Assembly (NCBI GenBank): GCA_937988825.1
Contig: CALKHT010000056.1
Coordinates: 1-64,000 of the forward strand
DNA from: an uncultured Phycisphaeraceae bacterium
GTDB taxonomy: Bacteria > Planctomycetota > Phycisphaerae > Phycisphaerales > Phycisphaeraceae
Length of the DNA: 64,000 nt
Direction of reading: 5' to 3'
The notes under the pieces were generated by a model, which saw only the letters and a list, made by a program, of their open reading frames with translations, was not told the origin of the DNA and ran no database searches. Positions 1 to 64,000 of the stretch are shown piece after piece. How positions within the stretch are numbered: the stretch's first letter is position 1; the number at the start of each line of letters is the position of its first letter. Both the position numbers and the translations under genes were made by a program.

Positions 1-818
1 CGGTTGTTGCGGTTGATGATGCGGCGATACAGGTCGTTCAGGTCGCTGGTGGCGAAGTTGCCGCTTTCCAGCAGAACCAGCGGGCGAAGGTCAGGCGGGA
101 TCACGGGGATCACATCCATGACCATCCACTCGGGCCGGTTCTCGCTCTTGCGGATCTGCTCGACGATCTTCAGCCGCTTGGACAGATCCTTGATCTTCTG
201 CTTGGAGCGGGTGTTCTTCAGTTCAGCGCGCAGCTCGGCGTTAAGCGCATCAAGGTCCAGCCGCAGCAGCAACTCCTTGATGGCCTCGGCGCCCATGTTG
301 GCGGTGAAGGCGTGACCATACTCTTCGCGAGCCTTGCGGAACTCGTCCTCGGTGAGGACCTGCCGCTCCTTGAGCGGGGTGTCACCCGGATCGATGACGA
401 CGTAATCCTGGAAGTAGATGACCTTTTCCAGGTCGCTGGTCTTCATGCCCAGCAGGTTGCCCAGGTGGCTGGGAATGGCCTTGAAGAACCAGATGTGCAC
501 AATGGGCGCCGCCAGGTTGATGTGGCCCATGCGCTTGCGACGCACGCGGCTGTGAGTCACCTTCACGCCGCAGCGATCGCAGATGATGCCCTTGAACTTC
601 GTGCCCTTGTACTTACCGCAGGCGCACTCGTAGTCGCGTTCAGGCCCAAAGATACGTTCGCAGAACAGGCCGTCCTTCTCCGGCCGGTAGGTGCGGTAGT
701 TGATGGTTTCGGGTTTCTTCACTTCGCCGAAGCTCCACGACCGAATGTCGTTGGGGCTGGCGAGCGTGATCTTGACCGAACCGTAATCGTTTACGCGATC
801 GTAGAATGCTTCAGCCAT
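1..818 (-). CDS. rpoC: DNA-directed RNA polymerase subunit beta' (N-terminal part; the gene continues beyond the window start)
   Basis: Manual reverse-complement translation from the ATG at 818-816 gives [59 protein letters not shown]...[21 protein letters not shown]...[18 protein letters not shown], the canonical beta' N-terminus with its zinc-binding motif. The listed + strand ORFs here (4..315, 312..1010) are its antisense. Confidence 0.9.
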
Positions 819-880
819 AATTCTTGTTCGCTCCGCTTCGAGCGTGTTCGTTCTTTCCTGTCCTGCACCAGCGATCCGCC

Positions 881-1132
881 TTACGGTCTGGCGGGCACGA
901 TCATGATTTCCTCACCAAATCTCTTGCGGAGATCGCCCTCAATCGCTTCGATGACGTCGACGAACTCCAGTGCCGAAACGCCCTCGGCTGTCGGGGTGAC
1001 GATCAGATGAAGCCAGTCGCCCTCCTGCACATAGTCATCCGCGATGGCCAGGGACTGAGCAGCACGCTGCTGCGACTGCGCCAACAGTCGCCTCGCTTCG
1101 ACGATGACAATTTGTGGGGCCGCTGCAATCAT
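881..1132 (-). CDS. Small protein (83 aa), possibly a degenerate minimal-nucleotidyltransferase (MNT)-like partner of the adjacent HEPN ORF
   Basis: Start ATG overlaps the HEPN ORF stop (ATGA overlap). The C-terminal ...[17 protein letters not shown] resembles the MNT C-terminal ...LGRKVDLV... motif, but the N-terminal GS..G..D.D catalytic motif is not intact. Confidence 0.4.
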
Positions 1133-1356
1133 CTGCTCTTTCCAATATGAAGCAGGTGCGCCGTCACCATTTGCGGCAGTGTCTCGTGAGACCAGGTTCC
1201 CAGATGCGGTCGGGGGCTCAACCCCTTTTCAACCAGCATATGAGTGACCCGGGCGTAGGCTGCATAGTAGGCCCGACTCGCACAGGATCGCCATCGCTTT
1301 TCCTTCCTCAGCAATGACGCGGCTTCAAAGCCTTCCTGTGCCACCTTCCGCCACAC
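1129..1356 (-). CDS. HEPN-domain protein (75 aa)
   Basis: FEAASLLRKEKRWRSCASRAYYAAYARVTHMLVEKGLSPRPHLGTW matches the N-terminal HEPN pattern (L..A..LL..G.Y..A.F.A.QA.EKALKALL...G......H.L). GTG start is preceded by GGAGAA directly after the rpoB stop codon. Confidence 0.6.
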   Translation of the reverse strand: MWRKVAQEGFEAASLLRKEKRWRSCASRAYYAAYARVTHMLVEKGLSPRPHLGTWSHETLPQMVTAHLLHIGKSR

Positions 1357-1380
1357 AGTTTCTCCTTAAACCTGCCATCA

Positions 1381-4300
1381 TCACAGGATGCTGCCGCCGT
1401 CCAGCGAAGCTTTTTCCAGCGTGATGTTCAGGCCCAGGCCCTTGATTTCGTTGCACAGCACGTCGAACGCCACGGGCATACCCGCTTCCAAGGTGTTGGT
1501 GCCCTTGACCATCGATTCGTAAATCTTGGTGCGGCCCTCGACGTCGTCGCTCTTGACCGTCAGCAGTTCCTGCAGGATGTAGGCTGCGCCGTACGCTTCC
1601 AGCGCCCACACTTCCATTTCGCCGAAACGCTGACCACCCGTGCGCGCCTTGCCACCCAGCGGCTGCTGCGTGATGAGGCTGTACGGCCCCGTCGCACGAG
1701 CGTGGATCTTGTCGTCGACCAGGTGGTGCAGCTTCAGCAGGTACATGTAGCCCACCGCCGTCTTCTGGTCGAACGGTTCGCCCGTGCGGCCGTCGTAGAG
1801 CTGCACCTTGCCACCCTTGGGCATCTTGGTCAGCAGTTCGCGAGCGCCTGGCGCCTGCTTCTTTTCCGCCAGTTCAGCCAGCCGCTTGTCCACGTACTGG
1901 TTGGCTTCGTCGATCGCAGCGTGGATTTCTTCTTCCGTCGCACCGTCGAAGACCGGGGTGATCGCCTGGAAGCCCAGCACGCCGCACGCCCAGCCCAGGT
2001 GCAATTCGAGAATCTGGCCCACGTTCATGCGGCTGGGCACGCCCAGCGGGTTGAGCAGCACGTCGACCGGCGTGCCGTCCTCCAGGAACGGCATGTCCTC
2101 TTCCGGCACGATGCGGGCGATAACACCCTTGTTACCGTGACGGCCGGCCATCTTGTCACCGACGCTCAGCGGCCGCTTCGTCGCCAGATACACCTTCACC
2201 ATTTCCAGCACGCCCGAAGGCAGCTCGTCACCACGCTTCATGTGCGCCAGCTTACGAGCCTTTTCCTTCTGCACCGCCTGGATGCGCGGCCAGAACTGGT
2301 TGTAAATCTGCTCGGCCTTGGCTTTGACTTCCTTGTTGCCCTTGACCCAGTCCAGCGTGAAGTCGTTGATCTGCTCCAGCACCACTTCCGTGATGTCCGA
2401 AGCACCCACCTTCTGACGCGTCGACGGGTCGACCATGGCTGTACCCGTCAGCTCATTGATCTGATCCACCATCTGGCGGAACAGGTGAGCCGCACGGGCG
2501 TCCATGTCCATTTCATACTGCCGCATCTCCTTCTTGAGCTGCTTCTTCTGCTCTTCGTTGAGGTGCATGCGGCGGCTGAAACGCTTGGCGCCGATCACGA
2601 TCCCTTCCGTACCGGCCGGAACCTCCAGCGAGTCGTTCTTCACGTCCTCACCGGCGCGGCCGAAGATGGCGTGCAGCAGTTTCTCTTCCGGCGAAAGTTC
2701 GGTCTTGCTCTTGGGCGAGACCTTACCCACCAGAATGTCGCCCGGCCGCACGTACGAACCGATGCGGATGATGCCGTTCTCATCCAGACGCGAAAGCTGC
2801 TTCTCGCTGACGTTGGGGATGTCGCGGGTGAATTCCTCGCGGCCCAGCTTCGTCTCACGAATCTCGACGTCGAACTCCTCGATGTGGATCGAGGTGAACA
2901 CATCGTCCTTCACCAGACGCTCGCTGATGACGATCGCGTCCTCGAAGTTGTAGCCGTCGAACGTGTTGAACGCGACCAGCACGTTCTTGCCCAGCGCCAG
3001 TTCGCCGTTTTGCGTCGCGGCGCCGTCGGCAATGATCTGGCCAGCCTTGACCTTCTGCCCCAGCTTTACGATCGGCTTCTGGTTCAGGCAGGTCCGCTCG
3101 TTCAGACCCACGAACTTGCGCAGTTCGTATTCGTCCGCGTTGTCGATGACGATACGGCGGGCATCCACTTCGGTCACGGTGCCCGCGTTCTTGGCGCGAA
3201 CCACCATGCCCGAATACTTCGGAACTTCCTTCTCCAGACCCGTCGCAACGCACGGCGGTTCGGTCTTGATCAGCGGCACCGCCTGACGCTGCATGTTCGA
3301 ACCCATCAGCGCGCGGTTCGCGTCGTCGTGCTCCAGGAACGGAATCAGCGACGCCGACACACCCACGATCTGCTTCGGGCTGATGTCCACGTACTCGATT
3401 TCTGACGAATCGACCTGCGCCAGATCGCCGTCGACGCGCGCCAGCACCAGCCCCTTGGCGAGCTTGCCATCCGGCTCGATCAGGTCAGTCGGCCCCAAGG
3501 TCAGCTTCATTTCCTCGTCAGCACGCAGGTAAACCGCCTCGTCGCTGACCTTGCCGTTGACCACCTTGCGGTAAGGCGTCTTGAGGAAGCCGTATTCGTC
3601 GATCTGCGCGTAAATGCCCAGCGACGCGATCAGGCCGATGTTCGTGCCTTCCGGCGTTTCGATGGGGCAGATGCGGCCGTAGTGCGAGATGTGCACGTCG
3701 CGCACCTCGAAGCCGGCGCGTTTACGGTTCAGACCGCCCGGGCCCAGCGCCGACAGACGCCGCTCGTGCGTCAGCGTTGACAGCGGGTTGGTCTGGTCCA
3801 CCACCTGCGACAGCTCGCCCCGGCCGAAGAAATGCTCGATCGCGCTGCTGATCGACTTGGAGTTGATCAGATCTGCGATCTTGGCGATTTCGTCCGGATC
3901 CTTGACGCTCATGCGTTCCTGCACGGTGCGGCGGAGCTTGAGGAAGCCCTTGCGCATCTCTTCGACCGCCAGCTCGTCCAGCGTGCGCAGACGCCGGTTG
4001 CCCAGGTGGTCGATGTCGTCCACGTGAGCCTTGTTGCGGTTGGAACGCAGGTCCAGGATGTACTTGATGACGTTCAGGAAGTCATCCGCACGGAGCTGCA
4101 TCTCCGTCTCGGGGACATCCAGGTCAAACTTGCGGTTGATGCGGAATCGGCCGACCTTGCCCAGGCGGTAGCGGTTGGGGTCGAAGAACTTCTCGGCGAA
4201 GAGCTGCCGTGCCTTTTCCACCTGCGGCGGGTTGCCCGGACGCAGCCGCGCGTACAGCGCCAGCAGCGCCGCCTCGTGCTCGGTCACGGGGCTGCCCGGG

Positions 4301-5169
4301 TCCATCTGGTGTTCATCAGCGATCGTGTTGAGGATCAGCTCGTCATCCACGTGCACGATCACATCCAGCGTCTTGAGGTTGGACGCCTGCACGCGTTCAA
4401 TCGCATCACCGATGGGCCGACCAGCCGAAACGATCTCCTCGCCGGTGTCGGTGTCGACGATGGCGGCCACGGCGTAGTGCTCCGGCCGCAGATCCGTCAC
4501 CTTCACCGTCTGCACGTCGTAGAACGTGCGCAGCAGGGTTTCGGTGGTCGAGTATTTCTCATCGATCGCCCGCAGGAAGGTCGTCGCGGGGATCTTGGTC
4601 GACTGGTCGATGCGCATCTGGAGGACGTCCTTCTTGGACACCTCCAGCTCGATCCACGAGCCGCGCTCGGGAATGATGCGGGCCGAGTGCAGCGGGCGGT
4701 CCGCCTCCGCCGAGGCGATCGAGAAGTCCACGCCCGGCGAACGGTGCAACTGGTTGACAATGACGCGCTCGGCACCGTTGATGATGAACTCGCCACCACC
4801 CATCAGCACGGGGATTTCGCCGAGGTAGATTTCCTCCTCAGGAATCTCCGCCACGTCCTTGCGGACCATACGCACGCCGATGCGGAAGGGCATGCCGTAG
4901 GTCAGGCGCAGCTCGCGGCACTCATCGGGGGTGTAGCGCGGCTCATCGAGCTTGTAGTAAAGGTACTCCAGCCTCGTGTTCCCGTCGTAGCTTTCGATGG
5001 GAAACACTTCGCGCAACAGCGCTTCCAGCCCCAGTTCCGGGTCACGCTGATCGTGTGGTTTATTTAACTGAAGAAATCGGTCATAAGCTGCGGTTTGCAC
5101 CTCGACCAGATTGGGTATAGGCAGAGCATCACCACGCTTAGCGTAGTTGCGCACCGAATTCAGCTGCAT
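1381..5169 (-). CDS. rpoB: DNA-directed RNA polymerase subunit beta
   Basis: 1262-aa ORF; [35 protein letters not shown]-terminus and conserved blocks throughout (e.g. [23 protein letters not shown]). Confidence 0.97.
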
Positions 5170-5534
5170 CGATCACCTCGATCAAGCCAGGTTAAAGCCA
5201 GAAAATACAATATGTTAAGTGGACCCCGACACCGCCTTCAGTACGTCGCAAGCACATCAGTATATTCAACACCCGCCCTTTTCACAAGGCCGGTTGGGGG
5301 AAATTTCAGGAATCAGCCCGCTTCAGGGCTTGACATTTTACCAACTTTCGATCCACAAGCCCGATAATCGGCGCATTCCACGAAAGTTCACAAGCTTTCC
5401 ACAGAGGTTTCCACGAAAGAGAAAGGTACACAGGCACACCGGCACGAAGCGCTGGCAATCACCCCCTTCTCAGGCTTCGCGACCTCAGCCATTGTCAATC
5501 GCTTTTTGATTATTGCTTATTGATTGCTGATCTT

Positions 5535-5981
5535 TCACACCCGCCCGTAGATGTACTGACGCATGTAATGAATCGTTTCCTCCTGCGTCTGGGCGTCGTG
5601 GGCGTTGAGGTCGCCAATCGAGATCAGCCCCAGCACCCGCCGGGCCTCGTCGACGACGGGCAGGTGGCGGATGCGGCGGTCCTTGAACACCGTTCGTGCG
5701 TCGCCCAGGGGGGTATCGGGCCGACAGCAGGTGACTGGTTGTGTCATGACCTCGCGCACGAGCGTGCGGGCCGGATCCCGCCGGGGCACCACCACTCGTC
5801 GCAGCACATCGCGTTCGGTGAACATACCGACGATCTGTCCCGCCTCCTCCACCACCAGTGCCCCGATGCGATGGCGGTTCATCAACTGGGCCGCCTCCTG
5901 CACGGTGGCGTCCGGCTCCACGCAATAAACCGTCGCACCCTTGTACACCAGGATGTCCTGAACCGTAGACGACGTCGACAT
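5535..5981 (-). CDS. CBS-domain pair protein
   Basis: 148 aa; two CBS-like repeats (VMT.PVTCCRPDTPLGDARTVFKDRRIRHLPVVDE...VLGLISIGDL). Confidence 0.7.
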   Translation of the reverse strand: MSTSSTVQDILVYKGATVYCVEPDATVQEAAQLMNRHRIGALVVEEAGQIVGMFTERDVLRRVVVPRRDPARTLVREVMTQPVTCCRPDTPLGDARTVFKDRRIRHLPVVDEARRVLGLISIGDLNAHDAQTQEETIHYMRQYIYGRV

Positions 5982-6238
5982 GGCTGCGCTCCTTCAGCGA
6001 AGGGAAATGGAAAGTTTCGGAGACGCTTGCTTTTTATTGTAATTCCCGCCCCCAGCCGCACCAAGAGAAAACTCAGGTTTCTCCCGGTTAAAGTGCGTTT
6101 TCAGGGATCCCCCGATGGACGGGGGAGGTTTAAGGTCAAAGTTCGAGGTTTAGAAATGCTCGTCAGTGTGATCGAACCATCAGGCGCGCTGCATCACCGC
6201 TTGCGTCTTCGAGCTGCTGAATCGCGAACCGCAATCAA

Positions 6239-6733
6239 TCAGAACAGTCTTCCCTGATCCGGCCTGTCAGGTTCGGGGGAAGTGTCGATCATCTCGCGCA
6301 CTTCGTTGAGCAGGTCATCAATATCGCGGAACTGCTTGTAGACGCTGGCGTAGCGCACATAGGCAACCTGGTCCAGCCGCTTGAGCTTTTCCGCGACGAT
6401 GCGGCCGATGTCGATCGCATTGACTTCCTTGTCGTAGGTGCGGAAGACCTGTTCCTCGACCTCCTCGACCAGCTCGTTGATCGCCTCGGCGCTGACGGGG
6501 CGCTTGTAGCACGCCTTCTGCAGGCCGGCGAGCACCTTTTCCCGGTCGAAGGGCACCCGTGAGCCATCCTTCTTGATGACGGCGATGCGGTTGGTTGATT
6601 CGATGTGCTCGTAGGTGGTGAAGCGGCGATTGCAGCTCAGGCACTCCCGTCGCCGACGAATCGCCCGGCCCCCATCGGTGGCGCGCGAGTCGATCACCTT
6701 GTCATCCTGACTCTGGCAGTATGGGCACCGCAT
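6239..6733 (-). CDS. nrdR: Transcriptional repressor NrdR
   Basis: MRCPYCQSQDDKVIDSRATDGGRAIRRRRECLSCNRRFTTYE zinc ribbon followed by an ATP-cone; 164 aa. Confidence 0.9.
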   Translation of the reverse strand: MRCPYCQSQDDKVIDSRATDGGRAIRRRRECLSCNRRFTTYEHIESTNRIAVIKKDGSRVPFDREKVLAGLQKACYKRPVSAEAINELVEEVEEQVFRTYDKEVNAIDIGRIVAEKLKRLDQVAYVRYASVYKQFRDIDDLLNEVREMIDTSPEPDRPDQGRLF

Positions 6734-6842
6734 AACCGCTCATAGTTTAGCGAGGTTACGCGCCGGGGCGAGATGAAGATGTGCGGACGCAGCGGCCGTG
6801 GGTTGCTTGGACGGGGCAACCTCAACGCGGTAGGCTTGGGGC

Positions 6843-7688
6843 ATGGCCATTCGTCTGATCATGCTCGGGGACATCGTGGGCACGCCGGGGCGTCAGGCGG
6901 TGGCGCAGTGTGTGCCGGGGTTGCGTGAGCGGTACGCGGCGGACCTGGTGATCGCCAACGCGGAGAACGCCGCCAACGGTTCGGGTCTGACGCCTGAGCT
7001 TTACAGCAAGATCTGCCGGGCTGGCGTCGACGCGGTGACGCTGGGCGACCACATCTACCGCAAGAAGCAGATCGTGCACACACTGGAAACGGCGTCGAAC
7101 ATCACCCGGCCGGCCAACCTGCCCGCCGCCGCACCGGGTAAACCGTGGATGCGACTGGACATTCCGGGCAAGCGCAGCCTCTTTGTCGTCACCGTGCTGG
7201 GCAGGCTTTTCATGTCGCTGCCGGCGGACAACCCGTTCACCACGCTGGACACCGTGCTCGCTTCGCTGCCCGAGATGGACCCGATCGTGCTGGTGGAGGT
7301 TCACGCCGAGGCGACCAGCGAGAAGCAGGCGCTTGGCTGGTATCTGAATGGCCGTGTGGCTGCGGTGGTCGGCACGCACACACACGTTCCCACAGCTGAC
7401 GCCCGCATCATGCCCGCGACCACCCCGCTGGATCCAACCCGCCGGCCCGGCACCGCTTACATCACCGACATCGGGATGTGCGGCCCGCATGAATCGGTCA
7501 TCGGCCGGTCCATCGAACCGGTGGTCAAACAGATGGCCACATCGATGTACGCCTCGTTCGACGTCCCGCCGGGCGACCCGCGAGTGAACGGTGTTTTCAT
7601 CGAGATTGACGAGTCGACCGGCCGCGCCACCGCCATCGAGCGCATCGAGCAGTCAGCCGATCCCAACGCCCCGCCCTTCGTGGCGTAA
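6843..7688 (+). CDS. YmdB-like metallophosphoesterase (2',3'-cyclic-nucleotide phosphodiesterase family)
   Basis: MAIRLIMLGDIVGTPGRQAV...DLVIANAENAANGSGLTPE...VTLGDHIY, a typical YmdB/TIGR00282 N-terminus. Confidence 0.75.
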   Translation: MAIRLIMLGDIVGTPGRQAVAQCVPGLRERYAADLVIANAENAANGSGLTPELYSKICRAGVDAVTLGDHIYRKKQIVHTLETASNITRPANLPAAAPGKPWMRLDIPGKRSLFVVTVLGRLFMSLPADNPFTTLDTVLASLPEMDPIVLVEVHAEATSEKQALGWYLNGRVAAVVGTHTHVPTADARIMPATTPLDPTRRPGTAYITDIGMCGPHESVIGRSIEPVVKQMATSMYASFDVPPGDPRVNGVFIEIDESTGRATAIERIEQSADPNAPPFVA

Positions 7689-7804
7689 CTCACGCGGTTA
7701 TCGGATTTCCCACTTTGCCCAATCGCTGTGCCTGCGGGGATTCTCCCCCGGCGTTTCTTCACGGGGTTAAGCCGGCCAGATCGGGTCCCGATAAGTTCAC
7801 AGTC

Positions 7805-8806
7805 ATGAGCACCGACCATCTCCCAGTGGTTGCGATGCGAGAGCAGCCAGCGGCGGCGCGGCCGTGGTGGTCGCTGCGCGCGTGGGAGGATGTGCCCCTG
7901 GCACGCAAGTTCGGGTTGCTGCTCACCTTGACGGCGGTGAGCGGCTGGGGGATGGGCGTGGCGCAGGCATCGCTGAACCAGCTCTGGCCGGCGGTGCTGG
8001 GCATCGGGGTGCTCCTCCTCGTCATCACCGGGCTGGCGCATCGCTGGATCTGGCAGCCGCACGAACTGCTGGTGAGACAGGTCGAAGCGCTGCGACTGCG
8101 ACGACGGGCGGCAGCGTTGCGACACCTGCCCGTCGACCGGGGCGATGAGATCGGCCAGATGGCGCGCTCGATTCAGGAGATCGGCCTGATGGCGATCCAG
8201 TCGATGGCGGAGGTGCGCCAGCTTCGCCGGACGCTCGACCACCGCATCGCCACTGCCACCCGCGTCGCCTGCGGGCAGCTCGAGCAGCTTGCCATGCGCG
8301 ACCCGCTGACGGACCTGGCCAACCGGCGTTTCCTTGATGAGCAGCTCCGACCGCTGCTCGTCACCGCCGGCCGCAACGGCGAGGAGTTCGCCTGCGTGCT
8401 CATCGATTTGGACAACTTCAAGCGAGTGAACGACACGCTGGGTCATGCAGCTGGCGATGAGCTGCTGATCTTCGTGGCGGGGCTGATCCGCGCGGTGATC
8501 CGCCGGGAGGATTACGCCGTGCGGCTGGGCGGCGACGAGTTCGCCGTGTTCATGCCGGGCTGTCCGCCCCACCGCGCGCTGGCGATGGCGGAGCAACTGA
8601 CGGCACTCTTCCGCCAGCAGATGCGCACCACCATGCCCGCGGAACTGGGCTGCGACCTGTCCATCGGCATCGCATCGCTGCAGTCGGATGTGATCGCGAC
8701 GGGGCAGAACCTGCCTGACAATCCCGATCAGGCGCTGATCGAGCTGGCGGACCGTCGGCTGTACGATGCAAAACATCAGGGCAAGGGCAGGATCGTGTCG
8801 ATGTGA
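7805..8806 (+). CDS. Diguanylate cyclase (GGDEF) with N-terminal TM/HAMP-like region
   Basis: RLGGDEF active-site motif, DPLTDLANRRF...DLDNFKRVNDTLGH...RLYDAKHQGKGR. The ORF is listed from 7715; the ATG at 7805 (MSTDHL) is the more plausible start. Confidence 0.8.
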   Translation: MSTDHLPVVAMREQPAAARPWWSLRAWEDVPLARKFGLLLTLTAVSGWGMGVAQASLNQLWPAVLGIGVLLLVITGLAHRWIWQPHELLVRQVEALRLRRRAAALRHLPVDRGDEIGQMARSIQEIGLMAIQSMAEVRQLRRTLDHRIATATRVACGQLEQLAMRDPLTDLANRRFLDEQLRPLLVTAGRNGEEFACVLIDLDNFKRVNDTLGHAAGDELLIFVAGLIRAVIRREDYAVRLGGDEFAVFMPGCPPHRALAMAEQLTALFRQQMRTTMPAELGCDLSIGIASLQSDVIATGQNLPDNPDQALIELADRRLYDAKHQGKGRIVSM

Positions 8807-8925
8807 GGCGATCAGACGGCAACGCCAAGCGGCAAGCGGTTTTGCTGCCGCGGTCGCCGTAGTGTAAGTGGACTGTCCTTCATCAACGCCTTACGATCTG
8901 CGATCCTGAACTGTGAGGCACGATC

Positions 8926-10467
8926 ATGGGTGATACGGGCAAGCTGACCAAGAACATGGACGATATCGTCGCGCTGTGCCGACGCCGCGGCTTCATCTGG
9001 CAGTCGTCGGAGATCTACGGCGGGATCAACGGCTTCTGGGATTACGGTCCGCTGGGCGCCGAACTCAAGCGCAACCTGAAGAACGCCTGGTGGCACGACA
9101 TCGTCCGCTGCCCGCCCCTGGGGCCCGATGGCAAGCCCGTCCGCATCGTTCCGCTGGACACCACCATCATCATGCACCCCAGAGTGTGGGAAGCCAGCGG
9201 TCACGTGGCCGGATTCAACGACCCGATGGTCGACGACAAGGAGACCAAGCATCGCTACCGGGCCGATCACCTGCTCGTGCTTTCCTATAAAGGTGATGAT
9301 GGTTCAGGTGAAATGTTCGCGTTCGTGGAAGGCGATGAGGAAAGCGAAGCCAAAGCGCGCAGGAAGCTAAGCAAACGTTATCGCGTCGACGCTTCCACCA
9401 CCGATGTCGGGGTGACACCGCTGCCCGCTATTGCCACGGCGGACTATGCACGTATCGTCGGCCCGGATGCGACCAAGCCCGGCACGCTCACCGAGCCGCG
9501 GCAGTTCAACCTGATGTTCGACACCTACGTCGGCGCGATTCGCGATGAGGACAACCGGGCGTACCTGCGGCCCGAAACGGCGCAGGGCATTTTCACCCAG
9601 TTCTGGAACGTGGTGGACACGCAGCGTGTGAAGGTGCCGTTCGGCATCGCGCAGCAGGGCAAGGCGTTCCGCAACGAGGTGACCCCGCGCAACTTCACCT
9701 TCCGCAGCCGCGAGTTCGAGCAGATGGAGATCGAGTTCTTCATCCATCCGACGGAGGCGGCTGACTGGTACGAATACTGGCGCGACCGGCGGTACCAGTG
9801 GTGGCTGTCGATCGGTCTGAGCGGCGCCAACCTGCAGCTTCGCGCTCACAGCAAGGATGAACTGGCGCACTACGCCAGGGAAGGCGCGGGCACCAGCGAC
9901 ATCGAATACCGCTTCCCCTTCACCGCACCGGGCTTCGGCGAACTGGAGGGCGTCGCCCACCGCAGCGACTACGACCTGCGGCAACACGCCAAATACAGCG
10001 GCAGGGGCGACAGGATGATGTACTTCGATCAGGAGAAGAACGAACGCTACTTCCCGCACGTGGTGGAGCCTTCCGCCGGCGCGGATCGCGGCACGCTGGC
10101 GCTGCTGTGCGAGGCGTACACGCCCGACCCCTCGCGGCCGAGCCAGGTCTATATGAAGTTCCACCCACGCATGGCGCCGATCAAGGCGGGCATCTTCCCG
10201 CTGGTGAACAAGGATGGCATGCCCGAGGTGGCGGAGAACCTCTACAACGCCCTGCGCACGCGTTACGCGGTCGAGCTGGATGTAAAGCAAAACATCGGCA
10301 AACGCTACGCGCGCATGGACGAAGCGGGCACGCCCTTCTGTATCACGATCGACGGCGACACGCTCAAGGACCAGACTGTCACCATCCGCGATCGCGACAC
10401 GCTCGAGCAGGTGCGGGTGAACATCGGTCAGGTCAAGGCGTTCCTCGCTGACCGCATCGGCGAATAA
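8926..10467 (+). CDS. glyS: Glycine--tRNA ligase (dimeric class II type)
   Basis: 513 aa; N-terminal IVALCRRRGFIWQSSEIYGGINGFWDYGPLGAELKRNL and class II motifs. Confidence 0.9.
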   Translation: MGDTGKLTKNMDDIVALCRRRGFIWQSSEIYGGINGFWDYGPLGAELKRNLKNAWWHDIVRCPPLGPDGKPVRIVPLDTTIIMHPRVWEASGHVAGFNDPMVDDKETKHRYRADHLLVLSYKGDDGSGEMFAFVEGDEESEAKARRKLSKRYRVDASTTDVGVTPLPAIATADYARIVGPDATKPGTLTEPRQFNLMFDTYVGAIRDEDNRAYLRPETAQGIFTQFWNVVDTQRVKVPFGIAQQGKAFRNEVTPRNFTFRSREFEQMEIEFFIHPTEAADWYEYWRDRRYQWWLSIGLSGANLQLRAHSKDELAHYAREGAGTSDIEYRFPFTAPGFGELEGVAHRSDYDLRQHAKYSGRGDRMMYFDQEKNERYFPHVVEPSAGADRGTLALLCEAYTPDPSRPSQVYMKFHPRMAPIKAGIFPLVNKDGMPEVAENLYNALRTRYAVELDVKQNIGKRYARMDEAGTPFCITIDGDTLKDQTVTIRDRDTLEQVRVNIGQVKAFLADRIGE

Positions 10468-10496
10468 CAACCCATCGAAGCCCCCGGACGCAGTCC

Positions 10497-11063
10497 GTGG
10501 GTATCAGGACATCCCCCATGACCGCATCGCGCGAGGGAAAGGTTGCCTATCGCGGCATACGATTTGATGTTCACGCGCTGACGCTGCCGGGCCGGGATGG
10601 CGGCACGTTTCGGCGCGACGTCGTGGCGATGGCGGATGCCGTCGTCGTCCTGCCACTGCTGGATGAAGAAACGGTGGTGATGATCCGCAATGAGCGGATC
10701 GCCGCAGGTCGAACGCTGTGGGAGCTGTGTGCCGGCACGCTTGAGGAAGGCGAGGAGCCACGCCTCTGTGCCGAGCGGGAGCTGATCGAGGAGACCGGCT
10801 ACCGTGCGGGGCACATGGAAGCACTGACGGCGTTTTACACCTGCCCGGGCATCTGCACGGAGTACATGTACGCGTATCTGGCGCGCGACCTGACACACGT
10901 GGGGCAGGACCTGGACGAGAACGAGATGATCGACGTTCACGTCATGAAGCTGACCGAAGTGATGCGGATGATCCGTAATGGCGATATCCAGGACGCCAAG
11001 ACGATTGCGACACTGCTCTTTTATGACCGATTCATCAAAGGTGAGGGGAAAGGCCAAACGTGA
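10497..11063 (+). CDS. NUDIX hydrolase (ADP-ribose pyrophosphatase-like)
   Basis: NUDIX box ...GTLEEGEEPRLCAERELIEETGY; the start may be the internal M at 10518. Confidence 0.75.
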   Translation: MGIRTSPMTASREGKVAYRGIRFDVHALTLPGRDGGTFRRDVVAMADAVVVLPLLDEETVVMIRNERIAAGRTLWELCAGTLEEGEEPRLCAERELIEETGYRAGHMEALTAFYTCPGICTEYMYAYLARDLTHVGQDLDENEMIDVHVMKLTEVMRMIRNGDIQDAKTIATLLFYDRFIKGEGKGQT

Positions 11064-11111
11064 TGGGGATGACGTAAAGGTGGCCGGTCGCGGCCGCGAT
11101 GAGCGGATGCG

Positions 11112-11981
11112 TTGATGCGATTGCCCAGACGAGATGAATACCGACCGATCAGTGCCCGGCCGCGCCACAGCCCGCGGTCGTTGGTCGTGTGGCTGATCGG
11201 ACTGAACCTGTTCATCTTCGGCCTGGATGGTCTGCTGCTGAGCAATGGCATCGGCGTGCAGCAGACAATCAATGGTGTTCCGCTCACCATTCAGGGCAGG
11301 CCGGTCATTTCCCCCCTGCTGCAGTATCTGGGCCACTTTTCCGTCGATCTTGCCATCTTTAAGGGGCATATCTGGCGTTTCATTACGTTCCAGTTCCTGC
11401 ACGCGAACCTGGCGCATCTGGGGTTCAATATGATTTCACTGTACTTCTTCGGCCCGATGGTCGAGAAGTACTGGGGGGCGTACCGATTCCTGGCGTTTTA
11501 CCTGCTGTGCGGCGCGGCGGGGGCGCTGGCATATCTGGGGCTGTGGGGCGCCGGAATGGTCGAATCGACGGCCGGCCAGCCCCTTGTTGGCGCTTCGGCA
11601 GGCATTTTCGGCGTGCTCATCGCCGGGGCGATCCTGGCGCCGGATGCCCGTGTCATGCTGCTGATCCCGCCCATTCCGATGCGACTGCGCACGTTGGCGC
11701 TGATCGCGGTGGGCATCGGAGTTTACACGGTGGTGTGGCATGGCGATGAACCGGGTTCCAACGCCGGGGGACAGGCGGCCCATCTGGGCGGAGCAGCATT
11801 GGGGTATGTCCTGATGCAGCATCCGGGCTGGCTGGGGCTGAAGCGACGCAAGCGAAGGAAACGACGCAAGGGGTTTGCAGCCGATCCTGATGAGCAAAAC
11901 CCGGATCCGCATGAGGCCGCCCCGACAGACAACGTGCCAGGGCCAGCTAAGATAGATCAGGGCAACGTAAGCCTCGACTGA
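11112..11981 (+). CDS. Rhomboid family intramembrane serine protease
   Basis: Multi-TM; catalytic GASAGIFGV (GxSG) and AHLGG histidine motif; basic C-terminal tail. Confidence 0.8.
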   Translation: MMRLPRRDEYRPISARPRHSPRSLVVWLIGLNLFIFGLDGLLLSNGIGVQQTINGVPLTIQGRPVISPLLQYLGHFSVDLAIFKGHIWRFITFQFLHANLAHLGFNMISLYFFGPMVEKYWGAYRFLAFYLLCGAAGALAYLGLWGAGMVESTAGQPLVGASAGIFGVLIAGAILAPDARVMLLIPPIPMRLRTLALIAVGIGVYTVVWHGDEPGSNAGGQAAHLGGAALGYVLMQHPGWLGLKRRKRRKRRKGFAADPDEQNPDPHEAAPTDNVPGPAKIDQGNVSLD

Positions 11982-12003
11982 CGTGCAATGATGACGGTGA
12001 GCC

Positions 12004-12873
12004 ATGGGCTGGAATGATCGATCCTACTACTACCGTGAGAACCCCCGCATGGCGCTGGGCGGGGGGTTCAGCCGTTTCAGTGCGGTGACGTGGATCATCA
12101 TCATCAACGTGGTCGTGTTCCTGCTGGACAGCGTGCTTTGGAACTCGGCCCGTGGCAGTTCCTTCGCCCCTGTCCGGTGGGGCTATTTCAGCGTGGATAC
12201 CGCCATCCTCGGCGGACAGGTCTGGCGCTGGATCACCTTCCAGTTCCTGCACGCTGACATCTGGCACATCTTCTTCAACATGTTGGTGCTCTTTTTTTTC
12301 GGCCCGATGATCGAGGGCTACTGGGGCAGAACGCGATTTGTGATCTATTACCTGCTTTGCGGCATGGCGGGGGCGCTGCTGTTTGTCTTTTTCGTCATGG
12401 TGCCGGGGCTGCTGAATGTCAGCGCGGCTTCGCCGCTGGTGGGGGCCTCAGCGGGTGTATTTGGCGTGCTGGTCGGCTGTGCCATCGTCGCGCCGAATCA
12501 GCGGATCATGCTCCTCTTCCCGCCCATTCCCATGCAGATTCGCACACTGGTGCTGATCGTGCTGGGCTTCGCGGTGTTGGGCGTGCTGGTCGGCTCACTT
12601 AACGCGGGCGGTGACGCGGCCCACCTGGGCGGCGCGGCACTGGGGGCACTGCTCATGAAGAATCCGCGGTTGATCAGCTGGCTGAACATGCGCGGCGTGC
12701 GCTCGCGCTGGGAAGCCAGCCGCTGGCAGCGTCAGCAGCGACGCCTCGCCGCGGAAGAGGAGGAGATCGGCCGCATCCTGCAAAAGGTCAAGGACCACGG
12801 ACTGCACAGTCTCACCCGTCACGAAAAGCGGATGCTGCAGCGCGAAACAGACCGGCTGCGCAGCGCAGGGTGA
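12004..12873 (+). CDS. Rhomboid family intramembrane serine protease (tandem paralog)
   Basis: GASAGVFGVLVG and AHLGGAALG motifs; same architecture as the upstream paralog. Confidence 0.8.
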   Translation: MGWNDRSYYYRENPRMALGGGFSRFSAVTWIIIINVVVFLLDSVLWNSARGSSFAPVRWGYFSVDTAILGGQVWRWITFQFLHADIWHIFFNMLVLFFFGPMIEGYWGRTRFVIYYLLCGMAGALLFVFFVMVPGLLNVSAASPLVGASAGVFGVLVGCAIVAPNQRIMLLFPPIPMQIRTLVLIVLGFAVLGVLVGSLNAGGDAAHLGGAALGALLMKNPRLISWLNMRGVRSRWEASRWQRQQRRLAAEEEEIGRILQKVKDHGLHSLTRHEKRMLQRETDRLRSAG

Positions 12874-12941
12874 CACGTTTTCATTGCATCACGCGCCATC
12901 TCCACACGAAGCGCGGGGGACCCGGGAAACCGACAGCCGTG

Positions 12942-14144
12942 TTACTTTAGCGGGCGCATCTGCCAGATGGCGCTGTTGGGGCCATCGGGGATGAGGTAGA
13001 GGTAGCCATCCGGGCCCTGCTGGACGTCGCGGATGCGGGTTTGCAGGGGGATGCGCTCTTCCTCGACGACGCGGCCGTTCTCGATCTTCACGCGGATGAG
13101 CGCCTGCGATGACAGGCCACCGATGAACGCGCTGCCCTTCCATTCGGGGAACACATCACCGGTGTAGAACGTCATGCCCGAGGGAGAGATCACCGGCGTC
13201 CAGACGCGCACCGCATCGGTGAACTCCGGCCGGGTGTCCGGGTTGGGAATCGGCGTGCCGTCGTAGTTGATACCCCAGCTCACGACGGGCCAGCCGTAGT
13301 TTTTGCCCGCCTCCACCTTGTTCAGCTCATCACCGCCCAGTGGGCCCATCTCCACCACCCACAGGTCTCCCGTGGCGGGATCGATCGCCGCCGCCTGCAT
13401 GTTGCGATGACCCAGCGACCAGATTTCCGGCTTCGCACCGTCTCGGCCAACGAACGGGTTGTCCTTCGGCACGGAACCGTCATCGTTCAGGCGAATCACC
13501 TTGCCCAGATGGTTATTCAGGTCCTGTGCGGGCTGGAACTGAAAGCGGTCGCCGATCGTGAGGAAGATCTGATTTTTGTCGTTGAAGACGATGCGGCTGC
13601 CGTAGTGCAGACCGCGCGGCACCCAGGGCTCGTGAACGAACAGTTCCTGGAAGTTCTCGATGCGGTCGTTGACGAATCGGCCGCGACCCAGCGCGGTGGC
13701 GCTGGTGTTGTCCGGACCGGCCTTGACGTAGGAAAAGTAGACGAACTGGTTCTCGTTGAACCTGGGGTGTACCGCGACATCGAGCAGGCCACCCTGCCCC
13801 TCGACATAGATTTCCGGCAGACCGGGAATCGGGTCAGACACCTTTCCCTCTTTGTCGACGACGCGCAGCCGACCGGGTTTCTCGGTCACGAGCAGTCGGC
13901 CGTCGGGCAGGAACGCGATCCCCCAGGGTCGATCCAGCCCGGTGGCGTAGATACGCACGCTGGTCGGCCCCGCGGCGGTGAGATCGGAGCGGACCTGCCG
14001 CCCCACCTGCGCCTCAACCTGTGATGCAACCAGAACCTGCGCGAGCACGGCGGCAGCCAACATCCAGCGGCGATACAGCATGTCTGAATCCTTATTCCGG
14101 GAAGCAATACGTGCCAAACACGTGCAGATTCTATACCAGATCAC
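12942..14144 (-). CDS. PQQ-dependent soluble sugar (glucose/sorbosone) dehydrogenase, secreted
   Basis: Signal peptide (MLYRRWMLAAAVLAQVLVASQVEA) and beta-propeller SGDH-like blocks (GLDRPWGIAFLPDGRLLVTEKPGRLRVV, HLGKVIRLNDDGSVPKDNPF). Confidence 0.75.
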   Translation of the reverse strand: MIWYRICTCLARIASRNKDSDMLYRRWMLAAAVLAQVLVASQVEAQVGRQVRSDLTAAGPTSVRIYATGLDRPWGIAFLPDGRLLVTEKPGRLRVVDKEGKVSDPIPGLPEIYVEGQGGLLDVAVHPRFNENQFVYFSYVKAGPDNTSATALGRGRFVNDRIENFQELFVHEPWVPRGLHYGSRIVFNDKNQIFLTIGDRFQFQPAQDLNNHLGKVIRLNDDGSVPKDNPFVGRDGAKPEIWSLGHRNMQAAAIDPATGDLWVVEMGPLGGDELNKVEAGKNYGWPVVSWGINYDGTPIPNPDTRPEFTDAVRVWTPVISPSGMTFYTGDVFPEWKGSAFIGGLSSQALIRVKIENGRVVEEERIPLQTRIRDVQQGPDGYLYLIPDGPNSAIWQMRPLK

Positions 14145-14159
14145 CCGCGGCGATAAGGT

Positions 14160-16007
14160 TTACGCGCTCGAAACCATGTTCATGGACCGCTCCAGTGTTG
14201 CCAGCTCCGCCTTCCACGCCTGGCGGGTGGCATCATCGACGTTCGGATCGGGCAGCAGCGAGCGGCGGGTGCAATTGACCAGCGCCTGCAGCGTCTGATA
14301 CCGGCGGGTGGTGTCGATGTCGGCGGGCAGGCAGTCGCGGATCACCTCCAGCACCTGGTCGGTATCAATTTCGCCACGACACCGGGCCATCAGCAGCGAC
14401 CGCAGCGCAGCGAACGCGGCTGCGGAATAGTCAGCGGTGAGTTCATCGACCCGTGAAAGCAGCGCATCGTCCATCTCAGGCAGCACGGGTTTCAGGCACC
14501 AGCGAATGAAGGCTCTGCGGTCCTCGGAGCCGGGTTCGGGGTCGAGGACGGGAATGATGAGATCGCCCACCCGGCCGGGCCGTCGCAGGTCAGGGCTGAG
14601 CCGTTCGATGCGGGCGGTCATGAGCAGCCAGACGACGCGACCGCGCAGTTTCGGGTCGCTCATGAGCGCCTGGATCTTGCCGGTGAGGCGTCGCTCAGTG
14701 GGATGGGCGTCCGCACCGACGCCGCCGAACTGCGTGTCCGCCTCATCGACGAAGATGATGACCTTGCCCAGTGCTTCGAGTACCCGGCGAAGCTTCTCGA
14801 AGATGACATCCGTCTGCCCGAAGTACTGGCTGCGAATATTCTTGAGCACGAGCACGGGCAGCCCCAGTGCTCCGGCCACCGCTTCAAAGATGAACGTCTT
14901 GCCTGAGCCAATCGGCCCCGCCACCGCCGCACCGGGCAGAGCATCCGGACCGGTCGAACGAATGCGCGGGATGAACTCCTCCTGCAGGAACGCACGCAGG
15001 CGCGAATGGCCCACCACATCATCAAGCGTGTGACTGGGTTTCTTGAACTCGACGACATCCTCGCCCAGCGTCGCGGTGATGTGGCGTTCGACACGATCAA
15101 TCACATCGGTCGCGGTGATGGGCTTGCCGTGATGAGCAGCGCCCAGCAGCAGTTGTCGCAGCGCGTGCAGCGACAGCCCGGCCGAGAGTTGTGCCAGCTC
15201 GCGCGGCGTGATGACCATATCGACGGGACGTTGCGCGGTGAAATGCTCGATGAAGAACAGCCGCTCGTTCTCATCCGGCGGTGGCACCTCGACACTGAGC
15301 ATCTGCGGCAATGTCGCGATGCGTGGGTGAATCGCGTGGCGCGAATCCGCCAGGAGAACCACGCTGTCATCGCCTTCCATGAAGGCCGGGTCGCAGAACC
15401 AGTCCTGACAAATGGCAATGCGCTGGCGGTCCCCCGGCGAAAGGCGTGTGATGTCGCCATCAGCCGCGGGCAGCAGCATGTCCGCTGCCTCGATGAGGAT
15501 GAGCAGCCGAAAGCGCTTGCCGTTGGCCGGTTGAGCGCGCGAGCAGAGCGTAAGCTGGCGCAGCACCTCCAGCGCCGCGGTGGGTCGACCGGTCGCATCA
15601 GCGATCAGACGATCGAACTGATCCTCCAGCGATTCCCGCCGGGCACGCGCAGCCTCATCGGTGAGCGACTGCAGAATGAGCTGATCGAGCGATTGGCCTG
15701 TCTTCCAGCGAATCCACGCATCGCGCAGCACCTGCCGATCCCGATCGTGCAGGCACCGGATCGGCCCGTTCAGTTCATAAACCAGAACAATGACCCCCTC
15801 CACGGAACATCGGCTGCACAGATACGGCACCAGCGGCACATACCGCTGAGATGACTCCAGATAAAAAAGACCATGCACCTCCCCCGACAGCAAGACGGAT
15901 CGCGACTGCCCTGCATTAATGATGCGGGCCAGCCGGGAAAAAAAGTCATGTTTGGGAGGGGCAACGAGAGTCATGGTTGAAAGAAAGGCACGAAGACACG
16001 GAGGCAC
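14160..16007 (-). CDS. AAA ATPase of the classical clade (Vps4/FtsH/Cdc48-like) with a roughly 350-aa N-terminal domain of unknown function
   Basis: Walker A GPIGSGKT, Walker B IIFVDEAD, second region of homology LMTARIERLSPDLRRPGRVGDLIIPV (compare TNRPD.LDPAL.RPGRFDR). Sits directly downstream of the PspA-like gene on the same strand. Confidence 0.7.
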   Translation of the reverse strand: MPPCLRAFLSTMTLVAPPKHDFFSRLARIINAGQSRSVLLSGEVHGLFYLESSQRYVPLVPYLCSRCSVEGVIVLVYELNGPIRCLHDRDRQVLRDAWIRWKTGQSLDQLILQSLTDEAARARRESLEDQFDRLIADATGRPTAALEVLRQLTLCSRAQPANGKRFRLLILIEAADMLLPAADGDITRLSPGDRQRIAICQDWFCDPAFMEGDDSVVLLADSRHAIHPRIATLPQMLSVEVPPPDENERLFFIEHFTAQRPVDMVITPRELAQLSAGLSLHALRQLLLGAAHHGKPITATDVIDRVERHITATLGEDVVEFKKPSHTLDDVVGHSRLRAFLQEEFIPRIRSTGPDALPGAAVAGPIGSGKTFIFEAVAGALGLPVLVLKNIRSQYFGQTDVIFEKLRRVLEALGKVIIFVDEADTQFGGVGADAHPTERRLTGKIQALMSDPKLRGRVVWLLMTARIERLSPDLRRPGRVGDLIIPVLDPEPGSEDRRAFIRWCLKPVLPEMDDALLSRVDELTADYSAAAFAALRSLLMARCRGEIDTDQVLEVIRDCLPADIDTTRRYQTLQALVNCTRRSLLPDPNVDDATRQAWKAELATLERSMNMVSSA

Positions 16008-16150
16008 GAAGGAAAGGCGCAGGCAAATGAATTAGCTACCACACGGGCGACTACATCGCGCCTCTTCTGAATTACTCATTGCCAATTGCTTATTGCTTAC
16101 TGCTTATTCCATTCCCAACTGATTACTTATTACTGATTATTGATTACTCC

Positions 16151-16972
16151 TCATTCCGGCAGTCTCGGCTCACCCACCCGCGCCTCAGCATCCCGCCCGT
16201 CCGATTCCTCCGCCAGCCCGATCAGCGCATCGAACTCATCGGCGATCCGCGTTGACTGGGCATATCGAATGAACTCTGCCTCCTGCGCCCTGGTGTCGGT
16301 GCCAGCCAGTTCCTTGGACACGCGGGCCCTGGCCTTGAGTTCCTGTCGCATCTGACGCATGTCCGCCAGCTCGCGCGAGGTGCGGTCCCTGCTGATGCCC
16401 GCGAGCATGTCGTTGAGTTCCGCCTCTTCCTTGGCGGTGATCACCTCGGCGACGGCCTCGGCCTGCTCGCTGCGCAGCTTCTCGATCTCACGCAGCATCT
16501 GCGTCAACTGAATCTTGTGGCCGGCGATGGTGCTGTCCATCTCCTGCACCTCCGCCTCCAGTTCGCTGATGCGCGGTGTCTTTTCCTCGATCTTCGATCT
16601 GAAATCCTGATAGGCCAACATGCATTTGCGATAGTCCTCGCTGGCCTTGATCTGCTCCAGCGTGGCCCCATTGGCCTTCATCTGCTCGACCACCGTACGC
16701 GCTTTGGCCGCCGCCCCTTCCTTGAGCTGCTCCAGATGAGCGATCGCCTCCGATTCCGCCTTGATCTTGCTCATCTTCGCCTCGTGCTGCACGATCAGCC
16801 GGGCGATGGCGTCCTTGTACTGGCGAATCGACTCGGTCTTGCTGGCGATGATCTGATCGTACGTCGCCTTCACCACGTGCGGGCTGGTCGACAGCGCGCT
16901 GCGGGCAGCATCGATGCGGCCGGTGATCAGATAACCCAGGGCGCGAAAGTAACGGCCGACGGCTTTGAACAT
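16151..16972 (-). CDS. PspA/IM30 (Vipp1/LiaH)-family protein (ESCRT-III superfamily)
   Basis: 273 aa, coiled-coil throughout. N-terminal amphipathic MFKAVGRYFRAL resembles the PspA/Vipp1 alpha0 (MGLFDRLGRVVRANL), and heptad-rich E/A/K/Q repeats run the length of the protein. Family call from pattern only. Confidence 0.55.
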   Translation of the reverse strand: MFKAVGRYFRALGYLITGRIDAARSALSTSPHVVKATYDQIIASKTESIRQYKDAIARLIVQHEAKMSKIKAESEAIAHLEQLKEGAAAKARTVVEQMKANGATLEQIKASEDYRKCMLAYQDFRSKIEEKTPRISELEAEVQEMDSTIAGHKIQLTQMLREIEKLRSEQAEAVAEVITAKEEAELNDMLAGISRDRTSRELADMRQMRQELKARARVSKELAGTDTRAQEAEFIRYAQSTRIADEFDALIGLAEESDGRDAEARVGEPRLPE

Positions 16973-17001
16973 GCTTGGACTCCTTCGACAGCCCCCCCGC
17001 T

Positions 17002-20000
17002 TCAGGACTGATCGGCTGGATCGCCCGATTCAGGCTGGTTTTTCTCCAGACGCTGGATGATGTCATCGTACCGCGCCGCGATCGTACGCAGCGAGCGTTC
17101 CATCTCGCCCAACTGGCCCGGCTGACCGGCGACAAGACGGCTGAGCGGCTCCATCCACGCCCTCATCAGCGCGAACTGCTCCTTCATCACATACAGGAAG
17201 GTCGCGGGCACCTTGTTGATGACACGGACCTCAAAGGGAACTGCCGCATCACCGTTGCCGGGGGCACCAGTGGATGGCTTACTGACACCGGGGGCCGGTT
17301 TGTCTTCGGCGGCATTGATCGGGGCGGGTGGCAGCACGGCACCGGAACGCTGGGCGATCTGCTGCATCAGCTCGCGGATCGCGTCGAGCGTGGTGGCGTC
17401 CAGCCGCGCTTCAACCGGCGCGGTGCGTGCGGCGATATCTCGCCCGGCCGCCAACGCGGCAATCGCATCGCGGATCGCGGTGATGCTCTGCACGAAGCTG
17501 GCAAGCTGCTCCGCCACAGGGGTCAGGTCGATGCGTGGCGGTTCAACATCACGCCGGCCGTTGACCGCTTCCAGCCTTGAGAGTCCCTGCGCCAGTGCGC
17601 CGTGGATATCGCCCAGATTCTGGTTCAGTCCCGCCATCTGCGACAACACCGCCGCGGTCTTGTCGTCGCCGCCAAGGGCACGCACCGAGTTGTTGCGCAC
17701 GAACGTGCGTTTGATTTTCTCCCAGCGGGCCTTTTCTTCCTCGGTGAGCCAGCCCATCATTTCGCGGAACTTGAGCAGGTTCGCTTCCGCACCGGTGGTG
17801 AGCGTCTGGGCATCCTGCTCGTAGCTGGCCATGATGAGCGTGCGCAGTTCCTGATCATTCATCACCGGCATCACCTTCTCAGCGATGCGGTTCATATTGC
17901 GATAGGAACCCTGCAGCAGGAATGGTGGCTCGGTGCGGTACTGATCCTCCTGACCGGCGGAAGCGATGTACTGCTGATTCACGCGCAGGATCACATCGCG
18001 CACGATGATGAGCTTCTTCATCACGCTCACCATCTCTTCGATTTCCTCGCGGCTGTAGTTGCCTTCAAACTCGATGTTTTCCCGGCTGTCGGTCTCGGCA
18101 ATGCGGATGACGTTGTAGACGTCCGCCTGACTGCGCGTTGCCAACGGGTTGAGTGTCGGGTTCGATGTGAGGCAGTTCTCCAGGTACGACATCTTAAAGG
18201 CTTCGGCGTGGTCGCCGATAATGTCACCCAGGTTGTAGGTGTCCGCACGGTTGGCGAGCATGTCGGGAATCCTGAACTTCTCGCCGGATTCGGTGTATGG
18301 GTTGCCCGCCATGACGATGGCGACCTTGCGGCCGCGAAAATCGTAGGTACGCGTGCGCCCCTTGTAGACACCCTCGATCCGCCGCTGAGCATCGCAGAGG
18401 CTGATGAACTTCTGCAGGAACTCCGGGCTGGTGTGCTGGATGTCGTCGATGTAGATCATCACGTTGTCGCCCATCTCGAAGGCGAGGTTGAGCTTTTCCA
18501 GCTCCTCGCGGGCGGCGGCGTTGGTGGCCTCTGCAGGGTCGATCGACGTGACGTTGTGCCCGATCGCCGGGCCATTGATCTTCATGAAGATGACGCCCAG
18601 CCGACTGGCGATGTACTCCATGAGCGTCGTCTTGCCGTAGCCTGGCGGCGAGATAAGCAGCAGCAGCCCGTTACGATCGGTGCGCGTACCCGAGCCAGCC
18701 GTACCCATCTGCTTGGCAAGGTTGTTACCAATGAGTGACAGGAAAACTTCGTTGATGAGCCGGTTACGCACGAAGGAGGTGAGTACCTTCGGTGTGAACT
18801 CCTCGATGCGCATCTCGGCGCGGGCGCGCTCAATGATCTCGTGCTTGAGCGCGGCGTAGGCCTGGTACTTCGGCACGGTGACCCGGGCGAAGTGGTTAAG
18901 CCGGGCCATGAAGGCGTTGAAGTCGAGCGTAAGCCGTCCTTCCTGAATGGTCGGGTGCGTGCCGACGAGACCTTCGATGACCGTGCGCGTGCTGACACCG
19001 ATGATACGTGTCGGCTTGACGCCACCTTCGGCGATGCGTGCGGCCGCTTCATCCACGTAGGGTTGCGCCTCACTGCGACGCGGCTCATCCAGTGTTGCAA
19101 CGTAAGCACGCAGCCAGTCACGGATGAGGGCGAACTGCCGGCGGGGATGGCCCTCCAGCGCCTCGACCGCTTCATCGAAGGCTGAGGCCTTGCGGCGCGA
19201 TTTGAGATCCGTGTTGAACGCTTCGACGAGGTTCGCGGCATCGGGGCTGACCACGAAGGCCTGCGCCGGATTGGCAAGCTCATGGCAAAGATAGGCCGCG
19301 GCCTCCTCCGCCAATGCCGGATCGAACAGGTTGTGCGGATGCTGCTCAGCGAAGGCGGTAATGAGCGGCACCAGCTCACGCTGCACACGCTGGTCCAGTC
19401 CGTTGCCGGTGAAAAGCTCGCGTGCCTTGCCCAGGCCGATCGCGTGTGCGGCCAGCGCCTTCTTGTGCACACCATCGCTCATCACGTGCCAGAAGACCGA
19501 CGCCAGCGCACGCGCCGATGGGCTGTAGCGCAGCAGGCCGATCGTCAGTTGCATTCGCAGCAGTTCGCGCAGAATGCGGGCCGCGTCGACATCGTGCACA
19601 CCCTTGGTGTACCCCTCACTGTAGCGCGGGCTCATGAACTGGCGCACCTGCTCGACCAGTACCGATTCATCTTCGGTGAGCATCGCTTCGATCTCGGCTG
19701 GTTCTCGCGCGGCAAGTTCCTGGAACATCAGCCAGGCCAGGTACTCAGCACGATACACCGCGTGATTTTCAGAGACGATTTCCTGCGACCAGACGTCCCG
19801 TGTCGCTTCCAGACGCGCATCCTCGATCGGCTCAAAAAACTGCGTGCCGGTCAGGTGCAACTGCATCCGGTTGTCTCGGGTGATGATCGTCAGGTCGATC
19901 GGCTGCGTGTTGACAGAAAAGACGTGCCGACCGAAGCGTATCGTGTTGCGTCCGCCTTCCTGCAGTTCGATCCGATCCTTGAGCTGGCGAACCGCTTCCT

Positions 20001-22554
20001 CGCGAATGCTCTTGAGGCGTGACTGAATGTCATCGACGCGCACGGTGTCGTTCAGCGCGGCCAGCTCTTCGCAGATGTCGCGAATCTTGTCGATGAGCAT
20101 ATCGCTGGCGAAGTAGCTGTTGATCGCCACGATCTCATTCATTCCCTGCACGCGCGAGCGGATGCTGTTGAGGATGCGCGTAGCTGCCTGCCCCAGTGCG
20201 TCAGCGCGGCGGTTGCGCTTCTCCACCAGTTGCAGCTTGCGATTCTCGAACGCGTTGTAGATTTCCTCTCGCTTCTCCGTAAGCTGCAGCACGAACTCGT
20301 CAAACTCGGCGAATCGGCCTTCCAGATCCTCAAGCTGCACCATGATGCGCGTGAGGTACTGATCCACCTTCTCCGGCTCGTCAGCCAGATCAAGATAATT
20401 CGCCACCGACTGGCTCAGCAGCTTCAACTGGCTGTTGAACTCGGCAATGCCTTCGGATCGCCCCAGTTCCTGCTGTTTGTTGCGCAGACGCGAGCGCGTG
20501 GCATTGATGTGACCGAAGATTTCGGAAATGGAATCGACAATCTCGGTGCGTTTGGTCGTGTCATCAATGCGAAGGTTGCTGACGACCTCGATGAGCATTT
20601 CCAGCTCATCGGCACTCTTTTGCACCTGCTGGGCCAGTTCACGCGCTTCAGTCAGTTTGGTCAGACTGTCGATACGGGCATCGTGTTCACGGGCCGCGAG
20701 ACGATAGGGATCGAGCGATGCGGGGTCCAGCAGATGCGCCACGCAGCGTTCGGACAGACTGTCTGTCTGCCGACGCACCGCATCTTCCAGTTCATCCACG
20801 CGGGCCAGGTCGACGTAACGCAGATCGCGCAGGGCGATCACCCGCCCGCGAATCTCGCGCAGGGCGGTCATCGCCTCGACAAAGACAAGGATGTTGTCGT
20901 AGATGCGGGTCGCGTTGCGGCTGACAAGCTCCTCCACCTCACGGGCGAGTTTATCGGTCTGCCGCTGCGTGTCCCGCCGGATACGCGTGACCTTTTCGTA
21001 TTCGCCCACGGCAGCCTGCGCAGCACTGCGAATCTCGCGCAGGGGTTCGGCGAGTTTCGCCGCCTCCTCGTGATCAAGCCAGAACCAGGCGTCGAGCAGA
21101 TCGGTGGTGGTGCGAACCAGATCGAGATACAGATCCGCGTAAGGATCCTTACGGTTGATGAGTTCAAGCACCTCGACGCACTCGGCCATGGCACGCACGA
21201 CATCGCGATTGCCGATCTTGTAGAGGAACGACTTGCGATCCATGTGGCTGACATGGTCAGGGCCGACAAAAGGTGTCTGCCACACCTGCACCGCGTGATG
21301 CTTCTGCGGCTCGCCGTGCTCGGGTGCCTTGAAGAAGATGAGCCGCCCGTCACCAAAGAAGGCGTATCCGTTGCTCACCAGCGGCGTCTGCACCGTCTGC
21401 TCGATGAGGTTGTAGGCGAGGATAACGTAATCGCCCGATTCGCGGTTGTAGAAGATGTAGGCGAAGTCCTCACCATTGGGCGAGGCAATACGCCGCTCAA
21501 AGAGCAGATCATCGGGCAGATTGGGAAAGCGCTGATACTTACCTGACGCCAGGTAGTACCCATGGGCGAAAAGCAGGCCATGATCCTCCGGCAGCAGCAC
21601 GCACGCTTTGCCGATGCTGTCCTCTCGAACCACCTCCTGAAGCTTCGCGTTATAGATGAAATAGCGGTAAGCGTTCTCCTGGTACGGGCGAATCTTCAGC
21701 AGGACCAGGTGGCCCACGCGAACGAAGTAGATCTCCGCATCGTCCAGCGTCTGATCCGGGTTCTCGACCGGCTCGCTGTAGATGCCTTCACCTGTGTCGG
21801 TGCTGTCCTCCACTTTGATGGTCAGATCGCCACGGATGGTTTCGACAAATACGATGTCCTCGATCGAATAGTGCGGGTACGCGCCCTGTGTCTGCATGTC
21901 GCGCGTGGCGCGCCGCCATTCGAATTCGTGTTGCGGCGGATAGCGCACCTCATGATCAGACCGGTTGCCGCAATACTTCAGCCCGTCGCCACGTACTGCC
22001 CATTTGAACGTCTTGATGTCGGTCACATCCCGACCAACACGAAAGACCATGTAAATGTGCGGCCCATCGCGAAAGAATCTTGCGAAGATCGCATTCTTGT
22101 AAAAGCGGAACAGATCCGCGAAATCCTTGCGGAAATCGTCACTGTCCAGCAGTGACAGGTCTTCCTCGTGGAACGTGCCACCCTCCAGGCGATAGGCTGC
22201 GAACACATCGCTGATCTCCACGTTCGTCTTAAGGCCGAAGTGGACGTTGAAACCCATGAGAAATCGGCCGCCTATCTCGACGATGTCGCGCGGGATACAG
22301 TGATGCGCAGTAGTGATGCGATCACTGTCGGTGAGGGCGAAGTCGATGGAGCCGAACACCTGTTTGCGCCGCGCATTGAGCCTGTCCAGCCGTTCACGCA
22401 GATCCCGGCCGTGCGCCTCAAGGCGCCTGCGGATGACCTCGTAGGCGCCCTGATCGATCTGCGCCTCGGCGGCATGCGATGGCCCGGCCACAGACGACTG
22501 TGTCGCTGCGTCGTGAGTGACTTCTTCAGGTTGAGACGCGGTGGTTCTTGCCAT
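17002..22554 (-). CDS. Giant (1850 aa) protein with a central MoxR/AAA_5-like ATPase domain and extensive coiled-coil regions
   Basis: LLLISPPGYGKTTLMEYIASRLG (Walker A), MIYIDDIQH (Walker B), AIVMAGNPYTE...IPDMLANRADTYNL (sensor/NP motif typical of the AAA_5/MoxR/dynein-like clade). Long coiled-coil stretches span about residues 480-900. No other domain recognised by eye. Confidence 0.6.
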   Translation of the reverse strand: MARTTASQPEEVTHDAATQSSVAGPSHAAEAQIDQGAYEVIRRRLEAHGRDLRERLDRLNARRKQVFGSIDFALTDSDRITTAHHCIPRDIVEIGGRFLMGFNVHFGLKTNVEISDVFAAYRLEGGTFHEEDLSLLDSDDFRKDFADLFRFYKNAIFARFFRDGPHIYMVFRVGRDVTDIKTFKWAVRGDGLKYCGNRSDHEVRYPPQHEFEWRRATRDMQTQGAYPHYSIEDIVFVETIRGDLTIKVEDSTDTGEGIYSEPVENPDQTLDDAEIYFVRVGHLVLLKIRPYQENAYRYFIYNAKLQEVVREDSIGKACVLLPEDHGLLFAHGYYLASGKYQRFPNLPDDLLFERRIASPNGEDFAYIFYNRESGDYVILAYNLIEQTVQTPLVSNGYAFFGDGRLIFFKAPEHGEPQKHHAVQVWQTPFVGPDHVSHMDRKSFLYKIGNRDVVRAMAECVEVLELINRKDPYADLYLDLVRTTTDLLDAWFWLDHEEAAKLAEPLREIRSAAQAAVGEYEKVTRIRRDTQRQTDKLAREVEELVSRNATRIYDNILVFVEAMTALREIRGRVIALRDLRYVDLARVDELEDAVRRQTDSLSERCVAHLLDPASLDPYRLAAREHDARIDSLTKLTEARELAQQVQKSADELEMLIEVVSNLRIDDTTKRTEIVDSISEIFGHINATRSRLRNKQQELGRSEGIAEFNSQLKLLSQSVANYLDLADEPEKVDQYLTRIMVQLEDLEGRFAEFDEFVLQLTEKREEIYNAFENRKLQLVEKRNRRADALGQAATRILNSIRSRVQGMNEIVAINSYFASDMLIDKIRDICEELAALNDTVRVDDIQSRLKSIREEAVRQLKDRIELQEGGRNTIRFGRHVFSVNTQPIDLTIITRDNRMQLHLTGTQFFEPIEDARLEATRDVWSQEIVSENHAVYRAEYLAWLMFQELAAREPAEIEAMLTEDESVLVEQVRQFMSPRYSEGYTKGVHDVDAARILRELLRMQLTIGLLRYSPSARALASVFWHVMSDGVHKKALAAHAIGLGKARELFTGNGLDQRVQRELVPLITAFAEQHPHNLFDPALAEEAAAYLCHELANPAQAFVVSPDAANLVEAFNTDLKSRRKASAFDEAVEALEGHPRRQFALIRDWLRAYVATLDEPRRSEAQPYVDEAAARIAEGGVKPTRIIGVSTRTVIEGLVGTHPTIQEGRLTLDFNAFMARLNHFARVTVPKYQAYAALKHEIIERARAEMRIEEFTPKVLTSFVRNRLINEVFLSLIGNNLAKQMGTAGSGTRTDRNGLLLLISPPGYGKTTLMEYIASRLGVIFMKINGPAIGHNVTSIDPAEATNAAAREELEKLNLAFEMGDNVMIYIDDIQHTSPEFLQKFISLCDAQRRIEGVYKGRTRTYDFRGRKVAIVMAGNPYTESGEKFRIPDMLANRADTYNLGDIIGDHAEAFKMSYLENCLTSNPTLNPLATRSQADVYNVIRIAETDSRENIEFEGNYSREEIEEMVSVMKKLIIVRDVILRVNQQYIASAGQEDQYRTEPPFLLQGSYRNMNRIAEKVMPVMNDQELRTLIMASYEQDAQTLTTGAEANLLKFREMMGWLTEEEKARWEKIKRTFVRNNSVRALGGDDKTAAVLSQMAGLNQNLGDIHGALAQGLSRLEAVNGRRDVEPPRIDLTPVAEQLASFVQSITAIRDAIAALAAGRDIAARTAPVEARLDATTLDAIRELMQQIAQRSGAVLPPAPINAAEDKPAPGVSKPSTGAPGNGDAAVPFEVRVINKVPATFLYVMKEQFALMRAWMEPLSRLVAGQPGQLGEMERSLRTIAARYDDIIQRLEKNQPESGDPADQS

Positions 22555-22662
22555 CTTTGATCAGAAAAGACCGCCGGGGAACAAGCGTCGCTCCACTCGT
22601 TCATTCACGCCCGCAAGGCGGAGCGTCCGATTCCGTTACGCTCCGCCGTGACGCATGCTTCA

Positions 22663-24804
22663 TCACGCCCGCTGGCTGCCCGTGGGAATCGTCACACCGA
22701 GAGTGGTGAGCTTCTGGTCAGCGTACCCCGCCTCCCGCGACAGGCTCAGCAGCTTACGCAGCTCCGCCGTGAAGCCCTCATCCTTCGACTGCGCCAGCAC
22801 CTTGCCGATGAGTGCCGCGATCGAGAGGTTCTTCACATCCTCACTGTCGATCCCTGAATCACGGATGATGTCGGCAATGCGCTGCGGCAGCGAGCGGTCG
22901 TCGCCGTCGCCGTTTCCATTGCCGTTGAGCAGCGAGTTCGACAGGCGCGACAGGTGCTCGGAATTGTTGACGAATCGGTCAAGCTGCTTGCCGCGTGTGA
23001 TGGCGTTGAGGATGGTGTCGAAGAACACCGCCTCGCCGCCCACGATGTCGATCTTCGCCGTCTTGAGTGCCTCGGCAAGCACCTTCGCCTGCTCGGCCGC
23101 GATCTCCCGCATGACGTCGATCTGACGCAGTTCGACCTGAAGCTGCTTGTTGAGGTTGAGCTTGAATTCTTCGTGCTCCTTGCCCACACCGTCGAGCTTT
23201 TTCATCGCTTCGGCCTTGGCGGCGACACCCTCGGCTTCGGACGCATACTTCTGCCGCATGACCTCAGCTTCGGCTTCGCCCTGGGCACGAATCGCTTCGG
23301 CCTTGGCGCGCTCGCCCGCCGCCTCCGCCTCCAGCTTCTTCTGCACCACTTCCGCTTCGGCGGCACCATACTTCTGCAACGCGCTGGCCTTGGCGTGCAT
23401 CACCTCCGCTTCCGCCAGGCCGTGCGCTGCGACCTCCGCCTGCACCGCCTCGGCCAGCTTCATCTTGCCCAGCGCTTCCTTCTCTGCCGCCTGACGCCGT
23501 GCCTCGGCCTCGATGAGAATCTCGTCCGCCTCGAACTGGCTGGCCAGCTTACTCGCCTCGGCCTTCTTCACCTCGCGGACCTTGTCCTCCTCGGCCTGCG
23601 CCGTTGCAGCTGTCACCCGCACCGCCTTGGCGCGCTCGGCCGCCATGATCTCTTCCGTGTCGCGGATCTTCTGCTGTTCCTCAACCACCGCGCGCTCGAC
23701 GATGACACGCTCGCGAATCACATCCTGAATCTTCTTGCGCTCGACCTCCAGCGCCTTTTCCTTCTCGATCCGCGCCAGTTCCACCACGCGCAGACGTTCG
23801 GTCTCCTCCAGTTCCTGCTCGCGTTTGACACGCTCCAGTTCCACCGCGTCGGTGCGTTCCTTGGCGCGCTGCGCGACGAGAATCTGCCGCGCCTTGTTCT
23901 GCTCGGCAACGCCCAGTTCCTCCTCCGTGGTGATGCGGGCACGCTCCGCCTTGTAACGCTCCTCCTGCACCACCTTTTCCGCTTCGGCCTGTTCGCGGGC
24001 ACGCACGGCCGCCACCTCGCGGGCCTGCCGTGCTTCCGCCTCAGCCTGCTGACGCTCCAGCTCCAGAATCACTTCGCGCGCTTCGACATCCTGTTTCTTG
24101 ATCGTCTTTTCCTTTTCACGCAGGATGCTGTTGGCGACGATCGCTTCGCGCGCGGTCAGATCGGTGATCTTCTTGATACCTTCCGCGTCCAGGATGTTGT
24201 TCGGATCCAGCTGGTTGAGATCGGTCTGCTCGAGGTAGTCGATGGCTGCGTCATCCAGCACGTAACCGTTCAGGTCGGTACCGATGTGCTGGAGAATCTC
24301 GTTCTTGAAACGTTCGCGTTCAGTGTAAAGCTCGGTGAAGTTGAACGACTTGCCCACCGTCTTGAGCGCTTCGGAGAACTTGGCGTCGAAAAGTTCAATC
24401 AGTGCGTTGATGTCCGATGCCCGGCGGCAGCCGATCGACTGTGCGACCTGCAGTACGTCCGCCGCCACATTGTTCACGCGAACGAAGAACGCCACCTTGA
24501 TGTCCGCACGGACATTGTCCTTGCAGATCAGGCCCTCGGAGCCATGACGATAAATCTCGATCCGTTTGACCGAGATGTCCATGAACTCCTTGCGATGGAT
24601 AACGGGCACCACGATCATGCCCGAGAAGCTGACGCGGGTCTGGCCAATCCCCGTGCGCACCAGCGCTGTGCCCTGTTCCACCTTGACGTAGAACTTGGCG
24701 ATCATCGCCAACACGCCAAAGAGGATGATGAAAACGAAAATGACGGCCGTCACAATCGTCATCGTCAGGGTACCGGCCGCGAGCATTAGTGGGACACTGG
24801 TCAC
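22663..24804 (-). CDS. Flotillin-like SPFH/band-7 protein (YqiK/FloT type)
   Basis: N-terminal TM followed by an SPFH domain, then a very long EA-rich (ERQQAEAEARQAREVAAVRAREQAEAEK...) flotillin-type repeat region; 713 aa. Confidence 0.8.
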   Translation of the reverse strand: MTSVPLMLAAGTLTMTIVTAVIFVFIILFGVLAMIAKFYVKVEQGTALVRTGIGQTRVSFSGMIVVPVIHRKEFMDISVKRIEIYRHGSEGLICKDNVRADIKVAFFVRVNNVAADVLQVAQSIGCRRASDINALIELFDAKFSEALKTVGKSFNFTELYTERERFKNEILQHIGTDLNGYVLDDAAIDYLEQTDLNQLDPNNILDAEGIKKITDLTAREAIVANSILREKEKTIKKQDVEAREVILELERQQAEAEARQAREVAAVRAREQAEAEKVVQEERYKAERARITTEEELGVAEQNKARQILVAQRAKERTDAVELERVKREQELEETERLRVVELARIEKEKALEVERKKIQDVIRERVIVERAVVEEQQKIRDTEEIMAAERAKAVRVTAATAQAEEDKVREVKKAEASKLASQFEADEILIEAEARRQAAEKEALGKMKLAEAVQAEVAAHGLAEAEVMHAKASALQKYGAAEAEVVQKKLEAEAAGERAKAEAIRAQGEAEAEVMRQKYASEAEGVAAKAEAMKKLDGVGKEHEEFKLNLNKQLQVELRQIDVMREIAAEQAKVLAEALKTAKIDIVGGEAVFFDTILNAITRGKQLDRFVNNSEHLSRLSNSLLNGNGNGDGDDRSLPQRIADIIRDSGIDSEDVKNLSIAALIGKVLAQSKDEGFTAELRKLLSLSREAGYADQKLTTLGVTIPTGSQRA

Positions 24805-24871
24805 TTGGCACCTCCGGGTTGATTCAAATTCAATACAGGTTGTTCATTCACTCATGCGTGGGCGACAGTGT

Positions 24872-25576
24872 TCACGACGATTGTCCGGGTTTTGGCATCG
24901 TGTCTGACGCCTGCGGGTGATCGTGCGACGCATCCTGCCAGAAGCCGCGAACCACATACACATTCGATTTCGCGTCCTGGCCGATCACCACCGCCTCATC
25001 GCCCTTGCTGAGCATTGTGCGATCGTCGCTCGTCCTCACGTTTAATCGCAGCGGCGCACCATTGGTCGGAATCTCCACCTGACCGAGCCGATGCGTAACG
25101 GTGAGCGACACCACGGTGCCACGCCGACCGATCAGGTCCAGTTTCTGTTCCGCCTCCTCCTGTTCCTTCATCCGAGCGAAAAGCGCCTTAAGCGGCAGCG
25201 TCAAAACCTTCGTCAGCAGCAGCGAGCCGATCACCATCGGCACCAGCGCCGCCAGTTGCAGCAGCCCACCCCACTTGCCAATCAACGGGTAACTGAGCAC
25301 CCCCACCATCCAGAACGCGAGGATGAACACCGACCAGAGCACCAGCACCGGCACCGTGCCTATGTGGAAGAACCGCAGGATCGAAGCGCCAATGCCCGCT
25401 TGCAGCATGCCGTGCGGCGTGTCCGTATCCAGATCCAGATCAGTGTCCAACCCCGTATCCGCGTCGAAGTCAAAGTCGAGGCTGTCGATACCCACCGCCC
25501 CCAGGATCACGACCAGCCAGTACAAGGTCGTCAACCCCAGCAATACGGACGCGATGAGATTGAGCATGCTGCCGGT
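24872..25576 (-). CDS. NfeD/YqiJ-like membrane protein with C-terminal OB-fold (flotillin partner)
   Basis: Multi-TM N-terminal half and C-terminal ...GTVVSLTVTHRLGQVEIPTNGAPLRLNVRTSDDRTMLSKGDEAVVIGQ... OB-fold-like segment, as in YqiJ/NfeD proteins encoded upstream of flotillins. The listed ORF extends to 25690; the ATG at 25576 (MLNLIASVLL) is the more plausible start. Confidence 0.6.
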   Translation of the reverse strand, partial: TGSMLNLIASVLLGLTTLYWLVVILGAVGIDSLDFDFDADTGLDTDLDLDTDTPHGMLQAGIGASILRFFHIGTVPVLVLWSVFILAFWMVGVLSYPLIGKWGGLLQLAALVPMVIGSLLLTKVLTLPLKALFARMKEQEEAEQKLDLIGRRGTVVSLTVTHRLGQVEIPTNGAPLRLNVRTSDDRTMLSKGDEAVVIGQDAKSNVYVVRGFWQDASHDHPQASDTMPKPGQSS

Positions 25577-25941
25577 ACACGCTTCGATGAACTCCGCCAC
25601 GGCTGCACCTCCTCGACCGCGGTCCACTATAGCGGCGGGCCCATTCCCGCAGATGAGAAAATGAAGGATCGCGATCCCACTGATGCGCAAAAAAATGAAT
25701 AGCTCAAATATGCCCCCGCAAAACGACTGGCGACGACATGGCCCGAGCTATCAGCGTAGCCGAAGTTGGAACGGGATGAAAGGGGTGATCGGGGATGGCG
25801 TGGAGGGAGGGAGATGAGGATTAACAGAACCGCCGCACTGAATTTCTCCCTCTCCCCGCGGGGGAAAGGGTCAGGGTGAAGGGGCGAAGGTCCACCGGCG
25901 CCAATCCCAGCGACGCTGTCCGAACACCGCTGCGCCGTACG

Positions 25942-27996
25942 CTACTTATGCCCCAGCACCGCCACGCCGTCCCACATGCGCGGCGGAGCATCGATGTACT
26001 GGCGGCAGCGGGCTGCCAGGGTCGCCGACGCCGGGTCGCCGTATCGTTTGACCAGCGCCTCAAACCGTGCCGCTGCCTCGGTGAAATGGCCCTCAAAGTA
26101 GATCGCCAGTGCCCGCTCGTATGCGTCGCGCAGGAGCAGCAACCGTTCATCAACCTCGCCCGACACACCCAGTAGCTCGAACACATCCGTCGGATGTGCC
26201 CTGCCTTTGACGACCACGCGGTCGAGCTGCCGCCAGTGGAACTGATCACCTGTGCTTTGCTGAACCGCATCGGACGCCAGCAGGTGCGTGCCATACACCT
26301 TGTTGAGCGATTCGAGGCGGCTGGTGAGATTGACGCCGTCGCCCATCGCAGTGTAGGTCAGATGATCAGCAGTGCCGACGTTTCCCACGACAACGCGGTC
26401 AGTGTGTAGACCGATGCGCTGCTCCAGCAGGATACGGCCATCGCGCTGGCGTTGCTCGTTGACCTCGCGCAGACGTCGCTGCGAATCGAGTGCCGCCCGA
26501 CATGCCGCAGCGGAATGGTCCGGCACCGGCAGCGGCGCGTTGAAGAAGGCGAAGATGCCATCGCCGACGAACTGCACCAGCGTACCCTTGTGCCGCGCCA
26601 GCGCATCGGCGGTTGTTTCAAAGTAGGCGGACAAATCCTCCACGACACGATCAGGTGTGCGCGACTCGCTGTGCCAGGTGAAGTTCGCCAGATCGCTGAA
26701 CATCATTGTGACCTCGCGCACCTGTCCGCCGAGCTTCGCTTCCTCACCGTTGGCGAGCAGCGACCTCACAAGCTCGGCCGGCACATAACGTGAGAAAGAC
26801 CTTAGTCCCGCCTTCATGCGTTCCGCCGCAGCAATAACGGTGGTTACCTCGGCAATGCGTGAGGGTTGCATCGCCTCGCCGGTCAAATCGAACCGGCCGA
26901 TGCGATCCAGCTCCTGTGACACCTCGCGCAGCGGTCGGGTCATGCGCTGCGTGAAGCGATAGCCCAGCACAATCGCGGTGAGCACCGCCAGTGCGCCAAT
27001 GCTCGACGCCCAGATGGCGTTGTAGCGGGCGACATGCAGGTACTCATCGGTCGGCACAAGCACGGCGAGCATGATCTGTCCGCCACCACCGAGACTGATG
27101 TGGTCGACCAGCGTGGCATACGCCTGCCCACCGAACGATAACACCCGGCGGTGCGTACCGTTATCTTCCATCACTGCGGCCCGCAGTTCTGCCGGGGTGG
27201 GCACGGTCACATCATCCTGCGGTGCGGTGCCGGCAATGAGCTGGCCTTGTGGCGAGAGAATGAAAATGCTGCCGGCTGAATCACCGCGCGTTTCTTCAAG
27301 AAAATGTTGCAGGGCCGTGACGGTCAGGTCGATCGTCAGCACACCGCGCAGCTCGCCATCCTTCGTGTAGATGGGCAGGCTTGTGGTGATCCCGCGTTCC
27401 TCGACGCCATAAAAGGTGTAAGGTTCGCTCCACGCGATGCCGCGGGCCCGCACCGCGTCCTGATACCAGGGACGATTGCGTGGATCGAAGTCTGGCGGCC
27501 CGGGGCCGTCGTAAACCAGTTGGCCATCACGCATGAGATAGTCGTACGCTTCGGGACCATCGTCCGCGACGGAGTAGTTGACGATGATCTCACCATCGGG
27601 CCGACGATTCGCCCCCACGAAAAGGCCATCCGATTCCTGTCCGTAGGAAACCCACTCCAGCCCCTCATCGGTGGCGATCACCCGCGCCAGTGCCATACCC
27701 ACCGCCTGCCAGTCCAGCGGCGGCGTCAGCAACAGTTCCTGATGGCCAGCCAGATAAAGCAGCACCGATTCAGCGCTGCGAATGCGGGCATCCACCTTGT
27801 GTCGCACCGATGTGGCTGTGCTGGCCAGATATCGATTGCTCAGATCCTCCACCGACTGGCGGGTGGATATGTACGCCACCGTCGCAACAACCAGCACCGT
27901 ACCGAGCAGTGTGCTCAGCAGGAGCATCAGCACCGCCGTGCGCAGACGAAACGTCATGCGCTCGCGCGATTGAAACTTGTTCCGACGTCGCGGCAT
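25942..27996 (-). CDS. Class III adenylate/guanylate cyclase with periplasmic Cache-like sensor and TM/HAMP region
   Basis: N-terminal TM, a large periplasmic domain, a second TM, then the CHD catalytic core (TMMFSDLANFT...LVQFVGDGIFAFFNAP...GLHTDRVVVGNVGT...YTAMGDGVNLTSRLE), followed by a C-terminal helical region. Confidence 0.8.
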   Translation of the reverse strand: MPRRRNKFQSRERMTFRLRTAVLMLLLSTLLGTVLVVATVAYISTRQSVEDLSNRYLASTATSVRHKVDARIRSAESVLLYLAGHQELLLTPPLDWQAVGMALARVIATDEGLEWVSYGQESDGLFVGANRRPDGEIIVNYSVADDGPEAYDYLMRDGQLVYDGPGPPDFDPRNRPWYQDAVRARGIAWSEPYTFYGVEERGITTSLPIYTKDGELRGVLTIDLTVTALQHFLEETRGDSAGSIFILSPQGQLIAGTAPQDDVTVPTPAELRAAVMEDNGTHRRVLSFGGQAYATLVDHISLGGGGQIMLAVLVPTDEYLHVARYNAIWASSIGALAVLTAIVLGYRFTQRMTRPLREVSQELDRIGRFDLTGEAMQPSRIAEVTTVIAAAERMKAGLRSFSRYVPAELVRSLLANGEEAKLGGQVREVTMMFSDLANFTWHSESRTPDRVVEDLSAYFETTADALARHKGTLVQFVGDGIFAFFNAPLPVPDHSAAACRAALDSQRRLREVNEQRQRDGRILLEQRIGLHTDRVVVGNVGTADHLTYTAMGDGVNLTSRLESLNKVYGTHLLASDAVQQSTGDQFHWRQLDRVVVKGRAHPTDVFELLGVSGEVDERLLLLRDAYERALAIYFEGHFTEAAARFEALVKRYGDPASATLAARCRQYIDAPPRMWDGVAVLGHK

Positions 27997-28229
27997 TCTC
28001 CCTGAATCCTGCCCGTCCCGGCGTCAGTTGAAGCGCTCAAACGCGCTCACAATCACAAAACAACCTGAGTATCGGATCCGCCAGGTCGCCAAGAGCCGCC
28101 CTTTCCGTCTTTGTTCCTCCGGCGACGGTCGCCAGCTCAGCTTCCGACAGTAATCACTCATGGTCATGATTTTCCATAGGACCGCGCCCCGCGTAACCGT
28201 CGATGGGCCGCGCGGCGCATGATGGTGCA

Positions 28230-28523
28230 TCAGAACCGCGTGATGAATCGCAGCGAGTTTTCCGCTTCGGAAGATTCAACGATGCCCTGAAGCAGATGGC
28301 CCACCAGACCGCCCGCTACGCCGGCGAGCTGTTCCTCACTCAGTTCGCCGCCGGACGAGCCGGACATGCCGGCCTGCAGCTCCTTCAGCGTCAGGGCAAT
28401 GCCCGCGCGGTTCGCAATCGCAACCACATCCTGCGGCGACTGTGCCTGCGCCAGCGCAGCCCGAAACGTCTCATCTTCCTTCGCTTTTCGCGTCAGTTCC
28501 TTCAGTGAGGCGGAAATCCCCAT
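28230..28523 (-). CDS. Nif11-like leader peptide precursor (RiPP/bacteriocin-type, double-glycine leader)
   Basis: MGISASLKELTRKAKEDETFRAALAQAQSPQDVVAIANRAGIALTLKELQAG... is a Nif11-type leader ending ELSEEQLAGVAGG. Predicted core is LVGHLLQGIVESSEAENSLRFITRF (no Cys). Confidence 0.75.
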   Translation of the reverse strand: MGISASLKELTRKAKEDETFRAALAQAQSPQDVVAIANRAGIALTLKELQAGMSGSSGGELSEEQLAGVAGGLVGHLLQGIVESSEAENSLRFITRF

Positions 28524-28540
28524 GATCAGGTTCCTTCAGA

Positions 28541-28756
28541 TCAACGTTTGAAGAACAGAGGGTCCGCGTAGATCGCATCGGCGTAGATCGCGTCGGACTG
28601 ATGCTGGGTAGGCTGCTGGATACCGCCAGCAGCGTTCTCCAGTTCCGCATCGGTCAGCTCTTCGCGAATCGGCCCCTGCTGAAGATTTGGCCTCGATTGT
28701 TCTGACGGAGAAAGGTTGCCATGGTCACGCTTCATGGAAGTTCTCCAATCGTTCAA
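28541..28756 (-). CDS. Double-glycine leader peptide precursor
   Basis: Leader ends EELTDAELENAAGG; core is IQQPTQHQSDAIYADAIYADPLFFKR. Likely start is the internal ATG (MKRDHG, about 28735), preceded by GGAGAA. Confidence 0.65.
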   Translation of the reverse strand: MNDWRTSMKRDHGNLSPSEQSRPNLQQGPIREELTDAELENAAGGIQQPTQHQSDAIYADAIYADPLFFKR

Positions 28757-28789
28757 GATGAGTGCAAGCGGTTCAGATGACCGATCGGG

Positions 28790-28972
28790 TCAGATCTCCC
28801 GTTTACCCTCGACCGACAGCGAGCCGGATGTCGTCCGGGAATCAGCCTGCTCAAAGAAGGGCAGATAACCACCCGCCACCTCTTTCAGTTGCTCGTCGGT
28901 CAGTTCCTTCGAGGTGTCTCGCGTTGGCTGCTTCTCGGGTTTGTCGGTTTTCACTTTCGGTACTCCTTTCAT
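28790..28972 (-). CDS. Double-glycine leader peptide precursor
   Basis: Leader ends ELTDEQLKEVAGG; core is YLPFFEQADSRTTSGSLSVEGKREI. AAGGAG precedes an in-frame GTG (alternative start MKTDKPEK). Confidence 0.65.
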   Translation of the reverse strand: MKGVPKVKTDKPEKQPTRDTSKELTDEQLKEVAGGYLPFFEQADSRTTSGSLSVEGKREI

Positions 28973-29227
28973 TTATACATCGCGGCGTGACCATGTTGGC
29001 ACGGTGAGCATCGGAGATGCCTGCGAGCGGCTTGACCGAAGGTGGGCGTGAAACGTGCCCTGCCGCGGGGACACAACCTTTTGCACCGATTTGGCAAGCT
29101 GCGCGATTCCGATTGCGCCGATCAGGCAATCTGTAACGGTTGGTTATGCCGCGCTGACCACAAGCCGATACGTGCCTAGAGCAACGACTTCCACGAGGAG
29201 GTCCAGATCAGGAGGCGCAGGTCATCA

Positions 29228-30922
29228 GTGCATTGCGATTATCGGTCCATTCGCGGGTCACGATGTTCGACCACGCTGTCACTGGGACTGCTGGCGATCA
29301 GCGCGCTGTCACCGGGGTGTACCGGCCCGCTGGATCATGCGCTCGATGAGGCAGTGCGTCGCCGACTGGGGCCCATCGAGCGCATCGCGCTGGAGGAGCA
29401 CAGCGCCGAACCGACCATCACCGCGGCGCAGGCAGCCGAGGCTGGCGCGGAGCCGATAACCGATCCACAACCGCCCGATACCGTGCGTGAGATCACCATT
29501 GAAGAGGTTCGCGCTACGGCCCTGCGATACAACCTGGGCCTGCAGGTGGAGCGGCTCGATCCGCTCATCGCGGCGGAGATCCTGACGGAGGAAGAAGCCC
29601 GCTTCGAGGCAGTCTTCTTCGGCAACACGCGCTACGCTGATACCGACCCGCGCATCAATCGCGAAGTACCTTCGCTCGGTTCGCCCGGCGTTGAGCAGTG
29701 GGCCAGCGAAGTGGGCATCGAGGTGCCGCTTCGCACCGGCGGAACCGCGACCGTCAGCACCAGCCACTTCGCCCAGGGGGTGAAGCTGCCGGGCGTCGCG
29801 GATGAACATGAGATCGCTGCTCGCTTTTCGATCAGTCAGCCGCTGCTTCGCAATGCGGGCTATGCGGTAAATCAGGCGCCAATTCGTGTGGCGGCGGCGC
29901 AACATTATCAGGCGTCGGCGCGCACACGGCTGGCCGCCATTCGCGTCATGACAGAGGCGGAGCGCGCCTACTGGCGATTTGCCTTCACCGCTCGGCAGGT
30001 GGAGGTTCAGCGCCAGCTTTACGAAAACGGGCTGGAGCAGCTTCGTCGAGCGCAACGGCTGGCGGAGGAAGGTGTGGTGGCTGGCATCGAGGCTGAACGC
30101 GCCCGGGCCGGCCTGTCGCGCCATGTCGATGCGGTCATCGTTGCGGAAACGCAGCGGCGACAGGCCGAACGCCAGCTTAAACGCATCATGAATCATCCCG
30201 ATCTGCCGGTGGATGGTCCGACGACATTGATTCCCGTCAGCGATCCCAACCCGATCTACCTCGCGCTGGATGCGGAGAACTTCACGCGTCACGCGATGCA
30301 GCACCGCATGGAAATGCTCGACCTGGAACTGCAACTGGCGATCGACGCGATTCAGGTTGACCTGGCACGCAACCGCACGCTGCCGCTGGTCGCGCTGCAG
30401 TTCGATTACTCCTTTCGCGGCACGCATAACTCTGCCGGTCGGGCGTTCAACGCAATGCTGCACGACGACATAAGTGACTGGCTCGTGGGAGCCGAGGTGC
30501 GCATTCCGCTGGGTAACGAAGCAGCGCGGGCGGCGTTGCGCCGCGCACTATTGCAACGGCTGCGAACGGCTGGCAGCAAGGCAGACCAGGTCGAACAGAT
30601 CAAGCAGGACGTTCACGATGCGCTGGACCAGTTGCAGCAGAACTGGCGTCGCATCCTCGCTGCACGGCGGGAAGTCGTGCTGCAGGGCCGCATTTATGAA
30701 GCGGAGCAACGTCAGTTCCAGGCGGGCACCGTCACGATGACAGAGGTGCTCGATGCCGCCCAGTTCCTTGCGGACGCCCAGATTCGCGAGATCGATGCAC
30801 TGACGGATTACGAGATCGCAAAGGTAGAGTTCGCCTACGCCACCGGCACGGTGCTGGGTCACGGACGGGTGCACTGGGAAGGCGATCAAACATACGAACG
30901 GCTTCTTCCATCGGAACGCTGA
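29228..30922 (+). CDS. TolC/NodT-family outer-membrane efflux lipoprotein
   Basis: Lipobox LLAISALSPGC followed by the two-repeat coiled-coil/beta-barrel TolC architecture; 564 aa. Confidence 0.75.
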   Translation: MHCDYRSIRGSRCSTTLSLGLLAISALSPGCTGPLDHALDEAVRRRLGPIERIALEEHSAEPTITAAQAAEAGAEPITDPQPPDTVREITIEEVRATALRYNLGLQVERLDPLIAAEILTEEEARFEAVFFGNTRYADTDPRINREVPSLGSPGVEQWASEVGIEVPLRTGGTATVSTSHFAQGVKLPGVADEHEIAARFSISQPLLRNAGYAVNQAPIRVAAAQHYQASARTRLAAIRVMTEAERAYWRFAFTARQVEVQRQLYENGLEQLRRAQRLAEEGVVAGIEAERARAGLSRHVDAVIVAETQRRQAERQLKRIMNHPDLPVDGPTTLIPVSDPNPIYLALDAENFTRHAMQHRMEMLDLELQLAIDAIQVDLARNRTLPLVALQFDYSFRGTHNSAGRAFNAMLHDDISDWLVGAEVRIPLGNEAARAALRRALLQRLRTAGSKADQVEQIKQDVHDALDQLQQNWRRILAARREVVLQGRIYEAEQRQFQAGTVTMTEVLDAAQFLADAQIREIDALTDYEIAKVEFAYATGTVLGHGRVHWEGDQTYERLLPSER

Positions 30923-30924
30923 GC

Positions 30925-31464
30925 ATGCGCAAGGTGCTTTATATCCTGGCGGACCTTTCCGACAGCGACGTGGACTGGCTTGCCCAGGTGGGAACTCACC
31001 GGCAGGTGGTGGACGGCGAAGCAATCATCCGACAGGGCGAACCCGCCACGCACCTTTTCATCGTGATCGACGGTCGACTGGCTGTGCAGGCGGCGGACGG
31101 CTCCACCGTCGCCATCCTCGAACAGGGGGAAGTGGTGGGCGAGCTGTCGTTCCTTGATTCGCGCCCCCCCACGGCGACCGTCGTGGCACGCGGGCCCGCA
31201 CTGGTGCTGGCGATCGATCGTCAGGTGCTGTCACGCAAGCTTGCCTCCGACCATTCATTCGCGGCCGGGTTCTATCGCGCGCTGGGTGTCTTTCTGGCCA
31301 GTCGTCTGCGCCAGACGATGGCGAGCATGGCTGCGCCGAAAGGACGCATGCTCGACGACGATGTGGAAGACCCGGATGAGATCGACCCCGCCCTGCTCGA
31401 TTCGATGGCGCTGGCGGGCAAGCGATTCGAAATGCTGCTGAACCGGTTCCGCAGCGCAGGGTAA
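30925..31464 (+). CDS. Cyclic-nucleotide-binding domain protein
   Basis: GEVVGELSFLDSRPPTATVVARGPALVLAIDRQVL is a CAP-family cNMP-binding signature; 179 aa; start one codon after the TolC-like stop. Confidence 0.75.
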   Translation: MRKVLYILADLSDSDVDWLAQVGTHRQVVDGEAIIRQGEPATHLFIVIDGRLAVQAADGSTVAILEQGEVVGELSFLDSRPPTATVVARGPALVLAIDRQVLSRKLASDHSFAAGFYRALGVFLASRLRQTMASMAAPKGRMLDDDVEDPDEIDPALLDSMALAGKRFEMLLNRFRSAG

Positions 31465-31470
31465 TCAGGC

Positions 31471-32886
31471 ATGTATAGTCAGAAGGCGCTGGAACATCAC
31501 AATACGCCCGAGCAGCTTGATCAGTTGCTGCGCATCACCGGACGGCGAAGCTGGCTGCCGCTGTCGGTGCTGGCGTTCGCGCTGGCGGGCGTGCTGGTGT
31601 GGTCGATCGTCGGGCAGATTCCGCTGACAGTGGATGGTTACGGCGTCCTGGTGCGGCCGCGACGCATGGTGTCATTTCAGGCGCCGGGCACGGGACAGAT
31701 TCTGGAGCTGCGCGTAAATGCCGGCGATCGCGTGGAAGCTGGGCAGGTCATCGCTGTGCTGCATCAGCCGGAGATACGCCAGCAGTTGGAACAGGCAGAA
31801 GCGCGACTGGCGGAACTGCGCATGCGCCACGACCGGCTGAACCCGCTGCTGCTTCAACGACGCGATCTGCGTCAGCGCGCCATCGAGGAACAGCGCCGGC
31901 TTCTCAAGGAACAGATCGCCTCGGCCACACGCATGGCGGAACTGCAGCGCGAAAAGGCAGACAGCTACATCGCCCAGCAGCAGGACAACATCCAGCGGCT
32001 GCTGGAAACCACACGCAGCCTGGGGCATGCACTTGAGGAACGTTACAAGACCTATCAGAACCTGCGAGTCGAGGGCCTGGTTGATGAAAACGCGCTGCTC
32101 GGAGCGAGACAGCAACTGATCGACAACCGCGTGCGGCTGGCGGACCTGGAACTCAACGCACATGAAGTGGAACTTCGCCGGCTCGAAGCCGAACGCGAAC
32201 ATCGCGACCAGCTTCACCGTGTCGAAGAGTTGCAGGCCCGATTGCACGAACTGGAAGCTGAAGCCTCCGAGGAGATGCGTGCGTTCGAGGAACGCACCAG
32301 CGATGAAGAACTGGCGATCCAGCAACTCGAACAGGAGATCGCACGCTATCGGCAGCAACTCGAAACGCGCGGCAGGCTCGTCAGTCAGTACACCGGCCGG
32401 GTCATCGAAATCACCGGCACCGTCGGGCAGTACGTACGCGAGGGCGAGCGGCTCGGCGCGATCGAGGCGGATGATCCGGAAGGCAATCTGATGGCGGTCG
32501 CGTACTTCGATGTGGGTCATGGCAAACTGTTGCGGCCGGACATGGAAATCCGCATCACACCCACAACCGTACAGCGCGAGCGGCACGGCTCGATCATCGG
32601 CCGCATCACTGAGGTGTCCAGCTTCCCCGTTACCACTGATGCAGTAACCAACGTGGTGGGCAACCATCAGATCGCCCGCGAACTGACCGGCGATCGCAGT
32701 TGCATTCAGGCTTTTTCGATCATGCTGCCCGATCCTCAGGCGCCAAGCGGTTACCGCTGGACATCGGGGCACGGGCCGGATGTCCGCATCACGCCGGGCA
32801 CCACCGTGAGCATTCGTGCGACGACGGAACATCGTCGGCCGATCAGCTTCGTCATCCCCCTGCTGAGGCAATGGAGTGGACTCTGA
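31471..32886 (+). CDS. HlyD-family membrane fusion/secretion protein (NHLM-type bacteriocin secretion protein)
   Basis: N-terminal TM (WLPLSVLAFALAGVLVWSIV), long coiled coil, C-terminal beta domain; 471 aa. Confidence 0.75.
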   Translation: MYSQKALEHHNTPEQLDQLLRITGRRSWLPLSVLAFALAGVLVWSIVGQIPLTVDGYGVLVRPRRMVSFQAPGTGQILELRVNAGDRVEAGQVIAVLHQPEIRQQLEQAEARLAELRMRHDRLNPLLLQRRDLRQRAIEEQRRLLKEQIASATRMAELQREKADSYIAQQQDNIQRLLETTRSLGHALEERYKTYQNLRVEGLVDENALLGARQQLIDNRVRLADLELNAHEVELRRLEAEREHRDQLHRVEELQARLHELEAEASEEMRAFEERTSDEELAIQQLEQEIARYRQQLETRGRLVSQYTGRVIEITGTVGQYVREGERLGAIEADDPEGNLMAVAYFDVGHGKLLRPDMEIRITPTTVQRERHGSIIGRITEVSSFPVTTDAVTNVVGNHQIARELTGDRSCIQAFSIMLPDPQAPSGYRWTSGHGPDVRITPGTTVSIRATTEHRRPISFVIPLLRQWSGL

Positions 32887-35080
32887 CCGCCAGACAACTT
32901 CTCGCTTCAGCCGGGTGAAAACACCCACTGTGCTCCAATTGGAGGCGGTGGAGTGCGGCGCAGCTGCGCTGGCGATGGTGCTGGCGTACCACGGGCGCAT
33001 CGTGCCGCTGGTCACGCTTCGGCGGGACTGCGGCGTGTCACGCGATGGCAGCAAGGCGGCGAACATCCTGCGGGCCGCGCGCAAGCACGGGATGCAGGCC
33101 AAGGGTTTCTCCAAATCGGTTGAGGCGCTGCGCGCGATCAAGCCGCCGACCATTCTTTTCTGGGAGTTCAACCACTTCGTCGTCTGCGAAGGTTTCGGAA
33201 AGGACAAGGTCTACATCAACGACCCTGCAAGCGGACACCGCACCGTAAGTCTGGAGGAGTTCGAACGCTCCTATACGGGCGTGGTGCTGGTGATGGAGCC
33301 GGGGCCGGAGTTTCAGAAGGGTGGCCGACGCCCCAGCGTGATCGGCGCGATTCGCCGTCGGCTGACGGGCAGCATGTCCGCCATCGTGTACTGCATTCTC
33401 GCAGGGTTACTGCTGGTGATTCCCGGGCTGGCAATTCCCGCGTTGACGCAGGTGTTTATCGATCGTGTCGTCATCGAAGCGAGGGCGGACTGGCTGCGCC
33501 CGCTGATCGTCGCGCTCATCGTGGGCATTCTGCTGCAGGTTGGGATCAAGACCCTGCAGTTGCAGATTCTGCGGCGGCTGCGTGTGGCACTGTCGGTGGG
33601 GATGTCCGCCCGATTCATGCGGCATTTGCTCGATCTGCCTGCATCATTCTACGCTCAGCGGTTTCCCGGTGAGATCGCCAACCGATCACAGATCAACGAG
33701 ACAATCGCAGACACCCTGTCCGGTCGACTCACACAGACGGTGATTGACGTCACGATGATCGTCTTTTACGCCGCGGTCATGTTCTATTACGACGCGGTGC
33801 TGACGGGCATTGGCGTGACATTCGCAGCCATCAACTTCATCGTGCTGCAGAAGATGTCGAGCCTGCGCGTCGAATCAAACATGGTGCTGCTGCACAATCA
33901 GGGTGCCGCTCAGGGCGTCGCCATGGCGGGTCTGCAGAGCATCGAAACCATCAAGGCGGGAGGCGATGAAAACGGCTTCTTCGCGCGATGGGCGGGTTAT
34001 CAGGCCAAGGCTGCCAACGCACGGCAGGCACTGGAGCTGGCGAACCGACCGCTTACCGTGCTACCCACGTTGCTCAGCAGTCTCGCGATGGCGGCGATCC
34101 TAAGCATCGGCGCGTTTCGCATCATCGAAGGACATCTGAGCATCGGAATGCTCGTCGCGTTCCAGATGCTCATGACCAGCTTCATGACGCCCATGACCAA
34201 TCTGATGGGGTTCGGTCAGACATTGCAGGAGATGCGCGCGGACCTGGATCGCCTGGACGATGTGCTGGACCATGAAACCGTCACCGCCCGGAAAAACCTC
34301 ACCGCGCAGGCGTCTGCCGATGACGCCACGGCCATCCGCCTCAGAGGCCGTATCGAACTGCGCAATGTCACGTTCGGCTACAGTCCGTTGGAGGAACCCT
34401 TCATTCGCGATTTCAATCTGACCATCGAACCGGGTGAGCATGTTGCGCTGGTCGGCGGTTCCGGATCGGGGAAAACAACCATCGGACGACTCATCAGCGG
34501 CGAATACCAGCCATGGGAAGGCGAAATCCTTTTCGACGGCAAACCGATGCATGAAATCGACCCCGCCGTCATGATCAACTCGTTCGCCACGGTCGATCAG
34601 GAACTGTTCCTCTTCGAAGGCACCGTGCGCGACAATCTCACATTGTGGGATCCGACCGTACCCGATGCCAATCTGCACGCGGCCTGCGAGGATGCGGCGA
34701 TTCACGACACCATTCTCGCGCTGCCCGGCGGATACGACGGACAGCTCGCCGAAGGCGGCACGAATCTCAGCGGCGGTCAGCGCCAACGGCTGGAAATCGC
34801 CCGCGCGCTGGTGAACAACCCCTCGATTCTTCTGCTCGATGAGGCGACCAGTGCCCTTGATAACGAAACGGAACGCTTTGTCGTGGATCGCCTGCGCATG
34901 CGAGGCTGCTCGTGCATCGTCATTGCACATCGTCTGAGCACCATCCGCCATTGCAGCCGCATTGTCGTGCTGGAAAAGGGCCGAATTGTCGAGCAGGGCA
35001 CGCACGATGAACTGATCGCGGCCGACGGCCGGTATGCGCAACTGATCCGTTGCGGCGAAGAGGAGGGAGTGCTGAGCTGA
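32876..35080 (+). CDS. Peptidase-containing ABC transporter (C39 peptidase domain, TMD and NBD; bacteriocin/double-glycine peptide exporter)
   Basis: N-terminal C39 motif QLEAVECGAAALAMVLAYHG, six-helix TMD, Walker A GGSGSGKTT, ABC signature LSGGQRQRL; 734 aa. Confidence 0.85.
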   Translation: MDSDRQTTSRFSRVKTPTVLQLEAVECGAAALAMVLAYHGRIVPLVTLRRDCGVSRDGSKAANILRAARKHGMQAKGFSKSVEALRAIKPPTILFWEFNHFVVCEGFGKDKVYINDPASGHRTVSLEEFERSYTGVVLVMEPGPEFQKGGRRPSVIGAIRRRLTGSMSAIVYCILAGLLLVIPGLAIPALTQVFIDRVVIEARADWLRPLIVALIVGILLQVGIKTLQLQILRRLRVALSVGMSARFMRHLLDLPASFYAQRFPGEIANRSQINETIADTLSGRLTQTVIDVTMIVFYAAVMFYYDAVLTGIGVTFAAINFIVLQKMSSLRVESNMVLLHNQGAAQGVAMAGLQSIETIKAGGDENGFFARWAGYQAKAANARQALELANRPLTVLPTLLSSLAMAAILSIGAFRIIEGHLSIGMLVAFQMLMTSFMTPMTNLMGFGQTLQEMRADLDRLDDVLDHETVTARKNLTAQASADDATAIRLRGRIELRNVTFGYSPLEEPFIRDFNLTIEPGEHVALVGGSGSGKTTIGRLISGEYQPWEGEILFDGKPMHEIDPAVMINSFATVDQELFLFEGTVRDNLTLWDPTVPDANLHAACEDAAIHDTILALPGGYDGQLAEGGTNLSGGQRQRLEIARALVNNPSILLLDEATSALDNETERFVVDRLRMRGCSCIVIAHRLSTIRHCSRIVVLEKGRIVEQGTHDELIAADGRYAQLIRCGEEEGVLS

Positions 35081-37977
35081 TGATCGCCCGGCAGGACATC
35101 GCACTCTCTGCGCCTCAGCCGCTGATGCGACAGATTGTTCGACAGCGGTCGATGCTGCTGAACGAGCCGGACACGGTGTGGATCGTTGAATCGGGCACCG
35201 CGCTTGTTTTTGCCACGATGGTCGAGGGTGATCGGCCCGTCGGTTCCCGGCGAAACCTCTTTCGCGTCAGTGATGGCGACCTGATCGCCTCGATCGCGAC
35301 AGCCCAGCTCGCACTACGGACATTGATGCTCTTCGCCATCAGCGATCTACGGCTGCGCGAGATGTCGCGGGCGGAACTCGCCGAGCGCTGCCAAAGTGAT
35401 ACGAAGATCCGTGAGGCGGTCGATCACTGGCTCTGCCGTCTTGCCGAACTGCTTGAACAGAATGCTCCGCCCGCCGGGGCGGAACGGCTCGATGAAAACA
35501 CGCCGCGCATCGAACTGGAAGCGGGTCGGGCGCTGCGTGTTGCGGGTGATGACTGGCGCTGGCTGGTGATCGAGTGCGGGGCGGTGCGAATCAACGGCGT
35601 CACCAAAATGACCGTGGCGGCAAACGAAACGCCAGTACCGATCGGTGCTGGATTCTGGCTCCAAACCACGCAGTCTACCACGTTGCGCCCGCTCACCGAT
35701 GAGGAGCGTTTCGCCACGCACAGCCTCACCGCAAGCCTGTCGTGGATGCACACACTTGTGCAACGAAGACTGGCTGCGCTTGATGAAGAAGACGCCCAGC
35801 GTGAGCGCATGCGCATCACTTCGCGGCAGTTCGTGCAGCGAGGACTGGTCACGGCCGCGATGGACGAGGTGCGTTCGATTCTTCACCCCACAACATCGCT
35901 GCCACACCGTGAAACGCCGCTGCTCAGCGCGATGGCGGTGATCGGCCAGACGCTGGGTGTCGAAGCACAGCCCCCCGCTGCTTCGGAAGACCTCAGCCTC
36001 GTCAAGGACCCGATCGACGCGATCGCGCGCGCCATGCGCATCCGTCATCGGCGTGTCACGCTGACCGGCGTGTGGTGGAAGGACGACTGCGGCCCGCTGC
36101 TGACGACCGACAGGGAAACACAGAACCCCATCGCGCTTATCAAGCCGACCGTCGGGCCATACCTGGCGGTTGATCCGACCGCGAGCACCACTCAGCCCGT
36201 CGATGCCACGATTGCCGCGCGCCTCGTCTCACAGGCAACGATGTTCTACCGTCCACTGCCCGCATCGGTGACACGGCCGTGGCAACTGCTGTCACTGGCG
36301 CGACAGCGGCAGGGGCTGGACATCGCATTCGTGATCGCACTGTCACTGGTGACGACACTGCTGGGTTTCCTCACACCCATCGCGACCGGCCGACTGATGG
36401 ACCTTGCGATTCCCGATGCCAACGCCCGGCTGGTCGTGGAACTGGGACTGGGGCTTGCCGCGGCGGCTGGGGGCATCGCATTACTACAGATTGCCCAGGC
36501 AGTGCTGGCTGTGCGAATCGCCGTGCGTGCGGAAACCACGCTCGAAGCGGGCGTGTGGGATCGTCTGCTCAGGCTTCGCCCGCGCTTCTTCAGCCGATTC
36601 TCCACCGGCGATCTGCTCATGCGTGCCTCCGCCATCACGCAGATCAGCCGCGAGATCAACGGCGTCACCATGCGCTCGCTGCTCACCAGTCTCATGGGCC
36701 TGCTTAACCTCGCGCTACTCTTTTATTACAGCGCGAAGCTGGCAATGATCGCGATGGTGCTCGTCATCATCGTCGCGCTGGTCACCGGTATCTGCGGCGG
36801 CCTCGTCGGCAGCTACGCCCGACAGCTCATGCAACTGCGTGGCCGAATCTTCGGCATGGTCGTGCAGATTGTCTGCGGCGTCAGCAAGCTCCGTGTCGCC
36901 CAGGCGCAGGAACGCGCCTTTGCCGTCTGGATGCGGCGTTATGCCGAGCAGGTTCGGCTGATCTTCCGCGCTCATCGCGCCCAGGATGTACTGGCGGTGT
37001 TCAACCACGTGCTGCCCACGATCAGCTCGGTCGCGCTGTTCTGGTTCGCCGCGTCCATGCTGCTCGTGGAGGAGGGCAGCACAGTCCAGTCGCTGACGAT
37101 CGGCGCGTTTCTGGCGTTCAATACAGCTATGGGCGTCTTCATCGGCAGCGCGACGGAACTGAGCCTCACGCTGGTGGGACTGGTCGATACGCTCATCAAC
37201 AGCCGGCGTCTCGCCCCGATCCTCGCCGCGGAGCCAGAGGTGCGCCACGAAGCTGCCGACCCTGGCCGACTCACCGGCCATATCAGCCTCTCGCGTGTCC
37301 ATTTCCGCTACCACCCCGACGGCCCGAAGATTCTCGACGGCATCGACCTGGTTGCCGAACCGGGCCAGTTCATCGCACTCACCGGCCCATCCGGCTGCGG
37401 CAAAAGCACCATCCTGCGACTGCTGCTGGGCTTTGAAACACCCGAATCCGGCGTCATCGCCTACGATGGACAGGACCTGGCGGGCCTGGACGTCACGGCA
37501 GTACGGCGGCAGATCGGCGTCGTCCTGCAGTCCAGCCGAATCAACACCGGCTCGATTTTCGATAACATCAGTGGTGGGCTGGCCGTCTCCATGGAGGAGG
37601 CCTGGGAAGCCGCCGAGGACGCCGGACTGGCCGACGACATCCGCGACATGCCCATGGGAATGCACACCATGATCAGCGAGGGCGGCGGCAACATCTCCGG
37701 CGGTCAGCGCCAGCGCCTGTTCATCGCCCGTGCGCTGGTCAAGCAGCCACGCATCCTGCTACTCGACGAAGCGACCAGTGCGCTGGATAATCGTACCCAG
37801 CAGATCGTCAGCCGCAGTCTGGCGCGACGCAACGTGACCCGGATCGTCATCGCCCATCGTCTGAGCACCATTCGCGATGCCGATCGAATCTACATCCTCG
37901 AACACGGACGCATTGTCGATCAGGGAACCTACGATCAACTGAAGCGAACACACGAACTGTTCGTCATGGCAGCCTGA
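35050..37977 (+). CDS. ABC transporter ATP-binding/permease protein with a large (about 300 aa) N-terminal non-peptidase domain (second NHLM-type exporter component)
   Basis: TMD followed by Walker A GPSGCGKST and signature ISGGQRQRL; 975 aa. No C39 Cys motif at the N-terminus. Confidence 0.8.
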   Translation: MRRRGGSAELMIARQDIALSAPQPLMRQIVRQRSMLLNEPDTVWIVESGTALVFATMVEGDRPVGSRRNLFRVSDGDLIASIATAQLALRTLMLFAISDLRLREMSRAELAERCQSDTKIREAVDHWLCRLAELLEQNAPPAGAERLDENTPRIELEAGRALRVAGDDWRWLVIECGAVRINGVTKMTVAANETPVPIGAGFWLQTTQSTTLRPLTDEERFATHSLTASLSWMHTLVQRRLAALDEEDAQRERMRITSRQFVQRGLVTAAMDEVRSILHPTTSLPHRETPLLSAMAVIGQTLGVEAQPPAASEDLSLVKDPIDAIARAMRIRHRRVTLTGVWWKDDCGPLLTTDRETQNPIALIKPTVGPYLAVDPTASTTQPVDATIAARLVSQATMFYRPLPASVTRPWQLLSLARQRQGLDIAFVIALSLVTTLLGFLTPIATGRLMDLAIPDANARLVVELGLGLAAAAGGIALLQIAQAVLAVRIAVRAETTLEAGVWDRLLRLRPRFFSRFSTGDLLMRASAITQISREINGVTMRSLLTSLMGLLNLALLFYYSAKLAMIAMVLVIIVALVTGICGGLVGSYARQLMQLRGRIFGMVVQIVCGVSKLRVAQAQERAFAVWMRRYAEQVRLIFRAHRAQDVLAVFNHVLPTISSVALFWFAASMLLVEEGSTVQSLTIGAFLAFNTAMGVFIGSATELSLTLVGLVDTLINSRRLAPILAAEPEVRHEAADPGRLTGHISLSRVHFRYHPDGPKILDGIDLVAEPGQFIALTGPSGCGKSTILRLLLGFETPESGVIAYDGQDLAGLDVTAVRRQIGVVLQSSRINTGSIFDNISGGLAVSMEEAWEAAEDAGLADDIRDMPMGMHTMISEGGGNISGGQRQRLFIARALVKQPRILLLDEATSALDNRTQQIVSRSLARRNVTRIVIAHRLSTIRDADRIYILEHGRIVDQGTYDQLKRTHELFVMAA

Positions 37978-38020
37978 AACCGGAACCAATACGCGCGACC
38001 ACGACTGTCGCCTGCAACAC

Positions 38021-38680
38021 ATGGCTGAAGGCCTCACCAACCCGACGATCGTCCGTGACGCCGACCTGGAGCGCGCCATCGCCGCCCTTTACGACGCCCG
38101 GCTCCCCTACCACAACTTCGAGCACGCGCTGGCCAACCTGGAAACGTGCCAAAAGCTCATTGACCACTGCATTCAGGTCGGCCGCGATGTGGACGCAACC
38201 ACCATCTACCTCGCCACCCTGCTGCACGATGCCGGCTTCCAGGATGACGAGCAGGCACTGGGCCAGCCTTCCAAGGAAGCCTGGGCCGCCGAACTGGCCG
38301 AACGGCTGCTGCGCAACTTCAACGTGCCCGAAGCAACCATCCAAGCGGTGCGGCAGGCGATCCTCGCCACAGCCTGCGGTCAGCCGTGCCCCACGCTGGA
38401 AGCCTCCATCGTGAAAGCAGCCGACCTGGCGGGACTGGCAGCCGACTACCCCATCTTCGTACGCAACGCTCACCGCCTGTGGCGCGAACAAATGCTGTTG
38501 ACCGGCCAGTCCATCACCTGGGACCAGTGGCGTCAACGCGCCCTGAGCGTGCTGGACCTATACATCGAGGACCTGGCCGCCTGTGCCGCACGACTGCCCG
38601 CCCCCGCTCTTGCGAACGCGGCCATCACCGCCCGCGCCAACTGCGATCGCCTGCGCGAGGAACCCGCCCCGACCGCGTGA
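38021..38680 (+). CDS. HD-domain phosphohydrolase
   Basis: YHNFEHALANLE...LLHDAGF is an H...HD...D metal-binding pattern; 219 aa. Confidence 0.6.
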   Translation: MAEGLTNPTIVRDADLERAIAALYDARLPYHNFEHALANLETCQKLIDHCIQVGRDVDATTIYLATLLHDAGFQDDEQALGQPSKEAWAAELAERLLRNFNVPEATIQAVRQAILATACGQPCPTLEASIVKAADLAGLAADYPIFVRNAHRLWREQMLLTGQSITWDQWRQRALSVLDLYIEDLAACAARLPAPALANAAITARANCDRLREEPAPTA

Positions 38681-38776
38681 ATCGTGAACGCCTGGTGGAA
38701 TCATCACCAGGCCACAAGTCGCCCCTCAACACAACATTGCAAACCCCTGCGCTACAGTGCTAGAATCACTGCCCAC

Positions 38777-38849
38777 GCGGGCGTAACTCAATTGGTAGAG
38801 TGTCAGCCTTCCAAGCTGAATGTTGCCGGTTCGAGCCCGGTCGCCCGCT
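38777..38849 (+). tRNA. tRNA-Gly (anticodon UCC)
   Basis: Manual fold: acceptor GCGGGCG/CGCCCGC, D-arm ACTC-AATTGGTA-GAGT, anticodon stem TCAGC/GCTGA with loop CTTCCAA (U33, anticodon TCC, A37), T-arm GCCGG-TTCGAGC-CCGGT. Confidence 0.85.
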
Positions 38850-39049
38850 TTTCTGACCATTTCGCAACCCGGGAATGACAGGTAATAGCAAGCGAGGCAG
38901 CTGCCTTATCCAATGCTCTGGCAAAGGGTCAGAGTACCTGTGCCAAGCCGGTCGATCGGCCCTCAGATGCGCCAGATCACGCCGCCACCTCTAAGAAAAA
39001 GTGTGATATGACATGTCAAAAAATTCACAAATATTGAAAAATCCACTAT

Positions 39050-39093
39050 TGACACCATGGTTTTGACATGTCATCATCAGGTTCCGCCATATA
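39050..39093 (+). promoter_or_regulatory. Candidate sigma70-like promoter in an AT-rich region, flanked by two TGACATGTCA palindromes
   Basis: TTGACA hexamers at 39050 and 39063 with CATATAC about 18-19 nt downstream. Perfect 10-bp palindrome TGACATGTCA at 39009-39018 and 39064-39073. Confidence 0.35.
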
Positions 39094-39178
39094 CCCTGGC
39101 GGGAATGACTGGCCGAGCCGCCTTCATTTTTGTGTGCTCGGTTGACTGGGGAGATGGCCTCGACGCAAGTGCGGGGCT

Positions 39179-41311
39179 GTGAACGAGCTGCCCGAAGCAG
39201 CGGACCCATTCCGAACTACTTTGTACAACAAGAGGTGCACCGTGCGAGAACTCAGACACTACGGGGTGGCGATTCTCATTGGCCTGGCGTTCGCGCACGT
39301 GGCTGCCGGCGCGATCACCGTGGACACCAACGCCCTGACGATCACGGGCGACGGCGACGACGACCCATATGCCTTCAAGGGTGTGCCGTTCTACGCCGAG
39401 GTGGTCGATGGGATTGCGCGGTTCTACATCGCGGGCAACATGTACCTGGACGCGGGGGAGATTCTGCGCGGGGCAGGTAATCGGCCAGCTTCCTTTATTG
39501 TCGGCGGCGATGCCTCAATTGCCCCTAGCGCAAAGATTGATTTTTCAGCCTACGGACGCGTGGCGGTGGGTGGTGGCGGCGACGGCGGCTTCGGGGGTTA
39601 CGGCGGCGAAGGTGGACTGGGTGGTGCTCACCCGGTGCTGATCGACGGCTACCGCGTCGGCGGTGAAGGTGGAGCCGGAGGACAAAACGGTGATGTGGGT
39701 TCAGATCGCACTGGTGGCCACGACCGCTACGGCGAACCGGGCCAACCGGGCCAGGGCGGATATCACGGACAAGGTGGAAAGCAAGGGGCCCCTGCCGGCT
39801 ACGGCCAGCACGGGTTCAACAACGACTACTGGCCCCTGGCCCCCGAACAACCGACGCCCGGCGGCCCCGGTGCCCTGGCACTTTCTTCCGGCGGTCACGG
39901 CGGTGCGGGTGGCGCGATCGATTGGATCCTTTACGTTTTGGGCGAAATCCCAGTAGGCACCCTAGACAACGCAACGCCGGGTGGACAGGGGCCGAACGGA
40001 TTCAACGGAACCCCCGGCGCGAATGGTGCCGATGGTCAGGGCGGAAAGCACTGGGCTGCGAACCCCACCGACCTGGTGGGTGGCAACGGCGGTGAAGGTG
40101 GGGCTGGTGGTGGCGGCGGCGGCGGTGGATCCAGCGGCGCCGGCGGTGGCGGCGGCGGGGCCGGCGGCGACGGTGGTGAAGGGTTCGGCAAGGGCGGCAA
40201 AGGTGGCTGGGGTGGAGCCGGTGGCGATGGCGGCAACGGCGGTAGCGGCGGCGATGGCGGCGGCGGCGGCGGTGCCTTCGAGCTGTATGTCTTTGGCCGG
40301 CTGACGATCTCCGGCGAACTGCTCGCCCGAGGTGGCTACGGCGTCATGGGAGAACCCGGCTCCGACGGTTGGCACGGTACCTCCGGAAATCCTGGTCAAG
40401 CTGGTGAGTACCAGGACAATCTCATCATCGATTTCACCGGCGATGACGGTGCAGTCGGCGGCTGGGGCGGTAACGGCGGCTGGGGCGGCGATGGCGGTAA
40501 CGGCGGTCGCGGCGGCGGCGGCGCTGGCGGCACCATCAAGATCATCGCCACCCAACTCTCCTTCCGTGGCAACCCGGTATTCGACACCCAGGGTGGCAAT
40601 CATGACACGAGCAGCGCGGGTGACGATGGCCGCGTCATCTTCGGTGCCAACCTCCCCTACACCGTGCTGGGCCAGACGGTCGCGCAGAGCACCTACCACA
40701 CCACCGGGCCCTACAGCCGAAATCCCCTGGCCAGCAGCGCATCTCAACCCGTCTACGCACCGCGCATGCTTGACATCGTTGGCGGCGCGGATTCGTATGG
40801 GCTGCACCTGTTCCTCAATGCCCATTCACTTACGGGCGAGCTGGGTGATCTCGTCACAGCAGTACGTGACGCCGGCCACGTTGCGCTGCTCGTTAAACTC
40901 GACAGCAGCGTGCAACTTACCGGTGGCGAATACCTCGGACACGATGTGTACGCGCTCATCAACCTCACCGATGAGCCGATCACCAATCCCATGCTGAAGC
41001 TGTCCGCTCTCAGCGAACTGCAACCACTGCTCATCGGCGGCTGGATGAACGACCCGAACTTTGGCGGCAGCGGTCCGCAAGCGCTGACGGAACTTGATGC
41101 CTACGCCATCTACCTCGCTCTCATTCCCGAAGAATACATTGGCGAAGGAGCCGTCCACATCGAATGGCGCGGCGAGCAGTGGGGCGGCTACTGGACCGAC
41201 CTGCAGGCCGGCAGCAACGTTGCCTACGCACTGGGCATCATCCCCGAACCCAGCACTGGGGTGATCGTGATGGCACTCGGCGCCGCCATGCTGCGACGCC
41301 GACGCCGGTGA
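39179..41311 (+). CDS. Glycine-rich secreted repeat protein with C-terminal PEP-CTERM sorting signal
   Basis: N-terminal signal-like ILIGLAFAHVAAGA; long GGxGGxGG repeat tracts; C-terminal ...GIIPEPSTGVIVMALGAAMLRRRRR (PEP motif, TM helix, Arg cluster). Confidence 0.75.
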   Translation: MNELPEAADPFRTTLYNKRCTVRELRHYGVAILIGLAFAHVAAGAITVDTNALTITGDGDDDPYAFKGVPFYAEVVDGIARFYIAGNMYLDAGEILRGAGNRPASFIVGGDASIAPSAKIDFSAYGRVAVGGGGDGGFGGYGGEGGLGGAHPVLIDGYRVGGEGGAGGQNGDVGSDRTGGHDRYGEPGQPGQGGYHGQGGKQGAPAGYGQHGFNNDYWPLAPEQPTPGGPGALALSSGGHGGAGGAIDWILYVLGEIPVGTLDNATPGGQGPNGFNGTPGANGADGQGGKHWAANPTDLVGGNGGEGGAGGGGGGGGSSGAGGGGGGAGGDGGEGFGKGGKGGWGGAGGDGGNGGSGGDGGGGGGAFELYVFGRLTISGELLARGGYGVMGEPGSDGWHGTSGNPGQAGEYQDNLIIDFTGDDGAVGGWGGNGGWGGDGGNGGRGGGGAGGTIKIIATQLSFRGNPVFDTQGGNHDTSSAGDDGRVIFGANLPYTVLGQTVAQSTYHTTGPYSRNPLASSASQPVYAPRMLDIVGGADSYGLHLFLNAHSLTGELGDLVTAVRDAGHVALLVKLDSSVQLTGGEYLGHDVYALINLTDEPITNPMLKLSALSELQPLLIGGWMNDPNFGGSGPQALTELDAYAIYLALIPEEYIGEGAVHIEWRGEQWGGYWTDLQAGSNVAYALGIIPEPSTGVIVMALGAAMLRRRRR

Positions 41312-41401
41312 ACGGTATGGGCGGCAGCGCACACTGATTGCAGTTGAATGACAAATGCCAGATGACGAACGCCACGATTGGCAGAGCTTCGTCATTCGCC
41401 T

Positions 41402-42460
41402 TTAGGTATTCGTCATTCCTTCCTCCCTGCTCACCGTGATGCGCCATCGATCCCGCCCTATCTGCTCCATCGCGACCGACACGTCCAGGAATTGGCCGAT
41501 CAGCTCGGCGTGTGTTGTGGTGTGGAGGCTGGGCTTGAGCGTGATGTATGAGCCGCGGCCGGCGATCGCCAGCGGTAGCAGCAACTGGTCAGCCAGGTAC
41601 TCACCCACCGGCACATCCGCGCTCAGATAGCGCTGGCACTGCATGATTGCCCGGCTGGCTACCTTTTCCGCCGGCACGCCACGCTCGCCGAATCCCGCGA
41701 ACAACTCCGTGATGTGCTCGCTCGCCACCGCCAGCATCACGATGTTGCCCGGGCCCGGCGTATCGCGATGTTCCACGACGTGCAGTGAATCCTCCGGCCA
41801 GTCCAGTTGCGACCGCACCTCGTTCAGCTCGCGCTCCGCAATGTGCCTCGGCAGGTTGGCAACAATGGCGGTCGCCCTTCGGATGCGAATCGCGCCGCGT
41901 TCGAGCAGATCGAAACCAAGTAATTTGCCCGTCGTGCTCGGCTCGATGTGAACAGTGAAGCGTCCGCCGCCAGCCGGATAGAACCCCGGCCGTTCGAGCG
42001 ACACCGTCACACGCGGCCCCATCCGGTTGACCAGCGGCAGATACACCTGCTCCAGAAAGTCGTACGGCGGCGCAAACGGATTATGCGTGCCACCCTCCAG
42101 TGTCAGGATCGACGCTTCCTTCGCCAGCACCAGCGCAGGCAGCACCGTCTGCAGCACAAGTGTCGTGCTTCCAGCCGTTCCAACGTTGAAGTGATACTCC
42201 CTGCTATGCACCTTCCCCGGTGTAAACGAAAGCGCAGCCGACCCCACCGCATCGCCCTGCACCTCAGCCGCGCACACCTGCGCCGCTGCCCGCACCGCCG
42301 TCAGATGCTGCCGCATCAACCCCGGCTTCGGCCGCCGCGCGCGAATCCGCTCCATCCGAAACGGCGTCCCGGTCACCATGCTCAGCGCCAGTGCCGACCG
42401 CAACACCTGCCCACCGCCCTCCCCGCGCGAGCCATCAATTGTCACAGCACCCATTTTCAT
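41402..42460 (-). CDS. rtcA: RNA 3'-terminal phosphate cyclase
   Basis: MKMGAVTIDGSRGEGGGQVLRSALALSMVTGTPFRMERIRARRPKPGLMRQHLTAVRAA... and the HxGxG region (FNVGTAGSTTLVLQTVLPAL). Confidence 0.85.
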   Translation of the reverse strand: MKMGAVTIDGSRGEGGGQVLRSALALSMVTGTPFRMERIRARRPKPGLMRQHLTAVRAAAQVCAAEVQGDAVGSAALSFTPGKVHSREYHFNVGTAGSTTLVLQTVLPALVLAKEASILTLEGGTHNPFAPPYDFLEQVYLPLVNRMGPRVTVSLERPGFYPAGGGRFTVHIEPSTTGKLLGFDLLERGAIRIRRATAIVANLPRHIAERELNEVRSQLDWPEDSLHVVEHRDTPGPGNIVMLAVASEHITELFAGFGERGVPAEKVASRAIMQCQRYLSADVPVGEYLADQLLLPLAIAGRGSYITLKPSLHTTTHAELIGQFLDVSVAMEQIGRDRWRITVSREEGMTNT

Positions 42461-42826
42461 GGGGTTCAGTATCGCTTCCCTCCACCCCTGTTCAATGAAA
42501 TGAGTCAGTATGGTTCAAACCTTCGATGGTTCTCCGACGGCTACAAAGCGAGTGAATGCTGGCGTTTCAAATGCATCAGCATCATCAATACCGCCGACAA
42601 CCGCGATAATGTCACCCCCTTCACCAAAGCCTGATCACCATCTCAGCCCAACACCCTCTAGGGGTTCACTTCTCATTTCCAACCTTCACAACCGATTAAG
42701 ATGCCGCTTTATGTCCTCATTACCGGATGTGTTGATGTCAAATCGATCGGATCTTGTGAATAAGTCACAGGCTTATCCCATTAGCCATCTGCCGCGCAAC
42801 TCTTAGACATCCCAACGTCATCCCCC

Positions 42827-43753
42827 TCATTCCGCGAACATCGCCTCGACAAATCGTGCGGGGTCGAAGGGTTGGACGTCTTCGGGGCGTTCGCCGACGC
42901 CGATGAATTTGACGGGGATGTTCAGTTCCTCGCGGATGGCGACGACGATGCCGCCGCGGGCGGTGCCGTCGAGTTTGGCCAGGAAAATGCCGGTCACGTC
43001 GATCGCTTCGGTAAAGACCTTGGCCTGATTGATGGCGTTCTGGCCGGTGGTGGCGTCGAGAACGAGGATGACTTCGTGCGGGGCGCCGGGGATTTTCTTG
43101 TTCACCACGTTGCGGATCTTGGTGAGCTGACGCATGAGGTGGTCCTGCGTGTGCAGGCGGCCGGCGGTGTCGACGATGAGCACATCCACGCCGCGCGCCA
43201 GTGCCGCATCGCAGGCGTCGAAGGCGACGGCTGCAGGGTCGCCGCCCTGCTTGCCCTTGATCACATCGACGCCCAGACGCTTGGACCAGATTTCCAGTTG
43301 CTCCACCGCTGCGGCGCGGAACGTGTCGCACGCAGCGAGCATGACCGACCTGCCCTCGTCGCGCAGACTCTTGGCGATCTTGGCGATGCTGGTCGTCTTG
43401 CCCGCGCCGTTCACCCCCGCGACGAGGATGACCGTCGGCGTGCCCGGCTCGGCAAAATGAAGCTGGCGATCCTCCTGCGGCCAGTAGGCGCTGAGCTGAT
43501 TCTTGAGGTATTCCAGAGCGTCGTCGCCGGTCTCGATCTCGCTGCGTTCCCAGGCGGCCCGCAGGTCGGCCACCAGTTCCATGCTTGTGCGCACGCCGAT
43601 GTCCGACTGGATCATCCGCGCTTCCAGTTCGTCGAGCAGTTCAGCAGAAAGCTGCTTGCCGGTGAGGATGGTGCGCAGTGAACCGACGAACCCCTGCCGC
43701 GTGCGCGTCAGGCCCTGTTTGATCTTCTCGAAAGCGGCTTTGAATAGACCCAT
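42827..43753 (-). CDS. ftsY: Signal recognition particle receptor FtsY (NG domain only)
   Basis: [18 protein letters not shown] (G1), DTAGRLH (G3), and the [22 protein letters not shown] region; 308 aa. Confidence 0.85.
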
Positions 43754-43888
43754 ATCACCTGAATCTTAGCAAAGCCCGGGACGGGAGGATGCGGAGGAGG
43801 GAGGGGAACAGAAGGCCGCGGAGGGGAGAAAGAATTGGAGGGAGGGGTTCTGACGACGCAGCGTTTGCCCGGCGGATAAACTGCCGCC

Positions 43889-44758
43889 ATGGAACTGCGA
43901 TTTCCGCATGGTCACACACTGGCGCTGGATCGACCCCGAATCATGGGGGTGCTGAATGTGACGCCGGACAGCTTTTCCGATGGCGGGCGGTTCACCGATC
44001 TGTCCGCTGCACTCGCCCACGCCGGGGCGATGCTCGACGAGGGCGTGGACATCGTCGACATCGGCGGGGAATCGACCCGGCCCGGGTCGCAGCGCGTTGG
44101 CGCGGCTGAGCAGATCGCCCGCGTGGGGCCGGTGGTGACGGCGGTGCGGCGACTGATCGATGAGCGGGGCGCATCGGCTGCGATCAGCATCGACACGACG
44201 CTCGCCCCCGTGGCCGAAGCGGCACTCGACGCTGGTGCCGACATGCTCAACGACATTTCCGCCGGGCGGGATGACCCGGGCATGTTCGAGCTGGCAGCCC
44301 GGCGAGGTGTGCCGATCGCGATCATGCACATGCTGGGCGAGCCGGCCACCATGCAGGTCAACCCTACCTATACCGATGTGGTGGCCGAGGTGCGGGCCTT
44401 CCTGCTGGAACGTGCGGCTGCGGCTGAGCGGGCAGGCGTCGACCGCTCCCAGATCGTCATCGACCCGGGTATTGGCTTCGGCAAGACGCTCGACCACAAC
44501 CTCACCCTGCTGGCCCACCTGGATGAGTTGGTGGCGACGGGCTACCCGGTTCTGCTGGGCACCTCCCGCAAGCGATTCCTGCGCATGATCTGCGGCATCG
44601 GGGAGGCTGGGCCATCAACGGAACTGGCGATCGCAACCAGCGCAACCACAGCCCTGGGTGTCGCGGCGGGTGTGCGGCTGTTCCGCGTCCACGATGTGTC
44701 GCCAAACCGCATTGCAGCCGACGTCGCCTGGGCGGTCTCGCAATCACGGAATCCCTGA
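43889..44758 (+). CDS. folP: Dihydropteroate synthase
   Basis: IMGVLNVTPDSFSDGG, DIVDIGGESTRPG, pterin-binding barrel motifs; 289 aa. Confidence 0.85.
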   Translation: MELRFPHGHTLALDRPRIMGVLNVTPDSFSDGGRFTDLSAALAHAGAMLDEGVDIVDIGGESTRPGSQRVGAAEQIARVGPVVTAVRRLIDERGASAAISIDTTLAPVAEAALDAGADMLNDISAGRDDPGMFELAARRGVPIAIMHMLGEPATMQVNPTYTDVVAEVRAFLLERAAAAERAGVDRSQIVIDPGIGFGKTLDHNLTLLAHLDELVATGYPVLLGTSRKRFLRMICGIGEAGPSTELAIATSATTALGVAAGVRLFRVHDVSPNRIAADVAWAVSQSRNP

Positions 44759-44896
44759 GCGAGGGCTGTCACCGCCTGGGGTCACATCGACCGTCATAGA
44801 AAAGCACAACGCCGGGGCACCGTGCGGCCTCGGGGTGAACAATCACCTACGAGGTCCGTGCGGCGTCCCGGCGTTGCTGAAAAGTCATCCGCCCAA

Positions 44897-45247
44897 TTAC
44901 TTGGAGGCGTACTGCTCGGGTTCAGCCTTGAACTTGGCCACGCAGTTCTTGCAGCAGAAGCCGTACACCTTGCCGTTGTAGGAAACGCGCATGCCCTCCG
45001 TGGGGATCGCCTTACCGGAGACGAGGCACTCGGCGTTCACCGGCACCGCATCGTCCGCTGCATCGCTCACGCTCGCACCGGCATCATCCGAGGGAGCTTC
45101 GGGCGTTTCAGGGGCCTCGGGTGTTTCGGGCGTCGGCGTCTGGGGGGCAGGCTGCCGCTCACGGCTGCCGCTCGATTCGGATTCGCCGCCGCACGCGGTC
45201 AGACAGAAGCAAAGCATCAGGGCTGCCAAGAGGCTCAGGTAACGCAT
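44897..45247 (-). CDS. YHS-domain lipoprotein (putative metal-binding)
   Basis: Lipobox CFCLTAC; PETPEAPETPEAP low-complexity linker; C-terminal CLVSGKAIPTEGMRVSYNGKVYGFCCKNCVAKFKAEPEQY (YHS/TRASH-like). Confidence 0.6.
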   Translation of the reverse strand: MRYLSLLAALMLCFCLTACGGESESSGSRERQPAPQTPTPETPEAPETPEAPSDDAGASVSDAADDAVPVNAECLVSGKAIPTEGMRVSYNGKVYGFCCKNCVAKFKAEPEQYASK

Positions 45248-45755
45248 CGTCGTCTCCTTTCAGAAAGTCGCAGAATGGAAGCCACCGGATGAATGTTGCC
45301 GTCATTATACAGGGTTGAACCGCCTCGAGTTGAAGGAAATCAGGAAAAAGCAAACGACAGGTCGCATTGACTTTTTCGTACCACCCGTGCCTTCTCCTTA
45401 ATTAGTGTCGATTCGCGTTCAGTTCGCGGTTCTCAAACCCATTCCGAACGCCTCCCGAACAGCAAAGACCGGTTACTGGACGTGTCTGGCGTGTGAAATC
45501 AGCGCTAATATTCGGCCGATTACCGGACGCCCGGCGGCGTTTCTGAACGTAAACATTTGTGTTTTCTGGGTTAACCGAGCTGACGGGTGAAAGAAGAATC
45601 CTTCAAGCCTGCGCGGGGTCTTGGGCGATAGTTCTAGTGTAGAAGGTAAAACTGCACTCCCTGTGGAAAACCTGTAGAATTGGCGAAGCGTGGCGTGACA
45701 CGCGGCCGCTACCCCCGGGTTGCCGGGGCCCGAGGGATGTGCCTGAGGAGTTCGA

Positions 45756-46034
45756 GTGATGAACGACATTGGCCCAATCGGATCGGCAGGAGCCGCAGCC
45801 CTGGGGCCCGCCGGCCGCCCCGGACGCCCCAGCGTCAGGACCGAGCCACCCGCCCGCCGAGGCAGTGACAGCGTCGAACTGTCTCAGCACGCCCGCCTGC
45901 TGAGCAAACTGGCCAAACTGCCCGACATCCGCCAGGATCTGGTCGACCGTGTCCGCCAGCAGATCGCCGACGGCACCTACGAAACCGCTGAAAAGATCGA
46001 CATTGCGATCGACAACCTCATTGAGGATCTGTGA
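45756..46034 (+). CDS. flgM: Anti-sigma-28 factor FlgM
   Basis: 92 aa; disordered N-terminus and C-terminal ...IRQDLVDRVRQQIADGTYETAEKIDIAIDNLIEDL, the typical FlgM C-terminal helix pattern. Confidence 0.7.
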   Translation: MMNDIGPIGSAGAAALGPAGRPGRPSVRTEPPARRGSDSVELSQHARLLSKLAKLPDIRQDLVDRVRQQIADGTYETAEKIDIAIDNLIEDL

Positions 46035-46091
46035 TTCATCACTGCTGACACAGTGGTTACATCCACCGCACAGAAACAATTAAATCGATAG

Positions 46092-46121
46092 AAAACCGCC
46101 GGTTTATCCGGCGGTTTTTTT
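46092..46121 (+). terminator. Rho-independent terminator (A-tract/GC hairpin/T-tract) downstream of flgM
   Basis: AAAACCGCCGG-TTTAT-CCGGCGG-TTTTTTT: 7-bp GC stem, 5-nt loop, 7 T. Confidence 0.75.
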
Positions 46122-46330
46122 ATTGACGATCGAATGATTTCTCACCTCGTCAACTGCGAAAATTCGACGTAGAACCGCGAATAAACACGAATGAACACGA
46201 ATTAGGCGAAAACATCTCCCCCTCCATTCATTCGCGTCTCTTCGCGTTTATTCGCGGTTGACAATTCAGTCTTATACCTGACATGGTCGCTGAAACGACA
46301 AAGCCGATCATTGATGATTGATTACTCCAC

Positions 46331-47467
46331 TCAGCTCTTCTCCCGATACTCCGTCGGGCTCATGCCCACGAGGCGGTGGAAGGTGCTGGTGAAGTGGCCG
46401 TGGCTGGCGAAGCCGGCTCTTGTGGCGATGGTGCCGATGGGCAGTCGCGTCGAGCGCAGCAGCCACTTGGCCACCTGCAACTGTTTGCCCTGCAGGTAAT
46501 GCTTGGGACTCACGCCCACCTGCTTGGAGAACATGCGGTGGAAGTGGAACGGACTGATATGCACCGCCTGGGCGATGCGCGACAGCGACGGCGACTGCTG
46601 ATACTCCTCGTGCATGAAGGCGATCGCACGGGCGATGCGTTCATCAGGCACAACCGACACGGTGGGCAGGTCGCCCTGTTCCAGCGGCCGCAGCTCGATG
46701 TACCAGTGCACCGCGTCGGGCGAATCGATCATGCGCCGGCGGGTCGCGCGGATCCAGTAGGGCTGATCCGCCAGCTTGATGGCGAAATCGCGCGTCACGT
46801 TGTCCGCCAGGTTCGGCCAGCGCTGCTGGATGATCGGGTGCATCTGCTGCAGCAGGTCATCGAGCATGCCCGGCTGCGTGAGCAGTGTGGCGGAGGTCTG
46901 CGGGTCCGCCAGGATGAGGCGGTTGTCGTGTCCGATGAGGATGCGGCCGCAGTCCGCCTCATCAGGACGGTTGAATATGGTCTGCCACGAGCGCAGGATC
47001 AGTTCGCCCTGTCGCTGCTCGTGCTCGTTGAACGATTCGTTGCGTCGCGCCAGGAGCATCCACCACCATCGCTGCTCGATGAGCGATTCAGGAGCCACGA
47101 CCATCATGACGTGGACCGATTCGCAGAGGGTGGATCGCTCTTCGGGTGGCGAATCCGGCCCGCAGATGGCGACGCCGCGCTTCTTGGCCGCTGCCAGCAA
47201 TGGATCGGTCTTTTGTTCCTGCTCAAACCAGTTGCGCAGGACATCGCTGGCCAGTCCGTGACTGATCAGCACTTCGTCGATCCATGGTTTTCGTCCGTGC
47301 AGGACGCCCACAGCAAGAGCGTCGCACGCGATCTGCGAGCTGACTTCCTGGTAGCACGCTTCGGCGCTACCGCTCCATGGGGTGGTGTGCCCGGTCGTGA
47401 TGTCTGGCGGCCTGATCATGTTGCACCATCCGGTGGGTTTTGACCCCCGGAGAAGCACCGCTCGCAC
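46331..47467 (-). CDS. AraC-family transcriptional regulator
   Basis: C-terminal dual HTH (SLSRIAQAVHISPFHFHRMFSKQVGVSPKHY...IGTIATRAGFASHGHFTSTFHRLVGMSPTEYR); N-terminal ligand-binding-like domain. Confidence 0.8.
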   Translation of the reverse strand: MRAVLLRGSKPTGWCNMIRPPDITTGHTTPWSGSAEACYQEVSSQIACDALAVGVLHGRKPWIDEVLISHGLASDVLRNWFEQEQKTDPLLAAAKKRGVAICGPDSPPEERSTLCESVHVMMVVAPESLIEQRWWWMLLARRNESFNEHEQRQGELILRSWQTIFNRPDEADCGRILIGHDNRLILADPQTSATLLTQPGMLDDLLQQMHPIIQQRWPNLADNVTRDFAIKLADQPYWIRATRRRMIDSPDAVHWYIELRPLEQGDLPTVSVVPDERIARAIAFMHEEYQQSPSLSRIAQAVHISPFHFHRMFSKQVGVSPKHYLQGKQLQVAKWLLRSTRLPIGTIATRAGFASHGHFTSTFHRLVGMSPTEYREKS

Positions 47468-47748
47468 CAGTCGTTAACCCGGGCTGGGGCATGTCTTGCC
47501 CGACGCTTTCCTGCGGCAGCGTCACGAACGGGCAGGACCTCGGCCGCAATCCCCTTCCTGGAGCCTCCGACTCGAACGAGGAGCCGCTTCTCCGAGTACC
47601 GGACCGGACGAGGCGGCGCTGTCCGCAAGCCGTGGCAGCACGCCGCTCCAACTCGCCGCACGCCCGATTTCGCCCGGGCGGGTCCGGCTGTCGCAGAATC
47701 ATATACGCAAGAAGGGTCAAGGTGAAACGTCGAAATGAATTCTTTTTA

Positions 47749-48306
47749 TCAGTCTTGCACCGACCCTTCCCCGGTGGGTGGATTCTCCAGTCGCCAGTCA
47801 TACCGACCGTCGCGGCAGTCAATATGTGCGGCGAAAAAACGCCCCCGGAACCGCCGAAACAGCGGCCAGATCACCTTTCGGTCTGTTTCAGGGATCGCCA
47901 GCGACTCCACCGCCTCGAGGTCGTGCCACTCCAACCGCCCCTCTTCAAAGGTCATGCGCTCGACCCGTACCGGCCGAGTGACTTCATAAAGGAACATCAA
48001 CCAATGAGTGCGATTGTCGAAGGCGGTCTCCGAGACGATGCCGGTGAGGTGAATGTCCGCCAGCGGCACCTCGATGCCCGCCTCTTCGCGAATCTCGCGC
48101 AGGGCACAGGCGGTCGGGCTTTCGCCGGCCACCATGTCCAGCTTTCCCCCGATGGGCGAATAAAGATCCTGGTTCGGCTCCTTCCACCGATGCAGCAGCA
48201 GCACCCGCCCCTGCTCATCGAAGAGATAGCACAGCACAGCAATTTTGTAGGGCAATGGATTCACGGGGAGGATGATAGGTGGAAGGGGAGAATAAGCAAT
48301 AAGCAA
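47749..48306 (-). CDS. NUDIX hydrolase
   Basis: NUDIX box GGKLDMVAGESPTACALREIREEAGIEV; 185 aa. Confidence 0.75.
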   Translation of the reverse strand: MLIAYSPLPPIILPVNPLPYKIAVLCYLFDEQGRVLLLHRWKEPNQDLYSPIGGKLDMVAGESPTACALREIREEAGIEVPLADIHLTGIVSETAFDNRTHWLMFLYEVTRPVRVERMTFEEGRLEWHDLEAVESLAIPETDRKVIWPLFRRFRGRFFAAHIDCRDGRYDWRLENPPTGEGSVQD

Positions 48307-48475
48307 TGGTCAATAAGCAATTGTAAATGGCGCTGAACCATTACCCATTGCCAATTGCTTATTCAACCGCGACAAGTCGCGTCGCCTCGTAAGAAGCTCG
48401 CGGAAAGCAGGTATCGTGGTAGTCGCAAGATGCGCCTACACGTCATCAAACACCCAATCGCCCGATTCCTCGCCC

Positions 48476-48889
48476 TCATTCCTCCGTGGGAGCAGGGAAC
48501 GCCGGGGCGTCGGCGGATTCGGTCCAGTCCTCGACGTTGTCCAGGTGGAGCTGGGAGGGGCAGGTCTTGCGATAGCCCAGTTTGCGAATGACTTCCAGGA
48601 CCTCGGTCCAGGTGGGGAAAGGCTTGTCGTTGACGCGTTTATAGGCGTCGATGGCGGCGACGAACAGGAACTGCTCCTGCGTCATCTGGCCTTCTTCGGC
48701 GGATTTCATGAAGTCAGAACGACGACGGCCTGGACCGCGACGGCGTTCCAGGCCGGTGTACGTGCGACGGTCAACCACGTTCTGACGCCGATCACCTCCC
48801 CGGCGTCGTTCCACGAGGGTCAGGTCGCTTTTGGGTTGTTCGGCCATGCTTGATCTCCCAGGGGCGTCGGACCGATCGGGCCCGACCAT
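48476..48889 (-). CDS. Hypothetical arginine-rich protein
   Basis: RRRGGDRRQNVVDRRTYTGLERRRGPGRRRSDF basic tract plus a conserved-looking C-terminal FLFVAAIDAYKRVNDKPFPTWTEVLEVIRKLGY; likely start MAEQPK at 48848. Confidence 0.4.
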   Translation of the reverse strand: MVGPDRSDAPGRSSMAEQPKSDLTLVERRRGGDRRQNVVDRRTYTGLERRRGPGRRRSDFMKSAEEGQMTQEQFLFVAAIDAYKRVNDKPFPTWTEVLEVIRKLGYRKTCPSQLHLDNVEDWTESADAPAFPAPTEE

Positions 48890-48907
48890 CCCGTGGGAGG
48901 TCAGGCC

Positions 48908-49162
48908 TCAATCGTCATCCTCATCTTCGAAGTCGTCGTCGTCGAAGTCCTCGTCATCGTCGTCGAAGAGGTCTTCGTCGTCGTCGAAGTCGTCGTCGTA
49001 GTCTTCGTCCTCATCCTCATCGTCAAAAAAGTCGTCGTCCTCCAGATCGTCTTCGTCGTCGATCATGAGAACGGCGTCGTCGTCCCAGGGCTGGGTGGCG
49101 TTGAACGTGAGCGTATCGCTCGCCAACCCGGTGAACGTGTCCAGTTCCAAGAGTTCAGCCAT
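48908..49162 (-). CDS. Hypothetical extremely acidic (D/E-tail) small protein
   Basis: About 30 ordinary N-terminal residues followed by about 55 residues that are almost entirely D/E/F (DDEDDLEDDDFFDDEDEDEDYDDDFDDDEDLFDDDDEDFDDDDFEDEDDD); only 16-18 bp upstream of the Arg-rich ORF on the same strand. Confidence 0.45.
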   Translation of the reverse strand: MAELLELDTFTGLASDTLTFNATQPWDDDAVLMIDDEDDLEDDDFFDDEDEDEDYDDDFDDDEDLFDDDDEDFDDDDFEDEDDD

Positions 49163-49487
49163 GACGTTTTCTCCAACAAATTTTGATTGTCGATGCGTCG
49201 TGTTTTCCGGACCTGATGGTCCGTGGTCTGGTGTGTTGGGAAGCCCAGTGGGATAGGTTCGGAGGTCCCCCTCCCGGCTTGGCCCGGCGTAAACCGGCGG
49301 TTACACTAGCGGCCGCCGGCCATTTGTCAATGGCCCGCTCGCCGACCGGTGGAAAAATTCGGTGTCGCCCCGATCGCCGGGCATTCGGGGCCGTTTTCCC
49401 TCGGCCGGACCGACCGTATACGTATCATGCCCCGGGACGTGAACGCAAGGGAAAAGGCGGACGTCCACCCCGGCTTTTTTTGAAGTT

Positions 49488-49955
49488 TTGCCCAGGAGCG
49501 GCGACGTGTCACGAACGGTGAAGGCTGACGGGTCTCACTTTGTCGCCGCGGCAGGCGCCTGGCTGGTGCCGGGGCTGGGCCACTGGCTGTTGGGTGAGCG
49601 GCGCCGGGCGGCTGTCATCGGGCCGGCCATCGCCCTGCTGTGGTTCCTGGGCATCCTGATCGGCGGCATCGGTGTCATCGATGCCAAACGCAATCAGTGG
49701 TGGTTCCTCGGTCAGATGCTCACCGCTCCCTCCATCCTCGTCGATCAGGCCCGCCAGCGGATCACCGTCGAACGGACCGACCCGCACGATGTTCAGCCCC
49801 TGAGCTACGTCCCCCCGCTGGGACGCACTGCTGAACAGGGCGTCCTCTTCACCGCCCTGGCGGGGATGCTGAACCTGCTGGCGATTCTGGACGTCATGCA
49901 TCGGCCGTTGCACGACCATGCCCCGGCGGCACGGCTGTTTGGAGAACGATCATGA
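49488..49955 (+). CDS. Hypothetical membrane protein
   Basis: Several TM helices; likely GTG start at 49506 preceded by AGGAG. Confidence 0.4.
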   Translation: MPRSGDVSRTVKADGSHFVAAAGAWLVPGLGHWLLGERRRAAVIGPAIALLWFLGILIGGIGVIDAKRNQWWFLGQMLTAPSILVDQARQRITVERTDPHDVQPLSYVPPLGRTAEQGVLFTALAGMLNLLAILDVMHRPLHDHAPAARLFGERS

Positions 49956-50212
49956 CGGGCGTGGGGATCGCGACGATGATGACGATCGTGCCGACGCTGG
50001 CGTGGAAGCCGCTGCTGGAGCCGATGCAGCTCGATGATGTGTGGCTGGTGCTGCTTCTGCCGCTGGTGTTCATCATCGCACTGGTGTACAAGACGATCCG
50101 GCTGAACGATTTAAGGCGGCTGTGGCACCAGACGGCCTACATGTCGGCCCAGATTCTGGTGTTTCTGGTCGCTTCCGCCGCAGTGCTGTGGGTGATCACA
50201 CACACGGTTTAG
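49952..50212 (+). CDS. Hypothetical small membrane protein
   Basis: Start overlaps the upstream stop (ATGA); two or three hydrophobic helices. Confidence 0.35.
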   Translation: MTGVGIATMMTIVPTLAWKPLLEPMQLDDVWLVLLLPLVFIIALVYKTIRLNDLRRLWHQTAYMSAQILVFLVASAAVLWVITHTV

Positions 50213-50264
50213 GATGGCCGGCCGATTGGCGCCCAACTCCAAGTCCTTTGCCTGAGACCGATTG

Positions 50265-51321
50265 GATGCACGACGTCCTGCGACAGCTTGCCGAAGGCCA
50301 ACTGCTGACCACGGAACAGACGGTGGCCGCGTTCGAGGCGATCATGACCGGCCGGGCAACGCCCGCCCAGACCGGAGCGCTGCTGGCGATGCTGCAGATG
50401 CGTGGTCCCACGGTGGACGAGATCGTGGGTGCGGTTCAGGTGATGCGCGACAAGGTGACGCCGGTCGTGGTGCCGGAGGGGCTGACGGTGGTCGACACGT
50501 GCGGCACGGGGGGTGACCACTGCCGAACGTTCAACATTTCGACCGCAGCCGCAATTGTGGCAGCGGGGGCGGCCCGGCCTCACAATGTCGCCATCGCCAA
50601 GCATGGCAATCGGGCGGTCACCAGCCAGTCCGGTTCCAGCCAGGTCCTCGAAGCGCTGGGCGTGAAGCTGAACGTGCGTGGCGAAACGCTGACGCGGTGT
50701 CTGGATGAGGCGGGGCTGTGCTTCTGCTTCGCTCCGCTGCACCATCCGGCGATGAAACATGCCGCGCCGGTGCGCGGTGAACTGGGCTTTCGCACGATCT
50801 TCAACCTGCTGGGTCCTCTGACCAACCCGGCCGGGGCGCGGCGGCAGGTCATCGGGGTGTTCCAGCGCGAACTGGTCGACACCATCGCCCAGGTGCTCGT
50901 GCGGCTGGGGACTGAACACGCGATGGTGGTGCACGGCCGGGTGGAAGACTGCCCGACGGGGCTGGATGAGATCACCACCACGGGTATCACCGACATCGCC
51001 ACCGTGCGGGATGGGAAGATCGACCGGACGGAACTGGACTGCGAGCGGCTGAACCTGCCACGCGTGCAGTTGGAGGTGCTGCAGGTGGACAGCCCGCAGA
51101 TGAGCGCCGAGATGATCCGCTACGTACTCAGCGGCGCCACGGGCCCGGCGCGGGACATTGTCTGCATCAACGCAGCGGCGGCCCTGGTGGTGGCTGACAT
51201 CGTCCGCGAACTGGGCCCGGGGCTGGAACTGGCACAGCGGGCCATCGACAACGGCGATGCCCTGCGGGCGCTGGAAACGCTGGTCGAGGTCACCCAGGCG
51301 GACGCCACCGCGCTGGCGTGA
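50265..51321 (+). CDS. trpD: Anthranilate phosphoribosyltransferase
   Basis: VVDTCGTGGD, NISTAAAIVAAGAG, AKHGNRAVTSQSGSSQVLEALG motifs. The listed ORF starts at 50041; the ATG at 50265 (MHDVLRQLAEG) is the more plausible start. Confidence 0.85.
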
Positions 51322-51809
51322 GCGCAGGCACCAACCTTTCAACCACTTCCGGAGGATTCAACATGTCAACGCAACCCGACCAGGTTGGCCAAACCGCGTC
51401 CCACGCCACTTCGGGCAACCTCGTGCTGACGCTGCTGGCAGCCATGGGGGCGTGTCTTGTTGGGGCGGCGACATGGGCGGGGGTGACATACATCTTCTTG
51501 TCAAAAACGGGGGCACTGCTCATTGGGCTGGGTTCGTTCATTGCCGCGTGGATCGTGGGGTTGGCAGTGCGGAAGGTGGCTGGTCAGGTGACGCGGCGTG
51601 AACAGGCGATCGCGGCGGGGTTTTCCGTTCTGGCAGCCATTGGTGGCATCATCGGGTTGATGATGCTGTCCACGGGCAAGTCGCTGCCCGTTCTTTTTTC
51701 AGAAGCGGAACGGCAGGCCACTTACAACACAATGTTCGACTTCTGGCAGCTCGTGTCGTGGGCCATCGCGGGGGGATGTGGGTGGTATTTCGCGCAACGC
51801 AACGCCTGA
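51318..51809 (+). CDS. Hypothetical membrane protein
   Basis: Four predicted TM helices; overlaps the trpD stop. Confidence 0.4.
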   Translation: MSAGTNLSTTSGGFNMSTQPDQVGQTASHATSGNLVLTLLAAMGACLVGAATWAGVTYIFLSKTGALLIGLGSFIAAWIVGLAVRKVAGQVTRREQAIAAGFSVLAAIGGIIGLMMLSTGKSLPVLFSEAERQATYNTMFDFWQLVSWAIAGGCGWYFAQRNA

Positions 51810-51833
51810 CGGTCGTGCCGCTACAATGCCGCG

Positions 51834-52550
51834 ATGGCTGTTGAGGCTGTGGAAATCGTAAGTCTTGCGCTGGAAACGTCGGCTCGGCAGGGTGAGGTGG
51901 CGCTGGGACGCAGCGATGCGCTTTTGGGGGTACGACCTATCCCGGTGCCGCCGCGTGGGAAGGAGCACCGCGTCGACTTGATAGTGGCGGTGGACGAGTT
52001 TTGCCGGGAGCATGGCGTGGGGCCGGGCGATTTGAGCGAGGTATATGTTTCGATTGGGCCTGGTTCCTTCACGGGGCTGCGCAACGCCGTAACCACAGCG
52101 AAGATGCTGTCGCTGACACTGGGGGTGCGGATCGTCGCGGTGCCGACAACCGATGTGCTGGTGGAGAACGCCCCGGCCGACCTGCCGCATGTGGCGGTGT
52201 GTGTAAACACGAAGCGCGACACGGTTTACGCTGCGGAATATCGGCGCGTGGGTGACCGGTGGGAGCTGGTTCGTCCGGCGGCGACGCTGCCGATGACGCA
52301 GGTGCTGGCACAGGGGGCGCGGCCGCTGGCGATTCTGGGCGACAGACATTTACCGGAGGTGGAGCTGCCCACGGATGTGCATCGGCTGGATGAGGCGCTG
52401 GCGCAGCCACGGGCGGAAGTCGTCTGGCGTCTGGGCCGGGCGATGGCGAAGGCGGGCCGATTCACCGATCCGCTGGAACTGCTACCCTTGTACGCCCGCC
52501 CGCCGGAAGCGGTGGAGCTGTGGGAAGCGCGCGCCCGGACCGCCAGATGA
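51834..52550 (+). CDS. tsaB: tRNA threonylcarbamoyladenosine biosynthesis protein TsaB (YeaZ-like)
   Basis: EVYVSIGPGSFTGLRNAVTTAKMLSLTLGVRIVAVPT is a Kae1/YeaZ-family core lacking the metal-binding histidines. Confidence 0.7.
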   Translation: MAVEAVEIVSLALETSARQGEVALGRSDALLGVRPIPVPPRGKEHRVDLIVAVDEFCREHGVGPGDLSEVYVSIGPGSFTGLRNAVTTAKMLSLTLGVRIVAVPTTDVLVENAPADLPHVAVCVNTKRDTVYAAEYRRVGDRWELVRPAATLPMTQVLAQGARPLAILGDRHLPEVELPTDVHRLDEALAQPRAEVVWRLGRAMAKAGRFTDPLELLPLYARPPEAVELWEARARTAR

Positions 52551-52653
52551 CATCAATGGGGCACCTGTCCCGCCGAATTGTCCTGCCATGGCGCGCCTGG
52601 CGGGATCCGCAACCTATAATCCCCGCCCGGTTTCCTTCTATAGATGGAAGATC

Positions 52654-54033
52654 ATGCTGCCAAAAGTTGTCATCGTGGGTCGCCCGAACGTGGGCAAGTC
52701 GAGTCTGCTGAACCTGTTGGCGGGAAGGCGGGTGAGCATTGTCGATCCGACGGCCGGGGTGACGCGCGATCGGGTGAGCACGACGGTGCTGATCCCTTCG
52801 CCGGAGGTGAAGGACGTCGGCCGGGCGGTGGAGCTGATCGACACGGGCGGCTTCGGCATCGAGGATGTGGACAACCTGACCGCCCAGGTGGAGCGCCAGA
52901 TCGCCGCGGGGCTGGCCGAGGCGGACGTGGTGCTTTTCGTTGTCGACGCGCAGAAGGGGCTGATGCCGCTGGATGAGAAGGTCGCCCGACTGCTGCGCAC
53001 GGGCAACACACGTGCGCCGATTCTACTGGTTGCCAACAAGGTCGATGATGAAAGCTACCTGCTGCACATCCACGAAATGACGCGGCTGGGCTTTGGCGAG
53101 CCGATCCCGCTTTCCGCCACCACCAGCTTCAACAAGCGCAGTTTCCTGGAGACGCTGTGGGATCATCTGCCACCAGAGGCCGGCGCGGAGGATGTCGAAA
53201 AGCATCTGGATCCGGGTGTGCTGATCGCCATCGTGGGCAAGCGCAACGCGGGTAAAAGCACGCTGGTTAACGCACTGGCCGGCGGTGAACGGGTGATTGT
53301 CAGCGAGGTGGAGGGCACGACGCGCGATTCGATCGACGTACGGTTTGAAATCGGCGACCGCGTCTTCACTGCAATCGACACCGCGGGCATGCGCAAGACC
53401 AAGTCGATCAAGGATGACATCGAGTATTACAGCATGCATCGCTCGCTGCGTTCGATTCGTCGCGCGGATGTGGCGCTGCTGTTGATTGATGCGACGGTGC
53501 CCACGAGTCAGGTGGATCGCCAGCTCGGCAACGAGATTCTCAATCACTATCGCCCGTGCGTGATTGTGGTGAATAAGTGGGATCTGGTGCAGGATAAGCA
53601 CACGCAGGAGGAGTATGCCGAGTATCTGGACAAAGCGCTGCAGGGGCTGAACTTCGCGCCGATCGCGTTCATCAGTGCGAAGAACAACGAGGGTGTGCGC
53701 GATCTGGTGGCCATGGCGCTGAACCTGCACGAACAGGCAGGTCATCGCGTGCCCACGGCTGAACTGAACCGCGTGATGCAGCAGATTCTTTCAGAACGCG
53801 GGCCGGCAGCCAAGGGCGGCCGACATGCCAAGATCTACTATGCCACACAGCTTGATGTGCATCCGCCCACCATCGGCCTGTTCGTCAACGATGTGGACCT
53901 TTTCGACAACAACTACCAGCGCTACCTTATCAATCGTCTGCGCGACCATCTGCCCTACAGCGAAGTGCCGATCAAACTGCTGATCCGCCCGCGACGACGC
54001 GCACCGGAGGATGCGGAGATCGCGGAAGAATGA
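52654..54033 (+). CDS. der: Ribosome biogenesis GTPase Der (EngA)
   Basis: Two GTPase domains (GRPNVGKSSLLN...DTGG; GKRNAGKSTLVN...DTAGMR) plus a KH-like C-terminus. The ATG at 52654 (MLPKVVIVG) is the chosen start; the listed ORF starts at 52375. Confidence 0.85.
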   Translation: MLPKVVIVGRPNVGKSSLLNLLAGRRVSIVDPTAGVTRDRVSTTVLIPSPEVKDVGRAVELIDTGGFGIEDVDNLTAQVERQIAAGLAEADVVLFVVDAQKGLMPLDEKVARLLRTGNTRAPILLVANKVDDESYLLHIHEMTRLGFGEPIPLSATTSFNKRSFLETLWDHLPPEAGAEDVEKHLDPGVLIAIVGKRNAGKSTLVNALAGGERVIVSEVEGTTRDSIDVRFEIGDRVFTAIDTAGMRKTKSIKDDIEYYSMHRSLRSIRRADVALLLIDATVPTSQVDRQLGNEILNHYRPCVIVVNKWDLVQDKHTQEEYAEYLDKALQGLNFAPIAFISAKNNEGVRDLVAMALNLHEQAGHRVPTAELNRVMQQILSERGPAAKGGRHAKIYYATQLDVHPPTIGLFVNDVDLFDNNYQRYLINRLRDHLPYSEVPIKLLIRPRRRAPEDAEIAEE

Positions 54034-54202
54034 ATGTGGAGGGAACCGCGAAGAATGCGAATAGGGGCGAAAAAGAATTCGGCATAAAGATACGAACAGT
54101 AGTTATGAAGTGACGCAACTTGTCGCGCTATTGTTTCTTCATTCGCGTCCATTCGTGATTCGCTTTCGAATTTATTTCGGGCTTCGGATTTCGGATTTTC
54201 CT

Positions 54203-54901
54203 ATGTCTACCTCCCTCGCTTCGCGCATTGATCACACGTTGCTCGCGCCGGAAGCCGGTCGGCCCGCGATTCACAAGCTGGTCACCGAGGCGATTCAGTA
54301 TGGGTTCGCGGTGGTGTGTGTGAACGGTATCTTCGCTGCTGATGTGGTTCGCATGTTGCGCGCGGAGACGCAGGGGGCGGTCAAATCGTGCGCGGTGGTG
54401 AACTTTCCGTTCGGCGCCAGCACGCCGACCGTCAAGGCGATCGAGGCGACGATGCTGGCGAAGGATGGGGTGGATGAACTCGATTTCGTGGCGCACCTGC
54501 CGCATCTGCTGAAGAAGGATCTTCATGCGGCAAAGACTGAGTTTCTGGAAATTGTGAAGGCGGCACGCTCAGCCAACCCGCGCATCATCATCAAGGCCAT
54601 CATCGAATCAGCCCTTCTGATGCGCGATGTGGACGCGGCTGAGGCGGAAGCGCGCATCGCCATCGCCTGTCAGGCGGCCCGCGAATCGGGTTGTGACTTC
54701 ATCAAGACGTCGACCGGCTTCCACCCGGCCGGTGGCGCGACCGTCGAGGCTGTCGCGCTCATGAAGAAGCACTCCGGCGGGTTGTACGTCAAGGCGTCCG
54801 GCGGCATCCGCACACGCGAGGATGCGATGCGCATGCTCGATGCCGGGGCAGACCGACTGGGCTGCTCCGCCAGCGTCGCGATTGTGTCGGACAAGAGCTG
54901 A
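54203..54901 (+). CDS. deoC: Deoxyribose-phosphate aldolase
   Basis: IDHTLLAPEA...VCVNG...VNFPFG...DFIKTSTGF...VKASGGIRT (Schiff-base Lys context). Confidence 0.8.
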   Translation: MSTSLASRIDHTLLAPEAGRPAIHKLVTEAIQYGFAVVCVNGIFAADVVRMLRAETQGAVKSCAVVNFPFGASTPTVKAIEATMLAKDGVDELDFVAHLPHLLKKDLHAAKTEFLEIVKAARSANPRIIIKAIIESALLMRDVDAAEAEARIAIACQAARESGCDFIKTSTGFHPAGGATVEAVALMKKHSGGLYVKASGGIRTREDAMRMLDAGADRLGCSASVAIVSDKS

Positions 54902-54904
54902 ATG

Positions 54905-55628
54905 TCACGCGATTGCATGATTCGACTCACGCATCGCAAGCACTGCTTCGGCAATGCGAAGGTCAAGTTCGGTGTCGATGTCGATCACTTCGTGTTCCTC
55001 AGTGACAATCGCCCGGCGGTCACGGCCGAGGAACTGATGCGGATGGGCCGGGTCGACATCGAAAAGACTCGCGCGCGTCACCGCGATCACGCCACTGTTG
55101 AGCATGTAGACGGGCGGCAGATCCTGTCGACGGTAGATTTCGTTGGGCTGATAGTGTTCCAGTTGATCGCCATCAGGTCCGGTCAGCCGACGCATCCATA
55201 ACGGATGCCGTGCACCAACCGGATAGACACATTGCACGCTGTCAGCCCCGGTATCACGCAACTTCGTCAGGGCGCGGTCGGTCAGGTCGTGCGGCCGAAT
55301 CGGCACATTGGCATAAAGAATCGCGACATGGCTGCATGTCTGGTTTGTCGTGTTTTCCCATGCGGCAACGCCGTGTCGCGCAGCAGCATCGACCGTCGCG
55401 GTGTCGCTGGCGAGTTCAGCCGGTCGCTCAAAGCAGTGGACGCCATGCGCCCGACCGACTTCGAGGATTTCCGGATCATCGGAACTGAGCACCACATCGT
55501 CGATCAGCCGTGACTGTTTGGCGTGTTCGATCGTCCATGCGACAAGCGGTCGACCGCCCAGCAGACGCAGATTCTTGCGCGCCAGGCCGCGACTGCCACC
55601 ACGTCCGATGATGACGGCCAGATTCATC
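54905..55628 (-). CDS. CMP-nonulosonic acid (N-acylneuraminate/pseudaminate-type) cytidylyltransferase
   Basis: MNLAVIIGRGGSRGLARKNLRLLGGRPLVAWTI... matches the NeuA/PseF/KdsB-family N-terminus; about 240 aa. Confidence 0.7.
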
Positions 55629-55631
55629 ACA

Positions 55632-57323
55632 TCACGCCCGATACCACTGTCGACAGTTGCCGCACAACGGCGAGGCTTCCCACGCGCCCTGGGCATGCTG
55701 CCTGCGCAGCGGCTGCAATGCGTGCCAGAGTTGCGCCACCGGCTGATCGCCCGCGTTGCCCGCAGCGGCCCGGCCGAACCAGTCCTGATCGCACTGCGCA
55801 ACCGAACCATCGCACAGAATCGTCATCCGTCGTGTGATCTGCCGACACGGATATCGCCGCGGCGGCGCCAATGGCAACACACTCTGGTCTGCAATCACAC
55901 CGCCACCATCCGTGGGCGACTCAATCACTGCATGACGCGTGTAGTAGATCCAGCGATCAAAGAAGCTTTCCAGATCGCCAACGTTATCCGCCGTCTTGAT
56001 CATACGCGGCACGATCCAGGGCACACCAGGTTGCACTGCCGTGTTCGTTGCATCAGCCGAGCGGCGGTTGCGTTCGTTCAACAATGTCTCGATCGCCTTG
56101 ATCACATCGCCGAAACGATCCACACCCATGACGCGCCGGTAGGTTGCGGCACAATCGGCGTTCAGTCGCACGGTAACGACATCCACCGGCAGATCGAGCA
56201 GGCGAAGAAAGACATCCGGCTCGACGAGCAGATCGGTTTCGACGGCAATGCCGAACACACCCGCCATGTGAGCCGCGACGATGATGTCGGCGAAGTCCTC
56301 GTGCAGCAGCGGATCGCCCATGCCACCGAGCGTGAGCGCCACATCGCCCGCCTCGCCAAGCTGCTGCACGATGCGCATCGCGGTCTGCGTAGGTATTGGA
56401 TCGCGTGAAAGATCGATGTGATGTTGCGGCACGATAGGCCCATTTGCCAGTCGCCTGGTGTTCAGTTCCAGCGTCACCTGCTGCGGCATATCGGCAAAAC
56501 CCAGCAGGGCTGCATCAGCCTGGCCGTTGGACGCCATCGCATGGAATGCGTTGACAATCGCCTGAGCATCGGCCTGCACGAGTGCTTCATCATCGAATCG
56601 TGCGGCAACGGCACGCAACATCGCGATGCTGCGCGGTGTGTCGTAAATGAAACGGCGGGCACAATTGCGGATTGCCGGGGCGATCTGCACACAGACATCC
56701 CGACCGATCGGATCGGCCTGTGGTCGTTTGGGATCGTAGGCGATCACCTGACCGAAGGTAGCCAGCGTCCCCGCCATCTGCTCGAGCAGTTCCGCGCTGA
56801 CCGCCACACCCGTCAGCCCGGGCGGCGCCTGTGTGAAGGTCATGCGCATCGCCTCGGGGTGCTCCAGATTCAGCGCCAGTACCCGCGAGCAAAGTTCCGC
56901 ATCAAGGAAGGGCCAGTCGCCGCCCGCGAGCAGTGCACTGGTCGCGCCATGTTCGCGCATCGCGGCGAGAATCGGCGCGGCGGGCAACAGCTCATCGTAA
57001 CAAAGCGCCCCGCCCAGTCCGCCGCGCCAGTTGGGCAGCGCCCACTTTCGCGATGCGATGCGCATGGCGCTGTAACGATCCGTCAATCCATCCGCATCGG
57101 CGAAGGTGTGTACCGGCTTATCGAAGGCGCAACCCTCCAATAGCGGCTGCATATCCTGTCCGGTGGGGTGCACAATGACCACCGATTCCACGCGGCGCAC
57201 CTTCGCTGCCCGCCCCACCGTGTGCGCCAGCACCGTGCGATCACCCAATCGTTCGTTCAGCCGCGACGGCAGCCCCAGCCGGGTGCGTTGAAGGTCAGCG
57301 ATGATGACGGCAATGGCAGCCAT
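55632..57323 (-). CDS. Hypothetical fusion protein: N-terminal SpsF/cytidylyltransferase-like region, central radical-SAM-like barrel lacking CxxxCxxC, C-terminal Cys-rich SPASM-like tail
   Basis: AVIIADLQRTRLGLPSRL (compare IpARmgSsRLPgK of SpsF-type NTases); LTLGGMGDPLLHEDF... (G.GEPLL-like); C-terminal CDGSVAQCDQDW...CGNC. Confidence 0.35.
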   Translation of the reverse strand: MAAIAVIIADLQRTRLGLPSRLNERLGDRTVLAHTVGRAAKVRRVESVVIVHPTGQDMQPLLEGCAFDKPVHTFADADGLTDRYSAMRIASRKWALPNWRGGLGGALCYDELLPAAPILAAMREHGATSALLAGGDWPFLDAELCSRVLALNLEHPEAMRMTFTQAPPGLTGVAVSAELLEQMAGTLATFGQVIAYDPKRPQADPIGRDVCVQIAPAIRNCARRFIYDTPRSIAMLRAVAARFDDEALVQADAQAIVNAFHAMASNGQADAALLGFADMPQQVTLELNTRRLANGPIVPQHHIDLSRDPIPTQTAMRIVQQLGEAGDVALTLGGMGDPLLHEDFADIIVAAHMAGVFGIAVETDLLVEPDVFLRLLDLPVDVVTVRLNADCAATYRRVMGVDRFGDVIKAIETLLNERNRRSADATNTAVQPGVPWIVPRMIKTADNVGDLESFFDRWIYYTRHAVIESPTDGGGVIADQSVLPLAPPRRYPCRQITRRMTILCDGSVAQCDQDWFGRAAAGNAGDQPVAQLWHALQPLRRQHAQGAWEASPLCGNCRQWYRA

Positions 57324-57344
57324 GAGCGGTCACTACTTTCCAAT

Positions 57345-59285
57345 TCACCTCGACGAGGCTGTTGCCACAGCAGGCCGACCCGCGTTCGCCCGTTGCAAAC
57401 GGTCGCGCAAACGCTTGCGAGCCTCGCTGAAAATGTTCAGTGCCTCATCACACGCCTGAATCATCCAGTCGATATTGTCAATATCGCGTTCGATCTGCTC
57501 CGCCTGCTTCGTGAAGGCATCGGCCGTATCGCTGCCCTGAATGCGGCGATCGGCCCGCGCTCGCCGGAACGCGCCCACCACATTCAGATCGTTCACCAGC
57601 GCAAATGCCTCGTTCAGTTCACCATGCACGCGTCGCTGAATCTGCCGCACCTTCGCGAAAAGCTTGTCCGAACGCATCCGATCGCGCTGATGTTCGAGCA
57701 ACTGTCGTAACAGTGGAATCGTTTTGCGCGAGAGGTGCTGCAGTTCACGCACCTCATCGATGCGGCGATCCAGCAGCTCAGCCGCGGCCCGCAGTTTTGT
57801 TACATTCAGCTCGGCGGGTGCCTGTGGCAGGGGCGGCACATCGCGTGTCGCATATTGTTGCAGTGCCTCCGCCAGCGTCATCACCGTGGTGCGCTTCTTA
57901 GGCAGGCCGCCTTCCGTCGCGTCGATGACCAATTGCGGCGCTTCGATGAAATCGCGCTCGAACTGCTTGAGATAGGTCACCATCTGCTCATCGGAGAAGA
58001 TGGGCCGATCGTGTACGTCCACCATGCGCTTGAGGTGGCCCTTGTGGCGCACGATGCGCTGCCATTCGAGCATATCGATCGTGTTGAACGGGTTCAGTTC
58101 GCACGCCCACACATCGTGAATCGCGGTGCCGGGACAGTAGTAAAGCCCATCGGAAAAGCCCAGATCCTGGCCGATCATGATGATCGGGTCGCAGCCCAGA
58201 TGTTGCGCCAGGTAGAACGACAGATGCGCAACGGTCGCGCCCTCCTTCATCTTCATGATGGTCGGCGCCAGATCGCCCAACATGCGATCGAGGAATCGGC
58301 TGCTCGTCACGCGCACCGGACCGGGGAATGCTTCCAGAATCGTCGGATGCGCCTTGGGCTCGGCCACCAGCGTGACATCGGGCAGCGGTGGCAGATCCTC
58401 ATAGAAGCGCCGGGAGATTTCCGAGTAATCCAGCGCCGTGACGAAGTCCGGCCGGATCCCGCGATCCAGCAGCGGCTTGAGCGTCGTCTGGGCGGCGATC
58501 ACCACGACGCGCTTGCGCACCGCCGGGTCGCGCAGCAGATCGACGTTCTTCGCAAGGCTCGGCCCCGCGCCGACGCACACGGCCGGGTAGCCCTTCGCCG
58601 CGTTGTGTAACTCGTTGATCGTCGCGCCGGCTGCGTAAAAGGGCAGATTGCTCGACTGGTTGAAACAGGTGCGTGTCGCGTTCACCAGTGCGGTGGCGAC
58701 GTTGGTGCGGCAGTAGGCGAGTACCTCCGTCACCAGCGAGGTGAAGCTGGAGATCGCCTCGGCGTGCCGCTGCCGCGTGGGTGGATGCGTGACCAGCACC
58801 GCCCCCTGCGTAACGGTAGCGGAGAAGCGATCGATGCGTTGCAGCAATCCGCCGCGATCGATCTCGCCTGTCACAAGAATGACGTTGGGACTTCGCAGCC
58901 AGCGCGAGTGATCCACGCGTTCCAGCACCGCCCGCAGCACCGGCAGGTCCGGCTCAAAGACGATGATCAGCGCGTTGCCATTGATCTTCTGCGCCAGGTG
59001 CGCCACATGATGCCCCACCGCCATGCCCAGCATGACGATGCAGGCGTGTTTGGTCAGATCAACCGGTGCGATGATGCGGGTTGCCTCCGCCAGTGGGTCG
59101 TACCGGCTGGCTAGCTGCAGCGTGCGGCCGTCCTCCACCACCGCTGCGGACAACAGCCCCTTGGGCGAGGTGGTCCAGGTCAGTGTGGCGGGCGCGGTCG
59201 CGGCAATGCGGTCCGCCAGCTCCGCGTCGCGCAGGCGCAGCGCAGCCAGATTCGCCGCCAGAACTTGTCCGGTCGATTCACTCAT
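57345..59285 (-). CDS. Motility-accessory-factor (Maf/DUF115) family glycosyltransferase, flagellin nonulosonic-acid glycosylation type
   Basis: DUF115/MptE-like core with VCVGAGPSL and IMIGQDLGF motifs; 646 aa with a C-terminal coiled coil. Confidence 0.65.
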   Translation of the reverse strand: MSESTGQVLAANLAALRLRDAELADRIAATAPATLTWTTSPKGLLSAAVVEDGRTLQLASRYDPLAEATRIIAPVDLTKHACIVMLGMAVGHHVAHLAQKINGNALIIVFEPDLPVLRAVLERVDHSRWLRSPNVILVTGEIDRGGLLQRIDRFSATVTQGAVLVTHPPTRQRHAEAISSFTSLVTEVLAYCRTNVATALVNATRTCFNQSSNLPFYAAGATINELHNAAKGYPAVCVGAGPSLAKNVDLLRDPAVRKRVVVIAAQTTLKPLLDRGIRPDFVTALDYSEISRRFYEDLPPLPDVTLVAEPKAHPTILEAFPGPVRVTSSRFLDRMLGDLAPTIMKMKEGATVAHLSFYLAQHLGCDPIIMIGQDLGFSDGLYYCPGTAIHDVWACELNPFNTIDMLEWQRIVRHKGHLKRMVDVHDRPIFSDEQMVTYLKQFERDFIEAPQLVIDATEGGLPKKRTTVMTLAEALQQYATRDVPPLPQAPAELNVTKLRAAAELLDRRIDEVRELQHLSRKTIPLLRQLLEHQRDRMRSDKLFAKVRQIQRRVHGELNEAFALVNDLNVVGAFRRARADRRIQGSDTADAFTKQAEQIERDIDNIDWMIQACDEALNIFSEARKRLRDRLQRANAGRPAVATASSR

Positions 59286-59418
59286 GCGGGCTTGGAACTG
59301 TTATCGGAGCGATGCGCCGCACCGCTTGAAAGTGGGTGGGCGGCTCTTCCGTCGTTCCAGCGGGCACTGACGATGCATCGGCCTTGCAGCCTCGGCGTTC
59401 CTGAACGATGATCATGGC

Positions 59419-60033
59419 ATGATGATCGCCCAGGTGTCGCTGCAGCGTCCGCCCTTCGTGCAGAACCTGCTGTTCGAGAATCCCTGGCCGCTGGTGATCG
59501 TGTTTCTGCTGACCGGCGTGACGATCGTCTTCGCCTCCCGGGGGCGCGGCGGATCGCGGCCGATGGTCATCGCAGGCTTGCTGTTCGCTGCCGCGCTGGG
59601 TGTCTATGCACTGACGTCACTCGTCACCACCACGCGCGAGCAGCTTGCCGAGCAGACGCGCGAACTGGTGCGGCGGGCGGGCACCGGCTCCAGTGCTTCG
59701 CTGGGTCAGCTTTTCACCGAACACGCCGTGCTCGCCGGGCCGGACGGCACTGTCTGGGTCAACCCCCTCAGCGCGATTCTCACCGAGTATGAAGGTGTCG
59801 TGCGACGCCACACCATGACCCACACCATCCGCAGCATCGACGCGGAACACACCGGCGGCAATCGCGGCCGAACGCTGCTGTTGGTCAGTTCCCGCGTACA
59901 CGAACTGGAACGTGCCATCCCCACACAGTGGCTGTTCGTCTGGCAGCGCGATGACGATGGCACGTGGCGCGTCATCGAAGCGCACTTCCTGCGCTTCGGC
60001 ACGCACCCGCCCACTCAGGGCATGTGGCGCTAA
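59419..60033 (+). CDS. Hypothetical membrane-anchored protein (NTF2/SnoaL-like C-terminal fold suggested)
   Basis: Two N-terminal TM helices; C-terminal WLFVWQRDDDGTWRVIEAHF, the kind of motif seen in NTF2-like/DUF4440 domains. Confidence 0.3.
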   Translation: MMIAQVSLQRPPFVQNLLFENPWPLVIVFLLTGVTIVFASRGRGGSRPMVIAGLLFAAALGVYALTSLVTTTREQLAEQTRELVRRAGTGSSASLGQLFTEHAVLAGPDGTVWVNPLSAILTEYEGVVRRHTMTHTIRSIDAEHTGGNRGRTLLLVSSRVHELERAIPTQWLFVWQRDDDGTWRVIEAHFLRFGTHPPTQGMWR

Positions 60034-60084
60034 CATTCAACCGGGGATACGTCGCCTAGTGCGGCCCCTACAAGGAACCGTTTC

Positions 60085-61026
60085 ATGAAACCGATCACCC
60101 GCACGCTTGCTTTTCTTTTCGTTGCTGTGTTGCTGACCGTACCGGCCCGCGCACAGGAAAGCACGGCCAACCTCCAGCCGAACTTCGTCGCCGGGCAGGT
60201 CAGCCGATTTGAACTGTGGTCGCTGCGTCAGCAGCACGTGACGATGCAGGTCGGTCGCGGCTCACGCGAGGCGGACACGCGCATCGAGATGAACGGCCAG
60301 ATTACCTGGACGGTCGACCGCGTCGAACCTACGGGCGGCGCGACCTGCACACTCGTCATCGACTGGCTCACGCTCAACGTCATCGCGCCGGATGGCAGCG
60401 TCATGAACAACGACTCGCGCCAGCCGCGCGGCGATATCGAAGTTGCTCATGGCATGTTGCGCGCGATGACCGGCACACCGCTCACCTTTACCGTCGCGGC
60501 GGACGGCTCAATCCTTTCCGTGCGTGGCCACGAGGCGGTCAACGCTCGCCTGCCTGAAGGTGCCCGAGCTTTGCCCGAAGCCGACTTTATGGAAATGGCG
60601 GTCGGCCTCGCCACCCTTCCTCACGCGCCCGCCGAAGCGACCATTGGCTCCGTGTGGAACCACACGTTCACCTCGTCACACGATCTTGGATGGATGAACG
60701 AGGAGTCACGTTACCAACTGGCGGGTATCGAGGAGATCGCCGGCATCTCCGTCGCGATGGTAAATACCACATCCAAACTGCGGCTGGAACCCGACCTCCA
60801 GAAGATGGGCGTCCCGCCCGAGGTACCGGTCACCGTTCGGATGAACAATGCCTCGTCGCAGGGGCAGATCATGTTCGACCTGTCCCGCCGCGAAGTCATC
60901 GGCCGCAACCATACGCAGTCCACCAGCATCCAGATCGAAACCCCCATTCCCAACACGCCCCAGCGCATCGTGCAGACGATCGACGAAACAGTCCAGAGCC
61001 AGGTGTTGCGCATCGCGGAGGAATGA
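60085..61026 (+). CDS. Hypothetical secreted protein
   Basis: Signal peptide MKPITRTLAFLFVAVLLTVPARAQE; no recognisable domain. Confidence 0.4.
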   Translation: MKPITRTLAFLFVAVLLTVPARAQESTANLQPNFVAGQVSRFELWSLRQQHVTMQVGRGSREADTRIEMNGQITWTVDRVEPTGGATCTLVIDWLTLNVIAPDGSVMNNDSRQPRGDIEVAHGMLRAMTGTPLTFTVAADGSILSVRGHEAVNARLPEGARALPEADFMEMAVGLATLPHAPAEATIGSVWNHTFTSSHDLGWMNEESRYQLAGIEEIAGISVAMVNTTSKLRLEPDLQKMGVPPEVPVTVRMNNASSQGQIMFDLSRREVIGRNHTQSTSIQIETPIPNTPQRIVQTIDETVQSQVLRIAEE

Positions 61027-61049
61027 TGCCAAGGGAGAAGACACAGCCA

Positions 61050-61276
61050 TGCAATGCAACCTCGATGCACGCGGCAAGGCGGTGCGACTGATCAGTGGCA
61101 TCATCGTAACGTTCATCGGCGTGGTGCTGGTGGCGCTGCTTCTGCTGGATGTGGTCGATTCGGGCTGGGCGTGGACCGGCGCGGTGGTGGCGCTATTGCT
61201 GGGCGCGTTTCAGATTTTTGAAGCCCGCAAGGGCTGGTGCGTGATCCGCGCGATGGGATTCCGCACCCCGATCTGA
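61050..61276 (+). CDS. DUF2892-like small inner-membrane protein (YgaP C-terminal-like)
   Basis: Two TM helices and the C-terminal GWCVIRAMGF motif (GWC...). Uses the internal M of listed ORF 60848..61276. Confidence 0.45.
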
Positions 61277-61415
61277 TGCAGTGAGTAATCAGTCATCAAT
61301 AATAAGTAATCATTAATCAATGAAGTCGTTCGCGGCTTCGAGCGGTCGTACTCTGGCGAATGGGCGCCAATAGATCGACCGATCCCCGCCACTTCCGCGA
61401 TACAATAAACATCCG

Positions 61416-62189
61416 ATGAACCTCGCAGGTACACTCGATCACGACTTGCGATGTCTCTCCTGCGGCTACAACCTCCGGGGACTGCCAACCGAAGGTTCCT
61501 GCCCGGAATGTGGCTCTTCCATCCAGACCAGCGTTGACGCTTATGCGATATACGGCCGGCAGAACGTGCAGGAAGTCGCCAGAGAGGCGTTGATCAGCCT
61601 GACCATATCCGCCGCCATGGTGCCGGCTACAACGGTTTGCTTGCCATTCTTTTTTATCACCGTTACCACGCTGGCGGCTTTTAATTTCGGTGTCGCGTAC
61701 AGTATTCTGCGACTCCGCCAAATGCTTGGGATCGGGAAACCAAAACGTGAGAAATGGATTTTCTCTGTGCTGGCATCGCTCACTTATGGTGGTTTGGCGG
61801 GGATTATTATTACGCGGCTGTTTCCTGTCATGAACATCTGGTCGTTCCATCGGCCAGGCCCGATCTTCATCGTCGGACTAATCGCCATCCAGGCCACTGG
61901 TCCGATGCTCGCATACCTCGGCCACCTTCTGCCCGAAACATTCGCCAACTGGCCCACCCGCCTCATGCTCAAAACGATGCACCTGCTCACCGCAGCTACT
62001 ACCCTCGCAGCGATTGCCTTGACGTTCAATATTGCGTGGGCTTTTTTGGGGGATGCTTATGGGTATGCGAATACGCTTGTGCTTATCTACAGCTATATCT
62101 TTCTCAACATACTTTGCATCGCGTGGATTATCGTCTTCCTCATCCTTTGCCGCAGGGTGAAAAAACTTGCGCATCCCAAACCAGCCTGA
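61416..62189 (+). CDS. Hypothetical polytopic membrane protein with N-terminal zinc-ribbon motif; low-GC codon usage
   Basis: CLSCGYNLRGLPTEGSCPECG followed by about 6 TM helices. Gene GC is visibly lower than its neighbours (many TTT/ATT/AAA codons). Confidence 0.5.
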   Translation: MNLAGTLDHDLRCLSCGYNLRGLPTEGSCPECGSSIQTSVDAYAIYGRQNVQEVAREALISLTISAAMVPATTVCLPFFFITVTTLAAFNFGVAYSILRLRQMLGIGKPKREKWIFSVLASLTYGGLAGIIITRLFPVMNIWSFHRPGPIFIVGLIAIQATGPMLAYLGHLLPETFANWPTRLMLKTMHLLTAATTLAAIALTFNIAWAFLGDAYGYANTLVLIYSYIFLNILCIAWIIVFLILCRRVKKLAHPKPA

Positions 62190-62257
62190 AGGGACAATGG
62201 TGTGTGCGTGTATAGATGTTTGCGACTTAGCGCGTCTGTGCCGAGGATGTACCCCAT

Positions 62258-62872
62258 TCATTTCACGCCAACACCACAATACGTATATCCACCCAATCGT
62301 GTTACCCCTTTCAGATAGAACTCGTCCATTGTCTGAATCGTCAGTGCATTGGTAATGATCGCACGCATATCGCGGTTGAGGTTGCATCCGCCGCCAACGG
62401 CGCGGTTGATCGGGTTGAGTCGGTGTTGCCAGCGTTGCAGGTTCAGGTTGTCGCGCGCCAGGCCATGCTCCACGAAAAGGAATCGCCCGCCGGGTGTGAG
62501 CACACGCCGCACCTCGCGCATCGCCGCCGCCACATCGTCGATGCTGCACAGCGTCCAGGTGCTGATCACCGTGTCGAACGTGTCATCCTCAAACGGCAGT
62601 CGCTCGGCTGACGCGGTGTAGTGATCGATGAGCACGTCCGTCTCAGCCGCACGTCGCTGCGCGAATCGATGCATGCCCGGGTTCACATCCACACTGCTGA
62701 TGTGTCGCACCGCAGCCGGATAATAGGAAAGGTTCAGCCCTGTCCCCAGGCCGATCTCCAGCACGCGCCCGGCCGCCTGCCCCACCACCCGCTGTCGCAT
62801 CCGCGCATGGGACTCCGACCGCATCACGCGGTCGATTATCCACGGCAACACACAGCGACCATAAACACCCAT
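62258..62872 (-). CDS. Class I SAM-dependent methyltransferase
   Basis: VLEIGLGTGLN (motif I), DTVISTWTLCS, GGRFLFVEH (Methyltransf_11-like). Confidence 0.7.
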   Translation of the reverse strand: MGVYGRCVLPWIIDRVMRSESHARMRQRVVGQAAGRVLEIGLGTGLNLSYYPAAVRHISSVDVNPGMHRFAQRRAAETDVLIDHYTASAERLPFEDDTFDTVISTWTLCSIDDVAAAMREVRRVLTPGGRFLFVEHGLARDNLNLQRWQHRLNPINRAVGGGCNLNRDMRAIITNALTIQTMDEFYLKGVTRLGGYTYCGVGVK

Positions 62873-62931
62873 GTATCCATTGTACGACAGCTACTTGCTG
62901 CTTCCCGCAGCAACACATCGGTACAATCAAT

Positions 62932-63960
62932 ATGACCGCCGCCAGCACGATGTGCGATGCATACAACCTCCGGGGACTTCCTGCTGATGGCTCCTGTCCG
63001 GCGTGCGGCTGCATTGTCAGCTACCGATTCAGTCAACGCATCTCTCAGCCACACGTTATCCTGACGTACATGGGGCTTCTCGTTTTATTCGCGGTGGCGG
63101 CGCTGGTGATCGTGCTGGTGGGCACGACGACGCTGGTGCGCCGCATGATTCGGCCGCACCGCAAGAGCCTGGCCTTCGCAATTGCACGGCAGTTACCCAC
63201 GGAGCCGGCGGAGCTGGGGCTGACCGGCGAGGAGATCACACTCCGGTATGAGGATGGTACGAGCGCACCGGGGTGGGTGATCAAGGGAAAGTCGCCCGAG
63301 GGGCCGCTGGTCGTACTGACGCATGGCTGGGCGAACAGCCGGTACGGGTCACTGTCGAAGGCGACGGCGTATGTGCCCTATGCCAGTCGGGTGGTGGTCT
63401 ATGATGTGCGCGGCCATGGTGATTCCACCGCGCACACGACCACGCTGGGTGTGCGCGAGGCGGAGGATCTGCTGCAACTGCTCAATCAGGTCAACCGCGA
63501 CGGCCGACCGGTTGTACTCGTTGGTTCTTCGATGGGGTCGACGGCAACACTGCGGGCGGCGGCTGCGTTGTCGCGCGACGATGCGCCGCATCGACTGGCG
63601 GCAGTGATCCTGGACGGCCCTTACTGCCGCGATGCCGAACCGGTGGCAGCCCGGCTGCGACGCGATCGCCTGCCCGCTCAGCCCTTCGCCTGGCTGGCAA
63701 CGCAGGTGCTGCGACAGCTCATCCCCGGCTATGGCAGCTACGACGGCCCGCAACTGGCAGCCCAACTGCGATGCCCGCTGCTCGTGCTGCACGGCTGCGA
63801 CGACCCGATCTGTAACATCGCCTCCGGTCGACGCATCGCCCAGTCGGCACCGCGCGGCCGCATCGTCGAGTTCCCCGGCGCCGGCCACGGCGGACTCTGG
63901 CATGTGGATGCGAAGCGCTATGCTGAGGCGTTGCGCAGTACCTTGTTTGCAGGGGAATAA
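62932..63960 (+). CDS. Alpha/beta hydrolase with N-terminal zinc-ribbon-like motif and TM anchor
   Basis: N-terminal CDAYNLRGLPADGSCPACG, one TM helix, then VLTHGWANS...GSSMGS (GxSxG nucleophile elbow)...LHGCDDP...GAGHG. Confidence 0.65.
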   Translation: MTAASTMCDAYNLRGLPADGSCPACGCIVSYRFSQRISQPHVILTYMGLLVLFAVAALVIVLVGTTTLVRRMIRPHRKSLAFAIARQLPTEPAELGLTGEEITLRYEDGTSAPGWVIKGKSPEGPLVVLTHGWANSRYGSLSKATAYVPYASRVVVYDVRGHGDSTAHTTTLGVREAEDLLQLLNQVNRDGRPVVLVGSSMGSTATLRAAAALSRDDAPHRLAAVILDGPYCRDAEPVAARLRRDRLPAQPFAWLATQVLRQLIPGYGSYDGPQLAAQLRCPLLVLHGCDDPICNIASGRRIAQSAPRGRIVEFPGAGHGGLWHVDAKRYAEALRSTLFAGE

Positions 63961-64000
63961 ACGCCAGGGCGCCAAGACTCCTTGACGTCGAAGCTCAATC

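Follow-up and report, generated by a model that had tools for sequence, protein, structure and literature searches.

A truncated HEPN gene and its intact partner between rpoB and rpoC: a putative toxin-inhibitor cassette of Phycisphaerae-related bacteria

Results

Two small genes lie between rpoB and rpoC

The window, a stretch of 64,000 nucleotides from an uncultured Phycisphaeraceae bacterium, carries a pair of small genes between rpoB and rpoC, two genes whose adjacency is almost universal. Reading of the sequence together with the ORF list confirmed the pair as real and placed all of the genes on the minus strand. The rpoB gene (1381-5169 (-), from the ORF list and its translation) encodes the RNA polymerase beta subunit of 1262 aa and ends in a TGA stop codon at 1381-1383; the C-terminal 299 aa of RpoB are 73-100% identical to rpoB of all related loci. 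It is followed by a spacer at 1357-1380 (-), in which a Shine-Dalgarno-like AAGGAGAA can be read 4 nt upstream of the next start codon. The first small gene, ORF75, thus begins 24 nt past the rpoB stop, and not 25 bp past it as had been noted earlier, while the ribosome-binding site described there stands. ORF75 is a truncated HEPN gene encoding 75 aa, with a GTG start (1129-1356 (-); assigned by Pfam, phmmer and alignments). The second, ORF83, is its intact partner gene with an ATG start (881-1132 (-); assigned by family alignment, AlphaFold2 model and fold searches), and the ORF75 stop overlaps the ORF83 start in the sequence ATGA, as the earlier note had read it for an 83-aa ORF.

Between ORF83 and rpoC, the sequence retains 62 nt of native rpoC leader with the RBS region (819-880 (-)). 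Related loci have similar partner-rpoC gaps of 44-69 nt (L093, L096, L098, L100 and L101). The 5' part of rpoC, encoding the RNA polymerase beta' subunit, was identified by translation at 1-818 (-); its ATG lies at 818, and the rest of the gene extends beyond the window's first nucleotide. Its translation is 71-100% identical to rpoC of related loci, and the corresponding products of L093 and L096 carry RNA_pol_Rpb1 Pfam domains. The complete rpoB-rpoC spacer measures 562 nt (819-1380), in agreement with the 560 bp and two small ORFs noted before; that description of the locus holds except for the strand and the one base of spacing.

A consensus scan of the minus strand of the spacer region returned no terminator-like and no promoter-like (sigma-70-like) site, and an Rfam search of the 64-kb window returned a single tRNA and nothing in the spacer region. 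It is from this lack of consensus promoter and terminator matches that we infer co-transcription of the small genes with rpoBC. The claim of a toxin-antitoxin-type layout embedded in the rpoBC operon is borne out by the coding strand. Both small genes have a lower GC3 (0.63 for ORF75 and 0.69 for ORF83) than rpoB and rpoC (0.84). On the other side, rpoB is preceded by a CBS-domain gene (5535-5981 (-)) and nrdR (6239-6733 (-)) and not by rplJ-rplL; the rpoBC operon is therefore detached from the L10/L12 genes.

A scan of bacterial genomes with the RpoB C-terminus gave, among the matches listed, 76 rpoB loci of diverse origin that allow the distance to rpoC to be measured. The rpoB-rpoC gap is 258 nt or shorter in 73 of these, so long spacers are rare; the three gaps above 400 nt are those of L014 (584 nt), L016 (500 nt) and L070 (418 nt), and all three lack the gene pair described here. 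The 500-nt spacer (L016, 2244-2743) belongs to a Planctomycetales MAG and contains no convincing ORF, and the 418-nt spacer was found in a Pseudomonadota MAG. Among the matches listed, no genome contig was closer to the window's RpoB C-terminus than 71% identity.

ORF75 corresponds to the N-terminal part of a HEPN protein

ORF75 matches the Pfam HEPN family PF05168 with 22.9 bits (gathering cut-off 22, E 9.9e-5) over profile positions 4-53 of 117. We complemented this match by an exhaustive HMMER (phmmer) search of 1.84 billion protein cluster representatives, in which a fused ORF75+ORF83 query covered both families. In this search ORF75 aligns to residues 1-69 of many proteins of 121-146 aa, the best being P0005 (125 aa, 57% identity, E 1e-16) and P0006 (126 aa, 54%). 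Together, the Pfam match and the strong phmmer matches to full-length HEPNs uphold the HEPN assignment made in the earlier note. A word-indexed homology search returned 99%-identical matches only. In some matches, the alignment to HEPN continued beyond ORF75 into the ORF83 portion; this was treated as helix-on-helix extension, because the ORF83 N-terminus is homologous to the N-termini of partners that stand beside full HEPNs. The IMG label of P0005, an intact orthologue, is 'UPF0332 family', and PF05168 is matched by all seven of the full-length relatives tested (best E 2.3e-9).

In the alignment of full-length relatives (A4), W2, R23, S27-R28, Y30-Y31 and H57 are invariant, and the C-terminal part carries the motif L85-Y86-x2-R89-x2-A-D93-Y94-x-P96. 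ORF75 comprises the N-terminal ~70 residues, or ~60%, of such a ~125-aa HEPN, and its match to the family HMM ends at profile position 73. It ends after 'HLLHIGKSR', and ~51 residues are gone, the whole LYxxRxxADY helix included. We aligned ORF75 with P0005, P0006 and six other rpoBC-embedded HEPNs (A3) and found that its final Arg codon and the ATGA overlap are retained despite the missing codons; the loss is therefore an internal in-frame deletion of ~51 codons, with an approximate junction at 1135-1146 (-) placed by the alignment and the end of the HMM match. By its profile match ORF75 belongs to PF05168, but the complete helical bundle of ~115-125 residues is lacking. It keeps the invariant His57 of the SH motif and has lost Arg89, Asp93 and Tyr94, so that one of the two catalytic residues (His57 and Arg89) is present. 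Compared with stand-alone HEPN proteins of the UPF0332/COG1895 type, the full-length relatives are alike in that all of them match PF05168, whereas ORF75 represents the first half of the domain with one catalytic residue missing. These features suggest that ORF75 is probably a dead toxin or a pseudogene.

ORF83 belongs to a family of small acidic proteins

ORF83 matches proteins of 83-156 aa with E-values of 3e-19 to 1e-23 in the same HMMER search of 1.84 billion proteins. Full-length matches among proteins of 83-94 aa include P0004 (53% identity, E 3e-19), P0009, P0013, P0025 and about 20 more. An alignment of 21 sequences (A1) shows invariant W40, P47, E65 and P80 and a common '...LLVPA.P' end, and ORF83 retains all of these family-invariant residues. 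No family member has a consistent Pfam match, and sequence searches of NCBIfam, PADLOC and PDB with ORF83 or the family gave no match. With P0004 labelled 'hypothetical protein' in IMG, this acidic family of ~85 aa is without a name in Pfam, NCBIfam, PADLOC or IMG.

The AlphaFold2 model of ORF83, computed with A1, has a pLDDT of 94.7 and a pTM of 0.84 and shows the topology alpha-beta-beta-alpha-beta. Its nearest folds are the cytoplasmic domains of CDF transporters and KH domains. A Foldseek search with the model gave no match at E <=1e-3, and CDF domains again ranked at the top. The earlier note had taken ORF83 for a degenerate minimal nucleotidyltransferase (MNT). This assignment finds no support: PF01909 is found in none of the 21 aligned sequences, nucleotidyltransferases are absent from the top fold matches of the model, and the family conserves W40, P47, E65 and P80 instead. 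The model and Pfam likewise show no HTH, RHH or AbrB domain in the partner. The pI of ORF83 is 4.5, and the median pI is 9.8 for the HEPN family versus 5.1 for the partner family, a charge complementarity of the two proteins.

The gene pair is shared by diverged relatives

The closest ORF83 homologues for which the genomic context was retrieved are all arranged in the order rpoB, HEPN (~125 aa), partner (~85 aa) and rpoC (L093/L094, L095, L096 (GCA_038241095.1), L097, L098/L099, L100 and L101/L102 (GCA_029260315.1)). A metagenome scan with the HEPN alignment A4 recovered 26 loci, 24 of them with downstream sequence. The partner follows directly after the HEPN gene in all 24, and rpoB and rpoC flank the pair in 13 of the 26. 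We refer to this pair as the cassette. In relatives, the two genes overlap by 4-8 nt, and the cassette begins 9-60 nt after the stop codon of the upstream gene.

In total, the layout rpoB-HEPN-partner-rpoC was observed in 19 distinct lineages, in which identity to the proteins of the window is 32-59% for the ORF83 homologues and 73-88% for the RpoB C-termini. The earlier note had asked whether the insertion is lineage-specific; comparison of the spacer with relatives shows that it is not confined to this genome, as many diverged relatives share the cassette, mostly intact. In a tree built from the last 299 aa of RpoB, the cassette-bearing lineages fall in a single clade, which also holds two Planctomycetota MAGs without the cassette, namely L014 and the Phycisphaerae MAG L012. 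The tree of the cassettes follows that of RpoB for the most part, which indicates that the cassette was acquired long ago, descended mostly in the vertical line and was lost in some lineages. The trees of HEPN and of the partner also agree roughly with each other. Taken together, the sequence comparisons indicate that the clade carrying the cassette behind rpoB is related to the Phycisphaerae, within the Planctomycetota, and that the cassette has been inherited largely vertically.

The cassette was also found outside the rpoBC operon. Four metagenome contigs (L109, L114, L117 and L119) carry it between rpsL and rpsG, upstream of fusA, and their cassettes form one clade nested among those of rpoBC. 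In L119, for instance, rpsL (3-380) is followed by the cassette (413-1046), rpsG (1179-1655) and fusA (1853-3259). In other loci it follows a gene for a chorismate-binding enzyme, precedes ilvC or stands behind an aaRS gene. In P0007 (L129, 3001-3366) and P0023 (L130, 3001-3300), an N-terminal HEPN fragment is fused in frame to the partner. One of these fusion loci is located between fliD and rph, the other in an island of small toxin-antitoxin-type genes (DUF433/DUF5615) with DUF6932 and DUF2283 genes, a neighbourhood in keeping with a toxin-antitoxin role.

Several loci show rearrangements around the cassette. In L106, rpoB, HEPN and partner are followed by a 119-nt duplicate of the rpoB 3' end with 94% identity (3228-3346, and 2265-2383), in which 40 residues of the RpoB C-terminus are encoded a second time, and then by a GNAT-like gene. 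From its sequence, this duplicate looks like the footprint of a secondary insertion, or of recombination, at this end of rpoB. Within the clade, the rpoB-rpoC spacer seems to be permissive for inserts. An ORF for a GNAT-like acetyltransferase of ~161 aa, with weak Pfam matches, occurs between rpoB and rpoC in related Planctomycetota MAGs, both in L014, which is without the cassette (5221-5706), and in L106 (3400-3882). Two tandem cassettes stand between rpoB and rpoC in L101 (3625-5022), the second partner (96 aa) being too diverged for the family HMM. The rpoB gene of this locus also contains an in-frame TAG at ~1040-1045 (RKGFL*LRRTVQ), a Lys in the window, which may be an assembly error or something else. 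ORFs of 63 aa and 208 aa without a Pfam match precede the cassette in L113 (1540-2348), and ~1.8 kb of very GC-rich sequence separates the partner from rpoC in L115 (3140-4930).

The cassette resembles the effector pair of type IX retrons

The PADLOC model HEPN_IX is matched by seven of seven full-length relatives (best 5.8e-7) and by ORF75 itself at 0.0041. A PDB sequence search with the HEPN family profile gave the Retron-Kva2 HEPN (36HT) as its sole match, and in this alignment His57 of the family corresponds to H64 of Kva2 and Arg89 to R122 ('AYIVRGIVDYEP'). Retron-Kva2 is one of the type IX retron systems described, together with Sen3 and Yin1 (bioRxiv 10.64898/2026.07.14.738597, 10.64898/2026.07.14.737667, PMC13405049). 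The Retron-Kva2 HEPN cleaves tRNAs and rRNAs; it lacks the Rx4-6H motif, and its H64 and R122 act across the dimer interface (bioRxiv 10.64898/2026.07.14.738597, 10.64898/2026.07.14.737667). The substitutions H64A and R122A in the Retron-Kva2 HEPN abolish defence (bioRxiv 10.64898/2026.07.14.738597). The next, overlapping gene of the retron encodes the KH-KH-HTH ('WH') subunit, which contains two domains of ~72 aa with the topology alpha-beta-beta-alpha-beta (HB1/HB2, equal to KH1/KH2), which wrap the HEPN and occlude its active site, and an acidic patch on KH1 covers the basic surface toward the HEPN active site (bioRxiv 10.64898/2026.07.14.738597, 10.64898/2026.07.14.737667).

We compared the cassette with two type IX retron loci on plasmids of Leisingera (L131, 3423-5757) and Photobacterium (L132, 3441-5791). 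Both are annotated as two genes for a 'hypothetical protein' and one for a 'reverse transcriptase family protein', and they consist of a HEPN gene, a KH-HTH gene overlapping it by 8 nt and the RT gene. A HipA-family toxin gene adjoins the Photobacterium locus. In hhalign, the cassette HEPN family aligned to the plasmid retron-IX HEPNs with a probability of 95.3% and an E-value of 2.4e-8. The same method revealed no resemblance between the partner family and the KH-HTH proteins encoded by the two plasmid loci.

The two systems are alike in their homologous HEPN with its non-canonical active site, to which '(S/T)xH..LP' contributes the His from one helix and 'Y..R..ADY.P' the Arg from the helix that follows, and in their gene order, with HEPN first and the partner overlapping it by 4-8 nt. 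The partner topology alpha-beta-beta-alpha-beta is shared as well, and its structural neighbours, the cytoplasmic domain of zinc/CDF transporters and KH domains, are those of HB1/KH1, compared here by description. The modelled structure of ORF83 therefore suggests an equivalence of the partner to HB1/KH1 at the level of the fold. By analogy, the partner may mask the HEPN as the retron KH/HB domains do. In contrast to the retron, the cassette has neither a reverse transcriptase nor an ncRNA/msDNA (msr/msd) nor an HTH domain. No reverse transcriptase is listed among the genes of related cassette loci, and the flanks in the window are rpoB and rpoC. The cassette partner is one domain of ~85 aa, whereas the retron subunit combines tandem KH domains and an HTH in ~240 aa, and the HEPN measures ~125 aa versus ~170 aa in the retron. 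Finally, the cassette is located in housekeeping operons of Planctomycetota, and the retron on mobile elements or in defence islands.

The HEPN gene is lost while the partner is kept

In five cases, the HEPN gene is damaged or missing beside an intact partner: the window, L092, L120 and the fusions P0007 and P0023. The HEPN gene of L092 has an in-frame stop ('GTW*HESLPQM') and a frameshift. L120 (2212-3126) contains rpoB, an orphan partner, HEPN, a second partner and rpoC, and it looks like a tandem pair whose first HEPN gene was lost. An intact HEPN gene without a partner was not seen among the loci examined. The exclusive loss of the HEPN gene therefore fits the prediction for a toxin/antitoxin pair. 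The reverse assignment, ORF83 as toxin and HEPN as antitoxin, was considered and rejected, as HEPN is repeatedly lost with ORF83 kept and the reverse was never seen. With two small, co-oriented, overlapping genes that are always paired, the cassette has the layout of a protein-protein (type II-like) toxin-antitoxin module, but it lacks an antitoxin with a DNA-binding domain and an autoregulated promoter of its own.

Variation within the population was followed in 11 metagenome contigs that are 99.5-99.8% identical to the window and share its layout. The intactness of ORF83 in this set is partly circular, since ten of the contigs had been retrieved through their exact identity to an ORF83 protein; L011, L092 and L120 are independent of this fetch. 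A single T at 1235 (-) is deleted in seven of the ten near-identical contigs covering the site. Its context is GCTGG and not a homopolymer, and the resulting frameshift cuts ORF75 to 45 aa. Over its 228 nt, ORF75 shows two nonsynonymous variants (E19K and V37I), one synonymous variant and this frameshift. The ORF83 variants in the population set are Q7R and one synonymous change, and the flanks of rpoB (~700 nt) and rpoC (~800 nt) have a single synonymous change each. ORF75 is still decaying, with an excess of variants over these flanks and the frameshift segregating in the population. The suggestion of a decaying module made in the earlier note is thus correct for the HEPN half, with its ~51 lost codons and segregating frameshift; ORF83 is intact.

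Discussion

We infer that the cassette consists of a HEPN toxin and a protein inhibitor related to the effector pair of type IX retrons, in an unusual, conserved home within core operons. In the account that we consider probable, a promoterless cassette with the putative roles of toxin and inhibitor has long resided in rpoBC, and in the window its toxin is dead and the orphan inhibitor kept. The first gene would encode a HEPN RNase of UPF0332/PF05168 type, small and basic, with a split His...Arg active site as in type IX retrons; the sequence similarity suggests that the intact HEPN would be a toxic RNase. The second gene, presumably coupled in its translation to the first, encodes a small acidic protein of alpha-beta-beta-alpha-beta topology that most probably binds the HEPN dimer and masks its RNA-binding and catalytic surface. 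Fold, synteny, charge and the asymmetry of loss all point to inhibition by direct binding of the partner. Transcription of the cassette would presumably occur together with rpoBC by read-through from rpoB.

In the window, the in-frame deletion took away the helix with the catalytic Arg, and with the further damage since then, no active toxin is expected. By analogy with the retron pair, ORF83 may be a HEPN-binding inhibitor (antitoxin) that has been orphaned here and is probably still expressed as such. The orphan partner may persist because it is still useful, for example as protection against related HEPNs or in another role, or because the toxin must decay first. More speculatively, an inhibitor fed by rpoBC or rpsLG transcription could make the cassette hard to delete and could turn it into a sensor of the shut-off of host gene expression.

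Such a sensor would have a parallel in RnlA-RnlB and LsoA-LsoB, in which a HEPN RNase is likewise neutralised by a directly binding small protein. These systems sense the shut-off of host transcription, and a similar trigger, the loss of antitoxin supply, would fit a cassette fed by rpoBC. They have, however, no sequence or architectural relationship to the cassette, RnlA being a large, multidomain protein. Only tentatively do we extend the account further, to a cassette that is an ancient, mostly vertically inherited HEPN and KH-like-inhibitor passenger of the rpoB|rpoC and rpsL|rpsG operons of a Planctomycetota clade, acts, being promoterless and supplied by these operons alone, as a sensor of transcription or translation shut-off (abortive infection or addiction), and is a free-standing relative, and possibly the source, of the retron-IX pair, which would have come under msDNA control later. 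All of this holding at once strikes us as rather unlikely.

Less likely still, the cassette could be a domesticated component of its operons. The pair, or the partner alone, would then have a host function in the expression of the transcription and translation machinery and would not act as toxin and inhibitor; it might process or stabilise rpoBC or rpsL-rpsG mRNA, or the partner might be a KH-like RNA-binding regulator of rpoC translation. The long and mostly vertical retention in core operons, which is atypical of selfish toxin-antitoxin modules, would agree with such a role, as would the occupation of two gene-expression operons and the KH-like fold of the partner. It is less easily reconciled with the insertion footprint, with cassettes at other sites, with copies that stand in tandem or as orphans, and with members of the clade that lack the cassette.

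Descent from a HEPN/MNT module of type VII (HepT/MntA-like), whose antitoxin would have lost its catalytic motifs, is very improbable. There is a general likeness, as HEPN-MNT systems also join a small HEPN RNase toxin and a small neutralising partner in a two-gene operon, and the cassette HEPN falls in the nucleotidyltransferase-associated 'HEPN-T' PF05168 group (Anantharaman et al. 2013). The HEPN/MNT reading nevertheless fails every test run, with no PF01909, no nucleotidyltransferase fold and no Rx4-6H. The cassette partner is not a nucleotidyltransferase (PF01909, GSx10DxD), and the gene order is reversed. In place of Rx4-6H with an AMPylated Tyr, the cassette HEPN family has the motif R-x3-D-Y, in which D replaces H, and its conserved His lies on another helix; ORF75 is without this region. 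The replacement of H by D with a conserved H elsewhere has been noted for some PF05168 members (PMC3710099). Neutralisation in the cassette would also be steric and not by AMPylation.

That the spacer is non-coding and its ORFs a product of chance or assembly can be dismissed as next to impossible, for although both ORFs have a lower GC3 and ORF75 is disrupted in most population variants, both match independent proteins at E 1e-16 to 1e-23, ORF83 is modelled with high confidence, and the arrangement recurs in over 10 independent assemblies from this species and in 18 further lineages. A chance origin is excluded for ORF83, and ORF75 is probably no longer a functional gene.

Retention of a toxin-type cassette between rpoB and rpoC throughout a clade, and between rpsL and rpsG in other bacteria, is unexpected, and our literature search gave no relevant account of a HEPN or toxin-antitoxin module in the rpoB-rpoC spacer. 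It prompts the question by what means the most essential operons tolerate a potentially lethal RNase, or how such an RNase takes advantage of them. The cassette ties an unnamed family of small proteins to the HEPN-masking KH/HB domains of type IX retrons described in 2026. It may thereby offer a minimal two-protein model for the restraint of a non-canonical His/Arg HEPN RNase, and a plausible evolutionary origin of the retron effector module. The window itself would represent a natural 'toxin-dead, inhibitor-kept' state, which bears on whether orphan inhibitors persist through a function of their own or through the order in which the genes are lost.

Follow-up and report, generated by a model that had tools for sequence, protein, structure and literature searches.

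A conserved five-gene block in Phycisphaerae that joins a flotillin-giant ATPase triad to a divergent PspA and a tandem AAA ATPase

A planctomycete of the Phycisphaerae type carries, on one DNA strand, adjacent genes for an NfeD/YqiJ-like membrane protein, a flotillin, a giant ATPase, a PspA-like protein and a second AAA ATPase, which raises the question of whether these genes comprise a single system and what such a system might do. The initial annotation considered the arrangement not known as characterised; both halves, however, are described by Ravi et al. 2024 (PMC11237479), and only their joining is new. In the following, gene content, conservation, linkage and the fold and motif status of the components are reported as observed. 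The block is a conserved, operon-like set of five genes that consists of two modules: a module widespread in bacteria, with a YqiJ/NfeD-like protein (three transmembrane segments), a membrane-anchored flotillin-like SPFH protein and a giant ATPase, and a module with a divergent PspA and a Cdc48/p97-like tandem AAA protein, which is attached downstream of the flotillin triad.

Organization of the gene block

The window, that is, the entire stretch of 64,000 nucleotides that was analyzed, contains the five consecutive, co-directional ORFs that had been annotated on the minus strand:

24872..25690, minus strand: NfeD/YqiJ-like membrane protein, 272 aa as listed, 231 aa from the probable ATG at 25567
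22663..24804, minus strand: flotillin-like SPFH protein, 713 aa
22555..22662, minus strand: flotillin-giant intergenic spacer, with a GC-rich hairpin directly 3' of the flotillin stop codon
17002..22554, minus strand: giant soluble ATPase, 1850 aa, NCBI family name 'DNA repair ATPase'
16151..16972, minus strand: divergent PspA/IM30-like protein (ESCRT-III superfamily), 273 aa
14160..16007, minus strand: tandem classical AAA ATPase, 604 aa from the probable start, the ATG at 15974

The intergenic gaps between the listed ORFs are, in the same order, 67, 108, 29 and 143 bp, each one below the previously given value (68, 109, 30 and 144) because of the counting convention. The AAA and NfeD/YqiJ-like ORFs probably both start further downstream than listed: in the case of the AAA protein, the database twin consists of 604 aa and has the N-terminus MTLVAPPK, corresponding to the ATG at 15974, and the alignments of the NfeD/YqiJ-like orthologs start near M42, the ATG at 25567. 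Moving the AAA start accordingly widens the gap between the PspA-like and AAA genes to 176 bp; with a spacer of 143-176 bp, separate transcription is possible. No promoter or terminator calls were obtained at the block. The flotillin-giant spacer has a predicted RNA minimum free energy of -46.5 kcal/mol (z=-2.48 compared to shuffled sequences), and GC-rich inverted repeats are also present in the same spacer at two related loci (L001 and L086).

The flotillin triad

At the superfamily level, all five family assignments of the initial annotation were upheld. The NfeD/YqiJ-like protein contains three hydrophobic segments (aa 45-63, 115-133 and 146-164), and its C-terminal part is beta-rich (OB-like). 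It matches the Pfam YqiJ_N profile with E=1e-4 as listed and with E=8.7e-5 from the short start (23.1 bits, with the cut-off at 23); of the 20 orthologs, 8 match YqiJ_N and one matches NfeD. The flotillin-like protein consists of an N-terminal transmembrane anchor (aa 17-35), an SPFH-like region and a long, Glu/Ala-rich helical region, and within the block, only these two proteins have membrane anchors. A Pfam search with the window flotillin gave no match, and its sole profile match is NCBIfam FloT (E=0.0086). Among 24 full-length orthologs (38-87% identical), three match Band_7, with the best E-value of 7.8e-13; the profile of the orthologs matches QmcA in the PDB at 8e-4 (8z5g, an entry with 26 chains), and the ortholog from the megaplasmid pQBR103 is labeled 'SPFH domain-containing protein' in RefSeq. 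The predicted flotillin identity is supported by orthologs and profiles rather than by a Pfam match of the window protein itself.

The giant protein, in which no transmembrane segments were predicted, has more than 3600 homologs and is approximately 50% identical across Planctomycetota, Bacteroidota, Verrucomicrobiota, Desulfobacterota and Clostridia, and approximately 40% identical in Proteobacteria, Actinobacteria and Deinococcus. The following regions and motifs were identified:

21082..22404, minus strand: DUF3686 domain (aa 51-491), Pfam PF12458, E=2e-182
20467..20718, minus strand: DUF7902 domain (aa 613-696), Pfam PF25472, E=8.5e-24
18289..18663, minus strand: AAA+ core (aa 1298-1422), Pfam AAA_5/AAA/AAA_22
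18628-18651, minus strand: Walker A, SPPGYGKT
18433-18456, minus strand: Walker B, IYIDDIQH
18289-18315, minus strand: sensor-1, VMAGNPYTE

The DUF3686 region, in which aromatic and beta-branched residues are abundant, was described as a beta-propeller (Ravi et al. 2024, PMC11237479); a search for internal sequence repeats in this domain detected none, and no mention of DUF3686 was found in the literature searched. DUF7902 lies within a helical, coiled-coil-like region (about aa 500-900) that is low in Pro and Gly, with abundant Glu, Lys, Arg, Gln, Asp, Ala and Leu; aa 496-895 match the SMC-like coiled coil of LmuB in PADLOC (E=8e-6). The Walker B signature hYhDDIQH, in which Asp replaces the catalytic Glu, is found in 69 of the 72 giant orthologs, and the loop at the pore-loop position, PAIGHNVTS, contains no aromatic residue.

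The assignment of the giant's core to MoxR/AAA_5 could not be sustained: AAA_5 (8e-7) and generic AAA (1e-6) tie at about 1e-6, with AAA_22 at 3e-6, the similarity to PDB structures is restricted to the P-loop region, and the block lacks a VWA partner. On the sequence evidence, this core cannot be placed in one AAA+ clade.

The database label, 'DNA repair ATPase / ATPase involved in DNA repair', and weak matches to RuvB_N would be compatible with a DNA-repair function of the giant. The RuvB_N similarity, however, is limited to the P-loop, neither a nuclease nor a DNA-binding domain was identified, and the gene almost always lies beside two membrane-protein genes, and repeatedly beside PspA. 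We regard this interpretation as extremely improbable.

The PspA-like protein and the tandem AAA ATPase

The motifs of these two proteins are:

16271-16312, minus strand: ELAGTD motif of the PspA-like protein
16208-16240, minus strand: C-terminal, family-specific DEFDxLIGLA of the PspA-like protein
16154-16165, minus strand: terminal RLPE of the PspA-like protein
14895-14918, minus strand: Walker A of the second AAA domain (D2), GPIGSGKT
14811-14828, minus strand: D2 pore loop, QYFGQT
14736-14759, minus strand: D2 Walker B, IIFVDEAD
14571-14585, minus strand: D2 Arg fingers, RRPGR

The PspA-like protein contains an N-terminal amphipathic helix, with the amphipathic moment peaking at residues 1-18, a long helical hairpin and a family-specific C-terminus, in which EFDxLIGLA...LPE is invariant. 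The window protein falls below the Pfam threshold for PF04012 (E=0.51), and 11 of the 24 family members match this profile at E<=0.01 (best 1e-6). Vipp1/PspA is the top PDB match in the profile search (E=0.014) as well as in the fold search (E=0.0095), with the hairpin modeled by AF2 at pLDDT >90 over residues 31-170; profile-profile similarity to canonical PspA is weak (probability 1.7%, E=0.028). In the fold search, coiled coils such as those of SMC and F-BAR have scores near that of Vipp1, helical hairpins being structurally non-specific. The putative PspA identity is supported by orthologs, profiles and the AF2 model.

The initial description of the remaining gene as a classical-clade AAA ATPase is correct for D2, but the protein is not a simple single-domain ATPase; rather, it is a p97-like tandem with a dead D1. 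The D1 domain lacks the Walker A Lys/Thr and has IEAAD in place of the Walker B hhhhDE, where h is a hydrophobic residue, and D2, judging by its intact Walker A and B motifs, Arg fingers and YFG pore loop, is predicted to be an active classical AAA domain; the two domains are recognizably related by hhalign (probability 88.6%, E=2.6e-6). The protein matches Pfam AAA (PF00004, 1e-15), and its best PDB profile matches are VAT, p97 and AFG2 (1e-22 to 5e-27; VAT 5.5e-27). Foldseek aligned the AF2 model (pLDDT 84.5) over about 600 columns with D1-D2 of p97, Rix7 and AFG2 (E ~1e-18 to 1e-16, TM ~0.5).

Conservation and genomic context

The identical order of the five genes was found in five other contigs (L001, L086, L170, L171 and L172), that is, in six contigs including the window. 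The giants of these five loci are 54-78% identical to that of the window, and the flanks differ at every locus. Recurrence of the block amid unrelated flanks excludes chance juxtaposition, so that the co-location and the original interpretation of the genes as one cluster are both upheld. A midpoint-rooted neighbor-joining tree, without bootstrap support, groups the six block AAA proteins in one clade. The downstream PspA/AAA pair is restricted to a narrow clade of Phycisphaerae, and the tree suggests that it joined the triad once, in one such clade.

The alternative of two independent units, a self-contained triad next to a PspA-like/AAA fragment relocated from an ABC-transporter operon, with its partners encoded elsewhere, draws on the distribution of both modules. 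Among the 20 metagenomic PspA-like loci with enough downstream DNA, AAA is present in 17, where it terminates a VWA-OmpA-TM248-PspA-like-SBP-permease-ABC-AAA operon in 14 and directly adjoins the PspA-like gene in three; of the 22 such loci in which the upstream sequence extends over 6 kb or more, none contains the giant. The giant was surveyed at 62 loci, each a species representative, from at least seven phyla: the flotillin gene is located directly upstream of the giant in 59, and NfeD and flotillin together occupy this position in 52. For the majority of triads in other phyla, neither PspA nor AAA lies within 10 kb. In the close relative L081, the PspA-like gene follows the giant and the AAA gene belongs to an ABC operon elsewhere in the genome, indicating that linkage of AAA to the triad is not obligatory; the relatively long PspA-AAA spacer in the window fits the same picture. 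Against independence, the order of the five genes is retained even where the giants are 54% identical, despite complete turnover of the flanks, the gaps are small (29 bp between the giant and PspA-like genes in the window, and 3 bp between the PspA-like and AAA genes in L170), and PspA adjoins the triad in four contexts. In 13 Bacteroidota loci, genes for CesT_Tir_1 (4e-54) and a canonical PspA_IM30 (4e-41) are located upstream of the triad, and in a 14th (L029), downstream on the opposite strand; L013 and L071 encode a canonical-type PspA (2e-13) immediately after the giant; pQBR103 carries a module of PspA and polyamine genes upstream of the triad; and the window clade has its divergent PspA-like gene. 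Three different PspA types beside the triad imply at least three independent associations. On balance, we consider two unconnected units rather unlikely.

The Bacteroidota versions also encode an XRE-S24 regulator and, in some cases, a protein of the PLD family. The neighbors of the block at the relatives' loci are housekeeping genes, such as those for ribosomal proteins, enolase and SMC.

These contexts also bear on a possible anti-phage or conflict system that would sense infection and disrupt or protect the membrane, through abortive infection or a membrane-targeting effector. The giant, a big multidomain NTPase, contains sensor-like regions (coiled-coil and putative beta-propeller); the regulator and PLD genes, the variable flanks and the copy on a megaplasmid point in the same direction. 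PADLOC, however, yielded no significant match, the best being LmuB coiled-coil noise and P-loop matches to IetA; there were no matches in 50,697 phage records, and of 72,556 plasmid records only 13 matched, most of these being chromids or chromosomes. The level of cross-phylum identity and the stable synteny are atypical of fast-evolving defense genes, and the neighbors are housekeeping genes. A defense function thus appears quite improbable.

Possible function of the block

No experimental characterization of the block components was found in the literature searched; from the gene-level observations, we infer the interactions between the block proteins and their physiological role. We slightly favor the view that the block is an inner-membrane maintenance or remodeling system, likely one that acts in envelope stress or membrane remodeling, assembled from two joined modules and working as follows. 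At the cytoplasmic side of the inner membrane, the flotillin/NfeD pair would form a microdomain or cup and recruit PspA, in parallel with the YdjI-dependent recruitment of PspA in B. subtilis. The PspA-like protein would attach to stressed membrane via its N-terminal amphipathic helix and polymerize there. The tandem AAA hexamer could grip PspA by its conserved C-terminal tail and thread or unfold the subunits, such that the polymer is disassembled and recycled, making this ATPase a functional analog of Vps4 acting on ESCRT-III. The giant, with Asp for the catalytic Glu, might be a slow, nucleotide-dependent assembly, tethering or remodeling factor for the flotillin coat. In most loci, the AAA client could equally be a component of the transporter or the TM Snf7-like protein instead of PspA. 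Membrane scaffolding or repair, as proposed initially, is the most reasonable reading; the 'vesiculation machine' is speculation. Ravi et al. 2024 (PMC11237479) proposed ATP-dependent membrane remodeling for both modules.

An SPFH gene tightly linked to AAA+ genes also brings to mind membrane-protein quality control. HflK/C-FtsH is an SPFH cage around an AAA+ machine; by analogy, a flotillin cage would hold clients, the giant and/or the tandem AAA would extract or unfold them, and PspA would seal the membrane. The threading-type YFG pore loop of D2 within a p97-like architecture, and the match of the flotillin orthologs to the many-chained QmcA assembly, in agreement with the literature on SPFH cages, are consistent with this possibility. 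However, a Pfam search found no protease domain in the block, the giant lacks both the aromatic residue in its loop and the catalytic Glu, and the tight co-conservation of the PspA-like and AAA genes points to PspA or a Snf7-like protein as the client. We therefore view quality control as unlikely and prefer membrane maintenance or remodeling by the two joined modules.

Comparison with known systems

Ravi et al. 2024 (mSystems, PMC11237479) described, by comparative genomics only, an operon in which YqiJ/YuaF is followed by a Band-7, coiled-coil and flotillin protein and by a beta-propeller, coiled-coil and AAA+ protein, often after CesT-PspA (the CesT/Tir-PspA-flotillin operon, exemplified by Dokdonia ANH61663.1). 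The window shares the order of YqiJ-like protein, TM flotillin and giant AAA+; the Bacteroidota version was recovered here at 13 loci (XRE-S24 on the opposite strand, CesT_Tir_1, PspA_IM30, YqiJ, flotillin, giant), and the 'abbreviated' triad of Ravi et al. is the form found in most other phyla. Unlike that operon, the window has no CesT/Tir or XRE-S24 gene, its PspA belongs to another, divergent subfamily encoded downstream rather than upstream of the giant, and it contains an additional gene, for a tandem AAA.

The same authors separately reported PspA paired with an 'inactive classical AAA + classical AAA' protein, usually as part of a transporter operon that also includes genes for OmpA-domain, Snf7-like and ABC proteins (PMC11237479; Clostridium AEY64320/1, Handelsmanbacteria OGG56892.1; the long form with PBPB/OmpA and TM-Snf7). 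The window AAA likewise combines a degenerate D1 with an active D2 beside a PspA-family gene, and its nearest relatives outside the five-gene clade are in VWA-OmpA-TM248-PspA-like-SBP-permease-ABC-AAA operons, which match the published example in gene content; the comparison covered content and architecture. The window clade, in contrast, has lost the transporter, OmpA and TM-Snf7 neighbors and attached the pair to the flotillin triad.

An experimental precedent for the linkage of PspA to an SPFH protein comes from B. subtilis ydjFGHI: in the account of Scholz et al. 2021 (PMC8581546), an SPFH-domain protein, identified as YdjI by Makarova et al., is required for linking PspA to the membrane. 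The window lacks YdjG/YdjH, and the B. subtilis operon has no AAA+ genes.

HflK/C-FtsH, together with YqiJK, YuaF-FloT and QmcA-YbbJ, resembles the block in the combination of SPFH proteins with adjacent NfeD/YqiJ-type partners or coupling to AAA+; compared to HflK/C-FtsH, the giant is soluble, lacks a protease domain, has a DD Walker B and is unplaced among AAA+ clades.

The likeness to ESCRT-III/Vps4 lies in the adjacency of a PspA/ESCRT-III-superfamily gene and a classical AAA with an aromatic pore loop; archaeal ESCRT loci are, in addition, linked to SPFH proteins and a ProX-like solute-binding protein. In contrast to Vps4, the window AAA has no MIT domain, contains two AAA domains, the first of them dead, rather than one, and best matches VAT, p97 and AFG2 rather than Vps4, and there are no ESCRT-I/II-like genes; according to reviews, Vps4-like partners are absent from bacteria. 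A polymer gene beside a classical AAA gene predicts a common logic, in which the polymer assembles on the membrane and the ATPase disassembles it.

Organization of the five-gene block and its flanks

The initial annotation described five co-directional minus-strand genes with short gaps, and the ORF listing bears this out: five consecutive ORFs were found, separated, in the order given here, by 67, 108, 29 and 143 bp. The features are:

24872-25690, minus strand: NfeD/YqiJ-like gene (YqiJ_N match, three TM segments, adjoins the flotillin gene)
22663-24804, minus strand: flotillin-like SPFH gene (TM anchor, Glu/Ala-rich helical region, Band_7 in some orthologues)
17002-22554, minus strand: giant ATPase gene (DUF3686, DUF7902 and an AAA+ core)
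16151-16972, minus strand: PspA-like gene (PF04012 in some relatives, Vipp1/PspA as top PDB matches, hairpin model)
14160-16007, minus strand: tandem classical AAA gene (PF00004, p97-like D1-D2 fold, complete D2 motifs)

The first three genes are hereafter denoted the triad. The GC content is about 0.59-0.65 and even along the window, so that base composition gives no sign of an island, and a scan for promoters and terminators found none of the former, while the terminator-like sites did not exceed background. Directly 3' of the flotillin stop, the spacer preceding the giant ATPase gene (window 22555-22662, minus strand) contains a GC-rich hairpin (RNA MFE -46.5 kcal/mol, z=-2.48), and the equivalent spacers of two other carriers of the five-gene order (L001:9880-10000 and L086:3441-3549) also contain GC-rich inverted repeats, with different sequences; the hairpin may serve as a partial terminator or mRNA stabiliser that yields a high ratio of flotillin to giant ATPase. 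Between the PspA-like gene and the AAA gene, the spacer (window 15975-16150) is markedly AT-rich compared to the 62% GC genome and consists of repeated words (AGTAAT, AAGCAAT and AATCAG). Three other five-gene loci (L001, L086 and L171) do not conserve it, and in a further one (L170) the gap between the two genes is 3 bp.

Two co-directional minus-strand genes flank the block. A glucose/sorbosone dehydrogenase (GSDH) gene (window 12942-14144; GSDH 8.8e-135) starts 15 bp past the AAA stop, and a gene for a dCache plus adenylate/guanylate cyclase sensor (window 25942-27996), which related loci do not conserve, is found 251 bp upstream of the NfeD ORF as listed. As the other five-gene loci conserve neither gene, both were rejected as members of the block; for this reason, the GSDH is probably outside the system.

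Domain architectures of the encoded proteins

The NfeD/YqiJ-like protein probably starts at M42 (25567), near which the orthologue alignments begin. From this start, it matches YqiJ_N (PF21001) with 23.1 bits (cut-off 23), compared to 22.9 bits with the long ORF, and the same domain is matched by 8 of 20 orthologues. The NfeD domain itself (PF01957) is not matched by the window protein and is matched by a single one of the 20 orthologues (E=0.0049). The protein contains three hydrophobic TM segments and a beta-rich C-terminus with a conserved G..GQ..G pattern (judged by eye only). With YqiJ_N just above the cut-off from the short start, three TM segments and an SPFH gene as neighbor, the call as YqiJ-like can be upheld.

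The flotillin-like protein of the window shows no Pfam match even at E<=10, and matches NCBIfam FloT with E=0.0086. Band_7 is matched by 3 of 24 full-length orthologues (38-87% identical; best 7.8e-13), and the Pseudomonas orthologue encoded on the plasmid pQBR103 is an SPFH domain protein according to RefSeq. The protein contains one N-terminal TM segment (aa 17-35) and, in the translation, a Glu/Ala-rich helical stretch that spans roughly aa 230-560. When used as single sequences against PDB, both this protein and the PspA-like protein retrieved coiled-coil noise or nothing; the profile of the flotillin orthologues matched the helical region of the SPFH protein QmcA (8e-4).

The 1850-aa giant contains DUF3686 (PF12458, 2e-182, profile positions 1-448 of 448) and DUF7902 (PF25472, 8.5e-24), and its full-length homologues have an identical Pfam set. 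The earlier assignment of its AAA+ core to the MoxR/AAA_5 type falls because AAA_5 (8.2e-7), AAA (1.1e-6) and AAA_22 (3e-6) match equally weakly and the resemblance of the giant profile to solved structures is limited to the P-loop of p97 and RuvB; nor does the five-gene block contain a VWA gene as a MoxR partner. We therefore rejected the MoxR identity and consider the core, by sequence comparison, assignable to no AAA+ clade; aligned with the second AAA domain of the tandem AAA protein, it gave an hhalign probability of 38%. The Walker B motif (18433-18456) has the form hYhDDIQH in 69 of 72 orthologues across many phyla; Asp thus occupies the position of the catalytic Glu, which suggests a slow or switch-like ATPase. 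The N-terminus of the giant is a beta-propeller according to Ravi et al. (PMC11237479); a profile self-comparison of DUF3686 detected no propeller-blade repeats, a result that is neutral on the propeller fold.

Homologues of the giant number more than 3600. Sequence identity is about 50% across Planctomycetota, Bacteroidota, Verrucomicrobiota, Desulfobacterota, Clostridia, Kiritimatiellota and Omnitrophota, and about 40% for the proteins of Proteobacteria, Actinobacteria and Deinococcus. These proteins carry the name "DNA repair ATPase", which would assign the giant to DNA repair; the literature searched contains no paper on DUF3686 and no experimental basis for the name. We rejected this label and regard such a role as extremely improbable. 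The C-terminal ~190 residues of the giant (aa ~1665-1850, window 17002-17560), with conserved positions including P1783, W1800 and Y1829, align in most orthologues labelled Planctomycetota and in two MAGs labelled Desulfobacterales; the homologues from Bacteroidota, Verrucomicrobiota and Clostridia stop near residue 1655.

Gene 4 had been assigned to PspA/IM30. The PF04012 profile fails on the window protein (E=0.51), but it is matched at E<=0.01 by 11 of 24 family members that are 52-82% identical to it (best 9.8e-7), and several of the roughly 970 members of the family are named PspA by NCBI or JGI. Comparison of the family with canonical PspA by hhalign is weak (probability 1.7%). The four top PDB matches of the family profile are Vipp1/PspA structures (E=0.014-0.018), co-linear and including the ELAG(T/A)D motif. 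In the AF2 model, whose pLDDT averages 78 and exceeds 90 over residues 31-170, helices 3-16, 31-100 and 112-241 form an N-terminal helix followed by a long hairpin; the top Foldseek match of this model is Vipp1 6zvr (E=0.0095, 252 columns), with unrelated coiled coils nearly equal. The hydrophobic moment peaks at 0.58 in residues 1-18, as in an amphipathic N-terminal helix. None of these lines is strong by itself; they converge, and gene 4 very probably encodes a member of the PspA superfamily. At the C-terminus of the protein (aa 245-273, window 16154-16240), a helix that is specific to this family and invariant in it, (D/S/N)EFDxLIGLA, is followed by a variable acidic linker and a terminal (K/R)LPE; the tandem AAA protein, which is co-conserved, may dock on or recognise this candidate element.

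The tandem AAA protein probably starts at the ATG at 15974, given that a 100% identical database copy comprises 604 aa from that position. It matches PF00004 (1e-15), and its best PDB profile matches are VAT (5.5e-27), p97 and AFG2; in its active C-terminal domain (D2), GPIGSGKT (Walker A), QYFGQT (pore loop with an aromatic residue), IIFVDEAD (Walker B) and RRPGR (two Arg) are invariant in 17 homologues. The PF00004 and VAT matches and the full D2 motif set vindicate the original classical-clade assignment. In a Foldseek search, the AF2 model (pLDDT 84.5) spans 600-650 columns of the D1-D2 region of p97, Rix7, AFG2 and NVL (E 2e-18 to 3e-16). The two halves are homologous (hhalign probability 88.6%), and in the degenerate N-terminal domain (D1) neither the P-loop Lys/Thr nor the catalytic Glu is retained.

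Genomic context and evolution

Among 80 loci containing the giant, 62 species-representative loci have enough upstream DNA for analysis; the flotillin gene is present in 59 of these, and in 52 both the NfeD and the flotillin genes are retained directly upstream of the giant in the same orientation. The triad is the conserved core, and in only 1 of the 80 loci (L001) is the giant followed by the PspA-like and AAA genes. Targeted look-ups identified the full five-gene order in four additional contigs (L086, L170, L171 and L172), in which the giants are down to 54-57% identical, and a further relative (L081) has four of the block genes, with the AAA kept elsewhere. The flanks of the five-gene loci are unrelated every time, namely FHA-VWA, an SMC-like gene with an RND pump, or ribosomal proteins; those of the window are the GSDH and dCache-cyclase genes. 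Thus, the proposal that the neighborhood is conserved survives, with the same order in five other loci, and the possibility that two independent units are merely adjacent appears unlikely. In the 3.9-Mb relative L086, the block is followed by a co-directional gene (L086:12223-15231) for a 1002-aa FHA, YscD-like and VWA_3 protein.

In a separate set of 80 metagenomic loci for the PspA-like family, the usual context of the PspA-like gene is an operon encoding, in order, a VWA protein, an OmpA-domain protein, a 2-TM protein of ~248 aa, the PspA-like protein, a lipoprotein SBP, a permease, an ABC ATPase and the tandem AAA. The gene for the TM protein lies upstream of the PspA-like gene in 52 of 57 loci, and where at least 6 kb of downstream DNA is available, the AAA gene is present in 17 of 20 loci, in 14 via the transporter genes and in 3 adjacent. 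None of 22 metagenomic loci with at least 6 kb of upstream DNA has the giant upstream of the PspA-like gene. A search for the ABC, SBP and 2-TM genes elsewhere in the 64-kb window yielded generic ABC matches only. This eight-gene transporter operon is the ancestral home of the PspA-like/AAA pair of the window. It is conserved in Planctomycetota (L087:755-9929, L088, L089 and many of L093-L169). In six other loci (L082-L085 and L091-L092), the PspA-like gene retains only the upstream 2-TM gene (~250 aa) and is closely followed by Y1 transposase genes, a hint that insertions have broken the operon. In a neighbor-joining tree (midpoint-rooted, no bootstrap), the six block-associated AAAs form one clade, grouped with some AAAs of the transporter operon, suggesting a single capture of the PspA-like/AAA pair by the triad.

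PspA genes of other types also adjoin the triad. In 13 Bacteroidota loci, genes for XRE-S24 (on the opposite strand), CesT_Tir_1 (4e-54) and a canonical PspA_IM30 protein (4e-41) are located immediately upstream of the triad, and in another locus (L029) PspA is downstream on the opposite strand. In two Phycisphaerae MAGs (L013 and L071), a canonical-type PspA (2e-13) that is missed by the window-family HMM directly follows the giant. In pQBR103, the megaplasmid of Pseudomonas fluorescens SBW25 (L173, NC_009444.1 85112-97641), a module of PspA and polyamine genes is joined to the triad. The gene run on this plasmid, whose host is genetically tractable, is PspA, rhomboid, DUF2491, DUF350, DUF1190, glutathionylspermidine synthase, YqiJ-like, SPFH and "DNA repair ATPase". 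Proteus mirabilis and Vibrio campbellii are further carriers of the triad. Because three PspA types (the canonical YjfJ-type, that of L013/L071 and the divergent subfamily of the window) adjoin the triad, the gene arrangements imply at least three independent associations, and this repeated adjacency is, in our assessment, the strongest argument for a functional link.

Proposed function

The interpretation of the block as a membrane system is partly right: the readings of the families stand at superfamily level and that of the neighborhood stands, and the MoxR/AAA_5 call of the giant does not. Planctomycetes possess elaborate membrane invaginations. In the mechanism that we tentatively propose, the flotillin/NfeD pair would scaffold a patch of the inner membrane, on which the PspA-like protein would bind and polymerise; the tandem AAA would recognise the invariant EFDxLIGLA...(K/R)LPE tail of the PspA-like protein and thread its subunits through the D2 pore, so that the polymer is recycled; and the soluble giant, with its hydrolysis-impaired-looking Walker B, would act on the flotillin coat, either as a slow switch or in its assembly. 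It is conceivable, albeit improbable as a complete scheme, that the block comprises a full bacterial ESCRT-like cycle with an origin independent of Vps4, in which flotillin/NfeD and the giant shape the patch, PspA constricts or seals it, and a Cdc48-derived AAA with a dead D1 recycles PspA. An HflKC-FtsH-like quality-control compartment is a slightly less plausible reading than mere adjacency of two units. Phage defence is still harder to envisage: there is no significant PADLOC match to a defence system, no match in phage records and no plasmid signal.

If the ESCRT-like scheme is correct, planctomycetes own an ATP-driven machine for membrane scission, vesiculation or repair. More generally, the locus, in which a PspA-family gene immediately neighbors that of a threading-competent p97-like AAA and adjoins a flotillin/NfeD scaffold with a giant ATPase, bears on how bacterial PspA/Vipp1 polymers are disassembled, and the compact five-gene system is suited to reconstitution. 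It also draws attention to a very widespread, misnamed protein family of 1600-1900 aa with about 50% identity across phyla.

Comparison with known systems

Recent reviews state that a Vps4-like partner is absent from bacteria, and reviews including that of Makarova et al. discuss links between ESCRT and SPFH proteins and the origin of Vps4 from Cdc48. Makarova et al. cite Scholz et al. 2021 (PMC8581546) for the requirement of the SPFH protein YdjI to localise PspA or link it to the membrane in B. subtilis, and Popp et al. proposed a YdjI-PspA interaction from two-hybrid data. The tandem AAA shares two AAA domains with Cdc48/p97 but lacks the Cdc48-type N-terminal double-psi barrel: the model opens with the degenerate AAA domain, its first strand at residue 25. 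Unlike Vps4, which combines an MIT domain with a single AAA domain, it has no MIT and two AAA domains, and its NCBIfam scores (CDC48 9.5e-16 vs CdvC 1.8e-7) complete the case for rejecting membership in the Vps4 family. It may nevertheless work like Vps4 and, if so, its architecture, in which one of two AAA rings has decayed, would be a present-day parallel to the route by which Vps4 is proposed to have arisen from Cdc48.

Both halves of the block have counterparts in the comparative genomic study of Ravi et al. 2024 (PMC11237479), where ATP-dependent membrane remodelling was proposed; in the literature searched, neither the giant ATPase nor the tandem AAA is the subject of an experimental study. 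The operon described there, with cHTH+protease, CesT_Tir, PspA, YqiJ/YuaF, Band-7+coiled-coil+flotillin and beta-propeller+coiled-coil+AAA genes, of which abbreviated forms were also reported, is exactly that of our Bacteroidota loci. The same study sketched PspA with "inactive classical AAA + classical AAA" and long operons with ABC, PBPB/OmpA and TM-Snf7 components, which the gene content of the Planctomycetota eight-gene operon matches. Because both halves were already catalogued bioinformatically, the five-gene block is a clade-restricted joining of two known modules and counts as a new variant rather than a new kind of system. The joined block provides independent genomic evidence for both modules of Ravi et al. 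acting in one pathway, favours PspA over the transporter as the partner of the AAA, and offers a test case for a PspA-recycling AAA coupled to flotillin microdomains in bacteria.

Follow-up and report, generated by a model that had tools for sequence, protein, structure and literature searches.

Within the window, a 64,000-nucleotide stretch of DNA from an uncultured Phycisphaeraceae bacterium, the gene for a divergent PspA-like protein is followed on the same strand by a gene predicted to encode a tandem ATPase of the classical AAA clade, and the linkage between the two persists across phyla and operon types. The explanation that best fits these data, to which we assign a probability of about 0.55, is that the ATPase is a dedicated partner that remodels a polymer of the PspA-like protein. 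Both open reading frames lie where the first-pass annotation had placed them, on the minus strand, with the AAA gene after the PspA-like gene (Table 1). The ATPase is shorter than the 615 residues first proposed, which would need translation from a GTG at 16007: every close homologue begins at the ATG that corresponds to 15974 (MTLVAPP...), giving 604 residues.

Table 1. Positions in the window of the gene pair, its motifs and the three genes that precede it.
Feature	Position	Strand	Remarks
YqiJ/YuaF(NfeD)-like membrane protein	24872..25690	-	272 aa; first gene of run
Flotillin-like protein	22663..24804	-	713 aa; N-terminal TM helix, SPFH/Band_7, long Glu/Ala-rich coiled coil
Giant AAA+ protein	17002..22554	-	1850 aa; DUF3686 (res 51-491), DUF7902 (613-696), coiled coil, AAA_5/AAA P-loop module (~1298-1422)
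PspA-like gene	16151..16972	-	273 aa; divergent PspA/IM30-family (ESCRT-III superfamily)
N-terminal amphipathic segment MFKAVGRYFRALGYLITGRIDAAR	16901..16972	-	candidate helix alpha0, membrane binding
EFDALIGL helix motif	16214..16237	-	conserved, C-terminal
LPE tripeptide	16154..16162	-	extreme C-terminus, after variable acidic linker; candidate docking tail
Spacer between PspA-like and AAA genes	15975..16150	-	176 bp, A+T-rich; short 7-8-nt tandem repeats
Tandem AAA gene	14160..15974	-	604 aa from ATG at 15974
D1, degenerate AAA and lid	15060..15974	-	res 1-305 of 604
D2, classical AAA module	14340..15059	-	predicted active
D2 Walker A, GPIGSGKT	14895..14918	-	
D2 pore loop 1, SQYFGQTD	14808..14831	-	aromatic
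D2 Walker B, FVDEADTQF	14727..14753	-	
D2 sensor 1, LLMTAR	within 14340..15059	-	
D2 second region of homology (SRH), LSPDLRRPGRVGD	14562..14600	-	
C-terminal helical extension	14160..14339	-	near-invariant RRYQTLQALVNCTRRSLLPDP at 14244..14306, then stop codon

The assignment of the first protein to PspA/IM30, made at first pass, is supported at the level of the family and not for the window protein by itself. Queried alone, the protein scores 10.3 bits (E 0.51) against PF04012 (PspA_IM30), for which the Pfam cut-off is 33.9; among 30 orthologues, however, 12 match PF04012 at E<=0.01 (best E 9.8e-7) and no other family recurs. Vipp1 and PspA are the best PDB matches of the family profile (E 0.025-0.06), in a colinear alignment that sets ELAGTD opposite ELAGAD, and some orthologues carry the NCBI name 'PspA/IM30 family protein'. 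The AF2 model has a helical hairpin (helices at residues 31-100 and 112-197) followed by a helix at 201-250, which is the order of an ESCRT-III-type fold (a long alpha1/alpha2-3 hairpin, then alpha4 and alpha5), and Vipp1 takes the top nine places in a Foldseek search with this model (best E 2e-4). This family-level evidence from profiles and models supports a divergent member of the PspA family, which most likely forms membrane-associated polymers. The N-terminal segment MFKAVGRYFRALGYLITGRIDAAR has six invariant positions in alignment A1 (G13, Y14, T17, G18, D21 and R24) and is predicted, with low confidence, to be helical; by analogy with PspA and Vipp1 it is a candidate alpha0.

The second protein had been described as a classical AAA ATPase preceded by a domain of some 350 residues and unknown fold. 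As to the ATPase, the description is borne out: the SRH on which it was based, LSPDLRRPGRVGD, is present, as are Walker A, Walker B and a pore loop of the aromatic type; residues 362-481 of the 615-residue frame match Pfam AAA (PF00004; E 1e-15). Among the homologues of this protein SQ[YW]FGQTD and LSPD[IL]RRPGRVGD are invariant or near-invariant and the arginine fingers are intact; judged by these motifs the protein is a member of the classical clade. The pore loop and SRH motifs are common to all classical AAA proteins and therefore do not single out Vps4. The best match of D2 is D1 of VAT (66 bits, with 'sqyfGqtd' opposite 'skyyGqse' of VAT), the top PDB profile matches of the protein are VAT, AFG2 and p97, and its NCBIfam scores descend from CDC48 (57 bits, against a cut-off of 803 for TIGR01243) through CdvC (30) and PAN (25) to FtsH (20).

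The N-terminal domain proved to be about 305 residues long and to have a degenerate AAA fold. Walker A is missing from it, with SVLLSGEVHGLF at the P-loop position and LILIEAADMLLP at the Walker-B position, and GxxxxGK[ST] occurs once in the whole protein, in D2. The AF2 model (pLDDT 88) shows an alpha/beta core with a helical lid, and hhalign aligns D1 with D2 (probability 86.5%, E 4.6e-6) such that the Walker-B and sensor-1 strands are in register. An MIT-like three-helix bundle, for which a search had been recommended, is not seen in model, Foldseek or hhalign comparisons, and there is no MIT match in Pfam. Since the N-terminal region is itself a degenerate AAA domain, the protein is of the tandem (type II) kind, and Foldseek aligns some 630-660 columns of its model to the tandem AAAs Rix7, p97/Cdc48 and AFG2, with E down to 2e-18. 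Sequence and predicted structure agree that it is a tandem AAA of the Cdc48/Rix7/PEX type in which D1 is inactive while D2 is active and retains its pore loop. D1 is highly conserved, with many invariant residues and with motifs that are retained in distant members, which argues that it binds something and is not a decaying remnant. The C-terminal extension contributes invariant columns to alignment A2 in the region of RRYQTLQALVNCTRRSLLPDP, and its QRRxQxLQAxxxC..LhP motif is likewise kept in distant family members.

PEX1 and PEX6 combine a degenerate D1 with a motor D2, and this dead-plus-active arrangement is the one predicted here. Cdc48/p97/VAT, Rix7/NVL and AFG2 resemble the window protein in that its model aligns with theirs over both domains. 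Unlike Cdc48/p97/VAT, it carries no N-terminal double-psi barrel or other adaptor; the first helix begins at residue 10, which leaves no N-domain before D1. It differs from type II AAAs in general in the complete loss of the P-loop from D1 and in its distinctive, conserved C-terminal extension.

To gauge the linkage we considered 80 related loci and restricted the count to the 71 whose upstream flank measures 1.2 kb or more. In 54 of these a PspA-like gene shares the strand of the AAA gene and lies no more than about 6 kb from it, and in 38 of the 54 it is directly upstream. The pair is also kept in three distant loci: in L082, where the PspA-like proteins are 50% identical; in L084 (Limnocylindrales), at 27% identity (hhalign probability 98%); and in L087, at 25% identity (probability 98.1%), where a Band_7 gene stands between the two. 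Adjacency is thus strongly conserved and far beyond chance. The first-pass annotation had named two grounds for abandoning its proposal, an FtsH/ClpX-type ATPase and an adjacency not conserved in homologous loci; the domain is not of that type, and the adjacency is conserved. The remaining 17 of the 71 loci, and the distant members L081, L085 and L086, have an AAA gene without a nearby PspA-like gene, so the ATPase may have other substrates, or its partner may be encoded elsewhere.

The acidic C-terminal tail of the PspA-like protein had been put forward as a docking motif similar to the MIM of ESCRT-III. A short conserved C-terminal motif does exist; the acidic stretch, however, is a linker that varies among orthologues, and what is conserved lies on either side of it. 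Upstream is the EFDALIGL motif, with E246, F247, L250, I251 and G252 invariant in alignment A1, which is found in 54 orthologues of the related loci. Downstream, [LIV]PE falls within the last six residues of 53 of the 54 (the remaining orthologue has IPD), and the combination EFDxLIGL...[LIV]PE is kept in 53 of the 54. From its sequence, this helix with its terminal tripeptide looks like a docking tail. The LPE tail recurs in the PspA-like protein of L082; that of L084 lacks it, which counts against the favoured explanation.

The spacer between the two genes shows no conservation in the four closest loci, and its repeats were therefore dropped as a candidate regulatory element. No terminator-like site was seen on the minus strand in the spacer, nor between the giant, PspA-like and AAA genes, and a promoter scan of 15 kb, uninformative for this organism, returned no sigma-70-like sites. 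A glucose/sorbosone dehydrogenase gene lies 15 bp downstream of the pair; a functional tie to it was rejected, as its homologue occurs in none of the related loci.

In the window the pair follows three genes on the minus strand, in the order YqiJ-like, flotillin-like, giant DUF3686 AAA+, PspA-like and tandem AAA, and the giant gene ends 29 bp before the PspA-like start. As part of the favoured explanation, the pair would lie at the distal end of an operon in this genome whose five genes serve membrane maintenance. The 272-residue protein gives a borderline match to YqiJ_N (E 1e-4; 22.9 bits against a Pfam cut-off of 23) and has a homologue at the same position in five related Phycisphaerae loci. 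The flotillin-like protein has no Pfam match at full length, apparently because of its low-complexity coiled coil; its N-terminal 238 residues match Band_7 (PF01145, E 2e-11), and its gene is kept upstream of the giant gene in nine loci. The giant protein matches DUF3686 (E 2e-182), DUF7902 (E 8.5e-24) and AAA_5 (E 8e-7); a literature search on DUF3686 found nothing. Pfam, NCBIfam and PADLOC scans found no defence-system membership for any of the five genes, weak matches to the IetA P-loop and the LmuB coiled coil being taken as noise. The giant gene precedes the PspA-like gene in only 13 of the 80 related loci, all of the Phycisphaerae clade, and the constant partner of the AAA gene is therefore the PspA-like protein.

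Both parts of this run have published counterparts. A pair termed 'PspA + Inactive-Classical-AAA+Classical-AAA' is described in the main text and Text S2.2/Table S3 of Popp et al. (mSystems 2024, PMC11237479; bioRxiv 2020), with Clostridium sp. BNL1100 (AEY64321.1/AEY64320.1) and Ca. Handelsmanbacteria (OGG56892.1) among its examples. There, too, architecture and gene neighbourhood place a PspA homologue beside a two-AAA protein whose N-terminal AAA is inactive; the authors drew the analogy with Snf7/Vps4 and proposed ATP-dependent membrane remodelling, and so arrived independently at the inference that we favour. The EFDxLIGL...LPE motif is not reported in the text consulted. Their extended operon adds a membrane-anchored coiled coil ('TM+Snf7'), a periplasmic binding protein, an ABC permease and an ABC ATPase. 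Relatives of our locus resemble it: PBPB(+OmpA), ABC permease and ABC ATPase genes, together with one for a candidate TM+Snf7-like (2-TM coiled-coil) protein, occur in L022, L024, L026, L030, L047, L049, L078 and L082 (with OmpA in L082). The window's own run, in contrast, has no TM-Snf7-like or ABC-transporter genes, and its pair is joined instead to the flotillin/YqiJ/DUF3686 module. For that module the same paper lists operons of YqiJ/YuaF, Band-7/flotillin and a protein with beta-propeller, coiled coil and AAA+, with or without a CesT/Tir-PspA pair (e.g., Dokdonia ANH61663.1). The window's three upstream genes match these in order and composition, with DUF3686 at the N-terminus of the giant protein; they differ in that no CesT/Tir gene is seen in the window and in being joined to the PspA-like/tandem-AAA pair, contexts that are listed separately there. 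In B. subtilis the SPFH protein YdjI localises PspA (PMC8581546).

From the folds, motifs, degenerate D1, gene linkage and tail motif observed here we infer polymerisation, hexamer formation, the identity of the substrate, the direction of the reaction (disassembly) and docking of the tail, as follows. The AAA protein would assemble as a double-ring hexamer in which D2 hydrolyses ATP and D1 is catalytically dead. The hexamer would engage PspA-like subunits, probably through the C-terminal EFDxLIGL helix and the terminal LPE tail, which may bind to the conserved ring of D1 or pass into the pore; subunits would then be threaded through D2 and extracted from the polymer, with ATP driving the turnover or remodelling of the scaffold. 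This would be the job that Vps4 performs on ESCRT-III, done here by a machine of the Cdc48/PEX1-6 type. We entertain more tentatively, and consider somewhat doubtful, a stricter version in which the ATPase truly is a disassemblase dedicated to a bacterial PspA-type ESCRT-III polymer, and in which its conserved dead D1 ring stands in for MIT and reads a MIM-like EFDxLIGL...LPE-COOH code.

It is also conceivable, although we think it unlikely, that the PspA-like protein regulates the ATPase, or serves it as a membrane adaptor, and is not its substrate. It could keep the tandem AAA switched off or bring it to membrane that is damaged. The clients that the ATPase extracts or unfolds would then be others, for example flotillin, the 2-TM coiled-coil 'TM-Snf7-like' protein or membrane proteins that have misfolded. 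The precedent is the proteobacterial PspA-PspF system, where a PspA-family protein is likewise coupled to an AAA+ ATPase encoded nearby and inhibits it (PMC7619361); this best-known tie of PspA to an AAA+ protein is regulatory, with PspA as inhibitor and not substrate, and speaks against our favoured explanation. Some AAA family members have no adjacent PspA-like gene. Further membrane proteins stand nearly always beside the pair (the 2-TM coiled-coil family in 19 of the 80 loci, ABC parts, Band_7 in L087 and the window), and in many related loci the 2-TM coiled-coil protein and an ABC transporter lie between or beside the two genes; either could be the real client of the ATPase. However, PspF is a sigma-54 enhancer-binding protein (an NtrC-type AAA+ with a Fis HTH), whereas the window ATPase is classical-clade and tandem; it has neither a DNA-binding (HTH) nor a sigma-54 module, which rules out the PspF circuit as such, and a PspF-like transcriptional role was rejected. 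The PspA-like protein is, moreover, the only partner that is constant across operon types, and where a protein forms polymers, a tail at its C-terminus that is flexible and conserved would be a typical substrate handle for classical AAA unfoldases.

We rate as improbable a role for the ATPase as an assembly chaperone, which would prime PspA-like (and TM-Snf7-like) subunits or load them at the membrane instead of taking polymers apart. The conserved D1 surface could hold monomers; however, threading or unfolding of substrates is characteristic of those classical AAA proteins whose pore loop is aromatic and whose arginine fingers are paired, and the protein has no holdase-type domain. Very little probability attaches to an incidental adjacency of two genes with unrelated functions: the 176-bp spacer and the genomes in which the AAA gene stands alone would fit this, but the genes share a strand in 54 of 71 loci, and their linkage survives different operon contexts, different phyla and a fall in PspA-like identity to 25-27%.

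The proposed likeness to Vps4 is one of function and not of architecture. As with ESCRT-III and Vps4 (CdvB/CdvC), an ESCRT-III-superfamily gene adjoins a classical AAA with an aromatic pore loop and arginine fingers, and a short conserved C-terminal motif follows a flexible linker, as in MIM. The Vps4-like architecture suggested at first pass did not hold: two AAA domains, closest to Cdc48/VAT/Rix7, replace the single one of Vps4, and MIT, the Vps4 beta-domain and Vps4_C are absent; the partner belongs to the PspA/Vipp1 branch and not to Snf7/CHMP, and its tail motif is unlike MIM1 and MIM2. That the ATPase is an orthologue of Vps4/CdvC in the strict sense, equipped with an adaptor of the MIT type, is scarcely credible. 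In favour of it are the neighbouring ESCRT-III-superfamily gene and a weak NCBIfam match to CdvC, which covers part of the domain and scores 30.4 bits where the cut-off is 650. At the level of architecture the idea is refuted, since the N-terminal region folds as a degenerate AAA of alpha/beta type and not as a three-helix bundle; Pfam finds neither MIT nor Vps4_C, and the best sequence matches are Cdc48/VAT/AFG2.

The PspA/tandem-AAA pairing was predicted computationally in 2020/2024, and the window pair is a real, biologically coherent system of that kind; its value is limited by the fact that pair and interpretation alike are in print as a computational prediction. Our literature search found no experimental tests of a bacterial PspA-directed AAA. 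The conserved pair is the obvious candidate for the disassembly or recycling of bacterial ESCRT-III-type polymers (PspA, Vipp1/IM30), and with just two proteins the system is compact enough to be expressed and put to the test. To this our analysis adds three handles: a D1 that is dead yet conserved, the VAT-like pore loop of D2 and the conserved terminal EFDxLIGL...LPE tail. If the favoured explanation is true, ATP-driven turnover of ESCRT-III-like scaffolds arose at least twice, with different AAA architectures. Should D1 indeed read the tail of a polymer that the ATPase disassembles, bacteria would have an independently evolved, complete remodelling cycle of the ESCRT-III/Vps4 type, wired in Phycisphaerae to a scaffold of flotillin and to a giant AAA+ protein as its second machine.

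The sole constant partner of the tandem AAA protein across related loci is a PspA-like protein. One genome per GTDB species was scanned, which returned 543 stretches with an AAA relative; 80 loci were fetched, and adjacency was counted in the 71 whose upstream flank reaches 1.2 kb or more. A PspA-like gene is present on the strand of the AAA gene in 54 of the 71, confirming the adjacency that the first-pass annotation had recognized here and extending it to the family. It lies directly upstream with a gap of no more than 400 bp in 38 loci, within 1.6 kb in four, beyond other genes in nine (~3 kb and three genes in eight, ~6 kb in the locus L078), and directly downstream in three. No PspA-like gene is within reach in the other 17. 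The AAA gene stands by itself in, among others, L014, L016, L025, L041 and the Alienimonas locus L058. Linkage is kept in distant loci: in L082 the AAA and PspA-like proteins are 52% and 50% identical; in L084, from a Limnocylindrales MAG, AAA directly follows a PspA-like gene whose product is 27% identical (hhalign probability 98%); and in L087 a PspA-like gene (25%, probability 98.1%) is followed by a 182-aa gene, a 445-aa Band_7 gene and then AAA. The L087 region also carries a phage integrase and several toxin-antitoxin pairs, and the association of PspA-like, SPFH and tandem-AAA genes there is an independent one, possibly on a mobile island. Near the solitary AAA genes of three distant members there is no PspA-like gene. 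Functional pairing of the two proteins is well supported.

Scanned alone against Pfam PspA_IM30, the PspA-like protein scores below the model threshold (E 0.51), and NCBIfam returns only SMC-type coiled-coil noise. Its family is tightly conserved and counts 970 database clusters at E<=1e-3; a precomputed PF04012 match exists for some members, and some are named PspA/IM30 or phage shock protein A by NCBI or JGI. When 30 orthologues were scanned one by one, 12 matched PF04012 (best E 9.8e-7) and no other family recurred in more than three. A profile built from an alignment of 30 orthologues found Vipp1/PspA chains as its best, colinear matches in the PDB (E 0.025-0.06), with ELAGTD of the family opposite ELAGAD of Vipp1. 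The alignment-based AlphaFold model (mean pLDDT 77, core >90) consists of a long hairpin of two helices (31-100, 112-197), one more helix (201-250) and, at the end, a disordered tail; its top nine Foldseek matches in the PDB are Vipp1 structures (best E 2e-4), aligned over 217-254 columns, approximately full length, at 14-18% identity. On this basis we place the protein in the PspA/IM30 family as a divergent member, the sequence-profile evidence weighing most.

The acidic C-terminal tail of this protein had been suggested as a possible docking motif. In the alignment of 30 orthologues an invariant EFDxLIGL is followed by a linker of 15-25 residues and then by a terminal [KR]-L-P-E; the acidic part is this mostly acidic linker, which varies in sequence, and conservation resides in the motifs that flank it. 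Among the related loci, [LIV]PE lies within six residues of the C-terminal end in 53 of 54 orthologues, the exception being IPD. Judged from sequence, the short motif that ends the flexible tail may be a docking or engagement handle.

The AAA protein is most likely 604 rather than 615 aa in length, because the ATG at 15974 (MTLVAPP...) is the start in every close homologue. Its second AAA domain, D2 (residues ~306-545), is an intact classical module with Walker A (GPIGSGKT), pore loop 1 (SQYFGQTD), Walker B (FVDEADTQF), sensor 1 (LLMTAR) and a second region of homology that reads LSPDLRRPGRVGD. The family profile finds its best matches in VAT, AFG2 and p97/Cdc48 (66 bits to VAT D1, with 'sqyfGqtd' opposite 'skyyGqse'). 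NCBIfam ranks CDC48 (57 bits) over CdvC (30), PAN (25) and FtsH (20), all scores lying far under the families' own cut-offs. The near-invariant C-terminal extension motif RRYQTLQALVNCTRRSLLPDP matches no known domain; a recognizable form, QRRxQxLQAxxxC..LhP, is kept in relatives ~30% identical.

A search for an MIT-type bundle had been suggested for the N-terminal region. The AlphaFold model (pLDDT 88, pTM 0.83) instead gives residues 10-305 an alpha/beta core with a helical lid after it. In the Foldseek comparison, tandem AAA proteins (Rix7/NVL, p97/Cdc48, AFG2; E down to 2e-18) align with both halves of the protein over ~630-660 columns. When one half of the family alignment is compared with the other, profile against profile, the probability is 86.5% (E 4.6e-6): LLILIEAADMLLP of the first domain, D1, aligns to the D2 Walker-B strand VIIFVDEADTQFG, SVVLLADSR to the sensor-1 strand, and the lids are likewise in register. 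The single GxxxxGK[ST] motif of the protein is in D2; the P-loop position of D1 reads SVLLSGEVHGLF. The N-terminal domain is thus a dead, internally duplicated AAA domain, and the analogy to Vps4 fails in architecture, while in function it may hold. Strongly conserved D1 motifs (YELNGPIR, LExLRQLTLCSR, IEAAD, QDWFxDPxF) persist in recognizable versions in distant members, which suggests a binding or scaffolding role. A D1-only search of 1.84 billion cluster representatives recovered 534 clusters at E<=1e-3, of which 218 reach E<=1e-10; the family is distinct and moderate in size.

In the window the pair closes a run of five co-oriented genes (Table), with no terminator-like sites found on the minus strand between the giant, PspA-like and AAA genes. 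G+C is ~0.59-0.65 across the window, and the nearest homologues are from Phycisphaerae/Planctomycetota MAGs. The 713-aa protein is flotillin-like by virtue of its N-terminal TM helix, Band_7/SPFH domain and long Glu/Ala-rich coiled coil. The Band_7 match (E 2e-11) appears only when the N-terminal 238 aa are scanned alone; Pfam finds nothing in the full-length protein even at E<=10, the coiled coil apparently triggering the bias filter, and automated annotation would probably label the gene hypothetical. The giant matches DUF3686 at E 2e-182, with its P-loop module near residue 1300. Pfam labels DUF3686 'ATPase involved in DNA repair'; the placement of the giant between flotillin-like and PspA-like genes, in the window and 12 related loci, points to a membrane-related role instead. 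We found no mention of DUF3686 in the literature searched.

Table. Features of the window and of related loci (L handles)
Feature	Position	Strand	Remarks
dCache-sensor adenylate/guanylate cyclase	25942..27996	-	directly upstream of YqiJ-like gene
YqiJ-like protein, 272 aa	24872..25690	-	borderline YqiJ_N match (Pfam)
Flotillin-like protein, 713 aa	22663..24804	-	TM helix, Band_7/SPFH, coiled coil
Giant AAA+ protein, 1850 aa	17002..22554	-	DUF3686, DUF7902, AAA_5-type P-loop module (Pfam)
PspA-like coiled-coil protein, 273 aa	16151..16972	-	starts 29 bp past stop of giant gene
PspA-like/AAA spacer	15975..16150	-	A+T-rich tandem repeats
AAA protein (ORF)	14160..16007	-	classical AAA module
C-terminal motif of AAA protein	14244..14306	-	RRYQTLQALVNCTRRSLLPDP
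Glucose/sorbosone dehydrogenase (GSDH)	12942..14144	-	E 9e-135; signal-peptide-like N-terminus
Rhomboid-family protease, 289 aa	12004..12873	+	DUF6576-type C-terminal tail
Rhomboid-family protease, 289 aa	11112..11981	+	paralogue of adjacent gene
PspA-like/SPFH/tandem-AAA association	L087 4189..8743		distant member of the AAA family
2-TM coiled-coil gene	L022 5344..6090
2-TM coiled-coil gene	L030 5371..6117
2-TM coiled-coil gene	L047 5220..6002
2-TM coiled-coil gene	L053 11659..12555
313-335-aa 2-TM gene	L006 7539..8537
313-335-aa 2-TM gene	L007 7695..8636
313-335-aa 2-TM gene	L009 7963..8961
313-335-aa 2-TM gene	L012 7154..8161

The run is flanked by a cyclase gene and a GSDH gene, neither conserved in any of the 80 related loci. 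The latter starts 15 bp past the AAA stop codon and may be co-transcribed with AAA; beyond it are two intramembrane protease genes of the rhomboid family. The spacer within the pair is A+T-rich in a genome of ~62% G+C and contains tandem units of 7 nt (ACTGATT x4.4, ATTGCTT x3.4) and 8 nt (AAGGCACG x3.5). No conservation of this stretch was seen in the four closest loci, so it probably arose by strain-specific insertion or by slippage.

The company of the pair varies. The DUF3686 giant accompanies it in only 13 of 80 loci, all from the Phycisphaerae clade; wherever the flank reaches, flotillin-like (nine loci) and YqiJ-like (five) genes lie upstream of the giant. Four Phycisphaerae loci carry, between giant and PspA-like genes, a gene of 313-335 aa whose product has two TM helices and is helical in its C-terminal half. 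A different family, ~250 aa long, combines a pair of TM helices at the N-terminus with a coiled coil at the C-terminus; its gene directly precedes that of the PspA-like protein in 19 of 80 loci, and the window has no homologue of it. In seven loci (L022, L024, L026, L030, L047, L049 and L078) it heads an alternative operon that continues with PspA-like, periplasmic binding protein, ABC permease, ABC ATPase and AAA genes; the L082 operon has an additional NMT1/OmpA protein and a VWA protein. Such variable membrane-protein genes, together with the AAA genes that occur without a nearby PspA-like gene, keep the main rival explanation viable: the PspA-like protein would act on the ATPase as its regulator or recruiter, in the manner of PspA and PspF, and the clients would be other membrane proteins.

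The reading we prefer, to which we assign a probability slightly better than even (about 0.55) as a whole, is that the ATPase acts on its partner. The folds, the motifs, the inactive D1, the gene linkage and the tail motif come directly from the analysis; we infer that the PspA-like protein polymerizes on the membrane and is itself the substrate. The tandem AAA protein would assemble as a double-ring hexamer, whose D2 motor would thread PspA-like subunits and pull them from the polymer; the EFDxLIGL...LPE tail would be the point of engagement, and the dead, conserved D1 ring would serve as a docking platform.

As a computational prediction, the system has been published before. Popp et al. (mSystems 2024, PMC11237479) describe PspA paired with an ATPase of one inactive and one classical AAA domain. 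They also place PspA, a membrane-anchored divergent Snf7 and this ATPase in longer operons, where the further genes encode an ABC ATPase, a permease and a PBPB/OmpA binding protein, and propose ATP-dependent membrane remodelling comparable to Snf7/Vps4; their Table S3 lists YqiJ/YuaF, then Band-7 + coiled coil + flotillin, then beta-propeller + coiled coil + AAA. Compared by description, the AAA architecture and the extended operons of the relatives agree with theirs point by point, and the ~250-aa family is, again by description, probably their 'TM+Snf7' protein. Our literature search found no experimental study of the system, and recent reviews still describe bacteria as apparently lacking a Vps4-like ATPase. 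What is added here is the union of two PspA-associated modules in one five-gene, Phycisphaerae-specific run, the identification of D1 as a dead AAA domain that goes back to internal duplication, and the motif conserved at the terminus of the PspA-like protein.

Follow-up and report, generated by a model that had tools for sequence, protein, structure and literature searches.

Flotillins are SPFH proteins whose large, cage-like scaffolds sit on the cytoplasmic side of the membrane; together with PspA, they have a central part in how bacteria organise and repair their membranes. Another SPFH cage, HflK/C, encloses the AAA+ protease FtsH; to our knowledge, no ATP-consuming regulator of flotillin assemblies has been described. 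MoxR ATPases, on the other hand, are hexamers that remodel specific complexes via an adaptor (CbbQ-CbbO, NorQ-NorD, RavA-ViaA/LdcI), and RavA combines an AAA+ core with accessory domains, helical and beta, that may allow it to hold on to its large oligomeric partner LdcI.

[quoted passage not shown] 2024, mSystems, PMC11237479). In the accessible text of that article the ATPase is called 'novel' with no assignment to the MoxR clade, and the study is presented there as comparative genomics with no functional tests. A 2025 review states that bacteria are apparently without a Vps4-like regulator of PspA (PMC7619361).

The window analysed here (a stretch of 64,000 nucleotides from an uncultured Phycisphaeraceae bacterium) encodes a giant ATPase that matches the component described in PMC11237479, both in its order of beta, coiled-coil and AAA parts and in the presence of YqiJ/YuaF and TM + Band-7 + flotillin genes upstream (Table 1). 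Loci from Bacteroidota reproduce the published layout gene for gene, that is, divergent HTH + protease, CesT_Tir, PspA, YqiJ, flotillin and ATPase. The window, in contrast, differs from the full operon, as neither CesT_Tir nor a YjfJ-type PspA is present within about 10 kb of the ATPase gene, which is instead followed by genes for a PspA-like protein and a Cdc48-like AAA protein. The window's instance as such adds little to the published comparative genomics; what is added is the MoxR clade assignment, the invariant DD Walker B motif, a counted flotillin synteny and the juxtaposition with PspA-like and Cdc48-like AAA genes.

Table 1. Position of genes, domains and motifs in the window; residue numbers refer to the giant ATPase
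Feature	Residues	Nucleotides	Strand	Remarks
Classical-clade AAA ATPase gene		14160..15974	-	604 aa; Pfam AAA; Walker A GPIGSGKT, Walker B IIFVDEAD
Divergent PspA/IM30-like helical protein gene		16151..16972	-	273 aa; 29 nt after giant gene
Giant ATPase gene	1-1850	17002..22554	-	ATG-started single ORF, 1850 aa; DUF3686 / DUF7902 / MoxR-type AAA+
Clade-specific C-terminus	1601-1850	17005..17754	-	helices, linker, helical end module
AAA+ lid and conserved helical extension	1446-1600	17755..18219	-	from model; 48% identity to distant homologues
AAA+ alpha/beta core	1291-1445	18220..18684	-	
Sensor 1 and arginine finger	N1418, R1436	18229-18309	-	
Walker B	1367-1374	18433-18456	-	IYIDDIQH; D1370 and D1371
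Walker A	1303-1310 (PPGYGKTT)	18625-18648	-	SPPGYGKTT; K1308
All-helical domain	935-1175	19030..19752	-	AlphaFold model
Small beta domain	871-909	19828..19944	-	AlphaFold model
Helical array	443-862	19969..21228	-	helices of 20-50 residues; helical-bundle or spectrin-like repeats
DUF7902, inside helical array	613-696	20467-20718	-	E 8.5e-24, 84 bits
DUF3686 domain	51-491	21082..22404	-	Pfam E 2e-182
YqiK-type flotillin gene		22663..24804	-	713 aa; upstream of giant gene
YqiJ/NfeD-like multi-pass membrane protein gene		24872..25600	-	242 aa as called on identical contig; longest ORF extends to 25690

Family and architecture of the giant protein

A reading made from the sequence alone (the sequence-only reading) had described a single uninterrupted frame with normal codon usage, and both statements were confirmed: the ORF has zero internal stops, and its codon usage agrees with that of the neighbouring genes (RSCU r = 0.96, GC3 0.76). 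The product is identical to an 1850-aa protein in a public assembly (P0001) and has full-length homologues, named 'DNA repair ATPase', with 52-78% identity over 98-100% of the query. Judged by these homologues and by the thousands of family members, the gene is real and under selection. The same reading had considered the protein otherwise unrecognisable, which does not apply, as DUF3686 and DUF7902 are matched with the E values given in Table 1 and thousands of homologues exist. The DUF3686 profile (PF12458) is covered from position 1 to 448 of 448 with 607 bits against a cut-off of 25, and the homology to the named 'DNA repair ATPase' proteins is collinear over the full length, including DUF7902 and the C-terminal AAA module. 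Profile match and homology thus identify the protein as a member of the Pfam DUF3686/NCBI 'DNA repair ATPase' family, whose carriers include the megaplasmid pQBR103 (Pseudomonas fluorescens SBW25), Streptomyces, Proteus, Vibrio and Hymenobacter. That the protein could not be assigned to any characterised family was, in turn, a correct assessment: no experimentally characterised family claims it, our literature searches returned no paper mentioning DUF3686 or PF12458, and no experimental study of the giant-ATPase family was found, including under the topics flotillin, MoxR + SPFH and YqiK + AAA.

The domain map was drawn from Pfam and two AlphaFold models (mean pLDDT 85.8 and 77.4), according to which a beta domain, the helical array, a small beta domain, a helical domain, the AAA+ module and a variable tail follow each other from the N- to the C-terminus. 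DUF3686 comprises an N-terminal helix (residues 28-67) and a beta-rich, beta-propeller-like domain with strands between residues 73 and 426, the propeller call being drawn from Foldseek hits with low TM. The length of the helical array is strictly kept, as it is essentially gap-free across distant homologues. Mean identity to these homologues is 42% for the small beta domain, which is preceded by a loop of low model confidence, and 26% for the all-helical domain, the lowest conservation of any internal region. The approximately 250 residues past the ATPase lid are weakly conserved or missing in distant family members (45-76% gaps) and conserved among homologues from Planctomycetota; they contain a disordered, Pro/Ala/Gly-rich linker (around residues 1738-1783, pLDDT below 50) and a helical end module (around residues 1784-1838). 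A hydropathy scan revealed no TM segment in the giant protein, which is accordingly predicted to be soluble.

The coiled coils had been likened to those of SMC proteins or the dynein stalk. This analogy does not fit the AlphaFold model, in which the helices form short bundles, and neither SMC_N nor SbcC profiles of Pfam and NCBIfam match the protein. It resembles SMC, SbcC and RecN in its large size, long helical region and database label; however, the ABC-type head of these proteins is interrupted by an antiparallel coiled coil, whereas the giant ATPase carries one contiguous AAA+ module.

The AAA+ module and its MoxR relatives

All four AAA_5 motifs named in the sequence-only reading are indeed present, but they lie at residues 1303-1442, about 130 residues further on than the 1170-1330 given there (AGNPY at 1416-1420, MLANRADTYNL at 1432-1442; for the others see Table 1). 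The motifs SPPGYGKTT, DDIQH, AGNPYT and NRAD are common to about 180 family members. None of these members deviates in Walker A, sensor 1 or the arginine finger, and Walker B reads D-D instead of D-E in every single member. Homologues with an overall identity of only 31-48% still share 72% identity in the AAA core. Because of the D-D in place of D-E in Walker B, hydrolysis may be slow, and the protein could serve as a nucleotide switch and not as a motor.

The classification as a MoxR/AAA_5-type ATPase was upheld by a Pfam AAA_5 match that spans the stretch from sensor 1 to the arginine finger and by the AAA+ fold, which is nearest to MoxR members. In the AlphaFold model, a beta hairpin (around residues 1392-1405) precedes sensor 1, and the helix-2 region (around residues 1328-1345) consists of a short helix and a loop. 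When the whole family was compared with the PDB by sequence and by profile, the only likeness obtained was to p97/Cdc48 and RuvB at the level of the P-loop, which says nothing about the AAA+ clade.

CbbQ, NorQ (PDB 6l1q, 9qh4) and RavA have the same AAA_5/MoxR pattern in the stretch of sensor 1 and arginine finger, and the combination of an AAA+ core with helical and beta accessory domains is shared with RavA. The differences are considerable. While CbbQ, NorQ and RavA consist of about 260-500 residues and have a DE Walker B, the protein studied here has 1850 residues, 1290 of which are ahead of the AAA+ core, and a DD Walker B. The conserved partner is a flotillin and not an enzyme complex, and, unlike for other MoxR ATPases, no VWA-domain partner is encoded by any of the genes called up to 10 kb away in both directions.

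Flotillin, YqiJ and PspA in the genetic environment

The 713-aa protein encoded upstream of the ATPase consists of an N-terminal TM segment (hydropathy window at residues 3-43), an SPFH domain, an Ala/Glu-rich coiled coil and a flotillin C-terminus. Pfam gave no match for the window's protein, and Band_7 directly matched one of 24 orthologues. As Pfam is nearly blank on this protein and 23 orthologues, its identity was established via E. coli YqiK, to which the family aligns with a probability of 99.96% (hhalign, E 3e-39, 390 columns). The C-terminal 174 residues gave no significant BLASTP match to YqiK. For the YqiJ-like protein, which has TM windows, the Pfam YqiJ_N match is just below the cut-off of 23 bits (22.9 bits, E 1e-4), and BLASTP against E. 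coli YqiJ resulted in an E value of 0.003.

Among 56 informative loci from Planctomycetota, Verrucomicrobiota, Bacteroidota, Desulfobacterota, Kiritimatiellota and Omnitrophota, a flotillin gene is located directly upstream of the ATPase gene on the same strand in 53 cases and YqiJ is present in 50; three loci are without flotillin. The pairing of ATPase and flotillin also occurs on plasmids of Pseudomonas and Streptomyces. Many YqiJK operons, that of E. coli included, are without such an ATPase. From the mechanochemical role at the membrane that had been suggested for the giant protein, the membrane link is plausible in view of this recurring YqiJ-flotillin-ATPase order and of the repeated occurrence of PspA nearby. 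No promoter-like sites were detected, and terminator-like sites are no commoner than in shuffled sequence, so that the scan gives no indication of where operons begin or end.

The location 'between flotillin and PspA' proved correct on the flotillin side, whereas the PspA identity is weak: neither Pfam nor NCBIfam gives a PspA match for the window copy. PspA_IM30 (PF04012) matches 17 of 38 orthologues of the 273-aa protein (best E 1e-6), and NCBI and JGI list some homologues under the name PspA/IM30. The top PDB matches of the family profile are Vipp1/PspA, only at E 0.045, and the hhalign comparison with YjfJ-type PspA was not significant (probability 1.6%). The PspA-like gene lies outside the conserved triad. 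With PspA within 10 kb of the ATPase gene at 20 of 80 loci, its adjacency, which had been implied as a functional clue, is not general to the family. PspA has been recruited near ATPase genes in at least three arrangements, namely as an upstream CesT_Tir-PspA dyad in Bacteroidota (13-16 loci) and on pQBR103, as PspA directly downstream (loci L030 and L036), and as divergent PspA-like protein downstream (the window and loci L001-L003).

The best PDB sequence matches of the 604-aa AAA ATPase are VAT, Cdc48 and AFG2 (E 1e-22). Its N-terminal half, which has weak similarity to the Vps4 lid, is probably a degenerate AAA-like domain. The protein is 57% identical to the AAA protein of PspA-like/ABC-transporter operons elsewhere, and by sequence comparison it forms, with the PspA-like protein, a separate module set beside the flotillin triad. 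An AAA+ gene beside an ESCRT-III-superfamily gene is also the arrangement of Vps4/ESCRT-III (CdvC/CdvB). Unlike Vps4, the giant ATPase lacks an MIT domain and falls outside the classical clade, and by analogy the better Vps4 counterpart in the window is the 604-aa AAA ATPase.

Possible function of the giant ATPase

We give an approximately even chance to the interpretation that the giant ATPase is an ATP-driven remodeller of flotillin assemblies. The link between the two proteins comes from gene order, from which we infer a physical or functional interaction. By analogy, a hexameric ring of the MoxR kind would be built from the AAA+ modules. Long helical arms would carry the beta-propeller-like domains, which would stand in for the VWA adaptor of other MoxR ATPases and attach to the flotillin/YqiJ assembly or to clients of that assembly. 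Under membrane stress, the binding and hydrolysis of ATP would then drive the remodelling, disassembly or recycling of the scaffold. In the Phycisphaeraceae genome, the triad beside the PspA/ESCRT-III-like protein and the Cdc48/Vps4-like AAA protein may constitute a five-gene membrane-maintenance cluster. As in FtsH-HflK/C, an AAA+ machine would be paired with an SPFH-family membrane cage. This analogy is functional only, since FtsH is a membrane-anchored, classical-clade AAA protease, whereas the giant ATPase is, by prediction, soluble, MoxR-like and without a protease domain.

Instead of flotillin, which would then merely be a platform, PspA/ESCRT-III polymers could be the main substrate, and the giant ATPase would be the bacterial counterpart of Vps4. 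The occurrence of PspA beside the triad in three independent layouts would agree with this, as would the seeming lack of a Vps4-like PspA regulator in bacteria (PMC7619361). PspA, however, is found at 20 of 80 loci (within 10 kb) as opposed to flotillin at 53 of 56, and in the window the PspA-like gene is paired with a classical-clade AAA gene of its own, the two travelling as an independent module elsewhere, so that we regard a primary action on PspA as unlikely. A different view of the ring is that of a nucleotide-gated structural scaffold or tether, not a motor, with six long arms by which flotillin domains would be arranged or kept apart; ATP binding would serve as the assembly switch. The strictly fixed length of the helical array would be expected for a spacer or ruler, and the usual catalytic glutamate is missing from the invariant D-D Walker B. 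It is generally known, however, that catalysis remains possible with aspartate in the second position of Walker B, and the invariance of Walker A, sensor 1 and arginine finger is normally a sign that hydrolysis matters; we therefore consider a pure scaffold improbable.

Participation in a system of phage defence or conflict that works through membrane scaffolds could be suspected from the presence of the family on megaplasmids (e.g., pQBR103, and plasmids of Streptomyces and Deinococcus), from a divergently transcribed HTH + S24 peptidase repressor beside the Bacteroidota loci, from DMP19-like, PD-(D/E)XK and Uma2 genes in or near some loci, and from a weak PADLOC match to LmuB. The latter spans only the helical region (residues 496-895), and the LmuB matches were rejected as coiled-coil noise. 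The ATPase has no conserved effector gene at its side, the triad is kept across phyla, chromosomal loci included, and 50,697 phage records contained no match, all of which makes a defence function very unlikely. Even less credit can be given to the role implied by the database entries (Pfam 'ATPase involved in DNA repair', NCBI 'DNA repair ATPase'), for which only these names and a weak P-loop likeness to RuvB speak. That likeness covers about 45 residues around the P-loop with 21 bits against a cut-off of 282, and Pfam and NCBIfam revealed neither a DNA-binding or nuclease domain nor a head domain of the SMC/ABC type. Repair genes such as sbcD or rec genes are absent from the gene context, in which the conserved neighbours are the membrane proteins YqiJ and flotillin, and the literature searched does not mention the domain. 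With no supporting feature, the DNA-repair reading was rejected; the name is unsupported and misleading. As the flotillin gene is nearly always upstream, an ATP-driven remodeller of membrane scaffolds is more likely than a DNA-repair enzyme.

Taking the flotillin-remodeller interpretation further, we tentatively propose, as a possibility that is rather less probable than remodelling as such, that the DUF3686 protein could be the missing energy source of flotillin dynamics. It would act as a six-armed MoxR-type machine of about 1.2 MDa, whose propeller tips grip the YqiK/YqiJ cage in order to open, disassemble or recycle it, and which in some lineages might hand damaged membrane to PspA/ESCRT-III. 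The family is large, occurs in many phyla, is tightly linked to flotillin and has a very conserved AAA+ core, and because tractable hosts carry it, the proposal is directly testable. If true, it would represent an ATP-driven flotillin cycle without a characterised counterpart in any domain of life.

Family membership and domain anatomy

The giant ATPase gene is real. Its ORF starts with ATG, encodes 1850 residues with zero internal stops and resembles the ten adjoining genes in codon usage (RSCU correlation 0.96, GC3 0.76), which bears out the sequence-only reading of a single frame without frameshift and with genome-like codons; an identical protein (P0001) is present in a public assembly. 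The protein is soluble, with no transmembrane-like segment in a hydropathy scan. It had been described as otherwise unrecognisable, and this description does not hold: Pfam assigns residues 51-491 to DUF3686 (PF12458, E 2e-182, the whole 448-position profile being covered), DUF7902 covers residues 613-696 (E 8.5e-24), and AAA_5, AAA and AAA_22 all match residues 1298-1422 at about 1e-6.

A word-indexed search at E ≤ 1e-5 retrieved 3637 matching proteins, of which the top 120 share 52-100% identity with the query across 88-100% of its length (98-100% in most cases), stem predominantly from Planctomycetota and in many cases carry the NCBI name "DNA repair ATPase". When residues 1-500 served as the query in an exhaustive search (E ≤ 1e-3), 726 clusters (50%-identity representatives) were obtained, in which this domain is always N-terminal and full-length members comprise 1600-1930 residues. 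Two degenerate peptide patterns revealed at least 596 stretches in species-representative genomes, and tblastn gave matches to plasmid-collection records (some the size of a chromosome) from Hymenobacter, Streptomyces, Nonomuraea, Deinococcus, Pseudomonas, Proteus, Vibrio, Photobacterium and Halomonas, with zero matches in 50,697 phage records. The closest genome (locus L001, uncultured Phycisphaeraceae bacterium) shows 74-78% identity. In one Bacteroidetes locus (L047) the giant gene is broken into 934-aa and 715-aa parts by an inserted 506-aa ORF with AAA_22/AAA_35 domains, probably a mobile-element insertion; split copies also occur in L015 and L072.

Two AlphaFold models calculated on 109-sequence alignments together span the protein (residues 1-1200, mean pLDDT 85.8; residues 1150-1850, mean pLDDT 77.4) and give the domain order listed in the table. 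The AAA+ core has a MoxR-type fold. All four AAA motifs quoted earlier are present, but about 130 residues further along than had been stated. SPPGYGKTT, AGNPYT and NRAD show virtually no variation across 186 full-length members, in all of which Walker B reads h-h-Y-h-D-D-I-Q-H, with D-D, not D-E. Compared with 64 diverse homologues (31-48% identical overall), identity amounts to 72% in the AAA core, 41% in the beta domain and 29-40% in the helical arrays, where gaps are virtually nil; residues 1601-1850 are mostly missing from these homologues.

Domains and motifs of the giant ATPase (domains from AlphaFold) and coordinates of neighbouring and related genes
Feature	Location	Remark
Disordered N-terminus	residues 1-27	
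Helix	residues 28-67	
Beta-rich domain	residues 73-426	~27 strands
Helices	residues 443-862	20-50 residues each
Small beta domain	residues 871-909	
All-helical domain	residues 935-1175	
Beta element, long helix	residues ~1190-1250	
AAA+ core	residues ~1291-1445	beta hairpin ahead of sensor 1
Lid, conserved helices	residues to ~1600	
Variable helical region	after ~1600, before linker	
Disordered linker	residues ~1738-1783	Pro/Ala/Gly-rich
Two-helix end module	after linker	
PPGYGKTT	residues 1303-1310	motif
IYIDDIQH	residues 1367-1374	motif
AGNPY	residues 1416-1420	motif
MLANRADTYNL	residues 1432-1442	motif
Giant ATPase gene	window 17002-22554 (-)	
Flotillin-like gene	window 22663-24804 (-)	
dCache cyclase gene	window 25942-27996 (-)	
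Rhomboid genes	window 11112-11981 (+), 12004-12873 (+)	tandem
Rhomboid gene	L083 2472-3026	pQBR103
PspA-like + AAA module	window 14160-16972 (-); L085 9001-14650; L087 2462-8109	DUF748/OmpA, VWA, ABC-transporter genes in other genomes
PspA layout 1	CesT_Tir + PspA_IM30 upstream of YqiJ	Bacteroidota; divergent HTH + S24 peptidase gene ahead
PspA layout 2	PspA_IM30 directly downstream of ATPase	L030, L036
PspA layout 3	divergent 273-aa protein downstream	window, L001-L003; opposite strand in L026
HTH_3 + Peptidase_S24 gene	L050 450-1226 (-)	example
Small genes between flotillin and ATPase	L038 5240-6326; L071 5807-6556; L029 6246-6665; L077	
Split giant gene	L047 116-6986	

Synteny with flotillin and YqiJ

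In 80 related loci, ORFs were called and then searched with the window proteins and family profiles. The synteny is strong: in 53 of the 56 informative loci, i.e., those in which the N-terminus is complete and the upstream sequence extends for at least 3.5 kb, a flotillin-like gene immediately precedes the ATPase gene in the same orientation, and 50 of the 56 have a YqiJ-like gene as well. The loci represent Planctomycetota, Verrucomicrobiota, Bacteroidota, Desulfobacterota, Kiritimatiellota and Omnitrophota. The annotation of a Streptomyces plasmid ("flotillin family protein" followed by "DNA repair ATPase") agrees, and plasmid pQBR103 is annotated in the order YjfI, PspA/IM30, rhomboid protease, DUF2491, DUF350, DUF1190, glutathionylspermidine synthase, hypothetical protein, SPFH protein and "DNA repair ATPase". 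The flotillin-like protein of the window has no Pfam match; its family profile matches E. coli YqiK with 99.96% probability (E 3e-39, 390 columns). This protein and its orthologues are YqiK-type flotillins clearly homologous to the E. coli protein, but as 23 of the 24 go undetected by Pfam Band_7 and Flot at E 0.1, SPFH surveys based on domain profiles would miss the subfamily. For the YqiJ-like protein the matches are E. coli YqiJ (E 0.003) and, slightly below the cut-off, Pfam YqiJ_N (E 1e-4).

Small unrelated genes (DMP19-like, DUF3997, DUF3784, PD-(D/E)XK PDDEXK_3) separate the flotillin and ATPase genes in some Bacteroidota and Verrucomicrobiota loci. Directly upstream of the YqiJ-like gene, on the same strand, the window encodes a dCache-sensor adenylate/guanylate cyclase, which is probably unrelated to the cluster because none of the 80 loci contains a counterpart.

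PspA-like neighbours

A PspA gene occurs within 10 kb of the giant ATPase in 20 of the 80 loci, in three layouts. Bacteroidota loci (L031, L041, L045, L050, L053, L058, L069) carry a divergently transcribed LexA/CI-like gene (HTH_3 + Peptidase_S24), followed by CesT_Tir, PspA, YqiJ, flotillin and ATPase, which hints at an operon controlled by an autocleaving repressor. The Dokdonia donghaensis entry in Table S3 of Ravi et al. (2024; PMC11237479) corresponds to these loci gene for gene; the same source describes abbreviated operons without PspA as widespread and reports pairing of PspA with ABC-transporter genes and an AAA+ protein of two domains.

The 273-aa protein of the window has no PspA match of its own. 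PF04012 matches 17 of its 38 orthologues (best E 1e-6), Vipp1/PspA are the best PDB profile matches of its family (E 0.045) and some homologues are named PspA by their sources; it is probably a divergent PspA/IM30 protein. The 604-aa protein encoded downstream belongs to the classical AAA clade (VAT, Cdc48 and AFG2 as top PDB matches, E 1e-22); its N-terminal half, with only weak similarity to the Vps4 lid (E 0.04), may be a degenerate AAA domain. The pair recurs at 52-57% identity in operons with VWA, OmpA-domain, PspA-like, ABC-transporter and AAA genes, without flotillin and without the giant ATPase, and the cluster in the window is therefore two separable modules joined. Just past the cluster end, convergent with it, lie two rhomboid protease genes (Pfam Rhomboid, E ~1e-26 each); on pQBR103 a cluster of this type has a rhomboid gene directly after PspA. 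Rhomboids may be recurrently linked to flotillin/PspA modules.

Possible role of the giant ATPase

The protein is one more member of a family already catalogued yet uncharacterised. Pfam, the NCBI naming and Ravi et al. (2024) much reduce the novelty once claimed for it; we found no experimental study of DUF3686 proteins, or of their flotillin pairing, in the literature. Nor is it a well-characterised protein in an unrelated neighbourhood, the outcome that the sequence-only reading had set against itself. A role in DNA repair is extremely improbable: Pfam describes PF12458 as "ATPase involved in DNA repair", and behind this label stand only the name and a resemblance of about 45 P-loop residues to RuvB, matches to which are all that NCBIfam returns, each sub-threshold. 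Membership in a defence system appears very unlikely. Somewhat more probable, though still unlikely and level with each other, are two further proposals, namely that the protein is a PspA-directed analogue of Vps4 or that it acts as a nucleotide-gated scaffold.

The reading we favour, with evenly balanced confidence, is that the giant ATPase would assemble as a MoxR-like hexamer whose propeller-like tips, carried on helical arms, would stand in for the typical VWA adaptor and make contact with the flotillin/YqiJ assembly, which nucleotide turnover would then remodel.
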